Part shown: positions 1-64,000 of the stretch, piece by piece
Layout: each line of letters begins with the position of its first letter
Numbering within the stretch: position 1 is the first letter of the stretch
DNA from: Eledone cirrhosa
Lineage: Eukaryota
Direction of reading: 5' to 3'
Assembly: GCA_964016885.1 (NCBI GenBank)
Contig: OZ024749.1
Coordinates: forward strand, 18,166,001-18,230,000
Length of the DNA stretch: 64,000 nt
Translations under genes and position numbers: made by a program
The notes under the pieces: generated by a model
Told to the model about the DNA's origin: nothing
Database searches by the model: none
The model's input: the letters and a program-made list of their open reading frames with translations, nothing else

Positions 1-31
1 CTGTGTTTATTTCTACATATATTAGTATAAT

Positions 32-192
32 TGTTTCTACTTTTGGCACCAGGCCAGCAATTACCCAATACATTACTGGTACTTTATTTTATCGACCCCG
101 ACTTAGCGGGATTTGAACTCGGACCATAAAGGGCCATAACTCTGCTGCAAAGCATGGCGTCAGACCTTCTCCCGATACTGCCAATCCACCGC
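32..192 (-). mobile_element. tRNA-derived SINE (family 1)
   Basis: Reverse strand has A-box-like TGGCAGTATCGG and B-box GAGTTCAAATCC. Flanked by direct repeat CTACATATATTAGTATAAT (13-31, 193-211). Homologous copies elsewhere in the window. Confidence 0.8.
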
Positions 193-281
193 CTACATAT
201 ATTAGTATAATGCTCAGTATTTATACTTTGAGCTTGTTAATTGCAGGGTATCAATATGAGTTAGTAACTCTGTATTTTATT

Positions 282-330
<49 letters not shown>

Positions 331-332
<2 letters not shown>

Positions 333-745
333 AAAATCACCGGGAGAGATGACCCCTTAGCCTTTGTCAAGGCAGAATTCTAGGAGAAGGAAAACTCTGA
401 TATAACACCTGCAACCCTGATGGTATCCAATGTTGACTTGTTCTTCTTTTTGGTAAATATCATCTTGGTTAAGAGAGTGGGACTGGCTTTGTGCAGTGCC
501 TTTGCTCACTATAAAAGCTTCACGGCACAGACATTGCTTTATATCTGGAGATCTCTCTGCACTTGTCGTCACATGGTACCATGGGCCCAGCACTATGTGT
601 CAATAATTGTCACAGGTGTAGTGTTTGTACCAGAGTTTTCAAGTCGCTGGCTGGACTAAAAAGTCACTCGTTCAGCGCATCGGTAGGGGCTCTCCTACAT
701 GGATATAAAGTAGTGGCCGTACTCGAAAACGAGTTGGCAGCCACC
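331..745 (+). mobile_element. Non-autonomous RTE-like retroposon, 5'-truncated copy
   Basis: Near-identical to 20499-20918. Encodes a C-terminal CxxC..H remnant (CSVCTRVFKSLAGLKSH) and ends in (TA)n. Confidence 0.6.
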
Positions 746-787
<42 letters not shown>

Positions 788-1348
788 TGATACCTTGAGA
801 TACGAGTTTAATTCATTCCGTGACCGAGCTCGTAACTCAATTTACTCGTATCTCAAATCAATTTTCCCCATTGAAATTAACTGAAATGCTATTAATCCAT
901 TCTGACCCCCCCAAAACCACACCAATTTATTTATGTTACGTTTTTTTAATAAGCAAAGTATACTTTATAAAAAACAAATAATGTATAATGAAATAACATA
1001 ATAAAAGAGAATGTAAAGAAATAAACTGGATTTATTAAGTCTATTTACCTTCAAGATGAGACGAAAAAGCTGGCGGTGGTGGAGGAGAATGATGGGGGAG
1101 GCTGTAAATGTTTTTCGTTTTGCGCTCTTATCTCTTAACTTGACTTACTCACTATGCAGTTAATGCTATATTTTATTGCTAAATTTAACTTACACATTAT
1201 GCTACACTTAATCGCTAAACTTAATTTCTATTTTTTTTTACTTTTTGTTTCTATACGTACCGTACGGTACTTCAGTTACTGTCATCATCATCTGCACTGA
1301 CTTTTGGCTTTTTGGCCACACTTTCCTCGCCTTCGCTTTGAGGGCGTT

Positions 1349-1939
1349 TCAATAAAAACCTGTCCAAGGAGGTTTCTTCCTCCCTTTTAAAATGTTTCTG
1401 AAATGAGTGAGGCAAGTGTCGTTAAACAGTGCCGACGCACGACTTGTTCCAACTTTTTCTGGATGATTTTTGTCAATAAAATCATTAAGTTTCTCCCAAA
1501 TTCCCAACATTTCCTTAATTTCACTTGAAGGGATTACTACCTCCTCTGACTCTGGCCCCTCATTAATTTCCTGCCAAATCTCTGTATGCTGCTGGTCCTG
1601 TAGCTCCTTTAATTCCTCTGTTGTCGAATCCTCATTGTGCTCTTCGACGAGGTCGTTGATGTCTCCTTCATCCACTTCCAGGCCCATGGATTTTCCGATG
1701 GACACGATTTCCTCCTCCACTAACTCTTCGGGTTCGAATCCTTTGAAGTCCCTTTCAGACACAACCTCAGGCCACAGCTTAGTACATATTGTAGAAGTAC
1801 TACGATCGTACTCCTTTGGCAAGTGAATAAGAAGCACACCACGCTCATGTTTTTCTATATTTTCGTGCATAATATCCATAGACATCATCCTTTTCTTTTT
1901 CTCGCCAGTGTTCTTGGCACTCACTTTCTTAGGACTCAT
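1349..1939 (-). pseudogene. Tigger transposase remnant (N-terminal HTH joined to C-terminus; DDE domain deleted)
   Basis: MSPKKVS..KKKR..YDRSTSTICTK is fused directly to LWPEVV..DFKGFEP..MGLEVDEGDINDLVEEH, motifs typical of Tigger/TIGD proteins. Confidence 0.8.
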
Positions 1940-2050
1940 GGTTGAAACGAAGATTTTTATCGAAATAAACCAAAAGCAACTAAAATCACAACAGTAACAC
2001 AACAGAGATGCTCGCGTGCCGAGGTTACCACGTGGGCTGACCACTCTCAG

Positions 2051-2273
2051 GGGGTTACTGAATTAATTTCACCTGGTGAACTCCAACGAAAGTTACTCCC
2101 GTCGTTTATATCCGTAAAGTGACTAAAACAAATGTAATATATTTAGGGTTAGGGTTGAATTAACCCTAACCATAAATATATTACATTTGTTTTAATCTTT
2201 AGTCACTTTACGGATATAAACGACGGGAGTAACTTTGGTTGGGGTTCACCGGGCGAAATTAATTCTGCACCCC
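2051..2273. mobile_element. Palindromic MITE with central TTAGGG/CCCTAA repeats, nested in the Tigger
   Basis: The whole element is an imperfect inverted repeat (GGGGT...ACCCC). CTCTCAG is duplicated on both flanks (2044-2050, 2274-2280). Confidence 0.75.
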
Positions 2274-2432
2274 CTCTCAGGCACCCGCTAGCTCGTAACT
2301 CGTATCTAAAAACTCAGCTCGTATCACAAGGCAAAAAATTAGCCAAGTGATGGCTTGTATCTCAAAAAACTTGCATGTATCTCAAGGTATCACTGTATAT
2401 ATATATATGACATACTGCATTTATACATATAT

Positions 2433-2665
2433 AGTAATAATAATAAATTTGAAGACTAAAATCCAAAGAGGGCTCGATAAAAGATAAATATATATCAAAT
2501 ATATAAGAACCGTAGAGCAAATATTTATTAAAATAACAGATTAAAGTTTAAGCAAAGAATTGGTGCTTTCACCCTTAACGGGATCTTAAGTTTCAAAAGA
2601 TCCCGTTAAGGGTGAAAGCAGCAATTCTTTGCTTAAACTTTAATCTGTTATTTTAATAAATATTT
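2433..2665. mobile_element. Terminal fragment of Naiad-type PLE family 1, folded back on itself; contains HHR-like motif 2589-2639 (+)
   Basis: Matches 20960-21112. Inverted repeat centred near 2588. Confidence 0.75.
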
Positions 2666-2835
2666 TTATATATATATATAAGTAAGATGTATGGTAGGTC
2701 GTATGTGAGTCGCGATGATCACGTCTGACCTACCAAATATGTGACGGTAGCTAGTTAAGCTCTATGCGTATACGCAGAGCAGAAATATTAGTGAAAAAGA
2801 ACAAAGGAACTATTATGACATTACAACAAGTTTAT

Positions 2836-2882
2836 TGCCGACAGCCGTTTCGTCCGACCACATGGTGGGACTTTTCAAGGCA
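2836..2882 (-). ncRNA. Minimal type I hammerhead ribozyme, variant core UUGAAAA
   Basis: Minus strand reads tgcc-TTGAAAA-gtcc(loop)ggac-GAAAC-ggct-GTC-ggca. Stems I, II and III all pair; GUC cleavage triplet. Confidence 0.6.
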
Positions 2883-2976
2883 TATAACATGTGATTGTAA
2901 GATCATTATTTACATCAACGTATCACTCAAGGCTAGCAGTTTGAAATTGTGGTATACATCAGCAACTCCGCTTGTA

Positions 2977-4250
2977 TAGTTGGGGTCTATATTCTAAGGG
3001 GGCTCTTTTATATTAGTTGTCGGGGTCAGGGATTGAAGTTTAAAAATTAGATAATATATAATTTACGCGTTAACAGTAAACTAAAAGACTTGGGGTCCCG
3101 TAGAAGCACCTAAGAAAATCCCTCAATAAGTGCATAAAGCTTACAGGCTCCAATAAACCTACTAGACTAGAAGAAATTAAGAGGCTAATAAAATAAAAAT
3201 ATAAAGTTTCCCTAAAAAATATATAAAGCTTCCTATGAAATTCCTTCTAGAGAAAAAAATTTTTTTCCGAAAGAAAAAAACCCTCTTCCCCCGAGATCAC
3301 GTTTACAAATTTCAGAAAACTTACGAAGTTTTGATATTCCCTACTAAGTTGAAAGAAACTAATCAATTAAAGGTTAATTCAAAGAGCCTTCTATAATTCT
3401 CTCAGAAAAGGCCCCTTTAATATTTTTAATAGGAACTTCTTCCGAGAGACCCTTCGAAGAATTAAAATTTTAGAGAGCCTTTAAGGATATATATAAAAAC
3501 GAATTGAGGAAAATTATACATTAAAAGTTAAAAATTACGGTATTTGGGATATCCGAGGAATTTTCAAAGGGCTGCTTCAACAGATACAACTTAGGCATAA
3601 TAGATACAATAATTTAAGTAATTTAAGTAATTTAATTAGGGAGCAATTCAAGGAGTTTATCAAGTTGGGCAAGATTAAAGAAAGTGGTAAATAAGAAAAT
3701 ACATAAGCAAAAAGACAATAATTATAAAATGTATTTTTAAGAAGGTATAAGGTAGCTTCAGTAATCTAACAATGTATTATCACAAAAAATTATTATAAAA
3801 TTACTTAAATATTTTTTTTTTTTTTTTTTTTTTCTTTTTTATTTTCTAGTTGGGGTCTATATTCTAAGGGGGCTCTTTTAAATATAAAAGAGCCCCCTTA
3901 GAATATAGACCCCAACTAGAAGTTGTCGGGGTCAGGGATTGAAATTTAAAAATTAGATAATATATAATTTACGCGTTAACAGTAGACTTGGGGTCCCGCA
4001 GAAGCACCTAAGAAAATCCCTCAATAAATGCATAAAGCTTACAGGCTCCAATAAACCTACTAGACTAGAAGAAATTAAGAGGCTAATAAAATAAAAAATA
4101 AAAATATATAGTTTCCCTAAAAAATATATAAAGCTTCCTATGAGATTCTTTCTAGAGAAAAAAAATTTTTTCAGAAAGAAAAAAACCATCTTCCCCCGAG
4201 ATCACGTTTACAAATTTCAGAAAACTTACGAAGTTTTGATATCCCTACTA
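2977..4250. repeat. AT-rich degenerate repeat with direct duplication (~3013-3345 vs ~3921-4250) and hairpin 3847-3919
   Basis: Duplicated blocks and the ~33-bp-arm inverted repeat are directly visible. Family not identified. Confidence 0.6.
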
Positions 4251-4303
4251 AATATATATATGACATACTGCATTTATATATATATACATTTATACATATA
4301 TAC

Positions 4304-6815
4304 ACGTAGGTAAACACTGTGACGGCTTCAATAGAGTCCATGGAGGCCATGGGGTTGGCACAAGAAATGAAGAAGGATTCAGACTTCTAGAATTCTGCGA
4401 CGCCAATGACATGTCGATATGTAACACAAACTTCAAAAAACCCGACAACCACCTGATCACTTATAGATCAGGGGAGCATTCTAGTCAGATAGATTTTATC
4501 CTCATCAGAGGACGTGACAGATGGACGGTCGTAAACACAAAAGCCTTCCCTAGTGAGGAATGTACCTTCCAACATAGCTTAGTTGTCAGCGACCTCACGG
4601 TCAGAACTAGACGAACCTGGAAACAGAGGCCAACCTGGAGAAGAAAGATCTGGAAGCTGAAAGACCCCTCAGCCAGTAACAGATTTAAAGATATTTTACT
4701 CAACTTACTCAACGCCTACGACAGTAGAGAAGAACAGATAGAGACATTCAATGTAGGAGAGCACTGGGAGTTCCTAAAAAATAACTTACTAGAGGCGACG
4801 GATGAGGTCTGTGGCTGGAGTAAGACCACAAGCAGGAGGAGAGTGACTTGGTGGTGGAACAATAAGGTAGATGAGGCAGTTAAGGCCAAGATACAGGCAT
4901 GGAAAGAATGGAAGAATGGGGGGAGCAGGGTACATTACATAGAGACCAAGAGGGAAGCTAGGCGACAAGTATACTTAGCTAGGAGGGAAGCAGAGGATAG
5001 AAAATTCAAGCATGTTTTGCAACGTTAGGACCAGAAACAGGAGGTGTTCAAGATTGCGAGGCAGTGTGTCAGAGAGAATTGTGATGTCATTGGAGAGAAG
5101 TGTACCCGGAATGATAAAGGTGAGCTTGCCCTCACAAGTGCTGAGAAGAAAGATGCATGGAAGAGTCATTATGATAGATTACTAAATGAGGAGAATGCAT
5201 GGGAAGAAGAGACCCTACCCCAAGTAGACCCTATAGAGGGGCCAGCAGTACAAGTCAGCAGCAGCGTAGTAAGTAAGGCAATCAAAGATATGAAGATGGG
5301 GAAGGCAGCCGGTCCATCGGGTATAGCTGCTGAGATGCTGAAGGCATCTGGGTCTGTAGGTCACACTATAACCACACGTATTGTTAACCAGGTAATACCA
5401 AAAGATTGGTGCAGTAACATCATTGTCAACTGCTACACAGTTAAAGGTGATGCACTCGATAGAGGAAACTATAGAGGTATAAAGCTGATGGACCAGGTCA
5501 TGAAAGTAACAGAAAGAGTTATAGCAGAGTTGATTAGGGACCAGGTGAAACTAGATGAGATGCAATTTGGGTTTGTACCAGGAAGAGGCACCACTGATGC
5601 CCTCTTCCTTGTGAGGCAGTTACAGGAAAACTACATAGCTAAAAGTAAGCCACTCTACCTGGCATTCGTCGATCTCGAGAAAGCCTTTGACAGAGTTCCA
5701 CGTGCTGTAATCTGGTGGGCTCTTAGAAAACTAGGAGTAGTTGAATGGCTTGTGAAAGCTGTACAAGCCATGTATAGGAGAGCAGTCAGCAAAGTTAGGA
5801 TTAGCAATGAGTATAGCGAAGAATTTAGCATACAGGTTGGTGTCCACCATGTTCATCATAGTCCTGCAGGCAATAACGGAGGAGTTTAAGACCAGATGCC
5901 CATGGAAACTCCTGTATGCTGATGACCTCGCACTTATAGCTGAATCTATGGAAGAAATTCCAAACTTGGAAGCAGGGACTAGAAAGAAAGGGTCTCAAAG
6001 TCAACATGACAAAGACTAAGGTCCTTGTAAGTAGACGAGAAAACAGAACCCAGATCCCCTCATGGAATTGGCCTTGTTCAGTATGTAGGAAAGGTGTAGG
6101 TAGCAACTCCATTCTCTGCCCTAAATGCAAACAATGGGTACACAAGAGATGTAGCGGGATCTCAGGAAGCTTAATTAAGAATGCAGCAGCTGTACTGGGA
6201 CAGCAAGCAGCAAACAGCCACAGGAAACAAGTACCACCAATCTCTGTAGAGACAGTAGACAGCTTCTGCTACCTAGGTGACCGAATTAGCAGCAGAGGTG
6301 GGTACAATAAAGTACAATAACTAGGGTAAGAACGGGATGGAAGAAGTTCAGGGAACTACTGCCACTGCTAGCTGCAAAAGGCTTCTCCCTCAAAATGAAA
6401 GGCAGACTGTATCATGTGTGTATCCGAACAGCAATGTTACATGGTAGTGAGACCTGGGCGCTGAAGGTGGAAGACTTACGTAGATTAGAGAGAAATGTAG
6501 CCTGCATGCTCCGATGGATGTGTAATAGTAATATACGCGACCGACAAAGCATAAATGAATTGAGAGAGGAATCAAATGCTGTGTGCAGGAGAGGCGGTTG
6601 CGTTGGTATGGACATGTGATGCGTATGAAGGATGACAGCTGCATAAAAAGGGGAAGAGCACTAGAAGTCGATGGAAACCGCGGAGTGGGGAGACCCAAGA
6701 TGACCTTGGATGAGGTGATAAAAGCCGACTTTACCCAATTACACCTCTCCAAGGTGATGACACATGACCGTGACCTCTGGCATCACGCAGTAATACAGAG
6801 TACCCGACCTCCCAT
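4304..6815 (+). mobile_element. RTE-clade LINE, 5'-truncated and decayed (APE endonuclease, RT, Cys-rich insert)
   Basis: Motifs SQIDFIL, GNYRGIKL, QFGFVPGRGTTDA, AFVDLEKAFDRVP, LLYADDL, WPCSVC..CKQWVHKRC, RRLRWYGHV. Stops and frameshifts present. Confidence 0.92.
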
Positions 6816-6829
6816 GGGTACAAGCTGAA

Positions 6830-7128
6830 GCATATAGACAATATGCCTCCACACCCTCCCATTGCAAGGTGGTCGTGGAGGTGCCACGGCAAAAAAGCAC
6901 CCAGCTCACACTGTAAAGTGGACGTGTAGGCGCCACGAAAAAGCACCCAGCACTCACTGTAAATGAGGTTGGTGTTAGGAAGGGCATCCAGCTGTAGAAA
7001 TCAAGCCAAATCAGTTCCTGTATGAGCAAGGCATGGTCAGCCTACCAGACACTGCCCACAACAGGACAACCCGTCTAACCCATGCTAGCGTGGAAGAACG
7101 GACATAAAACGGTGATGATGATGATGAT
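6830..7128 (+). mobile_element. SINE 3' portion with RTE-type tail and (GAT)n
   Basis: GGTGTTAGGAAGGGCATCCAGCTGTAGAAA core and CCCATGCTAGC...(GAT)n tail, both recurring many times in the window. Confidence 0.7.
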
Positions 7129-7145
7129 ACATTTATATATATATT

Positions 7146-7176
<31 letters not shown>

Positions 7177-7187
7177 ATATTTATATA

Positions 7188-7236
<49 letters not shown>

Positions 7237-7240
<4 letters not shown>

Positions 7241-7590
7241 CATAAATGAATTGAGTGAGAGACTGAGCATAAGAGGAATCAAATGCTGTGTGCAGGAGAG
7301 GTGGTTGCATTGGTATGGACATGTGATGCATATGAAGGATGACAGCTGCATAAAAAGGTGCAGAGCACTAGAAGTCGATGGAAACCGTGGAGTGGGGAGA
7401 CCCAAGAAGACCTGGGATGAGGTGATAAAAGCTGACCTTACCCAATTTCACCTCTCAAGGGCGATGACACACGACCGTGACCTCTGGCGTCACGCAGTGA
7501 TACAGAAGACCCGACCCCCACGGGTACAAGCCGAAGCTGAAGCATATAGACAATATGCCCCCACACCCTCCCACTGCATGATGATGATAT
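7237..7590 (+). mobile_element. RTE LINE 3' fragment
   Basis: WYGHVMHMKDDSCIKRC..GVGRPKKTW; paralogous to 6550-6860. Confidence 0.8.
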
Positions 7591-7802
7591 GTGTATATTA
7601 TTATTGTTGTTGTCATTATTATTATTGTTATTATTATGATGTTTTTTTTTTTCTTCTTCTCGTGCAATGGCCATACTCGATAACGAGGAGGCAGCCATCA
7701 TATATATTTATATATAGATATTTATATGTACAAATATTTATATATATATAGAGAGAGAGATATTTATATGTATATATATATATATATATGTATGTATATA
7801 TA

Positions 7803-8030
7803 TCATCATCATCATTATCGTTTAACATCTATCTTCCACGCTAGCATGGGTTTAGACGGGAATTGTCCCACTTGAGGCAAGTTTAGTTGTCTTGCTCGTA
7901 TAGGACTGTCTGGCAGGTTTTCTACGACTGGATGCCCTTCCTAACACCAACCACGATTACAGTGTGGACTGGGAGGTTTTTACCGTGTTACCTACACAGC
8001 CACATTACAGCGTGGACTGTGTTTTTTTGT
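7803..8030 (-). mobile_element. SINE 3' portion with RTE-type tail
   Basis: (ATC)n, GCTAGCATGGG and GGATGCCCTTCCTAACACC. Confidence 0.7.
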
Positions 8031-8523
8031 TGTGACACCTACACAACCTCATTTATTTAGGACTGGATGTTGTGGTACCAACATAACTTTACAGAGAAAG
8101 GGTGGTGTTGGTGGGGGTGGAGTAGGGGTAGTGGGTGGGATGGTTAAGAGGTGCCTTCGGACTGTAGGTTTCGCTTTGTACATAGGCAAGGCGGGTCTTC
8201 TGTATTACTGCATAGCGCCAAAGATCTCAGTCCAGTGACATTGTCTTAATGTATATATATATCTATATATACATATACACACAATTATATATATATATAT
8301 GTGTGTGTGTTAAATTGTTTGTATGCACGCATTATTCAACCTGCCATTTGTTTTGAGGAAAAAGCCTTTAGTAAGATGCAGTGGTAGTAGCATCCTGAAC
8401 CTTTTACATTCCATGTTTACTCAGACTGCTCTACTTTCAGAAACCCACCTCCACTGATGATATCACCCAGGTAGCAGAAGCTGTCTACCTCCTCTATGAG
8501 TTTTTTAGAGCTTGTTTCCTGTG

Positions 8524-8790
8524 AAGGCGTGTGGCTGAGTGGTTAGAGAATTGAATTTGCAATCGTGAGGTTGTGAGTTCGATTCACCGAGCGGGTGATG
8601 CGTTATGTCCTTGAGCAAGACATTTTATTTCACATTTTATTTCACAGTTGCAACCGATAGATAGTATTAGCAATTGGAAAGACCAATGGAAACATTGCTT
8701 CCTCGGTCCGATTTGACGAAAGTCAATCGTTACTTCCTGTGCATGTTTGCTGCTTACTGCTCCAGTGCAATGGCCTCATGTAAAACCTAT
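8524..8790 (+). mobile_element. tRNA-derived SINE (family 2 head)
   Basis: TGGCTGAGTGGTTAG (A box) and GAGTTCGATTC (B box), followed by GTCCTTGAGCAAGACA. Inverted paralog near 40790-41058. Confidence 0.7.
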
Positions 8791-9904
8791 ATTCTTAGCT
8801 AACCTACCTGAGATCCCACTACATCTCTTGTGTACCCATTGTTTGTATTTTGGACAGAGAATGGAATTTCTACCTACACCTTTCTAGCACACTGAGCAAG
8901 GCCATTTTTCTGAGGGGATCAGGGCCCTGTTTTCCCTTCTACTGATACTTGGCTGGCTAACCCAGACATAGTCCTAAACAAATGAAACACTGGTGGAGTC
9001 GTAGGGGTAATCTAAGTGACATACAGTATTTCTCGGGCATATTTTAAAATCTGATGGAGCCCATCACCTCTCTTGCCTGAACACAATTGAGATCTGAATA
9101 AAACTTCAAGTGAAATCAGATATTGTATGGATTCATATAGACTCGTAACTCCTGGTCTAAACACAGCCGATTTCTCCCAGAGAAGGATAGAAAAGAAGTA
9201 AGAAAAAGATATAGAGGATTGACTCCTACTAATAAAAAGATGGAAGTTAAACTGGTGTTGACATGTCATCAGGAGAGGAGATGATTGCTATGTTAGAAAG
9301 TCCTATCAGAATGAATTTTTCACTAAACTGCCATAGAGCAGACCTTCTAGAGATAGAAGGATAACATTTATAGAGCATGCTGGAATACCACTGTTTACAT
9401 TGGAGAGAATTACTCTGGACAGGAAAGTTTATATCTACAGTTTATCAATATAGAAATATAAAATTTGCACTGTTAAATCTATCTCTGCTTTTTAAGTATT
9501 CTCTATTATCTCATACTGTTTCTTTCTTATTTCAGAATACCAGATGACATTGGGATAAATTATTATTTTCAATCTGGGATTTATCATCATTTGAAGACTA
9601 AAACCTTTTAAACAGAACTTATATAACACTGTTTATATAAATCTATAGTTCAATTACTGTGAAATATTTCCTCAGAACTGAGTTTATTTTCTTCACTATG
9701 AGATGATTTTGTATTTTAACTAAACTTGGATGAAAGTTTGTATTATCTTCAGATATTAACTGAAATCACAGGTGAGGGAAATATAGAAGATATATTTTTT
9801 AGGAATATAATATAAAAAAATATTACAACAAAAATATTTGTATATTCTGTTGAAGAAGAAATTATAAATTGAGTGAAAAGGTTAAATGTGAAACACAATC
9901 GAAA

Positions 9905-10963
9905 ATGTTTAGTATTCCTGGTGAAATGACAAAGGTTGGAGAAGAGAAGCCATATCACTGCAATATCTGTGGTAAATCATTCAATAAACGAAGTACCTTA
10001 ACTACTCACAAAGTTATACATACAGGAGATGAGCCATATCATTGTGAGTTCTGTGGGATATCATTCTCACAATGTAGTGCCTTAACTAACCACTATCGTA
10101 TACATACAGGAGAGAAGCCATATCACTGTAATATGTGTGGCAAATCATTCTCTATAAATAGCACCTTAACTAGCCACAAACGTATACATACAGGAGACAA
10201 GCCATATAACTGTGATATCTGTGGTAAATCATTCTCTCTGAAAGGAAGCTTAACTTCTCACAAACATATACATACAGGAGATAAGCCATATCACTGTAAT
10301 ATCTGTGGTAAATCGTTCTCTCTGAAAGGAAGCTTAACTTCTCACAAACATATACATACAGGAGATAAGCCATATCACTCTAATATCTGTGGTAAATCAT
10401 TCTCTCGAAGTAATGCCTTAACTAGCCACAAACGTACCCATACAGGAGATAAGCCATATCATTGTGATATCTGTGGTATATCATTCACTAACTCTAGTAC
10501 CTTAACCTCTCACAAACTAATACATACAGGAGACAAGCCATATCACTGTGATATCTGTGGTAAAACATTCTCTGTAAGTGGTCACTTAACTAGACACAAA
10601 CGTATACATACAGGAGACAAGCCATACCACTGTGATATCTGTGGTAAATCATTCTCTGATAGTACCACCTTAACTAAACACAAACGTATACATACAGGAG
10701 ACAAGCCATATCACTGTGATATCTGTGGTAAATCATTCTCTCAACGTAGTGCCTTAACTAGCCACAAACGTACCCATACAGGAGACAAGCCATATCACTG
10801 TGATATCTGTGGTAAATCATTCTCTCAAAGTAGTGCCTTAACTAGACACAATCGTACCCATACAGGAGACAAGCCATATCACTGTGATATCTGTGGTATA
10901 TCATCCTCTGGGAAAAGTAGCCTAACTACTCACAAACTTAGACATGCTGAGGAGAAATCATAA
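9905..10963 (+). CDS. Tandem C2H2 zinc-finger protein, 12 fingers (finger 6 lacks its first Cys)
   Basis: Repeated 28-aa CxxC-12x-HxxxH units with TG(D/E)KPY linkers and an open frame. First ATG at 9905. Candidate splice acceptor TTTCAG ending 9535. Confidence 0.9.
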   Translation: MFSIPGEMTKVGEEKPYHCNICGKSFNKRSTLTTHKVIHTGDEPYHCEFCGISFSQCSALTNHYRIHTGEKPYHCNMCGKSFSINSTLTSHKRIHTGDKPYNCDICGKSFSLKGSLTSHKHIHTGDKPYHCNICGKSFSLKGSLTSHKHIHTGDKPYHSNICGKSFSRSNALTSHKRTHTGDKPYHCDICGISFTNSSTLTSHKLIHTGDKPYHCDICGKTFSVSGHLTRHKRIHTGDKPYHCDICGKSFSDSTTLTKHKRIHTGDKPYHCDICGKSFSQRSALTSHKRTHTGDKPYHCDICGKSFSQSSALTRHNRTHTGDKPYHCDICGISSSGKSSLTTHKLRHAEEKS

Positions 10964-11950
10964 CGCATTGACATCGGTGATAAATCACAAAATTGTGAAT
11001 TAATGAGAATACAAATATATATCAGTGTAATATATGTGGTAAATCATTCTCTTTCAATGTTACATTAACTTCACACAAACATATACAGGTGGGAAGCCAT
11101 ATCACTTTGATATGTTTGGAAAATATTTCTTTTAATGGAGCAATTTAACTAAATATATGCATAGATGAGGGAAACCATATCATCATCATCATCATTTTAC
11201 GTCCGCTTTTCCCTGCTTGCAAGGGTGGAATGGGTCCTATTCAGCACAGCATCTCTCTACTTGTCACGGTCCTCCATCATCTCCACCGTGAGCTTCAGAG
11301 GTCTGATCTCGCCACCTCCACCCATGTAAATCATTTTCTAATTTTGGTTTCACTAGACACTAACATACAGGAGAGAAACCATATCACTGTGATCATCATC
11401 ATCATCATCATCATCATCATTTTACGTCCACTTTTCCCTGCTTGCAAGGGTGGGACGGGAACTGATTCTGGCTTGATTTCTACAGCTGGATGCCCTTCCT
11501 AACACCAATCTCATTTACAGTGAGTGCTGGGTGCTTTTTGCCGTGGCACCTACACGACCACTTTGCAGTGGAATGATAGGGACCACAGTCCCTATCATCT
11601 CATTTCTACAGCTGAGTAAACTGGAGCAATGTGAAATAAAGTGTCTTGCTCAAGGAAACAACACATCACCCGGTCTGAGAATTGAACTCACAACCTTTCG
11701 ATTGCAAGGCCAATGCTCTAACCACTAAGCCATGTGCCTCCAATGTGATGTCTATGATAAATCCTTCTCTAAATGTTGTGGCTTCACTAGACACTAACAT
11801 ATACAGGAGAGGAACCATATCACTGTGATGTCTGTGATAAATCATTCTCTAAATGTTGTGGCTTCACTAGATACTAACATATATACAGGAGAGGAACTAT
11901 ATCACTGTGATGTCTGTGATAAATAATTCCCTTGTAAAGATTACTTAATG
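10964..11950 (+). pseudogene. Degenerate zinc-finger repeats downstream of the ZNF stop, interrupted by RTE/SINE insertions
   Basis: Recurring ATACAGGAGAG.AACCATATCACTGTGAT and GGTAAATCATTCTC-like units with stops and frameshifts. Confidence 0.7.
11394..11741 (-). mobile_element. Full-length SINE (tRNA head, body, RTE-type tail with (GAT)n)
   Basis: Minus strand TGGCTTAGTGGTTAGAG...GAGTTCAATTC head. Near-identical copy at 15475-15823. Confidence 0.8.
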
Positions 11951-12249
11951 CAATACAATCAGGCAAGATAAAAACCATGTCACTCACCTAAGTGCCACCA
12001 ATGTTGTTAATATTTTGAATAAAACTGTTTTGCTAAGAAATTCTTCTCCTTTCATTTTATTTGTAGAAGTTGTAACCAAGACTTGTGCTGACAAAACTGT
12101 AGCGTTCAGAATTTGCATACGTTATATATATGTGAATGTATGTGTGTAGAAATTTGTGTTCATGTATATGTTTATCTGTGTTTGTATATAAGTATGTGCA
12201 TATCTGTATTTGATTTATTTGATTATGTATGTTTGTATATGTATGTCAT

Positions 12250-12600
12250 CTTCAACATCATCACCGTTTTTATGTCGGTTTTTCCATGCTTTCTTGGTTG
12301 GACAGGTCCTTCTCAACATGGCATCTTTCAACTCGTTGTGTCCTCTGTGAGAGTCAGTTATTTGAAGTCAGTTCACACAGCCTCTGTCCAGGTCTTTCTT
12401 GGTCTACCTCTACTATGGCTTCTTTCTACTTGGGATTTCCTGGCACTTCATCACCCAGTGGTCATTATTCATGTTCATCCCATGTCAGTACAAACAGTCT
12501 TCTCTCTTACACACCACTTCAGATCACTCTTAAACCCAGCTTCTTCTTGAACTTGTCCAAGCTCTGCCTTTCTCTCACACTTACATAACATATCCTACAA
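12250..12600 (-). mobile_element. Old RTE 3' fragment
   Basis: Degenerate GRPRKTW-encoding segment and RTE tail. Confidence 0.55.
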
Positions 12601-12619
12601 AGCATGGCTGTTTGGCTGT

Positions 12620-12810
12620 TTGGCGGATTGGCAGTATCGGTAGAGGGTCGGACGCCATGCTTTGCAGCAAAGAGTTACGGCCCTTGATGGTCTGAGTTCA
12701 AATCCCGCCGAGGTTAACTTTGCCTTTCATCCTTACAGGGTCGATAAAATAAAGTGCCAGTGGTACACTGGGATAATTGCTGGCCTTGTGCCAAAAGTAG
12801 AAACAATTAT
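12620..12810 (+). mobile_element. tRNA-derived SINE (family 1)
   Basis: GGCGGATTGGCAGTATCGG...GAGTTCAAATCCCG...CAAAAGTAGAAACAATT. Confidence 0.8.
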
Positions 12811-12829
12811 TTACACTAAAGAGTCTATG

Positions 12830-13470
12830 GGTACACAAGAGATTTAGTGGGATACAAGGTGAGTTAGCTAAGAATGTAGGTTTTACAAGGGGTCATTGCA
12901 CTGGAACAGTGAGACGCAATCACTTTTGGGAGACAAGCTCTATCAAATATTTAAAGGGTTCAATAGAAACAGTTGACAGTTTCTGTTACCAGGGTGACCA
13001 AATTAGCAGTGGAGGTAGGTGTTCTGAAAGTACAGTAACAAGAGTAAGAACAAGATGGCAAAGGTTTAGGGTGCTACTACTGCTGCTAGCTACAAAAGGT
13101 TGTTTCACCAAATTGATGTGTGCCAATCTGCATTTCAGTGAGGACCTCAGAAGATTGGATAGAAATGAAGCTTGATGTGTAATATTAATATACTTGAAGA
13201 ACAAAATGTAAATAAACTGATAGAGAACCTGGGCACGAGAGGGATAAGATACAGTATGCAGGAGTGTAGATTGCTGTGATATGGATATGTGATGTGTATG
13301 AAGGTAGAGATGTTGTATAAAAGGTTGACCGCTTGAAATTGATGGAAGAGGAATGCTTGGGATGAGGAAGTAAAAAGTGACCTGACACCATTGTACCTCT
13401 CAAAGGTGATGACGCAGGATCGAAATCTCTGGCGTTATACAGTACTGCAGGAGACCTGCATTCCAATGTG
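12830..13470 (+). mobile_element. Decayed RTE fragment
   Basis: ETVDSFCYQGDQISSGG..EDLRRLDRNEA. Confidence 0.7.
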
Positions 13471-13601
13471 CACAGGATGAAGCAACATTTAGTGGTTTAA
13501 AGTATGCTCCAATTTTCCTCCTCTCCACATCTTAACACTCCACCCCCTTACCAGTGAAGTAACCCCTCTGAACTATCTCTCCAATCCCCACCCTACATAC
13601 A

Positions 13602-14295
13602 CAAAGAATCGCTGCTTTCACCTTTAACGAGATCTTCTGAAACTAAAAAAAAATCAATCTGTGAATGCAGAAGTTAATATTTCGAAAAACGTTGCATCTG
13701 AAGGAAAACAGGAAGCGATACTTTGGTTCGTGAAGACGTTCCCTGGCAATGAACGGAAAAAAGCGAAGATAATACGTCATTATGTGGAGCGGTGAGAACA
13801 ATTACACGTAAAGACAAAACCACGTTTATGGTATAAATGGAGTCGTAGACTAATATACTATTTAGGAAACTGAATGATTCTCGGCTTCGGAGTTCAGAAT
13901 AATGTAAATAAATTAGTTGAATGAAAATGACAGAGGTTATTAAAATCATAAAAGTAATAATAATTAAATATATACATACACACATTTATACACGTGCATA
14001 TGCAAAAACACACGCCATGCATATACATGCACGTACACATAAACACGCGCACACGGACGTAAACCGGTGCGACACATATACCCGCACACGTATACACCAA
14101 ATACACATATAAATATGTGTGTATATACATATAATTATATATACATATATAAATATATGCGCATAAATGCGTATACAAAGCAAGCACACTCACACATATG
14201 TTCACCAAACATACATATAGCAAAACCCTATCTACATATATACACACCATACATACGTGCAAACACACATACATACTAATACATACCCATATATT
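13602..14295 (-). mobile_element. 3' UTR fragment related to Naiad-type PLE family 1
   Basis: Homologous to 21078-21330, including part of the HHR-like motif. Confidence 0.65.
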
Positions 14296-14354
14296 ATGGC
14301 TACCTCCTCGTTAATGAGTATGGCCATTGCACGAGAACAAAACAACAATAATGA

Positions 14355-14543
14355 TCGTTTCTACTTTTGGCACAAGGCTAGCAATTACTCCAGTGCATTA
14401 CTGGTACTTTATTTTATTGACCCCGTAAGGATGAAAGGCAAAGTTAACCTCGGCGGGATTTGAACTCAGAATGGCAAAGGCCGTAAGTCTATGCGCCAAA
14501 GCATGGCGTCCGACTCTCTACCGATACTGCCAATCCATCGCCC
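14355..14543 (-). mobile_element. tRNA-derived SINE (family 1)
   Basis: Same sequence family as 32-192. Confidence 0.8.
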
Positions 14544-14590
14544 TAATAATAACAATAATAATGACAACAACAATAATAATAATAATAATA

Positions 14591-15383
14591 CAGAGATCCA
14601 CAGACATGGAACTGGTTGAAAAGAGGAGACCTTAAAAAGGCTACAGAAGGAATGTTAATGGCTGCGCAAGAGCAGGCCCTCAAAACGAAGTGGTTGAAAC
14701 ACCATATTTACAAGGAGGAGGCTAGCCCACTGTGCAGGATCTGTGGAGAGAGAGAGAGGAGACTGTGGCTCACATTGTATCCGAGTGTAAACACCTAGCC
14801 CAGACTCACTATAAGGGCTGGAGACATGATGTGATGGGCAGGGTGATCCACTGGCACCTATGCAAAGTAAACAATTTACCACATTCTGAGAAGTGGTATG
14901 AGCATAAGCCAGAGTCGGTGATAGAAAACGATCAGGTAAAGGTGCTGTGGGATTTTAGGATACAGACGGACAAGAAACTGGAACACAATAGACCTGACCT
15001 GGTGGTTTTGGACAAAGAAAAAAGTACGTGCCTGATTGTGGATGTGGCCTGCCCATTCGACACGAGAGTGCAAGAGAAGGAGAGGGAGAAAATTAACCGA
15101 TACCAGGACTTAAAGTGGGAGGTAAAAAGGATTTGGAACTGCCATGAAGTCAAAGTGGTCCTGATTGTCATAGGCGCACTAGGTACTATCTCAAAAAGTT
15201 TCCAGGGATGGTTAAAGAAAATTGGCCCCTTCACGCTTTTTGGAACGCTTCAAAAGGCATGCTTGCTGGGAACAGCAAGAACCCTGCGATACGTCCTGAA
15301 TATCCGAGGCTGCAGGTAGTGGCTTGATATTCATTTCAACAAACTTTCCAGTTAACTAACATCAATGACTGAGACTCAAAGAA
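14591..15383 (+). mobile_element. 5'-truncated R4/Dong-like LINE (CCHC knuckle plus restriction-like endonuclease)
   Basis: CRIC..ETVAHIVSEC, RHD, WDFRIQTD..NRPDLVV..IVDVACP, EKINRY, IGALG, LQKACLLGTAR. Flanked by (AAT)n on both sides. Confidence 0.85.
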
Positions 15384-15419
15384 CAATAATAATAATAATA
15401 TATATATATATATAACGTT

Positions 15420-15474
<55 letters not shown>

Positions 15475-15476
<2 letters not shown>

Positions 15477-15821
15477 TCATTATCATCATCATCATCATTT
15501 CATTTTACGTCCGCTTTTTCCCTGCTTGCAAGGGTGAGACGGGAACTGATTCTGGCTTGATTTCTACAGCTGGATGCCCTTCCTAACACCAACCTCATTT
15601 ACAGTGAGTGCGGGGTGCTTTTTTGCCGTGGCACCTCCACGACCACTTTGCAGTGGAATGATAGAGACCCCAGTCCCTATCATCTCATTTGTACAGCTGA
15701 GTAAACTGGAGCAATGTGAAATAAAGTGTCTTGCTCAAGTACACAACACATCACCCGGTCTGAGAATTGAACTCACAACCTTTCGATTGCAAGACCAATG
15801 CTCTAACCACTAAAACATATG

Positions 15822-15823
<2 letters not shown>
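15475..15823 (-). mobile_element. Full-length SINE (tRNA head, RTE-type tail)
   Basis: Near-identical to 11394-11741. Confidence 0.8.
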
Positions 15824-15905
<82 letters not shown>

Positions 15906-15911
<6 letters not shown>

Positions 15912-16560
15912 TTAACACAAATCAATATATTTGATAGACACAAATATCCTCATATTTATGTTTGTATTGTAAATGACCAAGTTAGCTAGATAGAAATATA
16001 CTAATAATAATATTACAGTTTGCCTATCATGACTTAAGATAATACATCATAAATCAACAAAAACAAATTGTACTGGCAATGGCCATAGTGTTAGCTAGAC
16101 ACTGGATAACCGCATGACGTTACCTCGTGCGCTAAACAGTCTTCCTAAATATTTTGAAGTGGAACATACCAATTTTTATAGTGCTTGCTAAGGAGATCAA
16201 AATGCGGTATTTTCTTCCACTTTTTCATTATTCGAAACATATTTGGATTTTAAGGTTTAAACCTGTCCACGGAACAGGTTTGATTTTGAAATTTAAATTT
16301 GTCCAAGCACTACGGCCATTGCCAGTACAATTTGTTTTTGTTGATTTATGATGTATTATCTTAAGTCATGATAGGCAAACTGTAATATTATTATTAGTAT
16401 ATTTCTATCTAGCTAACTTGGTCATTTACAATACAAACATAAATATGAGGATATTTGTGTTTATCAAATATATTGATTTGTGTTAACCTATATTCACGGC
16501 TCAGAAATACTCTTTCTTTCTTTGAGCTATTCCATTGTAAATGATCGCCTTGAACTCATT
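15906..16560. mobile_element. Non-coding repeat family C with ~185-bp inverted arms (15906-16090 / 16308-16492)
   Basis: Near-perfect inverted repeat between (TA)n tracts. Homologous to 61113-61672. Confidence 0.65.
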
Positions 16561-17380
16561 ATTATTGATTTTATATATATATATATATATATATGGTATA
16601 AAAAAACCCCGAAAAATCAGTGATACATCTAGACTCCATTTATTACATGTTACAATTGTTTCGCCGGCAGGTAGCTCGAGACATGATCATTGTATGGATC
16701 TGGCTGATTCTACGGCTACAGGTTCTTTGGACACATGGACATCTTTCGGAGCAGATTTTCTCACTGGGGTGTAATCATCAAAAAACATTTTCCACTCTTG
16801 CCTTGCCATTGGTTGTTGATTTTCTACGTCATCATAAATTCTGGTCAGTATTTACTGCTACACAGGTCAGCAGCCATTCTCCGTCCGACACACTTCAATG
16901 GAACCATGCTGTATTTGGTATCTCACACGTCTGTTCACACTCACGAGTATGTACCCACACATACACACAAACACACGAATAGGCACACACACACACACAC
17001 ACACACACTCAGGCACATACACCTGCATACACATATGTACACACAGATGTGTAGGCACACACACTCTCTCCCTCTCTTACACATACCCAAGCACACCCAC
17101 ACCCAAAACTACAACACTACAGGTCTACTAGCGCCTGCCTCCACGGCCCTCACATCCTGTCTCACATGGGCCCACAAGGACACATATCGGCGTTCGGGCA
17201 CATCTGCACATATATACACAAGCACTCACAGACACATACATGGACACACATACGCACATACACACATATCCTTATGGGTAGGCAACAAAGACAGACACAC
17301 TTCTAAAGACATAAGTATTTTGGAGATTAGTATCAGTATATATATATATATATATTATCAAGAATGACAATAAATGCATG

Positions 17381-17900
17381 TGTTGAACAAAAGAACAACG
17401 ATGGTTACTAAATACTGTACGGCTTAATTCGGGATGTCTGTTTACAAACACACCGAGCATTATAATACATGTTCGGTGAATCCATACGTACATATATATA
17501 TGTGTGCATGTATATATATATATATATACATACTACTGTACGTCTGTATACATATATGTATGTACGTATACATACTTATATTTAAGTAACAGCCGTACTA
17601 AGAGTGAGAAATTAAATTTTGTTTCATTTTTTTCGTTTATCGTTTTCGGTGCGCCCGGCCGATTAACTCACTCGATATGCAAATTAGGCTGCTCAGTATA
17701 TACTTCCAGACGTTCAATCATCTGGCAGGAAGGTATACAGTGCTGACGATAGCTAATAAGCTTGAAACTAGTACAGCGTTTCTTTGTCAGTGTTGAACAA
17801 AAGAGCAACGATGGTTGCTAAACACTGTACAGCTTAATTCGGGATGTTTGTTTACAAACAAACCGAGCATTATAATAAATGTTCGGTAAATCCATGTGTA
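17381..17900 (+). mobile_element. HHR-containing non-coding unit (family A), ~410-bp period with ~110-bp terminal redundancy
   Basis: TGTTGAACAAAAG... repeats at 17381 and 17791. HHR CTGACGA..GAAACTAGTA at 17738-17778. Confidence 0.75.
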
Positions 17901-17929
17901 GGAAAGGAAAAATAAAATAAAAACACACA

Positions 17930-19800
17930 TGCAAACACACACACACACAAATGCATACACACACACACACATATATATATATACATACACTCATACATAC
18001 ACACACATATACACATATATATGTGTATATATATACACACATACACATACATATACACATACATCCATACACACATAAATATCAACATATCCATACATAC
18101 ACATACATATATACAACCACACACACATATATACACATATATATAGAAATAGAAATATATATATATATATGCATTCACATACACATACATATACATACAT
18201 ACATACACACAATCATACCTATATACACACGTACATGCATACACATACATAAATGCATACATATGCATGTACAAAATTAGAAAAATATACACACACCTCT
18301 ACATATTCACACAGGCAAATAAATATAAGAAAAATATATATAAAAAAATAAAATAATAAAAACTATTATACAGTTGACAGCGATACAACGAATAAATGAA
18401 CAAACACGCGTGGTAAGGAATACACACAAATGCACGTACACATACATACGAAAAAGTAAATACATACACACACTCTCACACATAAATATACATATACAAA
18501 TACTTAAACACATACATACGCATACACAAATACATACACAAACACACACATATACATATATACACACACATATACATATACATATATATATATATATAAA
18601 TACACACACATATACACATATATATATATACACACACACATACATACATAGCTATACAATTATACACATACAAATACGTACATATCACAAACACGCACAA
18701 CCAAATACAAACACACACACACACACACATATATATCATGTATAATAAACAATACAATATAATTACCTCATTGCCAGAGGTTTCCCGAATAAGACGAATA
18801 CGAAAGAAACGTCCCCATTCGTTCGTCGGACAAAAACAGTGAAATATTTGGAAAGTCTCCTCAAGAAATGCAAAAAAAAAAAATATATATATAAATAAAA
18901 GCAATGCAATAGACATATAAAAAAATATAAGGAAATATAGTTAGGTATGTGTATATGTATGTATATACACTCACAAATGTACATATGTATGTATGTACAA
19001 ATGCGTGTGTATGGTGAAAATGTGTGCGTAAGTACATATATGAGGGCAAGTATATTTGTGTATATGTAACCACAAATACGAATATAATATTAGTTGAAAA
19101 AGAAAAAAGAAATTGATAATCTAGTTGACACGCATCCAGAAAACAGGTATTAGATACACAATGAGTATGAAAGCACGCGTATAAACACACACACGCGCAA
19201 TCACTTATATGCGGAAGATAAAGAGGGAAGGGAGTGGAATAGTTAAAAGAAAGTGTCATTCTCGATATATGTATAAAAATGATACAGTATATGAGAAAGA
19301 AAAAAATTTAAATGAAAGAGAAAGTAGTCGATTAACACTAAAGAAAAGAAAAGAAAATAAACAAAGTACACGCATACATACACATACATCTATAAAAAAA
19401 AAATATATATATATACACGCAATACGTACAGACAAAAGCGTATGCATGCGTACATACATACACAGGATGCACGTATATATATACATACATATCGCCCCAT
19501 GTATATATAATCATATGTACGTACGCGACTGTATATATATATATATACACACACACGCGCACACATACACACCCATACATACAATATATATATACACACA
19601 AACATATTCACGTACATTGACCCGCTTACACGCACACACATAAAAATAAGAATGTAAAAAACAGAGAAGTAAAAACACATATAAAAACACACATACATAC
19701 ACATATATATACACGCACGCACGCGTACATACGGAGGCGTTCGTGTACATATACAGAACGTATACATGCTCAGACACATAAATACATAGTATAAAGCAGC
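17930..19800. repeat. (CA)/(TA)-rich low-complexity region
   Basis: Dinucleotide mosaics; the ORFs here are artefacts. Confidence 0.8.
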
Positions 19801-20311
19801 CTTATGAATAAATGAGTACAAATATAAAAATATAAAATTGGCTGCGAAATAACAGAAAATATCTGGAGTGGAAAACGCAAGTGACTGTGTAATCAGGTAG
19901 TAAAGAAAATAGGGAAGTAAAATGTGGAAAGTGAAGATATTAGGAATCGAAGAATAAAGGGGGGGGGGGGGTTACTGGTGGATGTGAGGTAAAAATAAAA
20001 ATAAAAATAAAAATAAAAATAAAATTAATAATAAGGTTAAAAATGAAAGTAAATCAGAAAGAGTAGTCTTTAAAGAGAATAATTTAAGTGAAGAGAAGAG
20101 CTTATGGAGGATAAGTATCTGAAAGTTTATATGAGCTGGAAAGCAAGTGTGATTTCATGTGTGGGCAACTGGTGAACATTTCTGACAGAAATTTTCACCA
20201 GTTGCCCACACCTTGTTTGCGTGTATGTGTGTATATATATATTGTATGTATGGGTGTGTATGTGTGCGTGTATATATATATATATGTCAGGTCACCAGGT
20301 CATATATATAT

Positions 20312-20915
20312 GTCAGGTCACCAGTTGGTGCTACTGGTAACATGTATCCCAGTACAACCTGTCTCATGGTCGGGTCGTTGGCGACTAAACTGGCAACCCC
20401 ACCAAGGTATCTTGGTGAGGAGGGTGACTTTGGACATCCTTCAGGACTAAAAACAAAACCTGTCAAAGGGCAAAGGAGCTCTTAAGAGTCAATGGCCATC
20501 CAAAATCACCGGGAGAGATGACCCCTTAGCCTTTGTCAAGGCAGAATTCTAGGAGAAGGAAAACTCTGATATAACACCTGCAACCCTGATGGTATCCAAT
20601 GATGTTGACTTGTTCTTCTTTTTGGTAAATATCATCTTGGTTAAGAGAGTGGGACTGGCTTTGTGCAGTGCCTTTGCTCACTATAAAAGCTTCACGGCAC
20701 AGGCATTGCTTTATATCTGGAGATCTCTCTGCACTTGTCCTCCATGGTACCATGGGCCCAGCACTATGTGTCAATAATTGTCACAAGTGTAGTGTTTGTA
20801 CAGAGTTTTCAAGTCGCTGGCTGGACTAAAAAGTCACACTCGTTCAGCGCTTCGGTAGGGGTTCACCTACATGGATATAAAGTAGTGGCCGTACTCGAAA
20901 ACGAGTTGGCAGCCA

Positions 20916-20918
<3 letters not shown>
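20312..20918 (+). mobile_element. Bipartite non-autonomous RTE-like retroposon
   Basis: RTE-5'UTR-like start, C-terminal zinc-finger remnant, end GCAGCCACC(ATAT)n. Second copy at 331-745. Confidence 0.55.
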
Positions 20919-20963
<45 letters not shown>

Positions 20964-21069
20964 ATAATAATAAAATTGAAGACAAAAATCCAAAGAGGGC
21001 TCGATAAGGAAAATATATATCAAATATATAAGAACCGAAGAGCAAATATTTATTAAAATAACAGATTAA

Positions 21070-21120
21070 AGTTTAAGCAAAGAATCGCTGCTTTCACCCT
21101 TAACGGGATCTTCTGAAACT
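21070..21120 (-). ncRNA. HHR-like motif of PLE family 1, variant core CAGAAGA
   Basis: agttt-CAGAAGA-t.ccc(gttaa)ggg.t-GAAA-gca..tgc-TT-aaact. Identical copy at 35350-35400. Confidence 0.5.
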
Positions 21121-21931
21121 AACAAAGTCAATCTGTAGACGCAGAACTGGATATTTCAATAAACGTTGCAACCGGAGGAAGACAGGAAGACGATACTTTG
21201 GTTCATGGTGACGTTCGCTGGCAAAGAACGGGAAAAAACGAATAATACGTCATTAATAGGAGCGGTGAAAAACAATTACGCGCAAAGACAGGAGCACGTT
21301 TATGGTATAAAAGAGGTCGTAGACTAATGTTCTCTAAGTGGTGCATAGAGACGTTCTCTGGCAATGAACGAAAAAACGAAGATAATAAGTCATATGTGGA
21401 GCGTGGAGAACAATAGCACGCAAAAACAAAACCACGTAAATGGTATAGCAGAAGTTGTAGACTAAAATTCTAACTAGGAGACCGAATGAATCTCCGCTAC
21501 AGAGTTAAGAACAAAGTAAATAAATACAATACAGAAGTAATAGAAACAAATAAATACATACACGCAAACAGATACGTACATACACAAGCATACGCAAAAC
21601 CTTACCATAGGTATACAAAACCATGCACATATAAATATGTGTATGTGTGTATGCTTGTGTACAAATAAATAAATAATTATATAAACGTATATAAGTAAAA
21701 AAATACGTATATAACAAGCGCACACACATACCTACAAATAAATACACGAAGGTTCGGAGACGTAAGTCAGCTAAAACAAGAAGTACACATATACACACAC
21801 CCACCATACGTACGAACCTGCATACTCACGCAGACGCAAAACTCCCATATACACATAACCAAACCCTAAATACCAGAATATTATTACTATTTGGCTCCTT
21901 CGGTTGAGCACTCTACTGACTTATATTCATC

Positions 21932-24067
21932 ATGCAGAAACAACATCTGAATATTTCTACAAAGAACATACCCGTACCAAGCAGGAAAACATACCTAAAA
22001 CTCCTGATACAGAAAACAGACGCGTTCATTAAAAGGTTGCGTTGGCGTGCCTTTTATTTCGATAATCCGCGAAAAGCAGACAACAAACAGGACAAATTTG
22101 GATTTAAAACCTATAATAACCCTCCGTGGAACCCAGCATTGTTACCCTTCGAAAATGATGTCTTGGAGCTCATTCGGAGTATCAAATTTCGGAATAGGAG
22201 CAATTCCTTCCAGCAAGACCTGAAGAATAGAATTCGTTCTATTAAGGATTCTAACGCCGTGCACGTCCATTCCGACAAAACTGGCAACCTATATCAAGTG
22301 GAGCGCAGTACTTACCATCAACTACTACATAATGCTGTAACTAAGGATTACCGTAAAACTAATCGGTGCGTCATCAATGAAATCAACGATGCTGGGTTTA
22401 TGGGTTTAAAATCACATCTGATCTCAACATCCTGGACCGGACCGAACCTCTGGACCCTATCTCCCCCCACTTTACCCTGAAGGATCACAAATCCAATTTT
22501 CCGAACAACCCCTCTATTCGGCTTATTAACCCTACGAAGTCCGATTTAGGTAGACTTAGTAAAACGATTCTTGATAGAATTATACCTGAAATTAGAAGTT
22601 TGGCCCCTCTCGCACTGTGGAACAATTCTTTCGCGGTGATTGATTGGTTCAACGGCATATGTAACAAGGAACATTGCCGTTTTATCCAATTCGACATCAA
22701 CAATTACTACTCCTCCATCACTTTACCACTTCTCCTTAGAGCTATCAATTTCGCTAAAACACTCACAGTGGTTAAGGATTTCGAAGTTGATGTCATCCTT
22801 AATGCCCGAAAGTCGGTGATTAATTTCGACGACTCTATTTGGATTAAAAAAACCAATAGTACCCCATTCGACGTGAGTATGGGCGCCAGTGACTCTGCGG
22901 AGGTTACCGATCTTATTGGCCTTTTCCTTCTTTTCTCTATCAAGGACGAATTCCCCAACGCGGGCGGTGGTTTGTACCGTGACGATGGTCTTTTGACCAT
23001 GACTAAGTGCGGACCTCGTTCTTGCGACAGATTCAGAAAAGAACTCACAGCCTTCTTTAAAGGCTTCAACCTCTCTATACAGGTTGAGGCCAATCTCTCG
23101 GTCGTTAATTACCTCGACGTTACCCTCAATTTATTGAATGGGTTGTATTACCCGTATAGAAAGCCGAATGATACGCTTAATTACATAAGTAAGCATTCCA
23201 ACCATCCTGCCAGCATAACCAAGAATCTGGTAAAAAACGTTTCGTTGAGGCTTTCCCGTCTTTCCACCAACTAGCGGATTTTCAACGACCATTCCACTTA
23301 TTACAATGAAGCTCTTGCTCGAAGTGGATTTGTCGATAAGGTAGCATATACAGAGTACGAGAATAGACCTAGAAGAAATAGATCCCGTCGCATTATGGTT
23401 TAACCCACCATATAATATGGAGGTGGCCACACCATTAGCTAAGATCTTTCTTTCCCTTATTACGAAGCATTTTCCCCCTACACATAAATATAGTAAAATT
23501 TTTAATAGAAACACTATTAAAATTTCTTAGTCTACGACTCCTAACCTTGCACATAACATTACAGCTTCAAATTTAGCTAAACTACCTAGCCGTAGGAACA
23601 CGTGCAACCCTGTAGTTAGTACTAACTGTAATTGTAGGAATCGGGCTGATTGTCCCCTATCCGGGAAATGCCTCTTTAGTAACATTGTCTACAAATGTAA
23701 GGTTGTAACACCCACGTCCCGTAGGGCCTACATAGGGTTAACCGCCAATAGATTCAAGCAGCGTCTTTACATGCATACCCATTCTTTTCGTTACCCTCTA
23801 AGAAGGAATATGACGTCACTTTCAGCTTATATCTGGAGTCTAAAAGACAACCACACCCAATATAAGTTACACTGGGAGATCCTAGCTAGGGCTAGATCGT
23901 ATAACGGAAATAAAAGACCATGTGACCTCTGCGCCGCTGAGGCCCTGGAAATACTCTACGCCACAGACCACATCTTAAACAAAAGATCTGAGGCAATTTC
24001 GGCTTGTAAACATAAATTGCACAAAACTTTCCTGTATTACAGCCCCACGTTATACCCCAACGGATAG
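21932..24067 (+). pseudogene. PLE RT plus C-terminal GIY-YIG endonuclease (frameshifts, TAG stops)
   Basis: STKNIPVPS..FIKRLRWRAFYF, KDHK..RLINPTKSDLG, QFDINNYYSSI, DVSMGASDSAEV, GLYRDDGL, CNCR..CPLSGKC, IVY..YIG, CDLC..LNKRSE..CKH. Confidence 0.9.
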
Positions 24068-24962
24068 CACGATCTATACGTGGATATTTTACGTCTTGAT
24101 GTGGGAGCTAAGTATATGTTTTGTTTATTCCTTTACTTATTTGCATATGTAAGTATATATTACCCGTATGTTTTGTGAAGGTATGTATACCTTCTCGTAC
24201 GTATATTTGACTGTTATGGCGTATAATTTTTACATATTCTGGTATTTAGGGTTTGGTTATGTGTATATGGGAGTTTTGCGTCTGCGTGAGTATGCAGGTT
24301 CGTACGTATGGTGGGTGTGTGTATATGTGTACTTCTTGTTTTAGCTGACTTACGTCTCCGAACCTTCGTGTATTTATTTGTAGGTATGTGTGTGCGCTTG
24401 TTATATACGTATTTTTTTACTTATATACGTTTATATAATTATTTATTTATTTGTACACAAGCATACACACATACACATATTTATATGTGCATGGTTTTGT
24501 ATACCTATGGTAAGGTTTTGCGTATGCTTGTGTATGTACGTATCTGTTTGCGTGTATGTATTTATTTGTTTCTATTACTTCTGTATTGTATTTATTTACT
24601 TTGTTCTTAACTCTGTAGCGGAGATTCATTCGGTCTCCTAGTTAGAATTTTAGTCTACAACTTCTGGTATACCATTTACGTGGTTTTGTCTTTGCGTGCT
24701 ATTGTTCTCCACGCTCCACATATGACTTATTATCTTCGTCTTTTCGTTCATTGCCAGAGAACGTCTCTATGCACCACTTAGAGAACATTAGTCTACGACC
24801 TCTTTTATACCATAAACGTGCTCCTGTCTTTGCGCGTAATTGTTTTTCACCGCTCCTATTAATGACGTATTATTCGTTTTTTCCCGTTCTTTGCCAGCGA
24901 ACGTCACCATGAACCAAAGGATGGCCTGGAATTAAGAAAGATGATACATTTGCAAGGATCTA

Positions 24963-26209
24963 TACTCATTTCATGTTAAAACTCCCTCTAAACTCCGAAT
25001 GAGTTCCAAGACATCATTTTCGAAGGGTAACAATGCTGGGTTCCACGGAGGGTTATTATAGGTTTTAAATCCAAATTTGTCCTGTTTGTTGTCTGCTTTT
25101 CGCAGATTATCGAAATAAAAGAATCTCAAACATTCAACATTTCCAAAGGCTCAGCATCGGCAACAGCTCTCCAAAGAACTTGCTTCATTGTTTGGGATGA
25201 ATGCATTATGTCACATCGTGGAGTTCTAGATGTACTTGACCATACCCTCCAAGACATAAAAAACAATAGCATGTTCATGGGAGGAGTAACAGTTCTTTTT
25301 GCAGGAGATTTCTGTCAAATGGTGCCAGTTATCTCCAAAGGAACACAAGCTGATGAGGTCAATGCATGATTTAAAACATCATAACTTTGGAGAAATGTGA
25401 AAAAACTTCATCTTACAAGCAACATGAGAGTACATCTACGAGGTGATCATACAGCTGGTGAATTCTGAGAGGAGCTTCTTAAGATTGGTAATGAGATATT
25501 AACATTCAGCTACATGAAATTACATGTGATAGAATGGTACTTTCTTGTAAGGATCTTATGGATAAAGTATTTCCTAATTTATCTGTCAATCACACTGATA
25601 TAAACTGGCTATGTGAAAAGTTATACTGACTCCAACTAATGAAATGATTGATAAACTCAATCATGAACTTCTTTAAAAGTTAAAACACATCAGAAATGAT
25701 TTTGCGATCAACTCACACATCAGTCAATCAATACCATATTGAATTTCTGAACACACTTAAACCCACTGGGATGTCACAGCATAACTTGACACTAAAGCTG
25801 GGTGCTCCCATTATGTTGCTTAGGAATCTTTACCTACCTAGCCTGTGTAATGAAACTCACTTAATTGTTACTTTCCATGAAGCCCCATGTCCTAGAGGCA
25901 ACAATCATAACAGGTAGGCACAAAGGAGAAAATGTTTTTATTCTAAGAATTCCTCTCATACCTACAGCTGTTCCATTTGAATTTAAAAGGCTTCAGTGTC
26001 CAGTCAAACTAACTTTTGTTATTTCAATTAACAAATCTCAGGGTCAATCCCTCAAGGTAGTTGGACTTGATCTCTCTACTACATGTTTCTCTCATGGCCA
26101 CCTCTATGTTGGTTGCTCGTGAGTTGAAAGCAGTAACAATTTATTCATTTGGACACCAACAAAAAATTACACAATGAATATTGTTTACCCTGAGGTGCTT
26201 CAAGATTGA
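24963..26209 (+). pseudogene. Helitron-type PIF1 helicase relic
   Basis: THFMLKLPLN, IVWDECIMSH, GGVTVLFAGDF.Q, LKLGAPIMLLRNL, FKRLQCPVKL..INKSQGQSL..FSHGHLYVGCS, NIVYPEVL. Many stops. Confidence 0.85.
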
Positions 26210-26512
26210 CAGATTTTCATTTCTAAATTCTTTTACCCTTAATATTTTGATATTTTAAATAAAATATAGATGTTTTGAAATAATTACGAGAAAAAAAAAT
26301 CTGCATATTTATTGTTCACTAATCAGCAGTAACCTGGTAGGCAGATATACAGATAAATAGAGTGAGAGTGAGACATAGGTAGCTAGACAGACAGATAGAT
26401 AAATAGATTGCCATGGATAGATAGGTGGATATTATAGATAAATTGATAGATAGATTGATAAATATACAATGATTTGGAAACATTTTCAGTATTTATCAAT
26501 AGTGATGGTCAT

Positions 26513-26770
26513 CATCATCATCATCATTTTACGTCCACTTTTCCCTGCTTGCAAGGGTGGGATAGGAACTGATTCTGGCTTGATTTCTACAGCTGGATGC
26601 CCTTCCTAACACCTACCTCATTTACAGTGAGTGCTGGGTGCTTTTTTTACGGGGCGCCTACATGACCACTTTGCAGTGGAATGATAGGGACCCCAGTCCT
26701 ATCATCTCATTTCTACAGCTGAGTAAACTGGAGCAATGTGAAATAAAGTGTCTTGCTCAAGGAAACATTG
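26513..26770 (-). mobile_element. SINE, 5'-truncated copy of the 11394-11741 family
   Basis: Sequence identity with that family. Confidence 0.75.
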
Positions 26771-26822
26771 AACTATAATCAATAGAATAAGACAAATCTA
26801 CAGAGTATATATGTTGACCCAC

Positions 26823-26970
26823 CTTAATAGCAGGTGTGTTGATTAACAACTGTGCAATAGCTGTACAGTTGTTCTCAATGGCTGTGTGGAGTAGAGTATC
26901 CCCTTCTTTATTCTGACTATTTACATCCGCTCCAGATGACAGCAAGGATTTCACCTCTTCATAGTTTTTT
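26823..26970 (-). CDS. Ankyrin-repeat exon (148 nt)
   Basis: TTTCAG acceptor and AAG|GTGGGT donor. Reads KNYEEVKSLLSSGADVNSQNKEGDTLLHTAIENNCTAIAQLLINTPAIK. Confidence 0.75.
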
Positions 26971-27016
26971 CTGAAAGTAGTAGAAATAAATACAAATACA
27001 CATATATAGGAAATGA

Positions 27017-27255
27017 AGGCACATGGCTTAGTGGTTAGTGTGTTCTACTGAAGATCATAAGGTTGTGAGTTTGATTCCTGGGGATGTCTTGTGTCTTTTA
27101 GCAAGACACTTTATTACATGATGATCCAGTCTACTCAACTAGCAAAACTGAGTTGTACCAGTAATACAAAGGGTCAGCCTTGTTAAACTGCTTATCCTTG
27201 AGAACTACAATAAAGGTACACATTCATGTCTGTAAAGTGGTTGGTGATAGGAAGG
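27017..27255 (+). mobile_element. Degenerate tRNA-derived SINE
   Basis: GGCACATGGCTTAGTGGTTAG...GAGTTTGATTCC...GCAAGACACTTT. Confidence 0.6.
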
Positions 27256-27269
27256 GCATGATAGACCAG

Positions 27270-27712
27270 GATACTGGAATAGCCTAGCATCCTCATCTAG
27301 GAGCATCAACTGATACATCAGTAAGGCCTAGTGATGGTGAGGCTGAGATGCTGAAATAGCCAAACACCTTCACTGAGGAGCATCAAGTAATACATCAGTA
27401 AAGCATGGTGATGGTAAGACTAAGATACTGCAATAGCCAAGTACCCTCCCCTAGGAGTATCAACTGATATATCAATAAAACATGGTGATAGCGAGACTGA
27501 GATGCTGGAATAGCCAAGCACCTTCACATAACAGCACCATGAGATACATCAGTAAAGCAAGGTGATGGTGAGACTGAGATACTGGAATAGCCAAGCTCTC
27601 TCACCAGGGAGTATCAACTGGTATGACCGTAAGGCCTGGTGATGGTGAGGCTGAGATGCTGGAATAACCAAGCAGCCACACCACCAGGAACATCACCTAA
27701 TACATTGGTAAG
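27270..27712. repeat. ~77-bp minisatellite, about 6 diverged copies (intronic)
   Basis: GAT(A/G)CTGGAATAGCCAAG...GTGATGGTGAG.CTGA recurs every ~77 bp. Confidence 0.8.
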
Positions 27713-27814
27713 TGAAGCCACCAACAAGAACAAGAGCCTCATTGTCAATGGCTACCAACTCCCCCACGAAAGTATGAAATGAATCAAACAGAATAGAAAT
27801 AATTGTAAACTTAC

Positions 27815-27864
27815 TGTGAAACAGCTTTATGTAGTGGTGTGTTACCACTTCTGTCATCCTTTAA
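27815..27864 (-). CDS. Ankyrin-repeat exon (50 nt)
   Basis: TTACAG acceptor and CA|GTAAGT donor. LKDDRSGNTPLHKAVS joins in frame (phase 2) to 26970, giving GNTPLHKAVSQKNYEEVKSLL. Confidence 0.75.
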
Positions 27865-27894
27865 CTGTAAACCAGCTGCTGCGCCAGATAAATT

Positions 27895-28938
27895 CTTAAC
27901 GTCAGTCTTCCACGCTAGCATGGGTTGGACGGTTTTGTTTCACTTAAGGCAAGATTGGTCGGGAGACTGTGTCCCGCTCATACAGAACTGTCCCTGGCAG
28001 GTTTTCTATGGCTGGATGCCCTTCCTAACACCAACCACATTTACAGTGTGGACTGGGAGTTTTTGTTGTGTCACCAACATGACCACTTTACAGTGGACGG
28101 AAATGGGAGGACGGAGTAGGGTGTGTGGAGTGGGGTGTATATTGGGTTAAGAGGTACCTACTGACTGTAGGTTTAAGTTTGTATGCCAGAGAAAGCTGGT
28201 CTTCTGTACAACTGCATAGTGCCAAAGATCTCGATCCAGTGATATTGTCTTAGAGAGGTTTAAGTGAGCAAGGTCAGTTTTTATCAGCTCGTCCCAGGTT
28301 TTCTTTGGTCTACCCACTCCGTAGCTTCCATCAATGTTCATTGCCCTGCACATTTTTATACAGCTGTTGTCCTTCATACGCATCACATGACCATACCAAC
28401 ACAATATTCTCTCCAGAACACAACATTTGACACCTCTTATGCTTAGTCTCTGTCTCAATTCGTTTATGCTTTGCCATTCACGCACATTACTATTACACAT
28501 CCATTGGAGCATGCAAGCTTCATTTCTTTCTAATCTACACAGGTCTTCAGCACTCAACGCCCAAGTCTCACTACCATGTAACATACAATTTGCCTTTCAC
28601 CTTTAGAAAAAACCCGTTGCCGCCAACAGCAGTATTAGCTCTCTCAACTTTTTCCATCTCGTTTTAACTCTGGCTACTACACTTTCAGAGCACCCTCCTC
28701 CACTGCTGATTTTGTTACCCAGTTAATGGAAAGTGTCTACTATTTCTATAGAACCATCTGGGCAGTTGAAGGAGATAGAATCCAGTAGTTCTATAGAAAT
28801 CATCATCACTGTTTTACGTCCATTCTTCCACACTAGCATGGGTTAGATGGGTTGTCCTGTTGTAGGCGATGTTAGGTCGGGTGACCTTGTCTTGCTCATA
28901 CGGGAACTGATTTTGGCTTGATTTCTACAGCTGGATGC

Positions 28939-28940
<2 letters not shown>
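27895..28940 (-). mobile_element. RTE 3' fragment with flanking RTE-tail SINE pieces
   Basis: MLHGSETWAL..RLERNEACML..WYGHV..GVGRPKKTW, plus SINE cores. Confidence 0.8.
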
Positions 28941-29003
<63 letters not shown>

Positions 29004-29345
29004 AGTGTATTTTATTAAATGTAACTTAAATTAAAACCTTCAATGTATGATTTTTGCCTATGAAAAATAATCTAAAAAAGGGGGATACCATTGCCTATGT
29101 GACTCAAACTCACATTTGCCTTATACAGGACATCTGTACTTACCAGTTGCAATCAATATATATATATATATATATATGTATGTATATATACACACACACA
29201 TATAAGGGTGAGTCAAAATATAATGCAATTTTTGTCATAGAAAACAACATCATACTTCGGGACTGGGCATATCAAAAGATCGAAATAACGGGGGTAAACT
29301 TTGTTCCATCATTATGCTTTTCTTGTTTTTCTGTTCAAGTTCTAG

Positions 29346-29403
29346 CTGTCTGATGAGGTCATAGCTGTTGAATAATGATTATCATCCGAAATATATATAA
29401 CAG
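29346..29403 (+). ncRNA. Minimal type I hammerhead ribozyme
   Basis: ctgt-CTGATGA-gg...cc-GAAA-TATATA-TA-acag. Canonical core with palindromic stem III. Confidence 0.65.
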
Positions 29404-30269
29404 TGAATATGTATAAACGAAGTTAATTTTAACCTATTGATGAGGGAAAGGAGATAATTTGACTACTTAACAACGAGTATTTAATATAATTTAATGTTGA
29501 AATACTAAGGAGATATTTAAAGAAAAAGGAAGAGAGGTGTTAGTAGTATACTTAATAGTAGAATAAAAAGTGAATATAGGAGTGAAAAGAAATAGCATGC
29601 AAAATTAATGGAGGGGGTTAATATAGGAGGAATTATTAAAATTGAAATAATTAGGAGGTGTGATGTATATTAAGAGAATGGAGGAAAGATAAATAAAAGT
29701 ATATTATAAAATAAAGGGTAAGAAAATTATAGAAGAAAAGAAAAGTAAGATTATCATGTCCAGGCTATGTATATGAGAGTGTAAGAGGTCAAATTATTAG
29801 GTAAATGTTCATCAAGTGGTTAATTTAAGTGTAGAGTTAAGGGGAGGTTTAGGTTGAGGGTTATACATAGGTGTGAAAAAATAGAGTGAAGAAGAAAAGG
29901 AAAGACTAAAGATATGAAAGGAAAATAAGTGTTAATAAGTTATGCTAAGGTAAAAGGAGATTCAGAATACTAATTATAAAGATAAAAATAAAATATAGAT
30001 AGAAATTAAAATATTTTTAAAAAAGGGGTTTATAAAGAATATGGTCAAAGAGTATAAAATTAATCACAAAAGGGGGAAAAAGGCCTAGATAAAGAGGGTT
30101 AATACTAATAAGAAATAGGATAGAGGGATATTATGGGAAATGTATTATAAATAAATAATTATAATTCTCACAACTAATCTCCTATCTCTCCTCCTTGGTT
30201 AGTTGGTACACATAATTTTGATATATATATATATATAATGTAAGTATACGAACAGCAATAAATGTAAAT

Positions 30270-30853
30270 TAACTGAGAGAGAAACTGGGTATAAGAGGGA
30301 TCAGATGCAGTATGCTAGAGTGGAGAATGTGTTGGTTTGGTCATGTGATGCATATGAAGGACAGCAGTTGTATAAAAAGGTACAGGACGATCAAAATTGA
30401 TGGAATCTATGGAGTAGGCAGACCCAGGAAGACCTGGGATAAGGTGATAAAAGCTGACCTTGCACACTTGCACCTCTCAAAGACAATGACACAGGATCGA
30501 GATCACTGGTGTTAAGCAGTAATATACAATACACACCTTGCCATGTTCACAGACTCAAACATACATCTAGTAGGCACCTCTTAAACACTGTACCCACTCC
30601 TGTCCACACTACCCTTACACTGTGAATAAAACATATCCAGCCCACACGGTAAATGGTTGTGTAGGAGCCACGACAAAAAGCACCCAGCACACATTGTAAA
30701 TGTGGTTGGCATTAGGAGAGACATCCAGCTGTAGAAACCTAGCCAGAAATAGTTCTATGTGAGTAAGACACGGTCACCTGACGCGACTTGCATGAAATGG
30801 GACAACCCATCTAACCCATGCTAGCATGAAAAATGGACATTAAACGATGATGA
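30270..30853 (+). mobile_element. RTE 3' fragment plus RTE-tail SINE
   Basis: WFGHVMHMKD..GRPRKTW; CCCATGCTAGCATG...(GAT)n. Confidence 0.75.
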
Positions 30854-31113
30854 TATATAATTTCATAAAAATGCGTTTTGTACAAGAAAATACATAAATA
30901 TAGGTGAAGATAGGATAAAAGTTCAAATATAAGATTTATGACTATAAACCATTCAGACAGGTTTGAATAACAGAACAGCTTACTCATAAAATTAAGGTGC
31001 AAAAGATACAATAAGCTCCTGGGAATTGAACTCAGAACCTTATGATCATGAGACAAACACACTAACCACTAAGTCATGAATGGAAATATACAGACAGATT
31101 ATCAAATATTTAC

Positions 31114-31260
31114 TGACTAAATCCATCCACCGTACATACAGTCATTCCACACTGGGTACATTGTTCAATTGAGGAACAATATTTTTCACATGCAACTTTA
31201 TGTTGACATGGATTGGATGTTATGGTGGCTTCATTAGTCTTACATGGGTGACATACAGCT
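31114..31260 (-). CDS. RING-finger-like exon (MIB/IAP-type C3HC4 spacing), probably the same gene as the ankyrin exons
   Basis: TTACAG acceptor. Reads CHPC..PCQHKVACEKYC..CTQC. Donor position uncertain. Confidence 0.55.
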
Positions 31261-31667
31261 CTGTAAAAGAAAATAAAGATACAACCCACCAACAACATTA
31301 ATTTACACCCAATATTACATTGTATACAAGTTTACAGAGATTATGTGTGAAGGGTATAACAACCTCTCTAGTATTGGTGACATGATAAAATACAACCAGT
31401 ACACTCTGTAATGTGGTTGGTAATAGGAAGGACTTCCTGTCATACAAAACTTTCCAAACAAAAGATAGAGAGGATTCTGTAGTGGTTTCAAAGACATGAC
31501 AACATCCCTAGTGCTGGTGCCATGATTAAATCAACAGTGCATTTCATGATGATGATGATGATGATTTATAATAAAAGGTGGGATTTGAACTCAGAACGTT
31601 CATGGCCATAACTCTATGCTGCAAAACATGGTGTGTGACGCTCTACTGATACTGCCAATCCATAATC

Positions 31668-32220
31668 AATAATAATAATGAAAATTATTGTGTACAATGC
31701 TCAGGTGCACTACAACTCATCAAAGGTGCATGTATAGTACATAGAGTAATGTACAAATATCAGGAAAGTGAACAGTGATTGAGTCATGATATATACACAC
31801 ACATGCGTGAAGGTGAGAATATCAGGTGTAGTGTTGGTGAATTTCAGGAAGGATGGAGGTGTTAAAGGATGCAGTGTCCTGACAGCTAACAACTGATGCA
31901 GGTAGTTGGTTCCAAGCTTCAGTAACTCTGAGCATGAAAAGATGTTTCCGAAAGTCATGGGATCTGTACTGTTTTCCTGCTATTTCTTGGCTTAAAGCAG
32001 AAATCAGTTGTCGAACTTCCGCAACTTCTGTATTGATGGTCGATTTTTGTTGTTGTTGTTGTTGTTGATGTTCTTCAACAAGAGTGGTAGGGGAAGACAT
32101 GGTCGTTGGTTTGTGTTGTTGTTCAACAGCAATGGTATAGGAAGGCACACAGGCCAGGGACTGAATGGACCAATTTGGTAGCTGCACCTTTTCCCAGTGT
32201 CCATCCATCATAGACATATG
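31668..32220 (-). mobile_element. CR1-like LINE 3' end joined to a short upstream segment
   Basis: HDFRKHLFMLRVTEAWNQLPASVV..TASF matches the CR1 ORF2 C-terminus. Short 3' UTR and (ATT)n tail. Confidence 0.7.
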
Positions 32221-32237
32221 GTGTCTTTTTTTTTGAC

Positions 32238-32457
32238 CTGGGATCTTAGGAAAGTTTATGGCACATTGAAGGCAGACAGAAACATGGCATTTACCACATT
32301 GAATCTATCTATTTTGAAAATAGTTCTTGGGTTCTGTACATAGATGACAGACATGATTTTCATGGCAATCTTCTATTTTGGGACAGTGAACAGTTTTATT
32401 ACACACACCTCATCTATGGATGTCACCATAGCAATTATGTTTTGTCTGTCCATCCAT
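32238..32457 (-). pseudogene. Cys/His-rich exon-like segment with two in-frame stops
   Basis: MDGQTKHNCYGDIHR*GVC..CHLC..*IQCGKC..CLQC. Lies upstream of the RING exon. Confidence 0.35.
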
Positions 32458-32694
32458 ACAATACAACAATAGGTAAACAAATAGATATGTTAAGGAGATA
32501 AATAAAATATATTTTCTTTCTGTTTTCCTATTCTATATGCGTGTGTATATAAAAAGATCTACACATGTATATATAATTAAGAGATGTATATAGGCTAGAA
32601 ATGAAGTCTACGTCCAGTGTTTATAATGTAGGTACGATAGTTACTATAGTTTCTCACACACGAAATGGGATTTCTTTTTTACTTTCTGTGTGTG

Positions 32695-32899
<205 letters not shown>

Positions 32900-33483
32900 T
32901 TTTTGACTCTGTATCAAATGAATTATATCGTTGAAAATTTTGTATTTTAAACTTTGCTTCACGACATCTACATACGGTTTAGACCCTACCACTAATTGGT
33001 GTATCTACATATATATTTGTGTGTGTGTATCTACATATATATATATGTGTGTGTGTATATCTACATATATATGTGTGTATCTACATATATATATATGTAT
33101 GTGTGTGTATCTATCTATCTATATATATATATATATGTGTGTGTGCGTGTGTGTCTACATATATATATGTGTGTGTGTCACTACATATATATATATATAT
33201 GTGTGTGTATCTACATATATATGTGTGTGTGTCTCTCTTTTCCTCTCTTTACGTTGCATTACTACCATGTTGTTTGTTTCCTTTCCTCCGTTTTCCTCTG
33301 TCCCGATAAACTTAATTTAGTTATCGCTCGCACTGATTTTAGGTATCTAGTCTTTAATGCGAAGAAATACCAATGATAATCATCAGGCTACTGATGAAGG
33401 ACATTCTTGTTTCTCGGTCTATTTTTATTCATATGTTCATATTCGCAACAATGCAGCACACCATTTTTCATTCATATATATAT

Positions 33484-34075
33484 ATATATTGAAAGGATAA
33501 CAACGACGATTGGTTACTCCTTCATTACATTTATTGGTAGGTGACGCATGTTTCGCCACTGATCAGCTCAAGGTTCGATCTGTATCAATCTTACCCGACT
33601 CAAAAATCGGCAGCTCGACGGACCCTTTAAAATGGTATAAGAAAATGAATACATGCTATGTGATCAAGTCAGAAGTTCATAAGTTGTACAATATGAGTTG
33701 TTTTGATTGGTGGAAAAGATCTTAGGGATGTATTGGCCTGTAGTGAATGTAGGGGTGGATGTGATGATAAGATGTTGGTGACGGTCGCTGGCTGTGATGT
33801 GGGGGTGGCAGATTGACTTTCACCTGTAGTGTATGTGAGGGTGGATGTGATGATAAGATGTTGGTTGCGGTCACTGACTGGGATGGGTTGTGGTGTGGGG
33901 GTAGTGGATTGTCGGTAGACAGGTTGCCGTATATTTGTGACTGGTTATTGTGTGGGGTGTGGTTGTGGTGTTGTTGTTTATGGTAGTGGCGTTTGTGGTG
34001 GTGTGGTGGATGTGTTGGTGGTGTCAAGTCCGTGGGGAGGTACATATCTAGACACTCTTAGTCTGACAAATACGT

Positions 34076-34114
<39 letters not shown>

Positions 34115-34505
34115 GCGCATATGTACTGACATATATACATACACACCTATATACACACACATAGACGCGCCCACATACATGCACACATACATATATCTGT
34201 ATGCATATATACACACACATATATATGCTCATGCGCGTGTGTGGATATATAGAGAGAGGGGGAGTATCGGTGGGGGTGGCGTAGTACAAAGATAGAGGGA
34301 GGGTGAGAGCCAATGGAGATGGTGTTGTAGATATAGACATACACATATAGATATACACACATATAGATATACACATACATATATATATATATACACACAC
34401 ATATATACATATATATACATATATATATATATATGTATATATGCATATATATATATGTATATATGCATATATATATGTATATATGCATATATATATATAT
34501 ATATA

Positions 34506-34541
<36 letters not shown>

Positions 34542-35125
34542 TATATATATATATATATGCATATATATATGTATATATGCATATATATATATATATGCAT
34601 ATATATACGCATACATATATATGCATATAGATATATGCACGTGTGGATGTATGTGGGCGCGTGTATGTGTGTGTATGTATATATGTCAGTACATATGCGC
34701 ATGTATATACAACCCATCCCAGTCAGCGGCCGTCACCAACATCTTATCATCACATCCACTCCTACATACACTACAGGCGAAAGTTAATCTGCCACCCCCA
34801 CATTACGGCCCATCACAGCCAGCGACCGTCACCAACATCTTATCATCACTTCCACCCCTACATACACTACAGGCCAATACATCCCTAAGATCTTTTCCAC
34901 CAATCAAAACAACTCATATTGTACAACTTATGAACTCTGACTTTATCACATAGCATGTATTCATTTTCTTATAGCATTTTAAAGGGTCTGTCGAGATGCC
35001 GATTATTGATTCGGGTAATATCGATACAGATCAAACCATGAGCTGATCAGTGGCGAAACGCGCGTCACCTACCGTTAAATGTAATGAAGGAGTAACCAAT
35101 CGTCGTTGTTATCCTTTCAATATAT
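33484..35125. mobile_element. PLE-like non-coding element with ~410-bp inverted arms (33484-33890 / 34710-35125)
   Basis: Inverted repeat visible. Right arm carries GAAACGCGCGTC (HHR stem III signature); the left arm has the variant GAAACATGCGTC. Confidence 0.6.
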
Positions 35126-35233
35126 TACACTCTGTATAGCTCTACACCTCAACACAGAAGTGAACCTAAACATCGAGTGCTCACCCGGGTGAACCTGCAG
35201 TAACTCCAAGTTACACTCCCTATATATATATAT

Positions 35234-35316
<83 letters not shown>

Positions 35317-35331
35317 TGTATATATATATAT

Positions 35332-35453
35332 ATTAAAATAACAGATTAAAGTTTAAGCAAAGAATCGCTGCTTTCACCCTTAACGGGATCTTCTGAAACT
35401 TATCCTTATCGAGCCCTCTTTGGATTTTAGTCTTCAAATTTTATTATTATTAC

Positions 35454-35455
<2 letters not shown>
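35332..35455. mobile_element. Rearranged terminus of PLE family 1 within (TA)n
   Basis: 35332-35400 matches 21052-21120. 35401-35455 is the reverse complement of ~20960-21010. Confidence 0.75.
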
Positions 35456-35488
<33 letters not shown>

Positions 35489-36139
35489 GTATATGTATCT
35501 ATATATGTATATATATATATATACAGTGGCGTAGCTAGGGTGTGGCAAGGAGGGCACATGCCACGGGCGCCATATTTAGGGGGGGGGGGGCGCAATTTTG
35601 ACCTAGACCGATTTACATCCATGTCGTTTTTATCATTTTTAAAAATATAAGCCAAAATGATTGATAAACCAATTGTGATTGATAAGCCAATGTGATTTCT
35701 TGATAGCCGACTTCCACGCCATGTCTAGTGCACTAGACAGAGCAGATGTCTGATTTGACTGCACAAAAACGCCCCCCACCTTCTTCCACATTGACAGCAA
35801 TTATGCGGGCGCTATTTTTAGCTATACATTGAAAAACAGCGGATACTTCCCTTGACCTCACAACCCACAACCCCCTCACACACACACTGACTGAAGGGAC
35901 GTAGTTTTGGACGTGCAACTGGTGGACACGCAGGCGCTATTTTTTGCAATGACCAATACAAGATAATTATAATTATGAAGCTGGTTTACAAAACAGAGTA
36001 GTTTGTCTTTTACAACTGGTACATAAGACGTATAGAAAAGGTATCATAATCCAAATGACAAGATAGGATCTGATAGCTTCTATTAGGAATTCAATTTGAC
36101 TCCAGTTTAGATGATTCAATGTTTTCTTCTATAATAGAA

Positions 36140-37108
36140 TTTACTAAATCGTATCCAAAAAGCAAGATACTATGGTCTGCTGATTGATTCGACCCCTAAC
36201 AAGGCGCACCGAGAACAACTGTCAAAAGTTGTGCGATATGTCGATGTTGATTTCAATATGAAGACGGTCGTTGTGAGGGAATTTTTTCTTGGATTCATTC
36301 AAGTAATCAAAAAAGATCCCGCAAGCCTTGTTGAAACAATCGTGAAAGAGCTAGAAAAAGATGACCTACCACTGCAGAACTGTCGATCGCAGTGCTGGGC
36401 ACCGCAATGGGGTTCAGCAGAGAATGAGAGAGAAGAAGAATTTGATTCACTTCGTTAATTGCGATAACCCTTCACTTAATCTGGCTGGTCTTCATGCAGC
36501 CAAAAACGAATCTGCTATGATGAACTTTTTCAGTTGCATTGACTTTTTTTCTCGTTCAACACGACGATGGGAAGCCCTTAAAGAAGTGGTTGTTAAATAT
36601 CCTTTCGACACGCGGTGGAGTGCTAGATGTACCGCAGTCAGACCGGTGGCGAATTATTTGACGCTGATTGTTCAAGTTCTCGGAAAAATTAGTGATGATG
36701 AATCAGAGACATGCGAGAGTAGAAGTGATGCCAGTAATCTCCATAATCGGATACTGAGTTATGAATTCCTGAACTTGATTGGAACACGATTCTCTCACGA
36801 ATTGACCGGGTTCAAAAGAGACTTCAAGATCCAAGAATGAATTTTCACGATGCTGCAGCTGATATAGGAGCCCTTCAACTTTATTTTAAAGAAGAAGGAA
36901 CATCCTTAATCCACGAGTCTCTTGAAATGGACTTCGACCTCTGCCAGAAATGGAATGTCGATTTTCTGAGGAGGCGAGGAAGACGACAAACCAATACCGA
37001 AATTACTGAGGACGTCGAGGTGGCTGCCAGAAAAGAGATAGAGAGAGCAATGCAAAGTTCACTCAATCGTCTTCAAACAGAAATGGAAGAACGGTTTATT
37101 CGACTTAA
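36140..37108 (+). pseudogene. hAT transposase, central part
   Basis: YYGLLIDSTP..HREQLS..VRYV..EFFLGF, C.N.SLNL, FFSRSTRRW, TRWSAR. Confidence 0.8.
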
Positions 37109-39613
37109 CTCTTTAGCATTCACATTGAATTGTCAAATGTCATGTTCATCTATTCGCATTATTTTCACTTAATTATACTCAAGAGGGTTACCAATTTTAT
37201 TTGTTTGTAATTACTTTAATTTTCTATGTGCAGACTTGAAATTTTGTCAAATAACTATAATTTACAATTATATATTTTTACCTGATTTTATTTTTGTTAA
37301 ATTTGACTTTTATGGGCAGGTGAAATTAATTAACAGGTGTAAAAGTAATAACTTTATGGATAGACACAAAAATTTAAACTTTATCTGCCTTACCTGTTAG
37401 ATTTGTTGCAAAAAAATCCAATAATGACCTAGATGCTGATTTCCATCAATTCTAGCAGTTTTCCGAATTAATTAAAAATGCAGTACAAGGTTTTAGTCTT
37501 TCTCTACATTCCAGGCAAATATTTTCATTGAAAAAAATGTATAAAACCTTTTCACCAGTCAAAATAATATTGACAATGTACGATGTAAATTTACGTAACA
37601 GAATGTTCCCAATATATAAGTTCATTAACAGGTGTGATGCAGGTGTGACACAGGTGAATGCAGGTGTTTTTGTATATGTGTTCTAATATATTTTAAAAAT
37701 ATTGTTTTCAATATTGTCAGACAATATTTCTATCGTGATACTGCCCAAAACACCCTTTACATAATGGCACTTTTCAAAAGGAACACATAAATAGGGTTTG
37801 AATTGCTTAACCTTTAACAGTTTTTCTCTTTTGCAAAGAGCACAATCGGCAAACCTTCCTCCTACCATCAATTCTCTCCACTTTGTGACAATCAATATTT
37901 TCTTTGTGAACCACTGCTAATTTTGATTTTTTCCCAGCTTTGTGTTTGCGAGAAGTATATCCTCCACGTAGCTGGGATGCAATGTCCACGCGAAACTTCA
38001 TATGACAGTAGTCCTTTGGTGGTGGCGGATCCTTGTGGCTTTTAGTAAATACAATAAAAAAATTCAAAATGGTTAAATTCACTAAAAACCACAAGATGTA
38101 CCTCCACCATTTCTTTCCAGAGTAATATGCACAATACTGGTCAGATTTGTCAACCCCACCCATATATTTATTGTAGGAGAGGTTAACTAAAGGTCTACCC
38201 TCAGCCCCAACACCTGGTTGATGGTTAGAACTCAGGAACAAAATTTGCCGTTTGTCTTTGAAAACTGTGGTTAACATGTTCCCTTTTTGCATTTGGAGAA
38301 TGTCCCCTCTGTTTTTCAGTTTCGCAACTTTTATTTCTTGGGGTAGCCCTTTCCGATTGCTCATTATTGTGCCGCAGGTGTACGTCTTTACAAGGGCAAG
38401 ATCCTCTGCTAAAAGCACCGAAGAAAAAAAAACGGTCAAAATATATATGTCTGTGTTGAGAGTGGAAGGGTTGGGTCAGCGACCACACAACATCGTACCC
38501 AACCCGTGTTTTCTCTCTCCGTTATGTTTTTTTCCTGTGTAAACATCAAAGTTTACACTGTATCCTGTGTCCGATTCACACAGTTCCCACACTTTGATGC
38601 CCCATTTGGTAGGTTTAGCTGGCATATACTGTCTGAAATGAACCCTACCCTTATACCCAATCATAGCTTCATCAACACTAAGATTTTTTCCAGGTATATA
38701 CACTTTTTAATTTTTCCGACAACATTTCAATTAATGGTCGTACTTTGTACAGTGGGTCGTAATTTGATTCATTTCTACCAGGGGCATTTGAAGTATCAAC
38801 CAGGTGCAAATACTGGTTTAATTTGATGAATCTCGTTTTTGCCATAATACTAGATATATAAGGGTCACCAAACCTTATATCAGTACTCTAATAATTCCAC
38901 AGTCTTGGAAATTGTTTAATACCAAACATAATATTTATGGTAAAAAACGCTTTCATTTCAGCAGAATCTGTCGGACCCATAACAGATCGGGTTTTCCTCG
39001 ATTAGTAATTTGTTGTTGGGCATAGCGAGTTGTCTCTTCTGCCACAACTTTGAAGAAAGTTTGTGGTAAAAATAAAAAAAAATAATCCAGTGCTTTAGCA
39101 TCGGGTAGTAATGTGTGTTGTGGTCCAGTATTTTCAGTAAAATCCGAAACATGTATTGGTGTTGTTTCTTTCAACCACGTTGCTGTTTTTTAAATGGTGT
39201 CAGTCAAATCTTCTCCTTCACTTTCAAAGTAACTATCATCATCATCAGATATATCAGAAATAAATATATCTGATTGGTTTGAAGATAAATCACTAATATT
39301 ATCTTCTGTTTCTTTTTGATCTCGAATGTTGTCGGATGTAAAACCTTCAAATTCGTTGTCGCTACTTTCGGAAGCCATGTTACACTTTCAACGTTAAAAA
39401 CACGTGTTATCGCAAGTTCTTTAACTACACTAAGAGTTAATTTTCGTGCGTAAGGGCTTTATCTCGCAGTAACCTCGAATTGACGAGATTTCGATGATGT
39501 CAATGTTTATTTTTAGGAGATCTCCATGTGGTATTAAATTTCGGTTTTGTCGGTTTGAATAAATGAAAGGGGACATAATCTTGTCGTTTTTTGTCGGTTT
39601 GAATGCTAAAGGG
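37109..39613 (-). mobile_element. piggyBac transposon nested in the hAT transposase
   Basis: TTAA|CTCTTTAGCATTCA ... TGAATGCTAAAGGG TIRs. The right TTAA is partly deleted. Confidence 0.88.
37750..39378 (-). pseudogene. piggyBac (PGBD4-like) transposase, frameshifted
   Basis: Acidic N-terminus, SVDEAMIGYKGR..QYMPAKPTKWGIKVW, YFDRFF, YNKYMGGVDKSDQ, KKWW, Cys-rich C-terminus. Confidence 0.88.
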
Positions 39614-40104
39614 AAGAAACCGACTCAAGTTTTGGCTTTCTTCTTGATGTCAACTATCTGTTTTATTTGGCTGCTCCTGATAACCTTGTCCTTAAACAAA
39701 GGTGCAACAGTCTTGCGGAACTATACAACTCCGACATCGACGGAGAGCAATTGTATGAGGAAATCTTGGACTGCCGATCTTTGCTGGCTACTAGGACAGC
39801 TGACCCAATTTTAAAGCCGGAGGCACTTCTCCAATTCATCGTACAATACGGTGATGAATGTGTTTTTCCCAATTTGCGAATCAGCATTCAAATAATGTTG
39901 ACGATTTCTATTTCAATTGCCAGTTACGAGAGGTCGTTCAGCAAACTGAAGCTAATACATTCGTATTTGCGAACCTCAATGGGCCAACAACGGCTGACTG
40001 ACCTCGCCCTTTTGAGTGTAGAAATCGAAGAGTTTGAACGAACTGATTTCGAAGAAATTATCAACCAGTTTGCCTCATTAAAAGCCCGAAAAATCAAGTT
40101 GTAA
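39614..40104 (+). pseudogene. hAT transposase C-terminal dimerisation domain
   Basis: FPNLRI.IQIMLT..SIAS.ERSFSKLKLI.SYLRTSMGQ.RL.DLALLSVE. Confidence 0.85.
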
Positions 40105-40218
40105 CCGTTTTTTGTTTTTTTATTATAAATTCTACCGCAATTTCGTCTATGTGGATCTTGACTTTTTTTAATTCAATTTTGATGCTTGCCCTGGACGCCG
40201 TTTACCCTAGCTACGCCA

Positions 40219-40292
<74 letters not shown>

Positions 40293-40307
40293 TATTTAAG
40301 TATCTAA

Positions 40308-41309
40308 GACTTTCTAACATAGCAATCATCTCCTCTCCTGGTGACATGTCAACACCAGTTTAACTGCCATCTTTTTATTAGTAGGAGTTAATTGTTCCTC
40401 TATATATTTTTCTTACTTCTTTTCTATCTTTCTCTGGGAGAAATCGGCTGTGTTTAGACCAGGAGTTATGAGTCTATATGAATTCATACAATATCTGATT
40501 TCACTTGAAGTTTTATTCAGATCTCAATTGTGTTCAGACGAGAGAGGTGATGGGCTCCATCAGGTTTTAAAATATGCCCGAGAAATACTATATGTCACTT
40601 AGAGTACCCATACGACTCCACCAGTGTTTCATTTGTTTAGGAATATGTCAGTAGAAGGGAAAACTGGGCCCTGATCACCTCAGTGTGCTAGAAAGGTGTA
40701 GGTAGAAATTCTATTCTCTGTCCAAAATACAAACAATAGGTACACAAGAGATGTAGTGGGATCTCAGGTAGGTTAGCTAAGAATATAGGTTTTACATGTG
40801 GCCATTGCACTGGAGCAGTAAGCAGCAAACACTCACAGGAAGCAATGATCGACTTTCGTCAAACTGGACCGAGGAAACAATGTTTCCATTGGTCTTTCCA
40901 ATTGCTAATACTATCTGTCGGTTGCAACTCCAGGTAGAAGGAGCAATGTGAAATAAAATGTCTTGCTCAAGGACATAACGCATCACCCGGTCGGTTAATC
41001 GAACTCACAACCTCACGATTGTGAATCTAATTCTCTAACCACTCAGCCACATGCCTTCACAGGAAACAAGCTCTAACAAACTCTTGGCGGGTCACATAGA
41101 AGAGGTAGACAGCTTCTGCTACCTGGGTGATGATATCATCAGTGGAGGTGGGTGTTCTGAAAGTAGAGCAGCCTGAGTGAACATGGAATGGAAAAGGTTC
41201 AGGATGCTACTATCACTGCAACTCAAAACAAAGGGCAGGTTGAATAATGCGTGTATACGAACAGTTTAATACATATATATATATATATATATTTATATAA
41301 TTGTGTGTT

Positions 41310-41372
<63 letters not shown>

Positions 41373-42580
41373 TAAGACAATGACACTGGACTGAGATCTT
41401 TGGCGCTACTCAACAATACAGAAGACCCGCCTTGCCTATGTACAAAGCGAAACCTACAGTCAGTAGACACCTCTTAACCAAATATACACCCCCATCCCAC
41501 TATCCCTACTCCACCCCCATCTACACCACCCCTTTCTCTGTAAAGTTATGTTGGTACCACAACATCCAGTCCTAAATAAATGAGGTTGTGTAGGTGTCGC
41601 GACAAAAAAACACACAGTCCACGCTGTAATGTGGCCGTGTAGGTAACACGGTAAAAACCTCCCAGTCCACACTGTAAACGTGGTTGGTGTTAGGAAGGGC
41701 ATCCAGCCGTAGAAAACCTGCCAACAGTCCTATACGAGCAAGACAACCAAACTTGCCTCAAGTGGGACAATTCCCGTCTAAACCCATGCTAGCATGGAAG
41801 ATAGACGTTAAACGATGATGATATATATACATATATATATATAAATATCTCTCTATATATGTATAAATATTTATACATATATATATACATACATATAAAT
41901 ATCTATATATAAATAGTAGCTGCCCCCTCATTATCGAGTATGGCCATTGCACAAGAAGGAGAAGAAAAAGAAACATAATATTAATAATAATAATAATAAT
42001 AATAATTGTTTCTACTTTAGGCACAAGGCCAGCAACTACCCAGTACATTACTGGTACTTTATTTTATCGACCCCGTAAGGATGAAAGGCAAAGTTAACCT
42101 CGGCGGGATTTGAACTCAGACTGTAAAGGGACGTAACTATGCTAGAAAGCATGGCGTCCAACCCTCTACCGATACTGCCAATTCACCGCCCTTTAATAAT
42201 AATAATAATAATAATGACAACAACAACAATAATAATATACACATATCATCATCATGCAGTGGGAGGTGGTGGGGGCATATTGTCTATATGCTTCAGCTTC
42301 GGCTTGTACCCGGGGGTCGGGGGCTTTTCTGTATTACTGCGTGACACCAGAGGTCACGTTCGTGTGTCATCGCCCTTGAGAGGTGCAATTGGATAAGGTC
42401 GGCTTTTATCACCTCATCCCAGATCTTCTTGTGTCTCGCCACTCCGTGGTTTCCATCGACTTCTATGCAGCTGTCATCCTTCATACGCATCATGTCCATA
42501 CCAACGCAACTGCCTCTCCTGCACACAGCATTATTTGATTCCTCTTATGCTCAGTCTCTCTCACAATTCATTTATGCTTT
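40308..42580 (-). repeat. Inverted segmental duplicate of 7237-9303
   Basis: Colinear reverse-complement match across several unrelated repeats and unique sequence. Extra SINE at 42006-42192. Confidence 0.85.
42006..42192 (-). mobile_element. tRNA-derived SINE (family 1) in (TAA)n
   Basis: Same family as 32-192. Absent at the paralogous site near 7620. Confidence 0.8.
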
Positions 42581-42701
<121 letters not shown>

Positions 42702-42717
42702 GTATATATAAATATAT

Positions 42718-42852
<135 letters not shown>

Positions 42853-42862
42853 TATATATATA

Positions 42863-42980
<118 letters not shown>

Positions 42981-43054
42981 AATCTCTCTATATATATATA
43001 TAAATATATATATATATAAATCTATATATATATATATATAAATATATATATATA

Positions 43055-43106
<52 letters not shown>

Positions 43107-43136
43107 AATATATATATATATAAATATATAAATATA

Positions 43137-44520
43137 TCATCATCATCATCATCATCATTTTACGTCTGCTTTTCCCTGCTTGCAAGGGTGGGACGGGTCT
43201 TACTCAGCACAGCATCTGTCCACTCGTCACGGTGCTTCGTCATCTCCACCGTGAGCTTCAATGATCTGAGGTCTGTTCTCACCACCTCCGCCCATGTTTT
43301 TCGTGGTCTACCTCTACCACGTCTTCCTTCAACTGGCATTTCCTGGCACTTCTTCACCCATCGGTCATCCTCCATGTGCATCACATGTCCATACCACCTC
43401 AGTCTCCTCTCCCGTACACTACATTCTATCCCTCTCAGACACAGTTTCTCTCTCAACACATTTATGCTGGGTCGTTTACGCACATTTACACTGCAGATCC
43501 AACGGAGCATGCTTGCCTCATTTCTCTCCAGCCGTCGCATATCCTCTGCAGTTGCTGCCCATGTCTCACTACCATGCAGCATCGTGCTCCTCACACAGGC
43601 ATCATACAACCGGTCTTTCGTACGCAGCGAGAAACCCTTCTTCGTCAACAGAGGAAGCAGCTCCCTAAACTTCTTCCAACCCGTCCTTATTCTAGATACT
43701 ATGGCCTCGGAACACCCTCCTCCCATGCTAATCTGATCTAGGTACCAGAAGCTATCCACCACTTCTATAGCGCCCTCCTGCATTTGAAAAATGTGTCTAT
43801 CAATGTGACTTCTACTGTCTAATTTCCCTGTACATCTACTGCATACATATTTCTCCCTACCTTATAGTTTGCCTGCTATCCCGCTACATCTCTTGTGTAC
43901 CCAGGATCTGCATTGTGTGCATTTTATAGAATTTATGCTAGTTCCTTTTCTGCATATCGAACATGGCCATTTCCCTGACGGAATCAGAGTTTTGTCCTCT
44001 TTTCTACTCATCAACACTTTTGTCTTAGCTAGGTTCACTCTCAGTCCTCTTGCTTCCAACTGCTGTTTCCATAGCCAGAATTTATTCTCTAGCTCCTCTA
44101 CTGATTCTGCTATAAGAACCAGATCATCAGCATAGAGAAGTTCCCATGGACAGCCAGTCTTAACTCCTCTGTTATGGCTTGGAGGACTATAATGAACAAG
44201 AGCGGGCTGAGGACCGAACCTTGATGTACTCCTACTTGTATCTGGAATTCCTCACTAAACTCCATTCCTACCCTGACTTTACTGAGAGTACCTCTGTACA
44301 AAGTTTGCACTGTCCTCACAAGCCATTCCTCAACACCTAGCTTCCTTAGGGACCACCAGATGACAGATCGGGTACCCTATCAAAGGCCTTCTCTAGGTCA
44401 ACAAAGGCTAAGTATAGTGGCTTATTTTTCTCTAAGAACCTCTCTTGTAATTGAGAAGAGAGGGCATCTGTTGTACTCTTCCCAGGCACAAAACCAAACT
44501 GCATTGTGTCAACATTGAGT
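43137..44520 (-). mobile_element. RTE LINE, 5'-truncated
   Basis: QFGFVPGKSTTDA, VGVHQGSVLSPLLF, WPCSICRKG, MLHGSETW, RRLRWYGHV, (GAT)n tail. Confidence 0.92.
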
Positions 44521-44984
44521 GTTGCAACCTGAGATGCGACGTCTCTCATATTTTGTTGTTGTTCCTATTTGTTGCTGTGCTGATAAGCGTTTTGGCATTG
44601 ATACACTGGTTGGATGCCCTTCCTAACACCAGCGCCACTTTACAGCATGGACTGGGTGCTTTTATTTGTGCCACCAGCACTAGAGAGGATGTCTTACTAG
44701 ACTCAAGGGCCCTCCATTTTACAGCATGAAATTAAAAAAAAACAAAAAAAAAAACACTCATTGACACGACACACACACCACACTCACACACCACCGCTCA
44801 TGCATACAGACTACAAACACGCACACGCCACTCACATACCAACACTCATTCATGCATACAAACACACACACCACTCACAACACACACACACATATATATA
44901 TATATTACCGGCAGTACTGATACAAATACAAAATCAAAATCATGTCAACTGTTGACTTTTCCCAGTCCAGTTCAGTTTTATATA

Positions 44985-45345
44985 ATAATAATAATAATAA
45001 TTGTTTGCTTTACGCTGGTAATGGTGGTGGTGGTGAATGGTGTCAGTATGGTGATGGTGGTGGTGGTGGGTGGTCAGTGATGGTGGTGGCAGTTGTTGTT
45101 GCTGTAGTTGTTATTGTAGTTGCTGCTGCTGTTGCTGTTGCTGTTGTTGTTGTTGCTGCTGCTGCCGTTGTTGTTGTTCTTCATTTCACTGATGCTGCAG
45201 ACAATGGTGTTGATGCTGTTACTGTAGTCGCATATATATAAATAAATACATACACACACATTCAACACAGACAATGGTGTTGTTGCCGTTGTTGTTGTTG
45301 TGTCGTTGCTGTTGTTGTTGTTGTTGTTGTAGTTGTTGCTGTGTT
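44985..45345. repeat. Trinucleotide microsatellite mosaic (TAA/GGT/GTT/GCT)
   Basis: Direct reading. Confidence 0.85.
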
Positions 45346-45889
45346 GAAATCTGGTCGCATCACTGAGATATACATATACACACACACATACACACACATA
45401 TATATATATGTATATACACATACATACATCAAAAGAGTTAGCAGTATGTCAACAGAGAACAGGTCATCCACCTTAGATAGAGTAATGAGTATGTGGTGAT
45501 GGTGGGGAGCGAGTGTAGACGTTATTGTTATTGTGTGGTGGGGGTCAGTGAGATGTACAAGTTCATAGATCACTTGTCTCTTTTCCTTTCTCTTCAAATT
45601 TTGAATTTATGGCCTTTTGCAATGGCGGACAAGTATATATATATATATATAATATATAAGAAGCAAAGAAAATTTCAATGGATACGAAAGATTTCCTGTG
45701 GAAGTTCAGGTGTACTCAGAGTTGGTATCCAGTTTCGGGTGAAAATCCAATTAGAAAATCCAACGAATTTTGAGAGGTCCACGTAAGCATTGATATATAT
45801 ATGTATGTAAAATGTAAACAGAAATAACAACACATATACTAATGAACATGTTTTTACATTAAACACAGAGGGACATCTGTAAATGATAA

Positions 45890-46048
45890 TTGTTTCTACT
45901 TTTGGCACAAGGCCAGCAATTACCCAGTGCATTACTGTACTTTATTTTATCGACCCCGTAAGGATGAAAGGCCAAGTCAACCTCGGCGGATTTGAACTCA
46001 GATCGTAAAGGGACGTAACTATCTACGATACTGCCAATCCACCGCCCT
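45890..46048 (-). mobile_element. tRNA-derived SINE (family 1)
   Basis: Family match. ACATCTGTAAATGATAAT is duplicated on the flanks. Confidence 0.75.
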
Positions 46049-46256
46049 TTTGACACGACACACACATCTGTAAATGATAATAACAATATTTAGATATAAA
46101 TGTACATATCTCTATTGGTCTCTTAATTTTTTTTATTCCTTGTGTGTAGCAACACGTGGTTGTGTGTTGCTGCTGACTCTAGCAGAGCCCAAGAAAACAC
46201 GTCTTGCCTAACAGCCGCCGGGTGATTGATATATATATAAATAAATATATAATATA

Positions 46257-47117
46257 CTAGCAGTAAAGCCCGGCGTTGCTCGGGGTCCCTCAGTAGCTGT
46301 GTTAAAGTTACAATGTTAAGTTTCTTTCTTGGCTTAAAAACTGTAGTGTCTACTGTGCAGACTTGCATGTGGTGTTTTGATTAATATTCCCTCAACCAAC
46401 AATATGCCTTATGAAGTTATGAAAACATAACGATAACCCGAATGTTATAACAAAAGAGGATGCTAGGGATAGAAACTGCACTGGTTATTTATTAACAAAG
46501 ATCGAAAATGTAAACACTCTGCAACGCAGAGAAAAACATTAGCGTAACAAATTATCAGTTATGTCTGTCTGCACGCCTAATTACCTCTCTGCACGACTGT
46601 CTGTCTGCACGCCTATATCACCTCTCTGCACGACTGTCTGTCTGCACGCCTATATCACCTCTCTGCACGACTGTCTGTCTGCACGCCTAACGACGAAATA
46701 TTTGCTTGTTTTACGTAGTCTTTAAATAGACTTGTTTTCAAGTAAAAATATTGTTTTAAAATGCTTTTAAATGGAAATGAAGCAAAACGGAAGCTTAGTG
46801 TTCGAACTGATGAATTTTGCAGGTCAATATTTTGCTGGCTCGACAACTGTCGTAAAGCCAGCGTAATTTTTTACGTAAGACGCTCAATGTAAACAGAACA
46901 AAGGGAAATAACTGATCACTTACGCTCAAAAATCGATACATTATATTCGATTTCGTCAGATAGGGCGGGTCAATTTGAAATATTTTTTTCCCGATGTCTT
47001 CGCTAGGGCTCAATGTACAAGTATAGCAATTTCGGTGCAATTCCGTGAGAGATTCTAAGAGAGATGTGTGCCAAAAATCGATAGACAGACAGACAACCAC
47101 AGTTTTATATATATAGA
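46257..47117 (-). mobile_element. Non-autonomous Helitron
   Basis: Minus strand: A|TC 5' end, 3' hairpin CCCG..CGGG (46269-46284), then CTAG|T. Internal ~37-bp tandem repeats at 46563-46690. Confidence 0.8.
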
Positions 47118-47311
47118 TAAGATCAAAAGATGTTTAAAAGAGTTCCATGTATTTCCATGTATTTCCATGCGCATTTCAAAAACAAATATCATCATCCAAT
47201 AGCATTTGCGTTTTCGTCAGATAAAATAGGGAGACATAATAGTGCAGTTTTAAATCAACATATTATTGCTTTATTGTACTACAATAAAACTTACCTCCTA
47301 CATATATAAAT

Positions 47312-47368
<57 letters not shown>

Positions 47369-47369
47369 A

Positions 47370-47456
<87 letters not shown>

Positions 47457-47531
47457 TATATATATAAATATATATATATATAAATATATATATATATAAA
47501 TATATATATAATATATATATATATAAATATA

Positions 47532-47645
47532 TAAGTTGAAAAAAATGAAACGAAATTTCATTTCACACTCTTAGTATGGCACTTACTTAAATGTAAGTAT
47601 GTATGTATACGTACATACATATATGTATACAGACGTACAGTAGCA

Positions 47646-47733
<88 letters not shown>

Positions 47734-48172
47734 TATGCATACAGGTACACATACATATATGTACGCATCAGTTAGCCGACGTTTATTATAACGCCGGCCG
47801 CTTTTGTTCGTTTTTGTCAACAAAGCGAACAGCCTGAATTTATGCCATACGGTGTTAAGGCAACCACGTCACCTTTTGTTCAACACTGACACAGGAACGA
47901 TGTACTAGTTTCAAGCTTGTTAGCTATCATCAGCACCGTTTACCCATCTGCCAGATAGTTGAACGTTCGAAAGTATATACTTTCCTTATGAAAATTAACG
48001 GTGAGCAGCCTAATTGCATATTGAGTGAGTTAAATCGGTCAGGCATACCGAAAACGATAAGTTGAAAAAAATGAAAACGAAATTTCATTTCTCACTCTTA
48101 GTATGGCACTTACTTAAATGTAAGTATGTATGTATACGTACATACATATATGTATACAGACGTACAGTAGCA

Positions 48173-48260
<88 letters not shown>

Positions 48261-48422
48261 TATGCATACAGGTACACATACATATATGTACGCATCAGTT
48301 TAGCCGACGTTTATTATAACGGCGGCCGCTTTGTTGACAAACAAACGAGCAAAGCGGCCGGCGTTATAATAAACGTCGGCTAAACTGATGCGTACATATA
48401 TGTATGTGTACCTGTATGCATA

Positions 48423-48461
<39 letters not shown>

Positions 48462-48578
48462 GCATGCTACTGTACGTCTGTATACATATATGTATGTACG
48501 TATACATACATACTTACATTTAAGTAAGTGCCATACTAAGAGTGAGAAATGAAATTTCGTTTCATTTTTTTCACTTAT
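47532..48578. mobile_element. Family A: ~1.5 tandem units on - (period 526) joined to an inverted partial unit on +
   Basis: TAAGTTGAAAAAAATG repeats at 47532 and 48058. Inversion junction near 48340. Confidence 0.8.
47896..47940 (-). ncRNA. Minimal type I hammerhead ribozyme (family A)
   Basis: aacggtg-CTGATGA-t.agct(aaca)agct.t-GAAA-CTAG-TA-catcgtt. Confidence 0.75.
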
Positions 48579-48604
48579 ATATATATTTATATATATATAT
48601 TATT

Positions 48605-48653
<49 letters not shown>

Positions 48654-48660
48654 ATATATA

Positions 48661-48709
<49 letters not shown>

Positions 48710-48711
48710 AA

Positions 48712-49378
48712 TAGTCGAGGAATCTAGGAGCAGTTTAGGTATGATACATTTATTACTAATTATATCTAAATGTTTCTTCTCTCTTCATAATGTATTTTAA
48801 CTCTGATACTGGTTCAGTCTAATTCAACCGGATTGGTCTGTCCCAGTCATTCATTGAGCAACATCGGTAAGGTTGGCACCATTAACTCACGGTTGGGTGT
48901 GGATGCATTCATGTATATGTGTGTGTCCGCATGTATCTGTGTGTTTCTAAATATATTGTTCATAACTCCCTCTGGTCGAGTAATCTTTGAAGTGTGGTGA
49001 CTGCTGGAAAGCTGCCATTACTCATACTTCTCGTCTCCTTCACCACCTCTTCTACGGCTTCGATATAAATACCCCCTCCGCCTCCGTGGTATTTTCTTCG
49101 GGGTTATAAGAGGCTTAGCTCTGTTTCTCGACCGTTATATTGCGTGACTATCTCCCCCTCCGCCTTTTGGGATTCTTTCTCACGTCGTGTAGACGCGTTC
49201 TTGAATCTAGTAAAATGAGGTATCCTCTTGATAAGTCGGCAGACCTCGCAAGGACTCTATATCTTTATGATGTATTGTTTTTGTTTATGCCACGAAACTA
49301 CGTAGTCGAGGAATCTAGGAGCAGTTTAGGTATGATACATTTTATTACTAATTATATCTAAATGTTTCTTCTCTCTTC

Positions 49379-49383
<5 letters not shown>
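48712..49383 (+). mobile_element. HHR-containing non-coding unit (family B), 591-bp period with ~80-bp terminal redundancy, in (TA)n
   Basis: 48712-48791 is repeated at 49303-49383. Confidence 0.75.
49223..49312 (+). ncRNA. Type I hammerhead ribozyme, variant core UUGAUAA, long loop II
   Basis: tcctc-TTGATAA-gtcggca...tgccac-GAAAC-TACGTA-GTC-gagga. Confidence 0.6.
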
Positions 49384-49422
<39 letters not shown>

Positions 49423-49426
<4 letters not shown>

Positions 49427-49856
49427 TGCTACTGTACGTCTGTATGCATATATGTATGTACGTATACATACATACTTATATTTAAGTAAGTGCCGTATTA
49501 AGAGTGAGAAATGAAATTTCGTTTTCATTTTATTACAACTTATCGTTTTCGGTACGCCTGACCGATTTAACTCACTCGATATGCAAATTAGGCTGCTCAG
49601 CCGTTAATTTTCATAAGGAAAGTATATACTTTCGAACGTTCAACCATCTGGCAGAAGGGTATACGGTACTGACGATAGCTAACAAGCTTGAAACTAGTAC
49701 ATCGTTCCTGTGTCAGTGTTGAACAAAAAGGTGACGTGGTTGCCTTAACAACGTACGGCATAAATTCAGGCTGTTCAGTTTGTTTACAAACGGACAAAGC
49801 GGGCGTTATAATAAGCGTCCGCTAAACTGATGCGTACATATATGTATGTGTACCTG

Positions 49857-49860
<4 letters not shown>
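49423..49860 (+). mobile_element. Family A monomer bounded by (TA)n, HHR at 49663-49705
   Basis: Matches the reverse complement of 47532-48333 in a different permutation. CTGACGA..GAAACTAGTA. Confidence 0.8.
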
Positions 49861-49916
<56 letters not shown>

Positions 49917-50148
49917 TAAACGGAATAGAAAATGCTGAGAAATTGTTCACAGTTGAAAAATGGTTTAATTAGGAATAAAAGAGTATTAGTGATTGTATGG
50001 GTTAGTATTCAGTTGTGGTTCCTGTGTCAGTGTTGAACAAAAAGGTGACGTGGTTGCCTTAACACCGTACGGCATAAATTCAGGCTGTTCAGTTTGTTTA
50101 CAAACGAACAAAGCGGGCGTTATAATATATATATATATAAATATGTAT

Positions 50149-50250
<102 letters not shown>

Positions 50251-50287
50251 AATATATATATATATAAATAAATATATATATATAAAT

Positions 50288-50320
<33 letters not shown>

Positions 50321-50375
50321 AACATATATATATATAAATATATATAAATATATATATATATATATAAATATATTA

Positions 50376-50420
<45 letters not shown>

Positions 50421-50716
50421 CTGAAATAAAATGAAAACGAAATTTCATTTCTCACTCTTAGTATGGCACTTACTTAAATGTAAGTATGTATGTATACGTA
50501 CATACATATATGTATACAGACGTACAGTAGCATGCACATATATATATATATATATATATATTGTTATACTTTGGGAGGGTCATGTTGCCAATAAGAAACA
50601 CACGCACCAGTTGCTTTCACTTCAATTTAATTTAATATATATTTATAAATTTACAAATTTATAAATTTCTGGTTGGTTGGTTGGTTCCACAACCAGATAG
50701 TTGTTTATATATATAT

Positions 50717-50761
50717 AGTCATAGTTCTTTCGTCACACACTCTGTGACCTCTTCAGTGACT
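50717..50761 (-). ncRNA. Hammerhead ribozyme in the inverted pLTR
   Basis: agtca-CTGAAGA-g.gtcaca(gagtg)tgtgac-GAAA-GAAC-TA-tgact. Confidence 0.7.
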
Positions 50762-51833
50762 GGGGATTTCTTTCTTCGTTTCTGTGCCTTTCCTTTCTTC
50801 TATCCTACGCCATTTTGTTTGTGTGTGGGTTGCGTGCTCAGTTTGCGCATGCGCCACATCCGGGTGTCTGTGTGTGTTTGTGTTCATTTTTCTATTTTTC
50901 TATTTATATTTGTTTATTTATTTATTTATTTATTGTTGGTTGGTTGTTTGTTCTATGTGTGTGTGTGTTTTCATTTTGTCTTGTGTGTGTTTTCATTTTG
51001 TGTGTGTTTTCAATTGTAAGTTGTTTGTTCTATGTGTGTGTGTGTTTTCATTTTGTCCTTAATTGTAAGTTGTGATGTTGCTGTTCCACTCATATTTTCT
51101 ATTTAATTTTGGTTTTAATTCTTTTATGCTTACTGCCTCTGTAATTTGCCTAAACATTGCGTCTTTCTTGTGTGTGGATTCTATTTTTATTTCTATGCTC
51201 TCTAATTTACCCCTGTGTTCTATCTTAGCATGTTGGTAGAGCACAGATGATTCTTTACTATCTTGGAGGTCTCGCCAGTGTTCATTTATTCGTTCCCCTA
51301 TACTACGAGCTGTCTCACCTATGTACACTATATTTTAAATATAGTGTACATAGGTGAGACAGCTCGTAGTATAGGGAAACGAATAAATGAACACTGGCGA
51401 GACCTCCAAGATAGTAAAGAATCATCTGTGCTCTACCAACATGCTAAGATAGAACACAGGGGTAAATTAGAGAGCATAGAAATAAAAATAGAATCCACAC
51501 ACAAGAAAGACGCAATGTTTAGGCAAATTACAGAGGCAGTAAGCATAAAAGAATTAAAACCAAAATTAAATAGAAAATATGAGTGGAACAGCAACATCAC
51601 AACTTACAATTAAGGACAAAATGAAAACACACACACACATAGAACAAACAACCAACCAACAATAAATAAATAAATAAACAAACAAATATAAATAGAAAAA
51701 TAGAAAAATGAACACAAACACACACAGACTCCCGGATGTGGCGCATGCGCAAACTGAGCACGCAACCCACACGCAAACAAAATGGCGTAGGATAGAAGAA
51801 AGGAAAGGCACAGAAACGAAGAAAGAAATCCCC

Positions 51834-51878
51834 AGTCACTGAAGAGGTCACAGAGTGTGTGACGAAAGAACTATGACT
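51834..51878 (+). ncRNA. Hammerhead ribozyme in the 5' pLTR
   Basis: Same motif as 50717-50761. Confidence 0.7.
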
Positions 51879-52011
51879 ATATATATATAAACAACTATCT
51901 GGTTGTGGAACCAACCAACCAACCAGAAATTTATAAATTTGTAAATTTATAAATATATATTAAATTAAATTGAAGTGAAAGCAACTGGTGCGTGTGTTTC
52001 TTATTGGCAAC

Positions 52012-55000
52012 ATGACCCTCCCAAAGTATAACAATATCGGTTTCAACACACGATTTCAGATAAAGAATCTTGCTAAACAAATTCAGAAACGAAATATCGT
52101 AAGCCTTAGCCAGGCTAACAAGATACTGAAAACCACCATGTTCTGTTGTCTACGAAAAACCATAACATCTCGACAACTACACTTCATAAAACTGTGCACC
52201 ACTTCTAGAATCTACACCAACACCATCAATACCGACGTTAGAAGATTACAACTCACCAAAAAACAAGCAGATAGGCTAAAACGAACTTTAATTCTAAACA
52301 TAAAAAATAAAAAAGATCTATAGAGAATTAAGTCATCAAGAAAAACTAAAGCGTAACCTAATAGATGAAATATCTAAAATCACCACACCAGCAGAAAAAC
52401 TAACATTTATAAGCCTTATACGCCCCGAAGAACAGTACATTACTCAAGAATGTAATAAGCACTTTAACAGAAAATTAAAGTGGCTTAAACAGGCAAAGCT
52501 AAATCGGGATACTATCGAGTATACCAATAGATATCCCGACAAAATTGACGGTATCAACATGGCCGACACCTCATTATCTGAAGAGTTCAACAATGAAAAT
52601 ACCAACATTTATGGAAACACGGAAATAGATAATAATGAAATGTCTGTGTTACGTCTGCCACCCAAATTTGCGACATTCAAGAAGGTAAATATGATTAGTT
52701 GTCTGTCAGAAATAGAAAAATCATTTACGAAACTACGCTGGAGCATCAAAAACAAAAACAAAAGCAACAATATACGCACACACATATACAACACACATCC
52801 CAACAACAACAGACACACAGACACAAACAACAATAACAACAACAATAGCAACATACCCAGATACAACACCAACAATAGCAACATACCCAGATACAACAGA
52901 CACGCAGACACAAACAACAATAACAACACACACGGAGACAACAATAACAACAACACACACATCAACAACAACACAACAGCAACATACCCAGATACAACAA
53001 CAACAGACACGCAAACACAAACAACAATAACAACACACACAACAACGATAACACACACACACACGGAGACAACAACACACATCAACAACAACACACATCA
53101 ACAACAACAACACACACACATTCAATGCCTCTCACCACCACTACAATCTTAACAAACACACAGACACAGAAAACAAGTAATGACAGTAGCACAGAAATCA
53201 GAGAAATAAGAGAAAGTAATAGGATTAAAAGGAGTAGGGAGACTAAGGACAAAGAGAATAACCAAGACGAACACACAGACACACAAAATAGGGTAGATAA
53301 CAACATTGAGCCAGTGGAAAGAGACAGGAGTAATTATGAGAGACACAGAAACAACCATGAAGCTGAGGCTGCTGCTGTTGGTGGAAATAGAAACAACACA
53401 ACTAACAATAGCACTAGTACACATAAAGCAGCAGCCTGGAACTCTCCGTTTTATAACCCCTCCGATAAATCATTCGACCTACGACGAGTCCACGCCACGA
53501 CTTTGCCATTTAACAAACGCACGCAGTTGCCGTCGCAGGTCGATGAACAAACAGAAGCACAATTTAGTATAGCTAAATCCGAACTTAGAAATATTATAGA
53601 ACAGTATAGCAAGAAGCATAATAGAATAGAGGCCCAGCAACTGGGAGAAGAATCTGCAAATGGCTTGCGTAAGCTCATGCAGCGCTCGCGTAATGGAGAG
53701 ATAGCATGCTTTCCAACAGACAAGTCTGGCAGAATGTCGGTTGACAGCCTGCCAAACTACATCCAGGCAATGCAACCCCACATCACTAACACAAGAGAGG
53801 TAACACCACAGGAGCATGAGGATAGAGAAAAAACCCTCAATGCCCATATGGTGATGTGGACAAATATAATGCAGCCCAACAAAAGGACTGCCAACAACTT
53901 CCAGGCCTGGAACAATGACGTGCCGGCGTTGTATGGGCTTCGAAAAGACCATAAAACGGGCTGGGACCCTGTCGCGGGACCACCAACACGGCCAGTCTGT
54001 GGGGCTAACATTGCTAGTAACTACAGACTGTCCTACTTCCTCTCCCTGATCATACGCCCCATCATTGAGATGTCCCCAGATGTGTGTGACAGCACGGAGG
54101 ACCTCCTCAGCAGAATCGGCGCGGGTAACCGATCTGGGGACCTAACAAACTGCATAATAGGCAGTATGGATGTTGTGTCCCTGTATCCATCTATTGACGT
54201 GGATTTTGCTGTGGAGAAATGCGTCGAAATGATCAGCGAGAGCAAGGTTGAGTTCCGTGGGATTGATACCAGTGAGCTGGGACATCTACTTAAGCTTACC
54301 CATAGTAATAGTTACCTAGACACTTATGACCTTAGGAACCTGTGCCCTACAAGACCAGCAAGAGGCAGACCACCTACCATTACCTCAATGGCCAAGAAAA
54401 CCCACACAGATAGATGGAACGGGTGGACCAGAGCCATACGGACACCCGAAAACCACGATGAACTGAAGAAAATGATTGCACATGCGGTAGGGGCCAGCAT
54501 AAAATTAACCCTTAAGGAACATATGTTCAAATTTAATGGTAAAACATATGCCCAAGAGGAAGGAGCAGCCATTGGTGTTAGCATTGCAGGCGACATAGCT
54601 AACTTGTTCATGGTATGGTGGGACAGTAGACTTAAACAAAAACTTAATGAACAATTAGAAGACAGCTTAACCCTGATAATGTACTCCCGCTACGTAGATG
54701 ATATAAACATCGTAGTTAAGACACCCCCACTAAAGAACAGTCAGGAACCAGAGAAAAACACAATGGAAAGCATCCAGCAAATAGCAAACTCCATCCACCA
54801 GAGCATTAGAGTTACTATAGACTACCCAAGTAGACACCCCAACCATCGATTACCTGTACTAGACACAGAGCTCTGGTTAGATACTATTAACACCAAAAAC
54901 AAATCCTCCATTCCCATTATGCCAAACCCATGACTTCCTAACATCTGATCCACCGAAACCCGGCCATTTCGGACCATACCAAAATCAACATACTGATTGC

Positions 55001-55820
55001 GGATTTGGTACGGGTGATGAGAAATGTGTCCCGCATGTGCAACCCCGAAGAACTAGAGAGACACATACAACACTTCATCCACCGTATGCAGTTCTCTGGC
55101 TACAATCAGAGAGATAGAATCAGAGTGTATAAAGGAGCCAGAACCAAATGGGAAAAAATGGTAAATAATGACATAAATGGGACCTGCCCCTTGTATAGGA
55201 GCAAATTTTGGAATAGAATAGAAAGAACTAAGAACAAGGCCAATAGAATAAACTCATGGTATGATAGCAATAAATACCAGAGTGTAATGTTCATCAATAC
55301 AACCCCTAGAGGCGAACTAGCCTACAAATTTAGAAGGGCCCTAAAGAAACATAATCTCAATATTAAGATAGTAGAAAGACCTGGTACCTCCGTAAAAACA
55401 CTTATTAGCAAGACATACCCGTTCCAAAGACCCTCATGTATAGATAAGAAATGTATAACCTGTAAAATAAGCCCCCATATTAACTGTAAAACTAGAAATG
55501 TAGTATATAGCATAAGATGTACTGAAGGACAATGTAGAAACAAAAATATAGTGTACATAGGTGAGACAGCTCGTAGTATAAGGGAACGAATAAATGAACA
55601 CTGGCGAGACCTCCAAGATAGTAAAGAATCATCTGTGCTCTACCAACATGCTAAGATAGAACACAGGGGTAAATTAGAGAGCATAGAAATAAAAATAGAA
55701 TCCACACACAAGAAAGACGCAATGTTTAGGCAAATTACAGAGGCAGTAAGCATAAAAGAATTAAAACCAAAATTAAATAGAAAATATGAGTGGAACAGCA
55801 ACATCACAACTTACAATTAA
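52012..55820 (+). pseudogene. PLE RT plus GIY-YIG endonuclease (few frameshifts/stops; Asn/Thr-rich insert)
   Basis: LPPKFA, TDKSGR, LYGLRKDHK, RPVCGA, SMDVVSLYPSI, GAAIG..IANLFM, RYVDDI, LPVLDTEL, NVVYSIRC..VYIGETARS..RINEH. Confidence 0.9.
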
Positions 55821-56117
55821 GGACAAAATGAAAACACACACACACATAGAACAAACAACTTACAGTTGAAAACACACACAAAATGAAAACACACACAAGA
55901 CAAAATGAAAACACACACACACATATAACAAACAACCAACCAACAATAAATAAATAAATAAACAAACAAATATAAATAGAAAAATAGAAAAATGAACACA
56001 AACACACACAGACACCCGGATGTGGCGCATGCGCAAACTGAGCACGCAACCCACACACAAACAAAATGGCGTAGGATAGAAGAAAGGAAAGGCACAGAAA
56101 CGAAGAAAGAAATCCCC

Positions 56118-56162
56118 AGTCACTGAAGAGGTCACAGAGTGTGTGACGAAAGAACTATGACT
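56118..56162 (+). ncRNA. Hammerhead ribozyme in the 3' pLTR
   Basis: Same motif as 50717-50761. Confidence 0.7.
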
Positions 56163-56375
56163 ATATATATATAAACAACTATCTGGTTGTGGAACCAACC
56201 AACCAACCAGAAATTTATAAATTTGTAAATTTATAAATATATATTAAATTAAATTGAAGTGAAAGCAACTGGTGCGTGTGTTTCTTATTGGCAACATGAC
56301 CCTCCCAAAGTATAACAATATCGGTTTCAACACACGATTTCAGATAAAGAATCTTGCTAAACAAATTCAGAAACG

Positions 56376-56442
<67 letters not shown>

Positions 56443-56507
56443 TACAGGTACACATACATATATGCACGCATCAGTTTAGCGGACGCTTATTATATATACA
56501 TTTATAT

Positions 56508-56538
<31 letters not shown>

Positions 56539-56545
56539 AATGTAT

Positions 56546-56604
<59 letters not shown>

Positions 56605-56613
56605 AATATATAT

Positions 56614-56644
<31 letters not shown>

Positions 56645-56645
56645 A

Positions 56646-56768
<123 letters not shown>

Positions 56769-56813
56769 AAAATATATATATATATATATAAATATGTATA
56801 TATATATAAATAT

Positions 56814-56850
<37 letters not shown>

Positions 56851-56959
56851 AATATATATATATAAATATGTATATATATATAAATATATATATATATATA
56901 AATAAATATATATATATATATATAAATATATATATATATAAATATACATATATATATAT

Positions 56960-57048
<89 letters not shown>

Positions 57049-57053
<5 letters not shown>

Positions 57054-58814
57054 CAAAGTACCAAATAAGGATGAACGTGAAAAACTGAATACAGATGCCT
57101 CTTGTATAATGCATGAACTAGACATTGAAAATAAAACACAACCCTTCATGCCAAGGAAACCTAAGATTAATATGAAGCATCACAAAAGAAACTTTGAAAA
57201 TGATTTACCAGTCTAAATCTTACCATCTAAATCTGACCTGGACAGACTTAGTAAAAATATTCTAGACAGAATAATACAACAAATTAAGAATTTACCTAAT
57301 TTATCTTACTTAAAATTATGGAAAGGGACTAGTGAGGTTATCGATTGGTTTAAAGAAATTAAATATAACTATAATAATAAGTTTATTCAGTTGGATATTG
57401 CTAACTACTACTCATCTATCACTCCTAATCTACTGAATAAGGCACTAACTACGCATTTAAACATTCAGACCTAACTAGCAATGAAATGCACATTATATTA
57501 TCGGCACGGAAAACATTAATAGAATTTAATAACCAACTAGGGTAGATAGAAATAATAATTTTGACTTCAGACTCAGCTCAGGTAACAAACCTTGTGGGCC
57601 TATTTATAATTAATTCTCTACATAGAAAAATACCAGGTGTAACCGGAGGCTTATATCGTGACGACATGCTTTTACTTATAGAAAATAATAGCTGTGAACT
57701 CAATAGAAAAAGAAAACAAATTATACAATTTTTTAATTACCTTAATCTAAAAGTAGAAATAGAGAATAACCATAAAATAGTCAATTTTCTAGATGTAACA
57801 CTAAATCTCAACACATGTCTTCATTATCCATTTCACAAACTAAATGAGAACTTAGATTATGTCAATTTTAACTCTAATCACCCCAGATCCGTTAAAAATA
57901 CTATAGTGAACTCTGTACAAGAAAGAATTTCAAGAATTTCATCGAATACGAATATATTTGATGAAAAAGCGCATTATTACAACGAAGCGATAGGTAGAAC
58001 TGGGTATAGAAATAAAATTAAATACATCGATAATAATAATAATATAAAAACTAACCAAAATAATAACAACTTTAATTATGGTAACAATTTTAACAACTAT
58101 AATAGAAAACATTACAATAATTCCGAAAGCCGAAAAAGAAATAGAACTAGGAATATATTATGGTTCGCTCCTCCTTTCTCACTAAATATTAAAACCCCTA
58201 TTGCTAAACTATTCTTTAAAGCTCTTGACAAACGCTTCCCTAGAACACATAGATATTACTCAATTTTTAATAGACATACTATAAAATTAACTTACTCTTC
58301 CACCAAAAATTTAGCGCAAAATATTAATAGAATTAATAATAGAAATTTAAAACCTAACCAAAATACCAATAATAACCCAAGCAATATTCAATCGAATAAT
58401 TGTAACTGTAGAAATAAATCCAACTGTCCGTTAAATAACAACTGCTTAGCTAAAAATGTAGTTTATAATTGTAATGTTAAAACGAATTTAAATTCATTTA
58501 ATTATGTCGGTTCCACCTCCACAGAGTTTAAATCCCGCTTCAATAATCATAAAAATTCTTTTACAGATCCAAACAAAAAATCTAGCCTATTATGGGACCT
58601 AAAACGAGATAATGTTGAATATTCGCTGATTTGGAATATTATTTCATAAGCTACTCCTTTTAATTCCTCTTCAGAAAATTGCGATCTTTGTATTGAGGAA
58701 ATATTCTTTATATTAAAGACCAAAAATTCCCTTAATTTAAGGAATAATTTATTCAGTTGCTGCAGACATAGATTGAACTCAACGTTTAAATATAAATATA
58801 AATTTAAAATGTAG
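57049..58814 (+). pseudogene. Naiad-type PLE 3, 5'-truncated RT plus GIY-YIG
   Basis: PSKSDLDRLSKNILDRI, QLDIANYYSSI, GLYRDD, NFLDVTLNL, SNHP, WFAPPFS, CNCRNKSNCPLNNNCL, VVY..YVGST, CDLC, CRH. Confidence 0.88.
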
Positions 58815-60510
58815 TATAATTAATTAAGTAATTTGGTTAATATATGAAACCTGTCGATAAATCATTAGATTCCTTCACCCTTTTCATTTTCTTTGGTTAA
58901 GTACTCAAGTATAAATAAATTTTCTTCCTAAATATAAATATAAATACAATAAACTATTCTAGAAAAGTTTATCCTTTCAATATCTTGAGTAAAATATACG
59001 TAAGATAAATTTCTATACTAAATATATTAAACATATTATTTTAACTTAAAATATTCTATAATATTTAAAAATATTTTAATATTTTGATATTTGTAGAATT
59101 CTTTTGTTTTTTAAGTTATATTGATATAATATTTTATTTACATTTTATTAGGTTTACTTTTATTCTGATAGCTTCTCATAATTTTCAAAAGTTTATCCTT
59201 TCAATATCTTGAATAAAATATACGTAAGATACATTTCTATACTAAATCTATTAAACATATTATTTTAGCTTAAAATATTCTATAATATTTTAAAATATTT
59301 TAATATTTTGATATTTGTAGGATTCCTTTGTTTTTAGGTTATATTGATATAATTATATTTCCAATATATAATCCTTTTGTATTTTATATACTCAATTATA
59401 CTATGTAATATATTGATGTATACTTATCTCTATACGACTAAGTATGTATGTATGTATGTGTATTAACATACATATGCATGTGTTGTATGAATTTTTATGA
59501 ATATATGGCTGTCTGTATATATGCATGAGTGACGCATGTCTACCAATTGGGCGAAGATGCACACACATGTTTATATATGTATATGTAAGAATTGTGTGTG
59601 TACATGTACATGTGTACCCATGCAATTTGATTGCAGATATGCATAATTTAACAGCCATAAATGCATGAAAGTTAATCCTATATATTTATATATATATACT
59701 AAAAATTTTTTATTTAATAACACAAGGAATATATAGTAGTAATAAAAAAAATCATTTATGCTTTGTATGTATATATTATATGCGGAAGTAGATATAGTGT
59801 GTATTTTCTGAGTGTGTGTGTGTATATATATATATTTATGTATTTTTGCGTATATGTACGTGCTATATGATAGGTAATTTCTCAAGCAATATATATATTT
59901 CGTAATGTTTAAATTCCAATTTTTAATATATTGATCTCAATTTTTAAACTAAATATCTAATCATAACTAAACAATGATTAATTTCTCATATTATATATGT
60001 ATATTCCATTCATGAATATTAATATTTCTAATTTTATTTATTCATTTCATCTCAATTATTAACTCAACTTAATATGACATGACTTAAGGTTTTCGTTCTC
60101 TCCCCCTCTCTCTATCTCTATATTTCTCTCTCTTGATTTTTTCTCTGTCTGGTGGTTGGATATCTCTCTGTTGTTTTTCTCTGTTTTCTTTCTTTCTTTT
60201 CTCTTTCTTCTTTTTCTTTATTTATCTCTCCCTTTCTTTTCTCCACTTTTATCTCTCTCGGTTTCTCTCTCCGTCTTTTTCCGTCTCCTTAAAACAACGA
60301 CTTACTAAAATAAAGAAACCACTATCCTGATGTCTTCCAAAAGTAACGGTCGCATTTTGAAAGCGTACGTCAATGTTTATTTATAAAACTGGTATATATT
60401 GTATTTTGTCTGATGAAGGCATACCATAATTTAACATGGTATCCTTGAAATATGTATAATGAAATAAATATGGTTTTATAAATATAGTTTCCATTTATTA
60501 ATATCGTATA
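58815..60510 (+). mobile_element. Probable long 3' UTR of PLE 3, with ~225-bp tandem duplication (58963/59188) and terminal HHR
   Basis: Continuous AT-rich sequence from the ORF end to an HHR and (TA)n. Confidence 0.55.
60403..60465 (+). ncRNA. Minimal type I hammerhead ribozyme
   Basis: attttgt-CTGATGA-agg.ataccat...atggtat.cct.t-GAAA-TATGTA-TA-atgaaat. Inverted copy at 63288-63350 (CTGACGA). Confidence 0.65.
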
Positions 60511-60543
60511 AATATATATATATATAAATAAATATATAAATAT

Positions 60544-60653
<110 letters not shown>

Positions 60654-60669
60654 TATATATATGTATATA

Positions 60670-61114
60670 TAAACGGAAAAAATGAAACGAAATTTCATTT
60701 CCCACTCTTAGTACGGCTGTTACTTAAATATAAGTATGTACACGTACATACATATATGTATACAGACGTACAGTAGTATGTATATATATATACATACATG
60801 CACACATATATATATGTACGTATGGATTCACCGAAAATTATTATAATGCTCGGTGTGTTTGTAAACAAACATCCCGTATTAAGCCGTAGTGTCTAGCAAC
60901 TATCGTTGCTCATTTGTTCAACACTGACAAAGGAACGCTGTACTAGTTTCAAGCTTATTAGCTATCGTCAGCAACGTATACCTTCCTGCCAGATTGTTGA
61001 ACGTATATACTTACTTTATGCATATTAACGGCTGAGTAGCCCAATTTGCATATCGAGTGAGTTAATGGACCGGGTGCACCGAAAACGATAAACGGAAAAA
61101 ATGAAACGAAATTT
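60670..61114 (-). mobile_element. Family A unit (period 419), HHR at 60935-60977
   Basis: TAAACGGAAAAAATGAAACGAAATTT at both ends. acgttg-CTGACGA..GAAACTAGTA-cagcgt. Confidence 0.8.
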
Positions 61115-61672
61115 GGTCATTTGCAATACAAACACTTATATACTTGTATTAGTGTTTATCATATATTAATTTGTATTTCACGGCTCAGAAATATCTCTTT
61201 CTTTGAGCTATTTAATTGTAAAAGACTGTTTGAGTTTATAACTCTATATATAGTATTATCGGCTCCATATGTTGAGCTAAATTTTTTAGTCCCATAAAAA
61301 CGGCTGCTATTTCTGGCGGCACGAGTATAGGATTGGCTAGACGCTGGGGCACCATGTGCGTTAAACAACACAGTTCTCTCAGTCTTCCTAAGTATTTTCA
61401 AGTGAAACATACGAATTTCTGGATACCTGCAGCTGAGCACAGAAATGGAATTTTCACTCATTGTTGCGAAACAGATTTGAGTTTTGAAATTTACATTTGT
61501 CCAGGTATCACGGCTATTGCCAATATGGGTTTGTTTTTATTGATTTATTATTTTAAATCGAGACAGGCAAACTGTATTAATTTAATTAGTATTTTTCAAT
61601 CTAGCTAACTTGGTCATTTCCAATACAAACACTTATATACTTGTATTAGTGTTTATCATATATTAATTTGTA
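61113..61672 (+). mobile_element. Family C unit, 497-bp period with ~60-bp terminal redundancy
   Basis: 61113-61173 is repeated at 61610-61672. Homologous to 16090-16560. Confidence 0.65.
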
Positions 61673-63242
<1,570 letters not shown>

Positions 63243-63470
63243 TATACGATATTAACAAATGGAAACTATATTTATAAAACCATATTTATTTCATTATACA
63301 TATTTCAAGGATACCAAGTTAAATTATGGTATGCCTTCGTCAGACAAAATAGTTTCCATTTGTTAATATCGTATATCTACTCCAAATAATTGTCGAGTGC
63401 TTTATATCAGTTATAAAAATATTTGCTTGTTGTATCCCAACAATTTAAATAGAACTTTTGCATAAATATA
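63243..63470. mobile_element. Rearranged terminus of the PLE 3 family (inverted HHR segment plus direct continuation)
   Basis: 63243-63351 is the reverse complement of 60402-60510. From 63351 the sequence restarts at AGTTTCCATTT.TTAATATCGTATA. Confidence 0.7.
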
Positions 63471-63471
63471 T

Positions 63472-63607
<136 letters not shown>

Positions 63608-63893
63608 CGGCGATGAATTAGTTATGCGAGGTTTTTTATATGAAATCGTGTGTCGAAACAAATATTTTTATACTTGGGTAGGATCATATTTGTGTAATAT
63701 TGCCAGAATTAATAACAGAACACACTCACTGTTCGGTTGGTTTTCGCTTTTCGCTTCTGTGTCTTTTATATCGGTAATCTAATTTATTCGGTCCTCCATG
63801 TTGCCATTGACTGACCAACGGTCAAAAATAATACAGATACAATGTAGACACAAACACATATATATAGTTTATCAAATATATATATATATAAAT

Positions 63894-63926
<33 letters not shown>

Positions 63927-63927
63927 A

Positions 63928-64000
<73 letters not shown>

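Follow-up and report, generated by a model that had tools for sequence, protein, structure and literature searches.

Insertion ends point to PLE copying of a high-copy hammerhead retrozyme in Eledone cirrhosa

The genome of Eledone cirrhosa (3.0 Gb) contains a high-copy, non-coding repeat, very probably a hammerhead retrozyme mobilised by a PLE reverse transcriptase/endonuclease. Its insertions end at two fixed points, as those of PLEs do, and PLEs are therefore likely to copy the element. A fuller proposal, to which we give a probability of about 60% as a whole, is that this PLE-copied retrozyme probably uses a circular RNA as template and likely has a promoter of its own. The analysis started from a window of TA-rich DNA (the whole stretch of 64,000 nt) and was extended to family copies elsewhere in the genome. 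The insertion evidence for PLE mobilisation of a retrozyme is unusually direct.

Copies in the window were recovered by self-comparison and by mapping on the unit at 49424-49856, and their features are shown in Table 1. All seven retrozyme pieces listed in a first-pass annotation were found again, and the periods of 410, 526 and 419 bp were reproduced from copy overlaps. One hammerhead core per complete copy was confirmed, at 17743 (+), 47933 (−), 49669 (+) and 60971 (−), with stem II AGCT/AGCT, stem III ACTAGT and a GTA site. The unit is indeed devoid of ORFs: the longest Met-started stretches in the four copies have 36-82 amino acids, and the 82-residue stretch crosses a TA tract. The pieces at 50416-50535 and 56445-56494 are a single copy, as had been proposed; a PLE of 5.8 kb has split it within the TA tract. 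Because no copy in the window has two ribozymes, none could release a monomer alone.

Other parts of the annotation had to be revised. The sequences at 47531-48333 (−) and ~48330-48578 (+) exist, but they are the two arms of a single inverted insertion and not separate copies. The piece at 49424-49856 had been viewed as a monomer bounded by (TA)n; however, the (TA)n tract lies within the unit, and the 466-nt units of subfamilies C and D lack it, so that the sequence spans the interval from one internal TA tract to another and is not a natural monomer. Stem I, reported to stay paired, is fully paired in two of the four window ribozymes, while the one at 49669 has one mismatch beside the cut site and the one at 17743 has two.

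Table 1. Retrozyme copies, their sequence motifs and PLEs in the window
Feature	Position	Strand	Remarks
Focal insertion, left arm, subfamily A2	47531..48333	-	period 526, ~1.5 units; (TA)n follows the 3' end at site 2
Focal insertion, right (inverted) arm	48330..48578	+	left-arm haplotype; 3' end likewise at site 2
Type I hammerhead motif, focal left arm	47897..47939	-	no stem I mismatch; cut predicted after 47903
U6-like upstream motif, focal left arm	48010..48020	-	one base missing
Subfamily A unit flanked by two internal TA tracts	49424..49856	+	reference unit for mapping
Small hairpin with 3'-end site 1 as its loop	49471..49489	+	putative reverse-transcription start
'Tail' of ~60 nt, site 1 to site 2	49484..49543	+	site 2 after 49543
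Motif like the -78 element of host U6, U6atac and MRP genes	49580..49592	+	
TATA-like box, 43 nt past the U6-like motif	49623..49628	+	predicted transcription start 49653-49658
Type I hammerhead motif, reference unit	49663..49705	+	one stem I mismatch; predicted cut after 49699
Retrozyme fragment	50018..50127	+	begins 4 nt past the cut site
Split copy, 3' part with site 2 end	50416..50535	-	PLE inserted in the TA tract of the copy
Split copy, 5' part	56445..56494	-	partner piece of 50416..50535
Older subfamily B copy	17380..17900	+	hammerhead core 17743-17773 (stem I mismatched twice); period 410; 3' end away from sites 1 and 2
Subfamily B copy	60669..61114	-	hammerhead core 60941-60971; period 419; 3' terminus at site 2
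Neptune-like EN+ PLE with disrupted frame	50562..56381	+	different hammerhead of its own, two arms, 60-nt tail; candidate type of mover
Hydra-like PLE families, two	20976-25126; 57050-60510, 63200-63351		second with hammerhead-like motif at 60410 (+) and 63343 (-)

Other repeats occur near the focal insertion. Decayed copies of another hammerhead motif, with a long stem II and a palindromic stem III, are found at 47150-47230 (−) and 46920-46965 (−), and intact-looking versions at other loci; they represent a second ribozyme repeat family that adjoins the focal TA tract. At 48712-49387, flanked by TA tracts and two retrozyme copies, lies a non-coding element with a period of 591 nt and an 85-nt direct repeat, possibly another non-autonomous PLE.

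When the genome was searched with the hammerhead core pattern, at least 40,658 matches were obtained, compared with 23 for a control pattern. A 31-mer near the 3' end of the unit matched 31,627 times and one exact 36-mer of the family 727 times. Copies numbering in the tens of thousands make the family a considerable share of the E. cirrhosa genome, and variants of it are present in contigs from four sequencing runs. Units of 410-530 nt form dispersed copies and arrays of up to 31 units, and were classified into subfamilies A (several), B, C, D and E. In an alignment of eight representative units, identity was 83% between A and B, 61% between A and C, and 97% between C and D. Five blocks of at least six invariant nucleotides persist in this alignment across subfamilies 61% alike, and both 3'-end sites described below are among them. 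Subfamily E (G000:C1:95645108-95681966) has a GTC cut site and lies inside a higher-order repeat of 2,817 nt, where mutations affect most ribozyme cores. No cephalopod description of the family was found in the literature searched, although supplements, Repbase or Dfam may hold it under another name; the words ribozyme, retrozyme and hammerhead are absent from the main text of an octopus repeat annotation (PMC13282606).

The ends of the insertions were then mapped. In loci L031-L090, for which the ribozyme was the sole selection criterion, two sites ~60 nt apart account for 43 of the 47 terminal 3' ends; sites 1 and 2 received 14 and 13 of 30 ends in subfamily A, 6 and 3 of 10 in B, and 2 and 5 of 7 in C/D. 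The 79 5' ends of the same sample are scattered over the unit, from position 16 to position 409. A second map used 96 anchors from the first 100 listed 3'-pattern matches: 25 ended at site 1, 35 at site 2 and 5 elsewhere (hence 60/65 ends at the sites), while 31 continued. In this map, ends upstream of the anchor are invisible and several anchors may share an insertion. Among all family loci examined, 145 of 149 3' ends fall at the two sites, a sample that overlaps with the previous two. Site 1 is predicted to be the loop of a small conserved hairpin; site 2, 59-71 nt beyond it, is a U-rich stretch predicted to be single-stranded. Most terminal ends in both maps pass into TA repeats. No LTR structure was detected in the end maps, and no terminal inverted repeats of fixed length were found in family copies.

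Random circular permutation of the copies is ruled out by the fixed 3' ends in three end maps. The circular permutation claimed in the first-pass annotation thus holds for the 5' ends, which are variable, but not for the 3' ends. The annotation had also argued that copies sharing fixed ends would contradict its reading; 3' ends are shared in this manner, but 5' ends are not.

A further regularity was seen in 33 two-armed insertions. In 29 of them one arm ends at site 1 and the other at site 2; two are of the 1+1 type, one is 2+2 and one has an unclassified end. Such pairing, found in 29 of the 32 classified cases, yields p ~1e-6 against independence. The focal insertion of the window is the sole 2+2 case.

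EN+ PLEs produce partial tandems and inverted, 5'-truncated copies with a tail mostly at one end and a bias for (TA)n (Craig 2021 preprint; PMC8557442). Their tail has been explained as the stretch between two internal reverse-transcription starts, both target strands being nicked and extended (PMC11167929). The Neptune-like PLE of the window is built in the same way, with a tail of 60 nt. Dual fixed 3' ends, a tail on one arm, 5' inversions and (TA)n targets support the view, already put forward in the annotation, that a PLE enzyme moves this retrozyme-type unit with a type I hammerhead. Poseidon PAc (PMC11167929) and Neptune, Hydra and Naiad elements (PMC8557442; PMC4209133) resemble it in partial tandems, 5' inversions, the tail at one end, AT-rich or (TA)n targets and a small hammerhead with a palindromic stem III. 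Unlike them, the retrozyme is devoid of a reverse transcriptase or endonuclease ORF, and its tail has ~60-70 nt, compared with the 30-40 nt reported for PLEs.

The same end maps bear on the possibility that the family is a satellite or a DNA-mediated repeat (unequal exchange, Helitron or MITE type) whose ribozyme motif is a chance occurrence or a relic. In favour of this idea, arrays reach 31 units and show traces of local duplication, and hairpins are numerous. However, dispersed copies insert into TA targets, begin at random points but have fixed 3' ends, and obey the 1+2 rule; they lack fixed-length terminal inverted repeats, and the ribozyme covaries. This explanation is largely refuted by the end maps and can account for later array growth only; as an account of the family we consider it scarcely tenable.

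Another conceivable explanation is that the copies are pLTR or tail fragments of one autonomous PLE, in which case no independent element would exist. PLE insertions are mostly 5'-truncated and have hammerheads in their pLTRs (PMC4209133), and Xenopus retrozymes are related to pLTRs (10.64898/2026.07.22.740005). Yet in all mapped arms and arrays the sequence past site 2 is the next unit and never an ORF, PLE-coding pieces near retrozyme copies lack a fixed junction to the unit, and the PLEs of the window have other ribozymes and lack the promoter motif described below. We therefore regard this explanation as very improbable, while descent of the retrozyme from a pLTR is possible.

PLEs do coexist with the retrozyme. 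One Neptune-like and two Hydra-like families are found in the window and also near other retrozyme copies; the clade names rest on linker and DKT motifs described in PMC8557442. The Neptune-like element is young, with terminal repeats 99-100% alike, sits in the TA tract of a retrozyme copy and carries a minimal hammerhead at ~51835-51880 and in its repeats. Its end also flanks retrozyme copies at loci L002/L026, L024 and L098. A Pfam search gave a weak RVT_1 match for one of seven PLE pieces, plus one spurious match. No ORF combining a reverse transcriptase with GIY-YIG was found in retrozyme units.

A partner PLE was searched for in several ways. Among window PLEs and the genome loci examined, no terminal sequence common to retrozyme and PLE was detected, and comparison of window PLE proteins with the loci examined yielded no partner. 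The window PLEs have other ribozymes or none that could be seen, and the U6-like motif is absent from the two PLE termini scanned. The Neptune-like PLE resembles the retrozyme in tail length and in a short junction motif only, and a fold comparison of the tails gave nothing. Hammerheads with a longer stem II and the same stem III gave 326 matches (control, 56); 13 loci inspected out of 30 were family variants or unrelated, and no partner was among them. Hence, the mover is identified by PLE type, not by family. Non-autonomous Chlamys elements of the MRC1 type are also non-coding, form pLTRs and make multicopy head-to-tail insertions (PMC8557442). In contrast to the Eledone family, the Chlamys elements generally have a 3' sequence in common with an autonomous family, and most are described without canonical hammerheads (PMC8557442); for the Eledone retrozyme such a partner was not found.

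Every unit carries a predicted self-cutting RNA. In 11 hand-picked hammerhead motifs, 92.3% of cells are paired, 7 of 13 pairs show two-sided change and the core is invariant. This covariation check, which the first-pass annotation had proposed, gave a score attained in 0 of 500 shuffles; the signal reflects few independent events between subfamilies. Stem changes compensate between hammerhead subfamilies that are only 61% alike. In 244 motifs the base preceding the cut is A (191), T (29) or C (24), and never G. Stem III consists of two pairs plus the palindrome, and two-pair palindromic stems of this kind have been described as requiring a dimer (PMC4209133). In subfamilies A and B, stem II has U.U as its basal pair, which is also the case in axolotl HHR_Amex2 (PMC7229834). 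An Rfam scan of the window revealed no hammerhead among the 150 matches listed out of 168, those listed being low-complexity and miRNA-like. Long perfect hairpins at 2100-2225 and 3840-3925, probably MITE-like, are the source of the top spurious miRNA matches.

Four units folded as circles gave z values of −7.0 to −13.1 (25 shuffles each). The predicted folds contain a long, interrupted helix that prolongs stem I by pairing the first 30 nt past the cut with the region before the ribozyme. In fold predictions this helix is assembled from different sequence in A/B and in D. It would keep the ends of a cut monomer together, and it would also be able to form in a linear precursor. Counting against the proposal as a whole, only one of nine Xenopus retrozyme dimers was cleaved in vitro (10.64898/2026.07.22.740005).

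Insertions also contain information about the RNA that was copied. In the 96-anchor map, 59 arms reach the cut site; six end within 15 nt of it and 53 pass through. End rates in the flanking intervals are 5/64 and 5/53, and no pile-up is therefore seen. A few arms do begin near the cut site (window position 50018, loci L024 and L027). A self-cleaved linear monomer was rejected as the main template since 5' ends do not pile up there. Copying that passes the cut site without end pile-up indicates that the template is either a circle or an uncut multimer. Fixed 3' ends are compatible with a circle because the PLE enzyme begins internally at two fixed sites (PMC11167929).

Homogeneity of the units within an insertion was also examined. 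Substitutions within an array amount to 0-2.9 in six young arrays and 6.5-17.5 in four older ones, whereas arrays belonging to one subfamily group differ from each other by 12-43. Overlap was sufficient in 52 multi-unit insertions out of 122 from A and B; only 29 of 512 differences between units of an insertion lie at common polymorphisms, and in 26 of the 52 a rare allele is common to all units. Such homogeneity argues against jumping between different RNAs and would fit copying of one circle, and of a uniform multimer too. The 31-unit array shows recurring variants, shared between units, in a partial higher-order pattern, which suggests that growth probably took place after insertion. Long arrays were accordingly rejected as proof of rolling-circle copying in the case of this 31-mer.

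The main competitor of a circular template is therefore an uncut linear multimer transcribed from tandem arrays. In this scenario the element is likewise a non-autonomous one mobilised by PLEs, the ribozyme trims or regulates the RNA, and circles are absent or a by-product. An uncut multimer accounts equally well for fixed ends, junction passage and tandem arms. Long homogeneous arrays exist as possible sources and could equally yield homogeneous insertions. Ribozyme cleavage was dispensable for the PLE studied in vitro, whose protein accepted unprocessed RNA and used uncut RNA as main substrate (PMC11167929), and the Chlamys elements mentioned above give multicopy head-to-tail insertions without canonical hammerheads (PMC8557442). 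On the other hand, the ribozyme core and the NUH rule are kept across subfamilies, and purely destructive cleavage would cost templates. The predicted end-clamping helix appears to have been rebuilt from different sequence, and rare alleles in all units characterise half of the multi-unit insertions (26/52). Moreover, related retrozymes build up as circular RNAs in mussel, coral and axolotl in vivo (PMC7229834). We consider the uncut multimer unlikely, if far from negligible, and lean only slightly towards a circular template; the DNA is compatible with both.

The unit also harbors a candidate promoter. An octamer-like motif is conserved between A/B and C/D units, and the same motif is found in three types of host U6 promoter and in the U6atac and RNase MRP promoters, where it occupies −77 to −79 and a TATA box lies at −30. 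It is missing from 12 U1 loci and from the three U2 loci displayed. A matrix built from the five host Pol III promoters, which themselves score 17-21 bits, gave 20.2, 20.2 and 16.0 bits for three units, values reached in 0 of 300 shuffles each. Scores were 2.1-9.4 in seven U1/U2 regions and ~3 in two window PLE termini. The motif precedes 215 of 269 ribozyme occurrences and is followed by a TATA-like box, which puts the predicted start 11-16 nt ahead of the ribozyme core in A/B and 23-27 nt ahead of it in D. With a start just ahead of the ribozyme, a unit would drive the next unit.

Certain traits depart from host genes. The distance between motif and TATA box is 43-44 in the units and 47-49 in host Pol III genes; spacing of promoter elements is tightly kept in insects (PMC1761439). 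Sense-strand T4 runs occur in all seven units listed, and T5-T7 runs in four of them. The T-runs argue against plain Pol III transcription; leaky Pol III or Pol II may be involved. By spacing and by T-runs, the element is not a plain U6-type gene. The distal motif of host U6, U1 and U2 genes was not seen in retrozyme units on inspection by eye. Both the U6-like motif and the TATA box lie inside predicted hairpins; the motif is conserved in spite of mismatches with its predicted pairing partner in the hairpin, a hint of selection at the DNA level. Altogether, the internal U6-like promoter is probably functional. Nothing relevant to mollusc U6 promoters was found among the literature matches listed.

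Hammerhead repeats with an internal promoter have precedents in newt satellite 2 and schistosome Sm-alpha (cited in PMC2220036, PMC6765202). The newt promoter is of the snRNA type and uses Pol II, the schistosome promoter uses Pol III and sits at the 3' extremity of the cleaved monomer, where it serves the following unit (same citations). Unlike these, the motif of the putative Eledone promoter matches host type-3 Pol III promoters (U6, U6atac, MRP) and not U1/U2, with shorter spacing.

Side observations were made on the host genes. Host U1 and U2 have a different proximal motif and a TATA-like box, and a distal motif near −260 to −290 is common to U6, U1 and U2. A promoter insertion was found in four of 12 U6 loci plus two more, and in a tandem U6 cluster the promoter of some units is interrupted around the TATA box by ~180 nt of inserted sequence. 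Five of six U6atac matches look like promoterless copies; one copy without promoter lies directly behind a (TA)n tract and was possibly retro-copied into a TA target.

These elements can be assembled into a cycle as follows:

(i). The U6-like promoter of a unit would start an RNA 11-16 nt before the ribozyme and read through tandem units.

(ii). Two ribozymes paired via the palindromic stem III are predicted to excise a monomer of 410-530 nt, whose ends would be clamped by the long stem I extension; ligation would follow.

(iii). As judged from the insertion ends, a PLE protein would nick both strands of a TA microsatellite and start copying internally, from site 1 on one strand and from site 2 on the other. 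Copying would pass the ribozyme junction, cover between one and several units and end at random; joining of the two cDNA arms would then give insertions with one or two arms, only one arm bearing the tail.

(iv). Some insertions may later grow by local tandem duplication.

In its boldest form, the proposal depicts a self-contained RNA parasite of ~40,000 copies which has captured a U6-type promoter of the host and directs it at its ribozyme, is cut and circularised, and is pasted by PLEs on both target strands simultaneously from two fixed internal starts. We regard this combined reading as tentative and on balance doubtful. If it were true, each two-armed insertion would be a natural record of the unsolved integration of PLEs on a circular template.

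The element has the sequence characters of animal non-LTR retrozymes and appears to work like a non-autonomous PLE. As described in PMC7229834 and 10.64898/2026.07.22.740005, animal non-LTR retrozymes are non-coding tandem units of a few hundred bases with one type I hammerhead each, low GC and arrangements from monomers to long arrays, and they co-occur with PLEs, all of which is also true of the Eledone family. In the text available from both sources, PLEs are named as strong candidate movers on the grounds of co-occurrence and resemblance to pLTRs alone; neither dual 3' ends at fixed sites, tails and two-armed insertions nor a promoter are described there, and a cephalopod example is likewise missing. 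The Eledone insertions thus bear on who copies animal retrozymes, from which RNA, and what transcribes them. They also bear on PLE integration, of which nicking and internal initiation alone have been demonstrated in vitro: the rule of one site per arm names two exact start points, besides the target and the predicted transcription start.

As a minor observation on the remainder of the window, a C2H2 zinc-finger array with ~11.5 repeats of 84 nt was detected at 9854-10963 (+).
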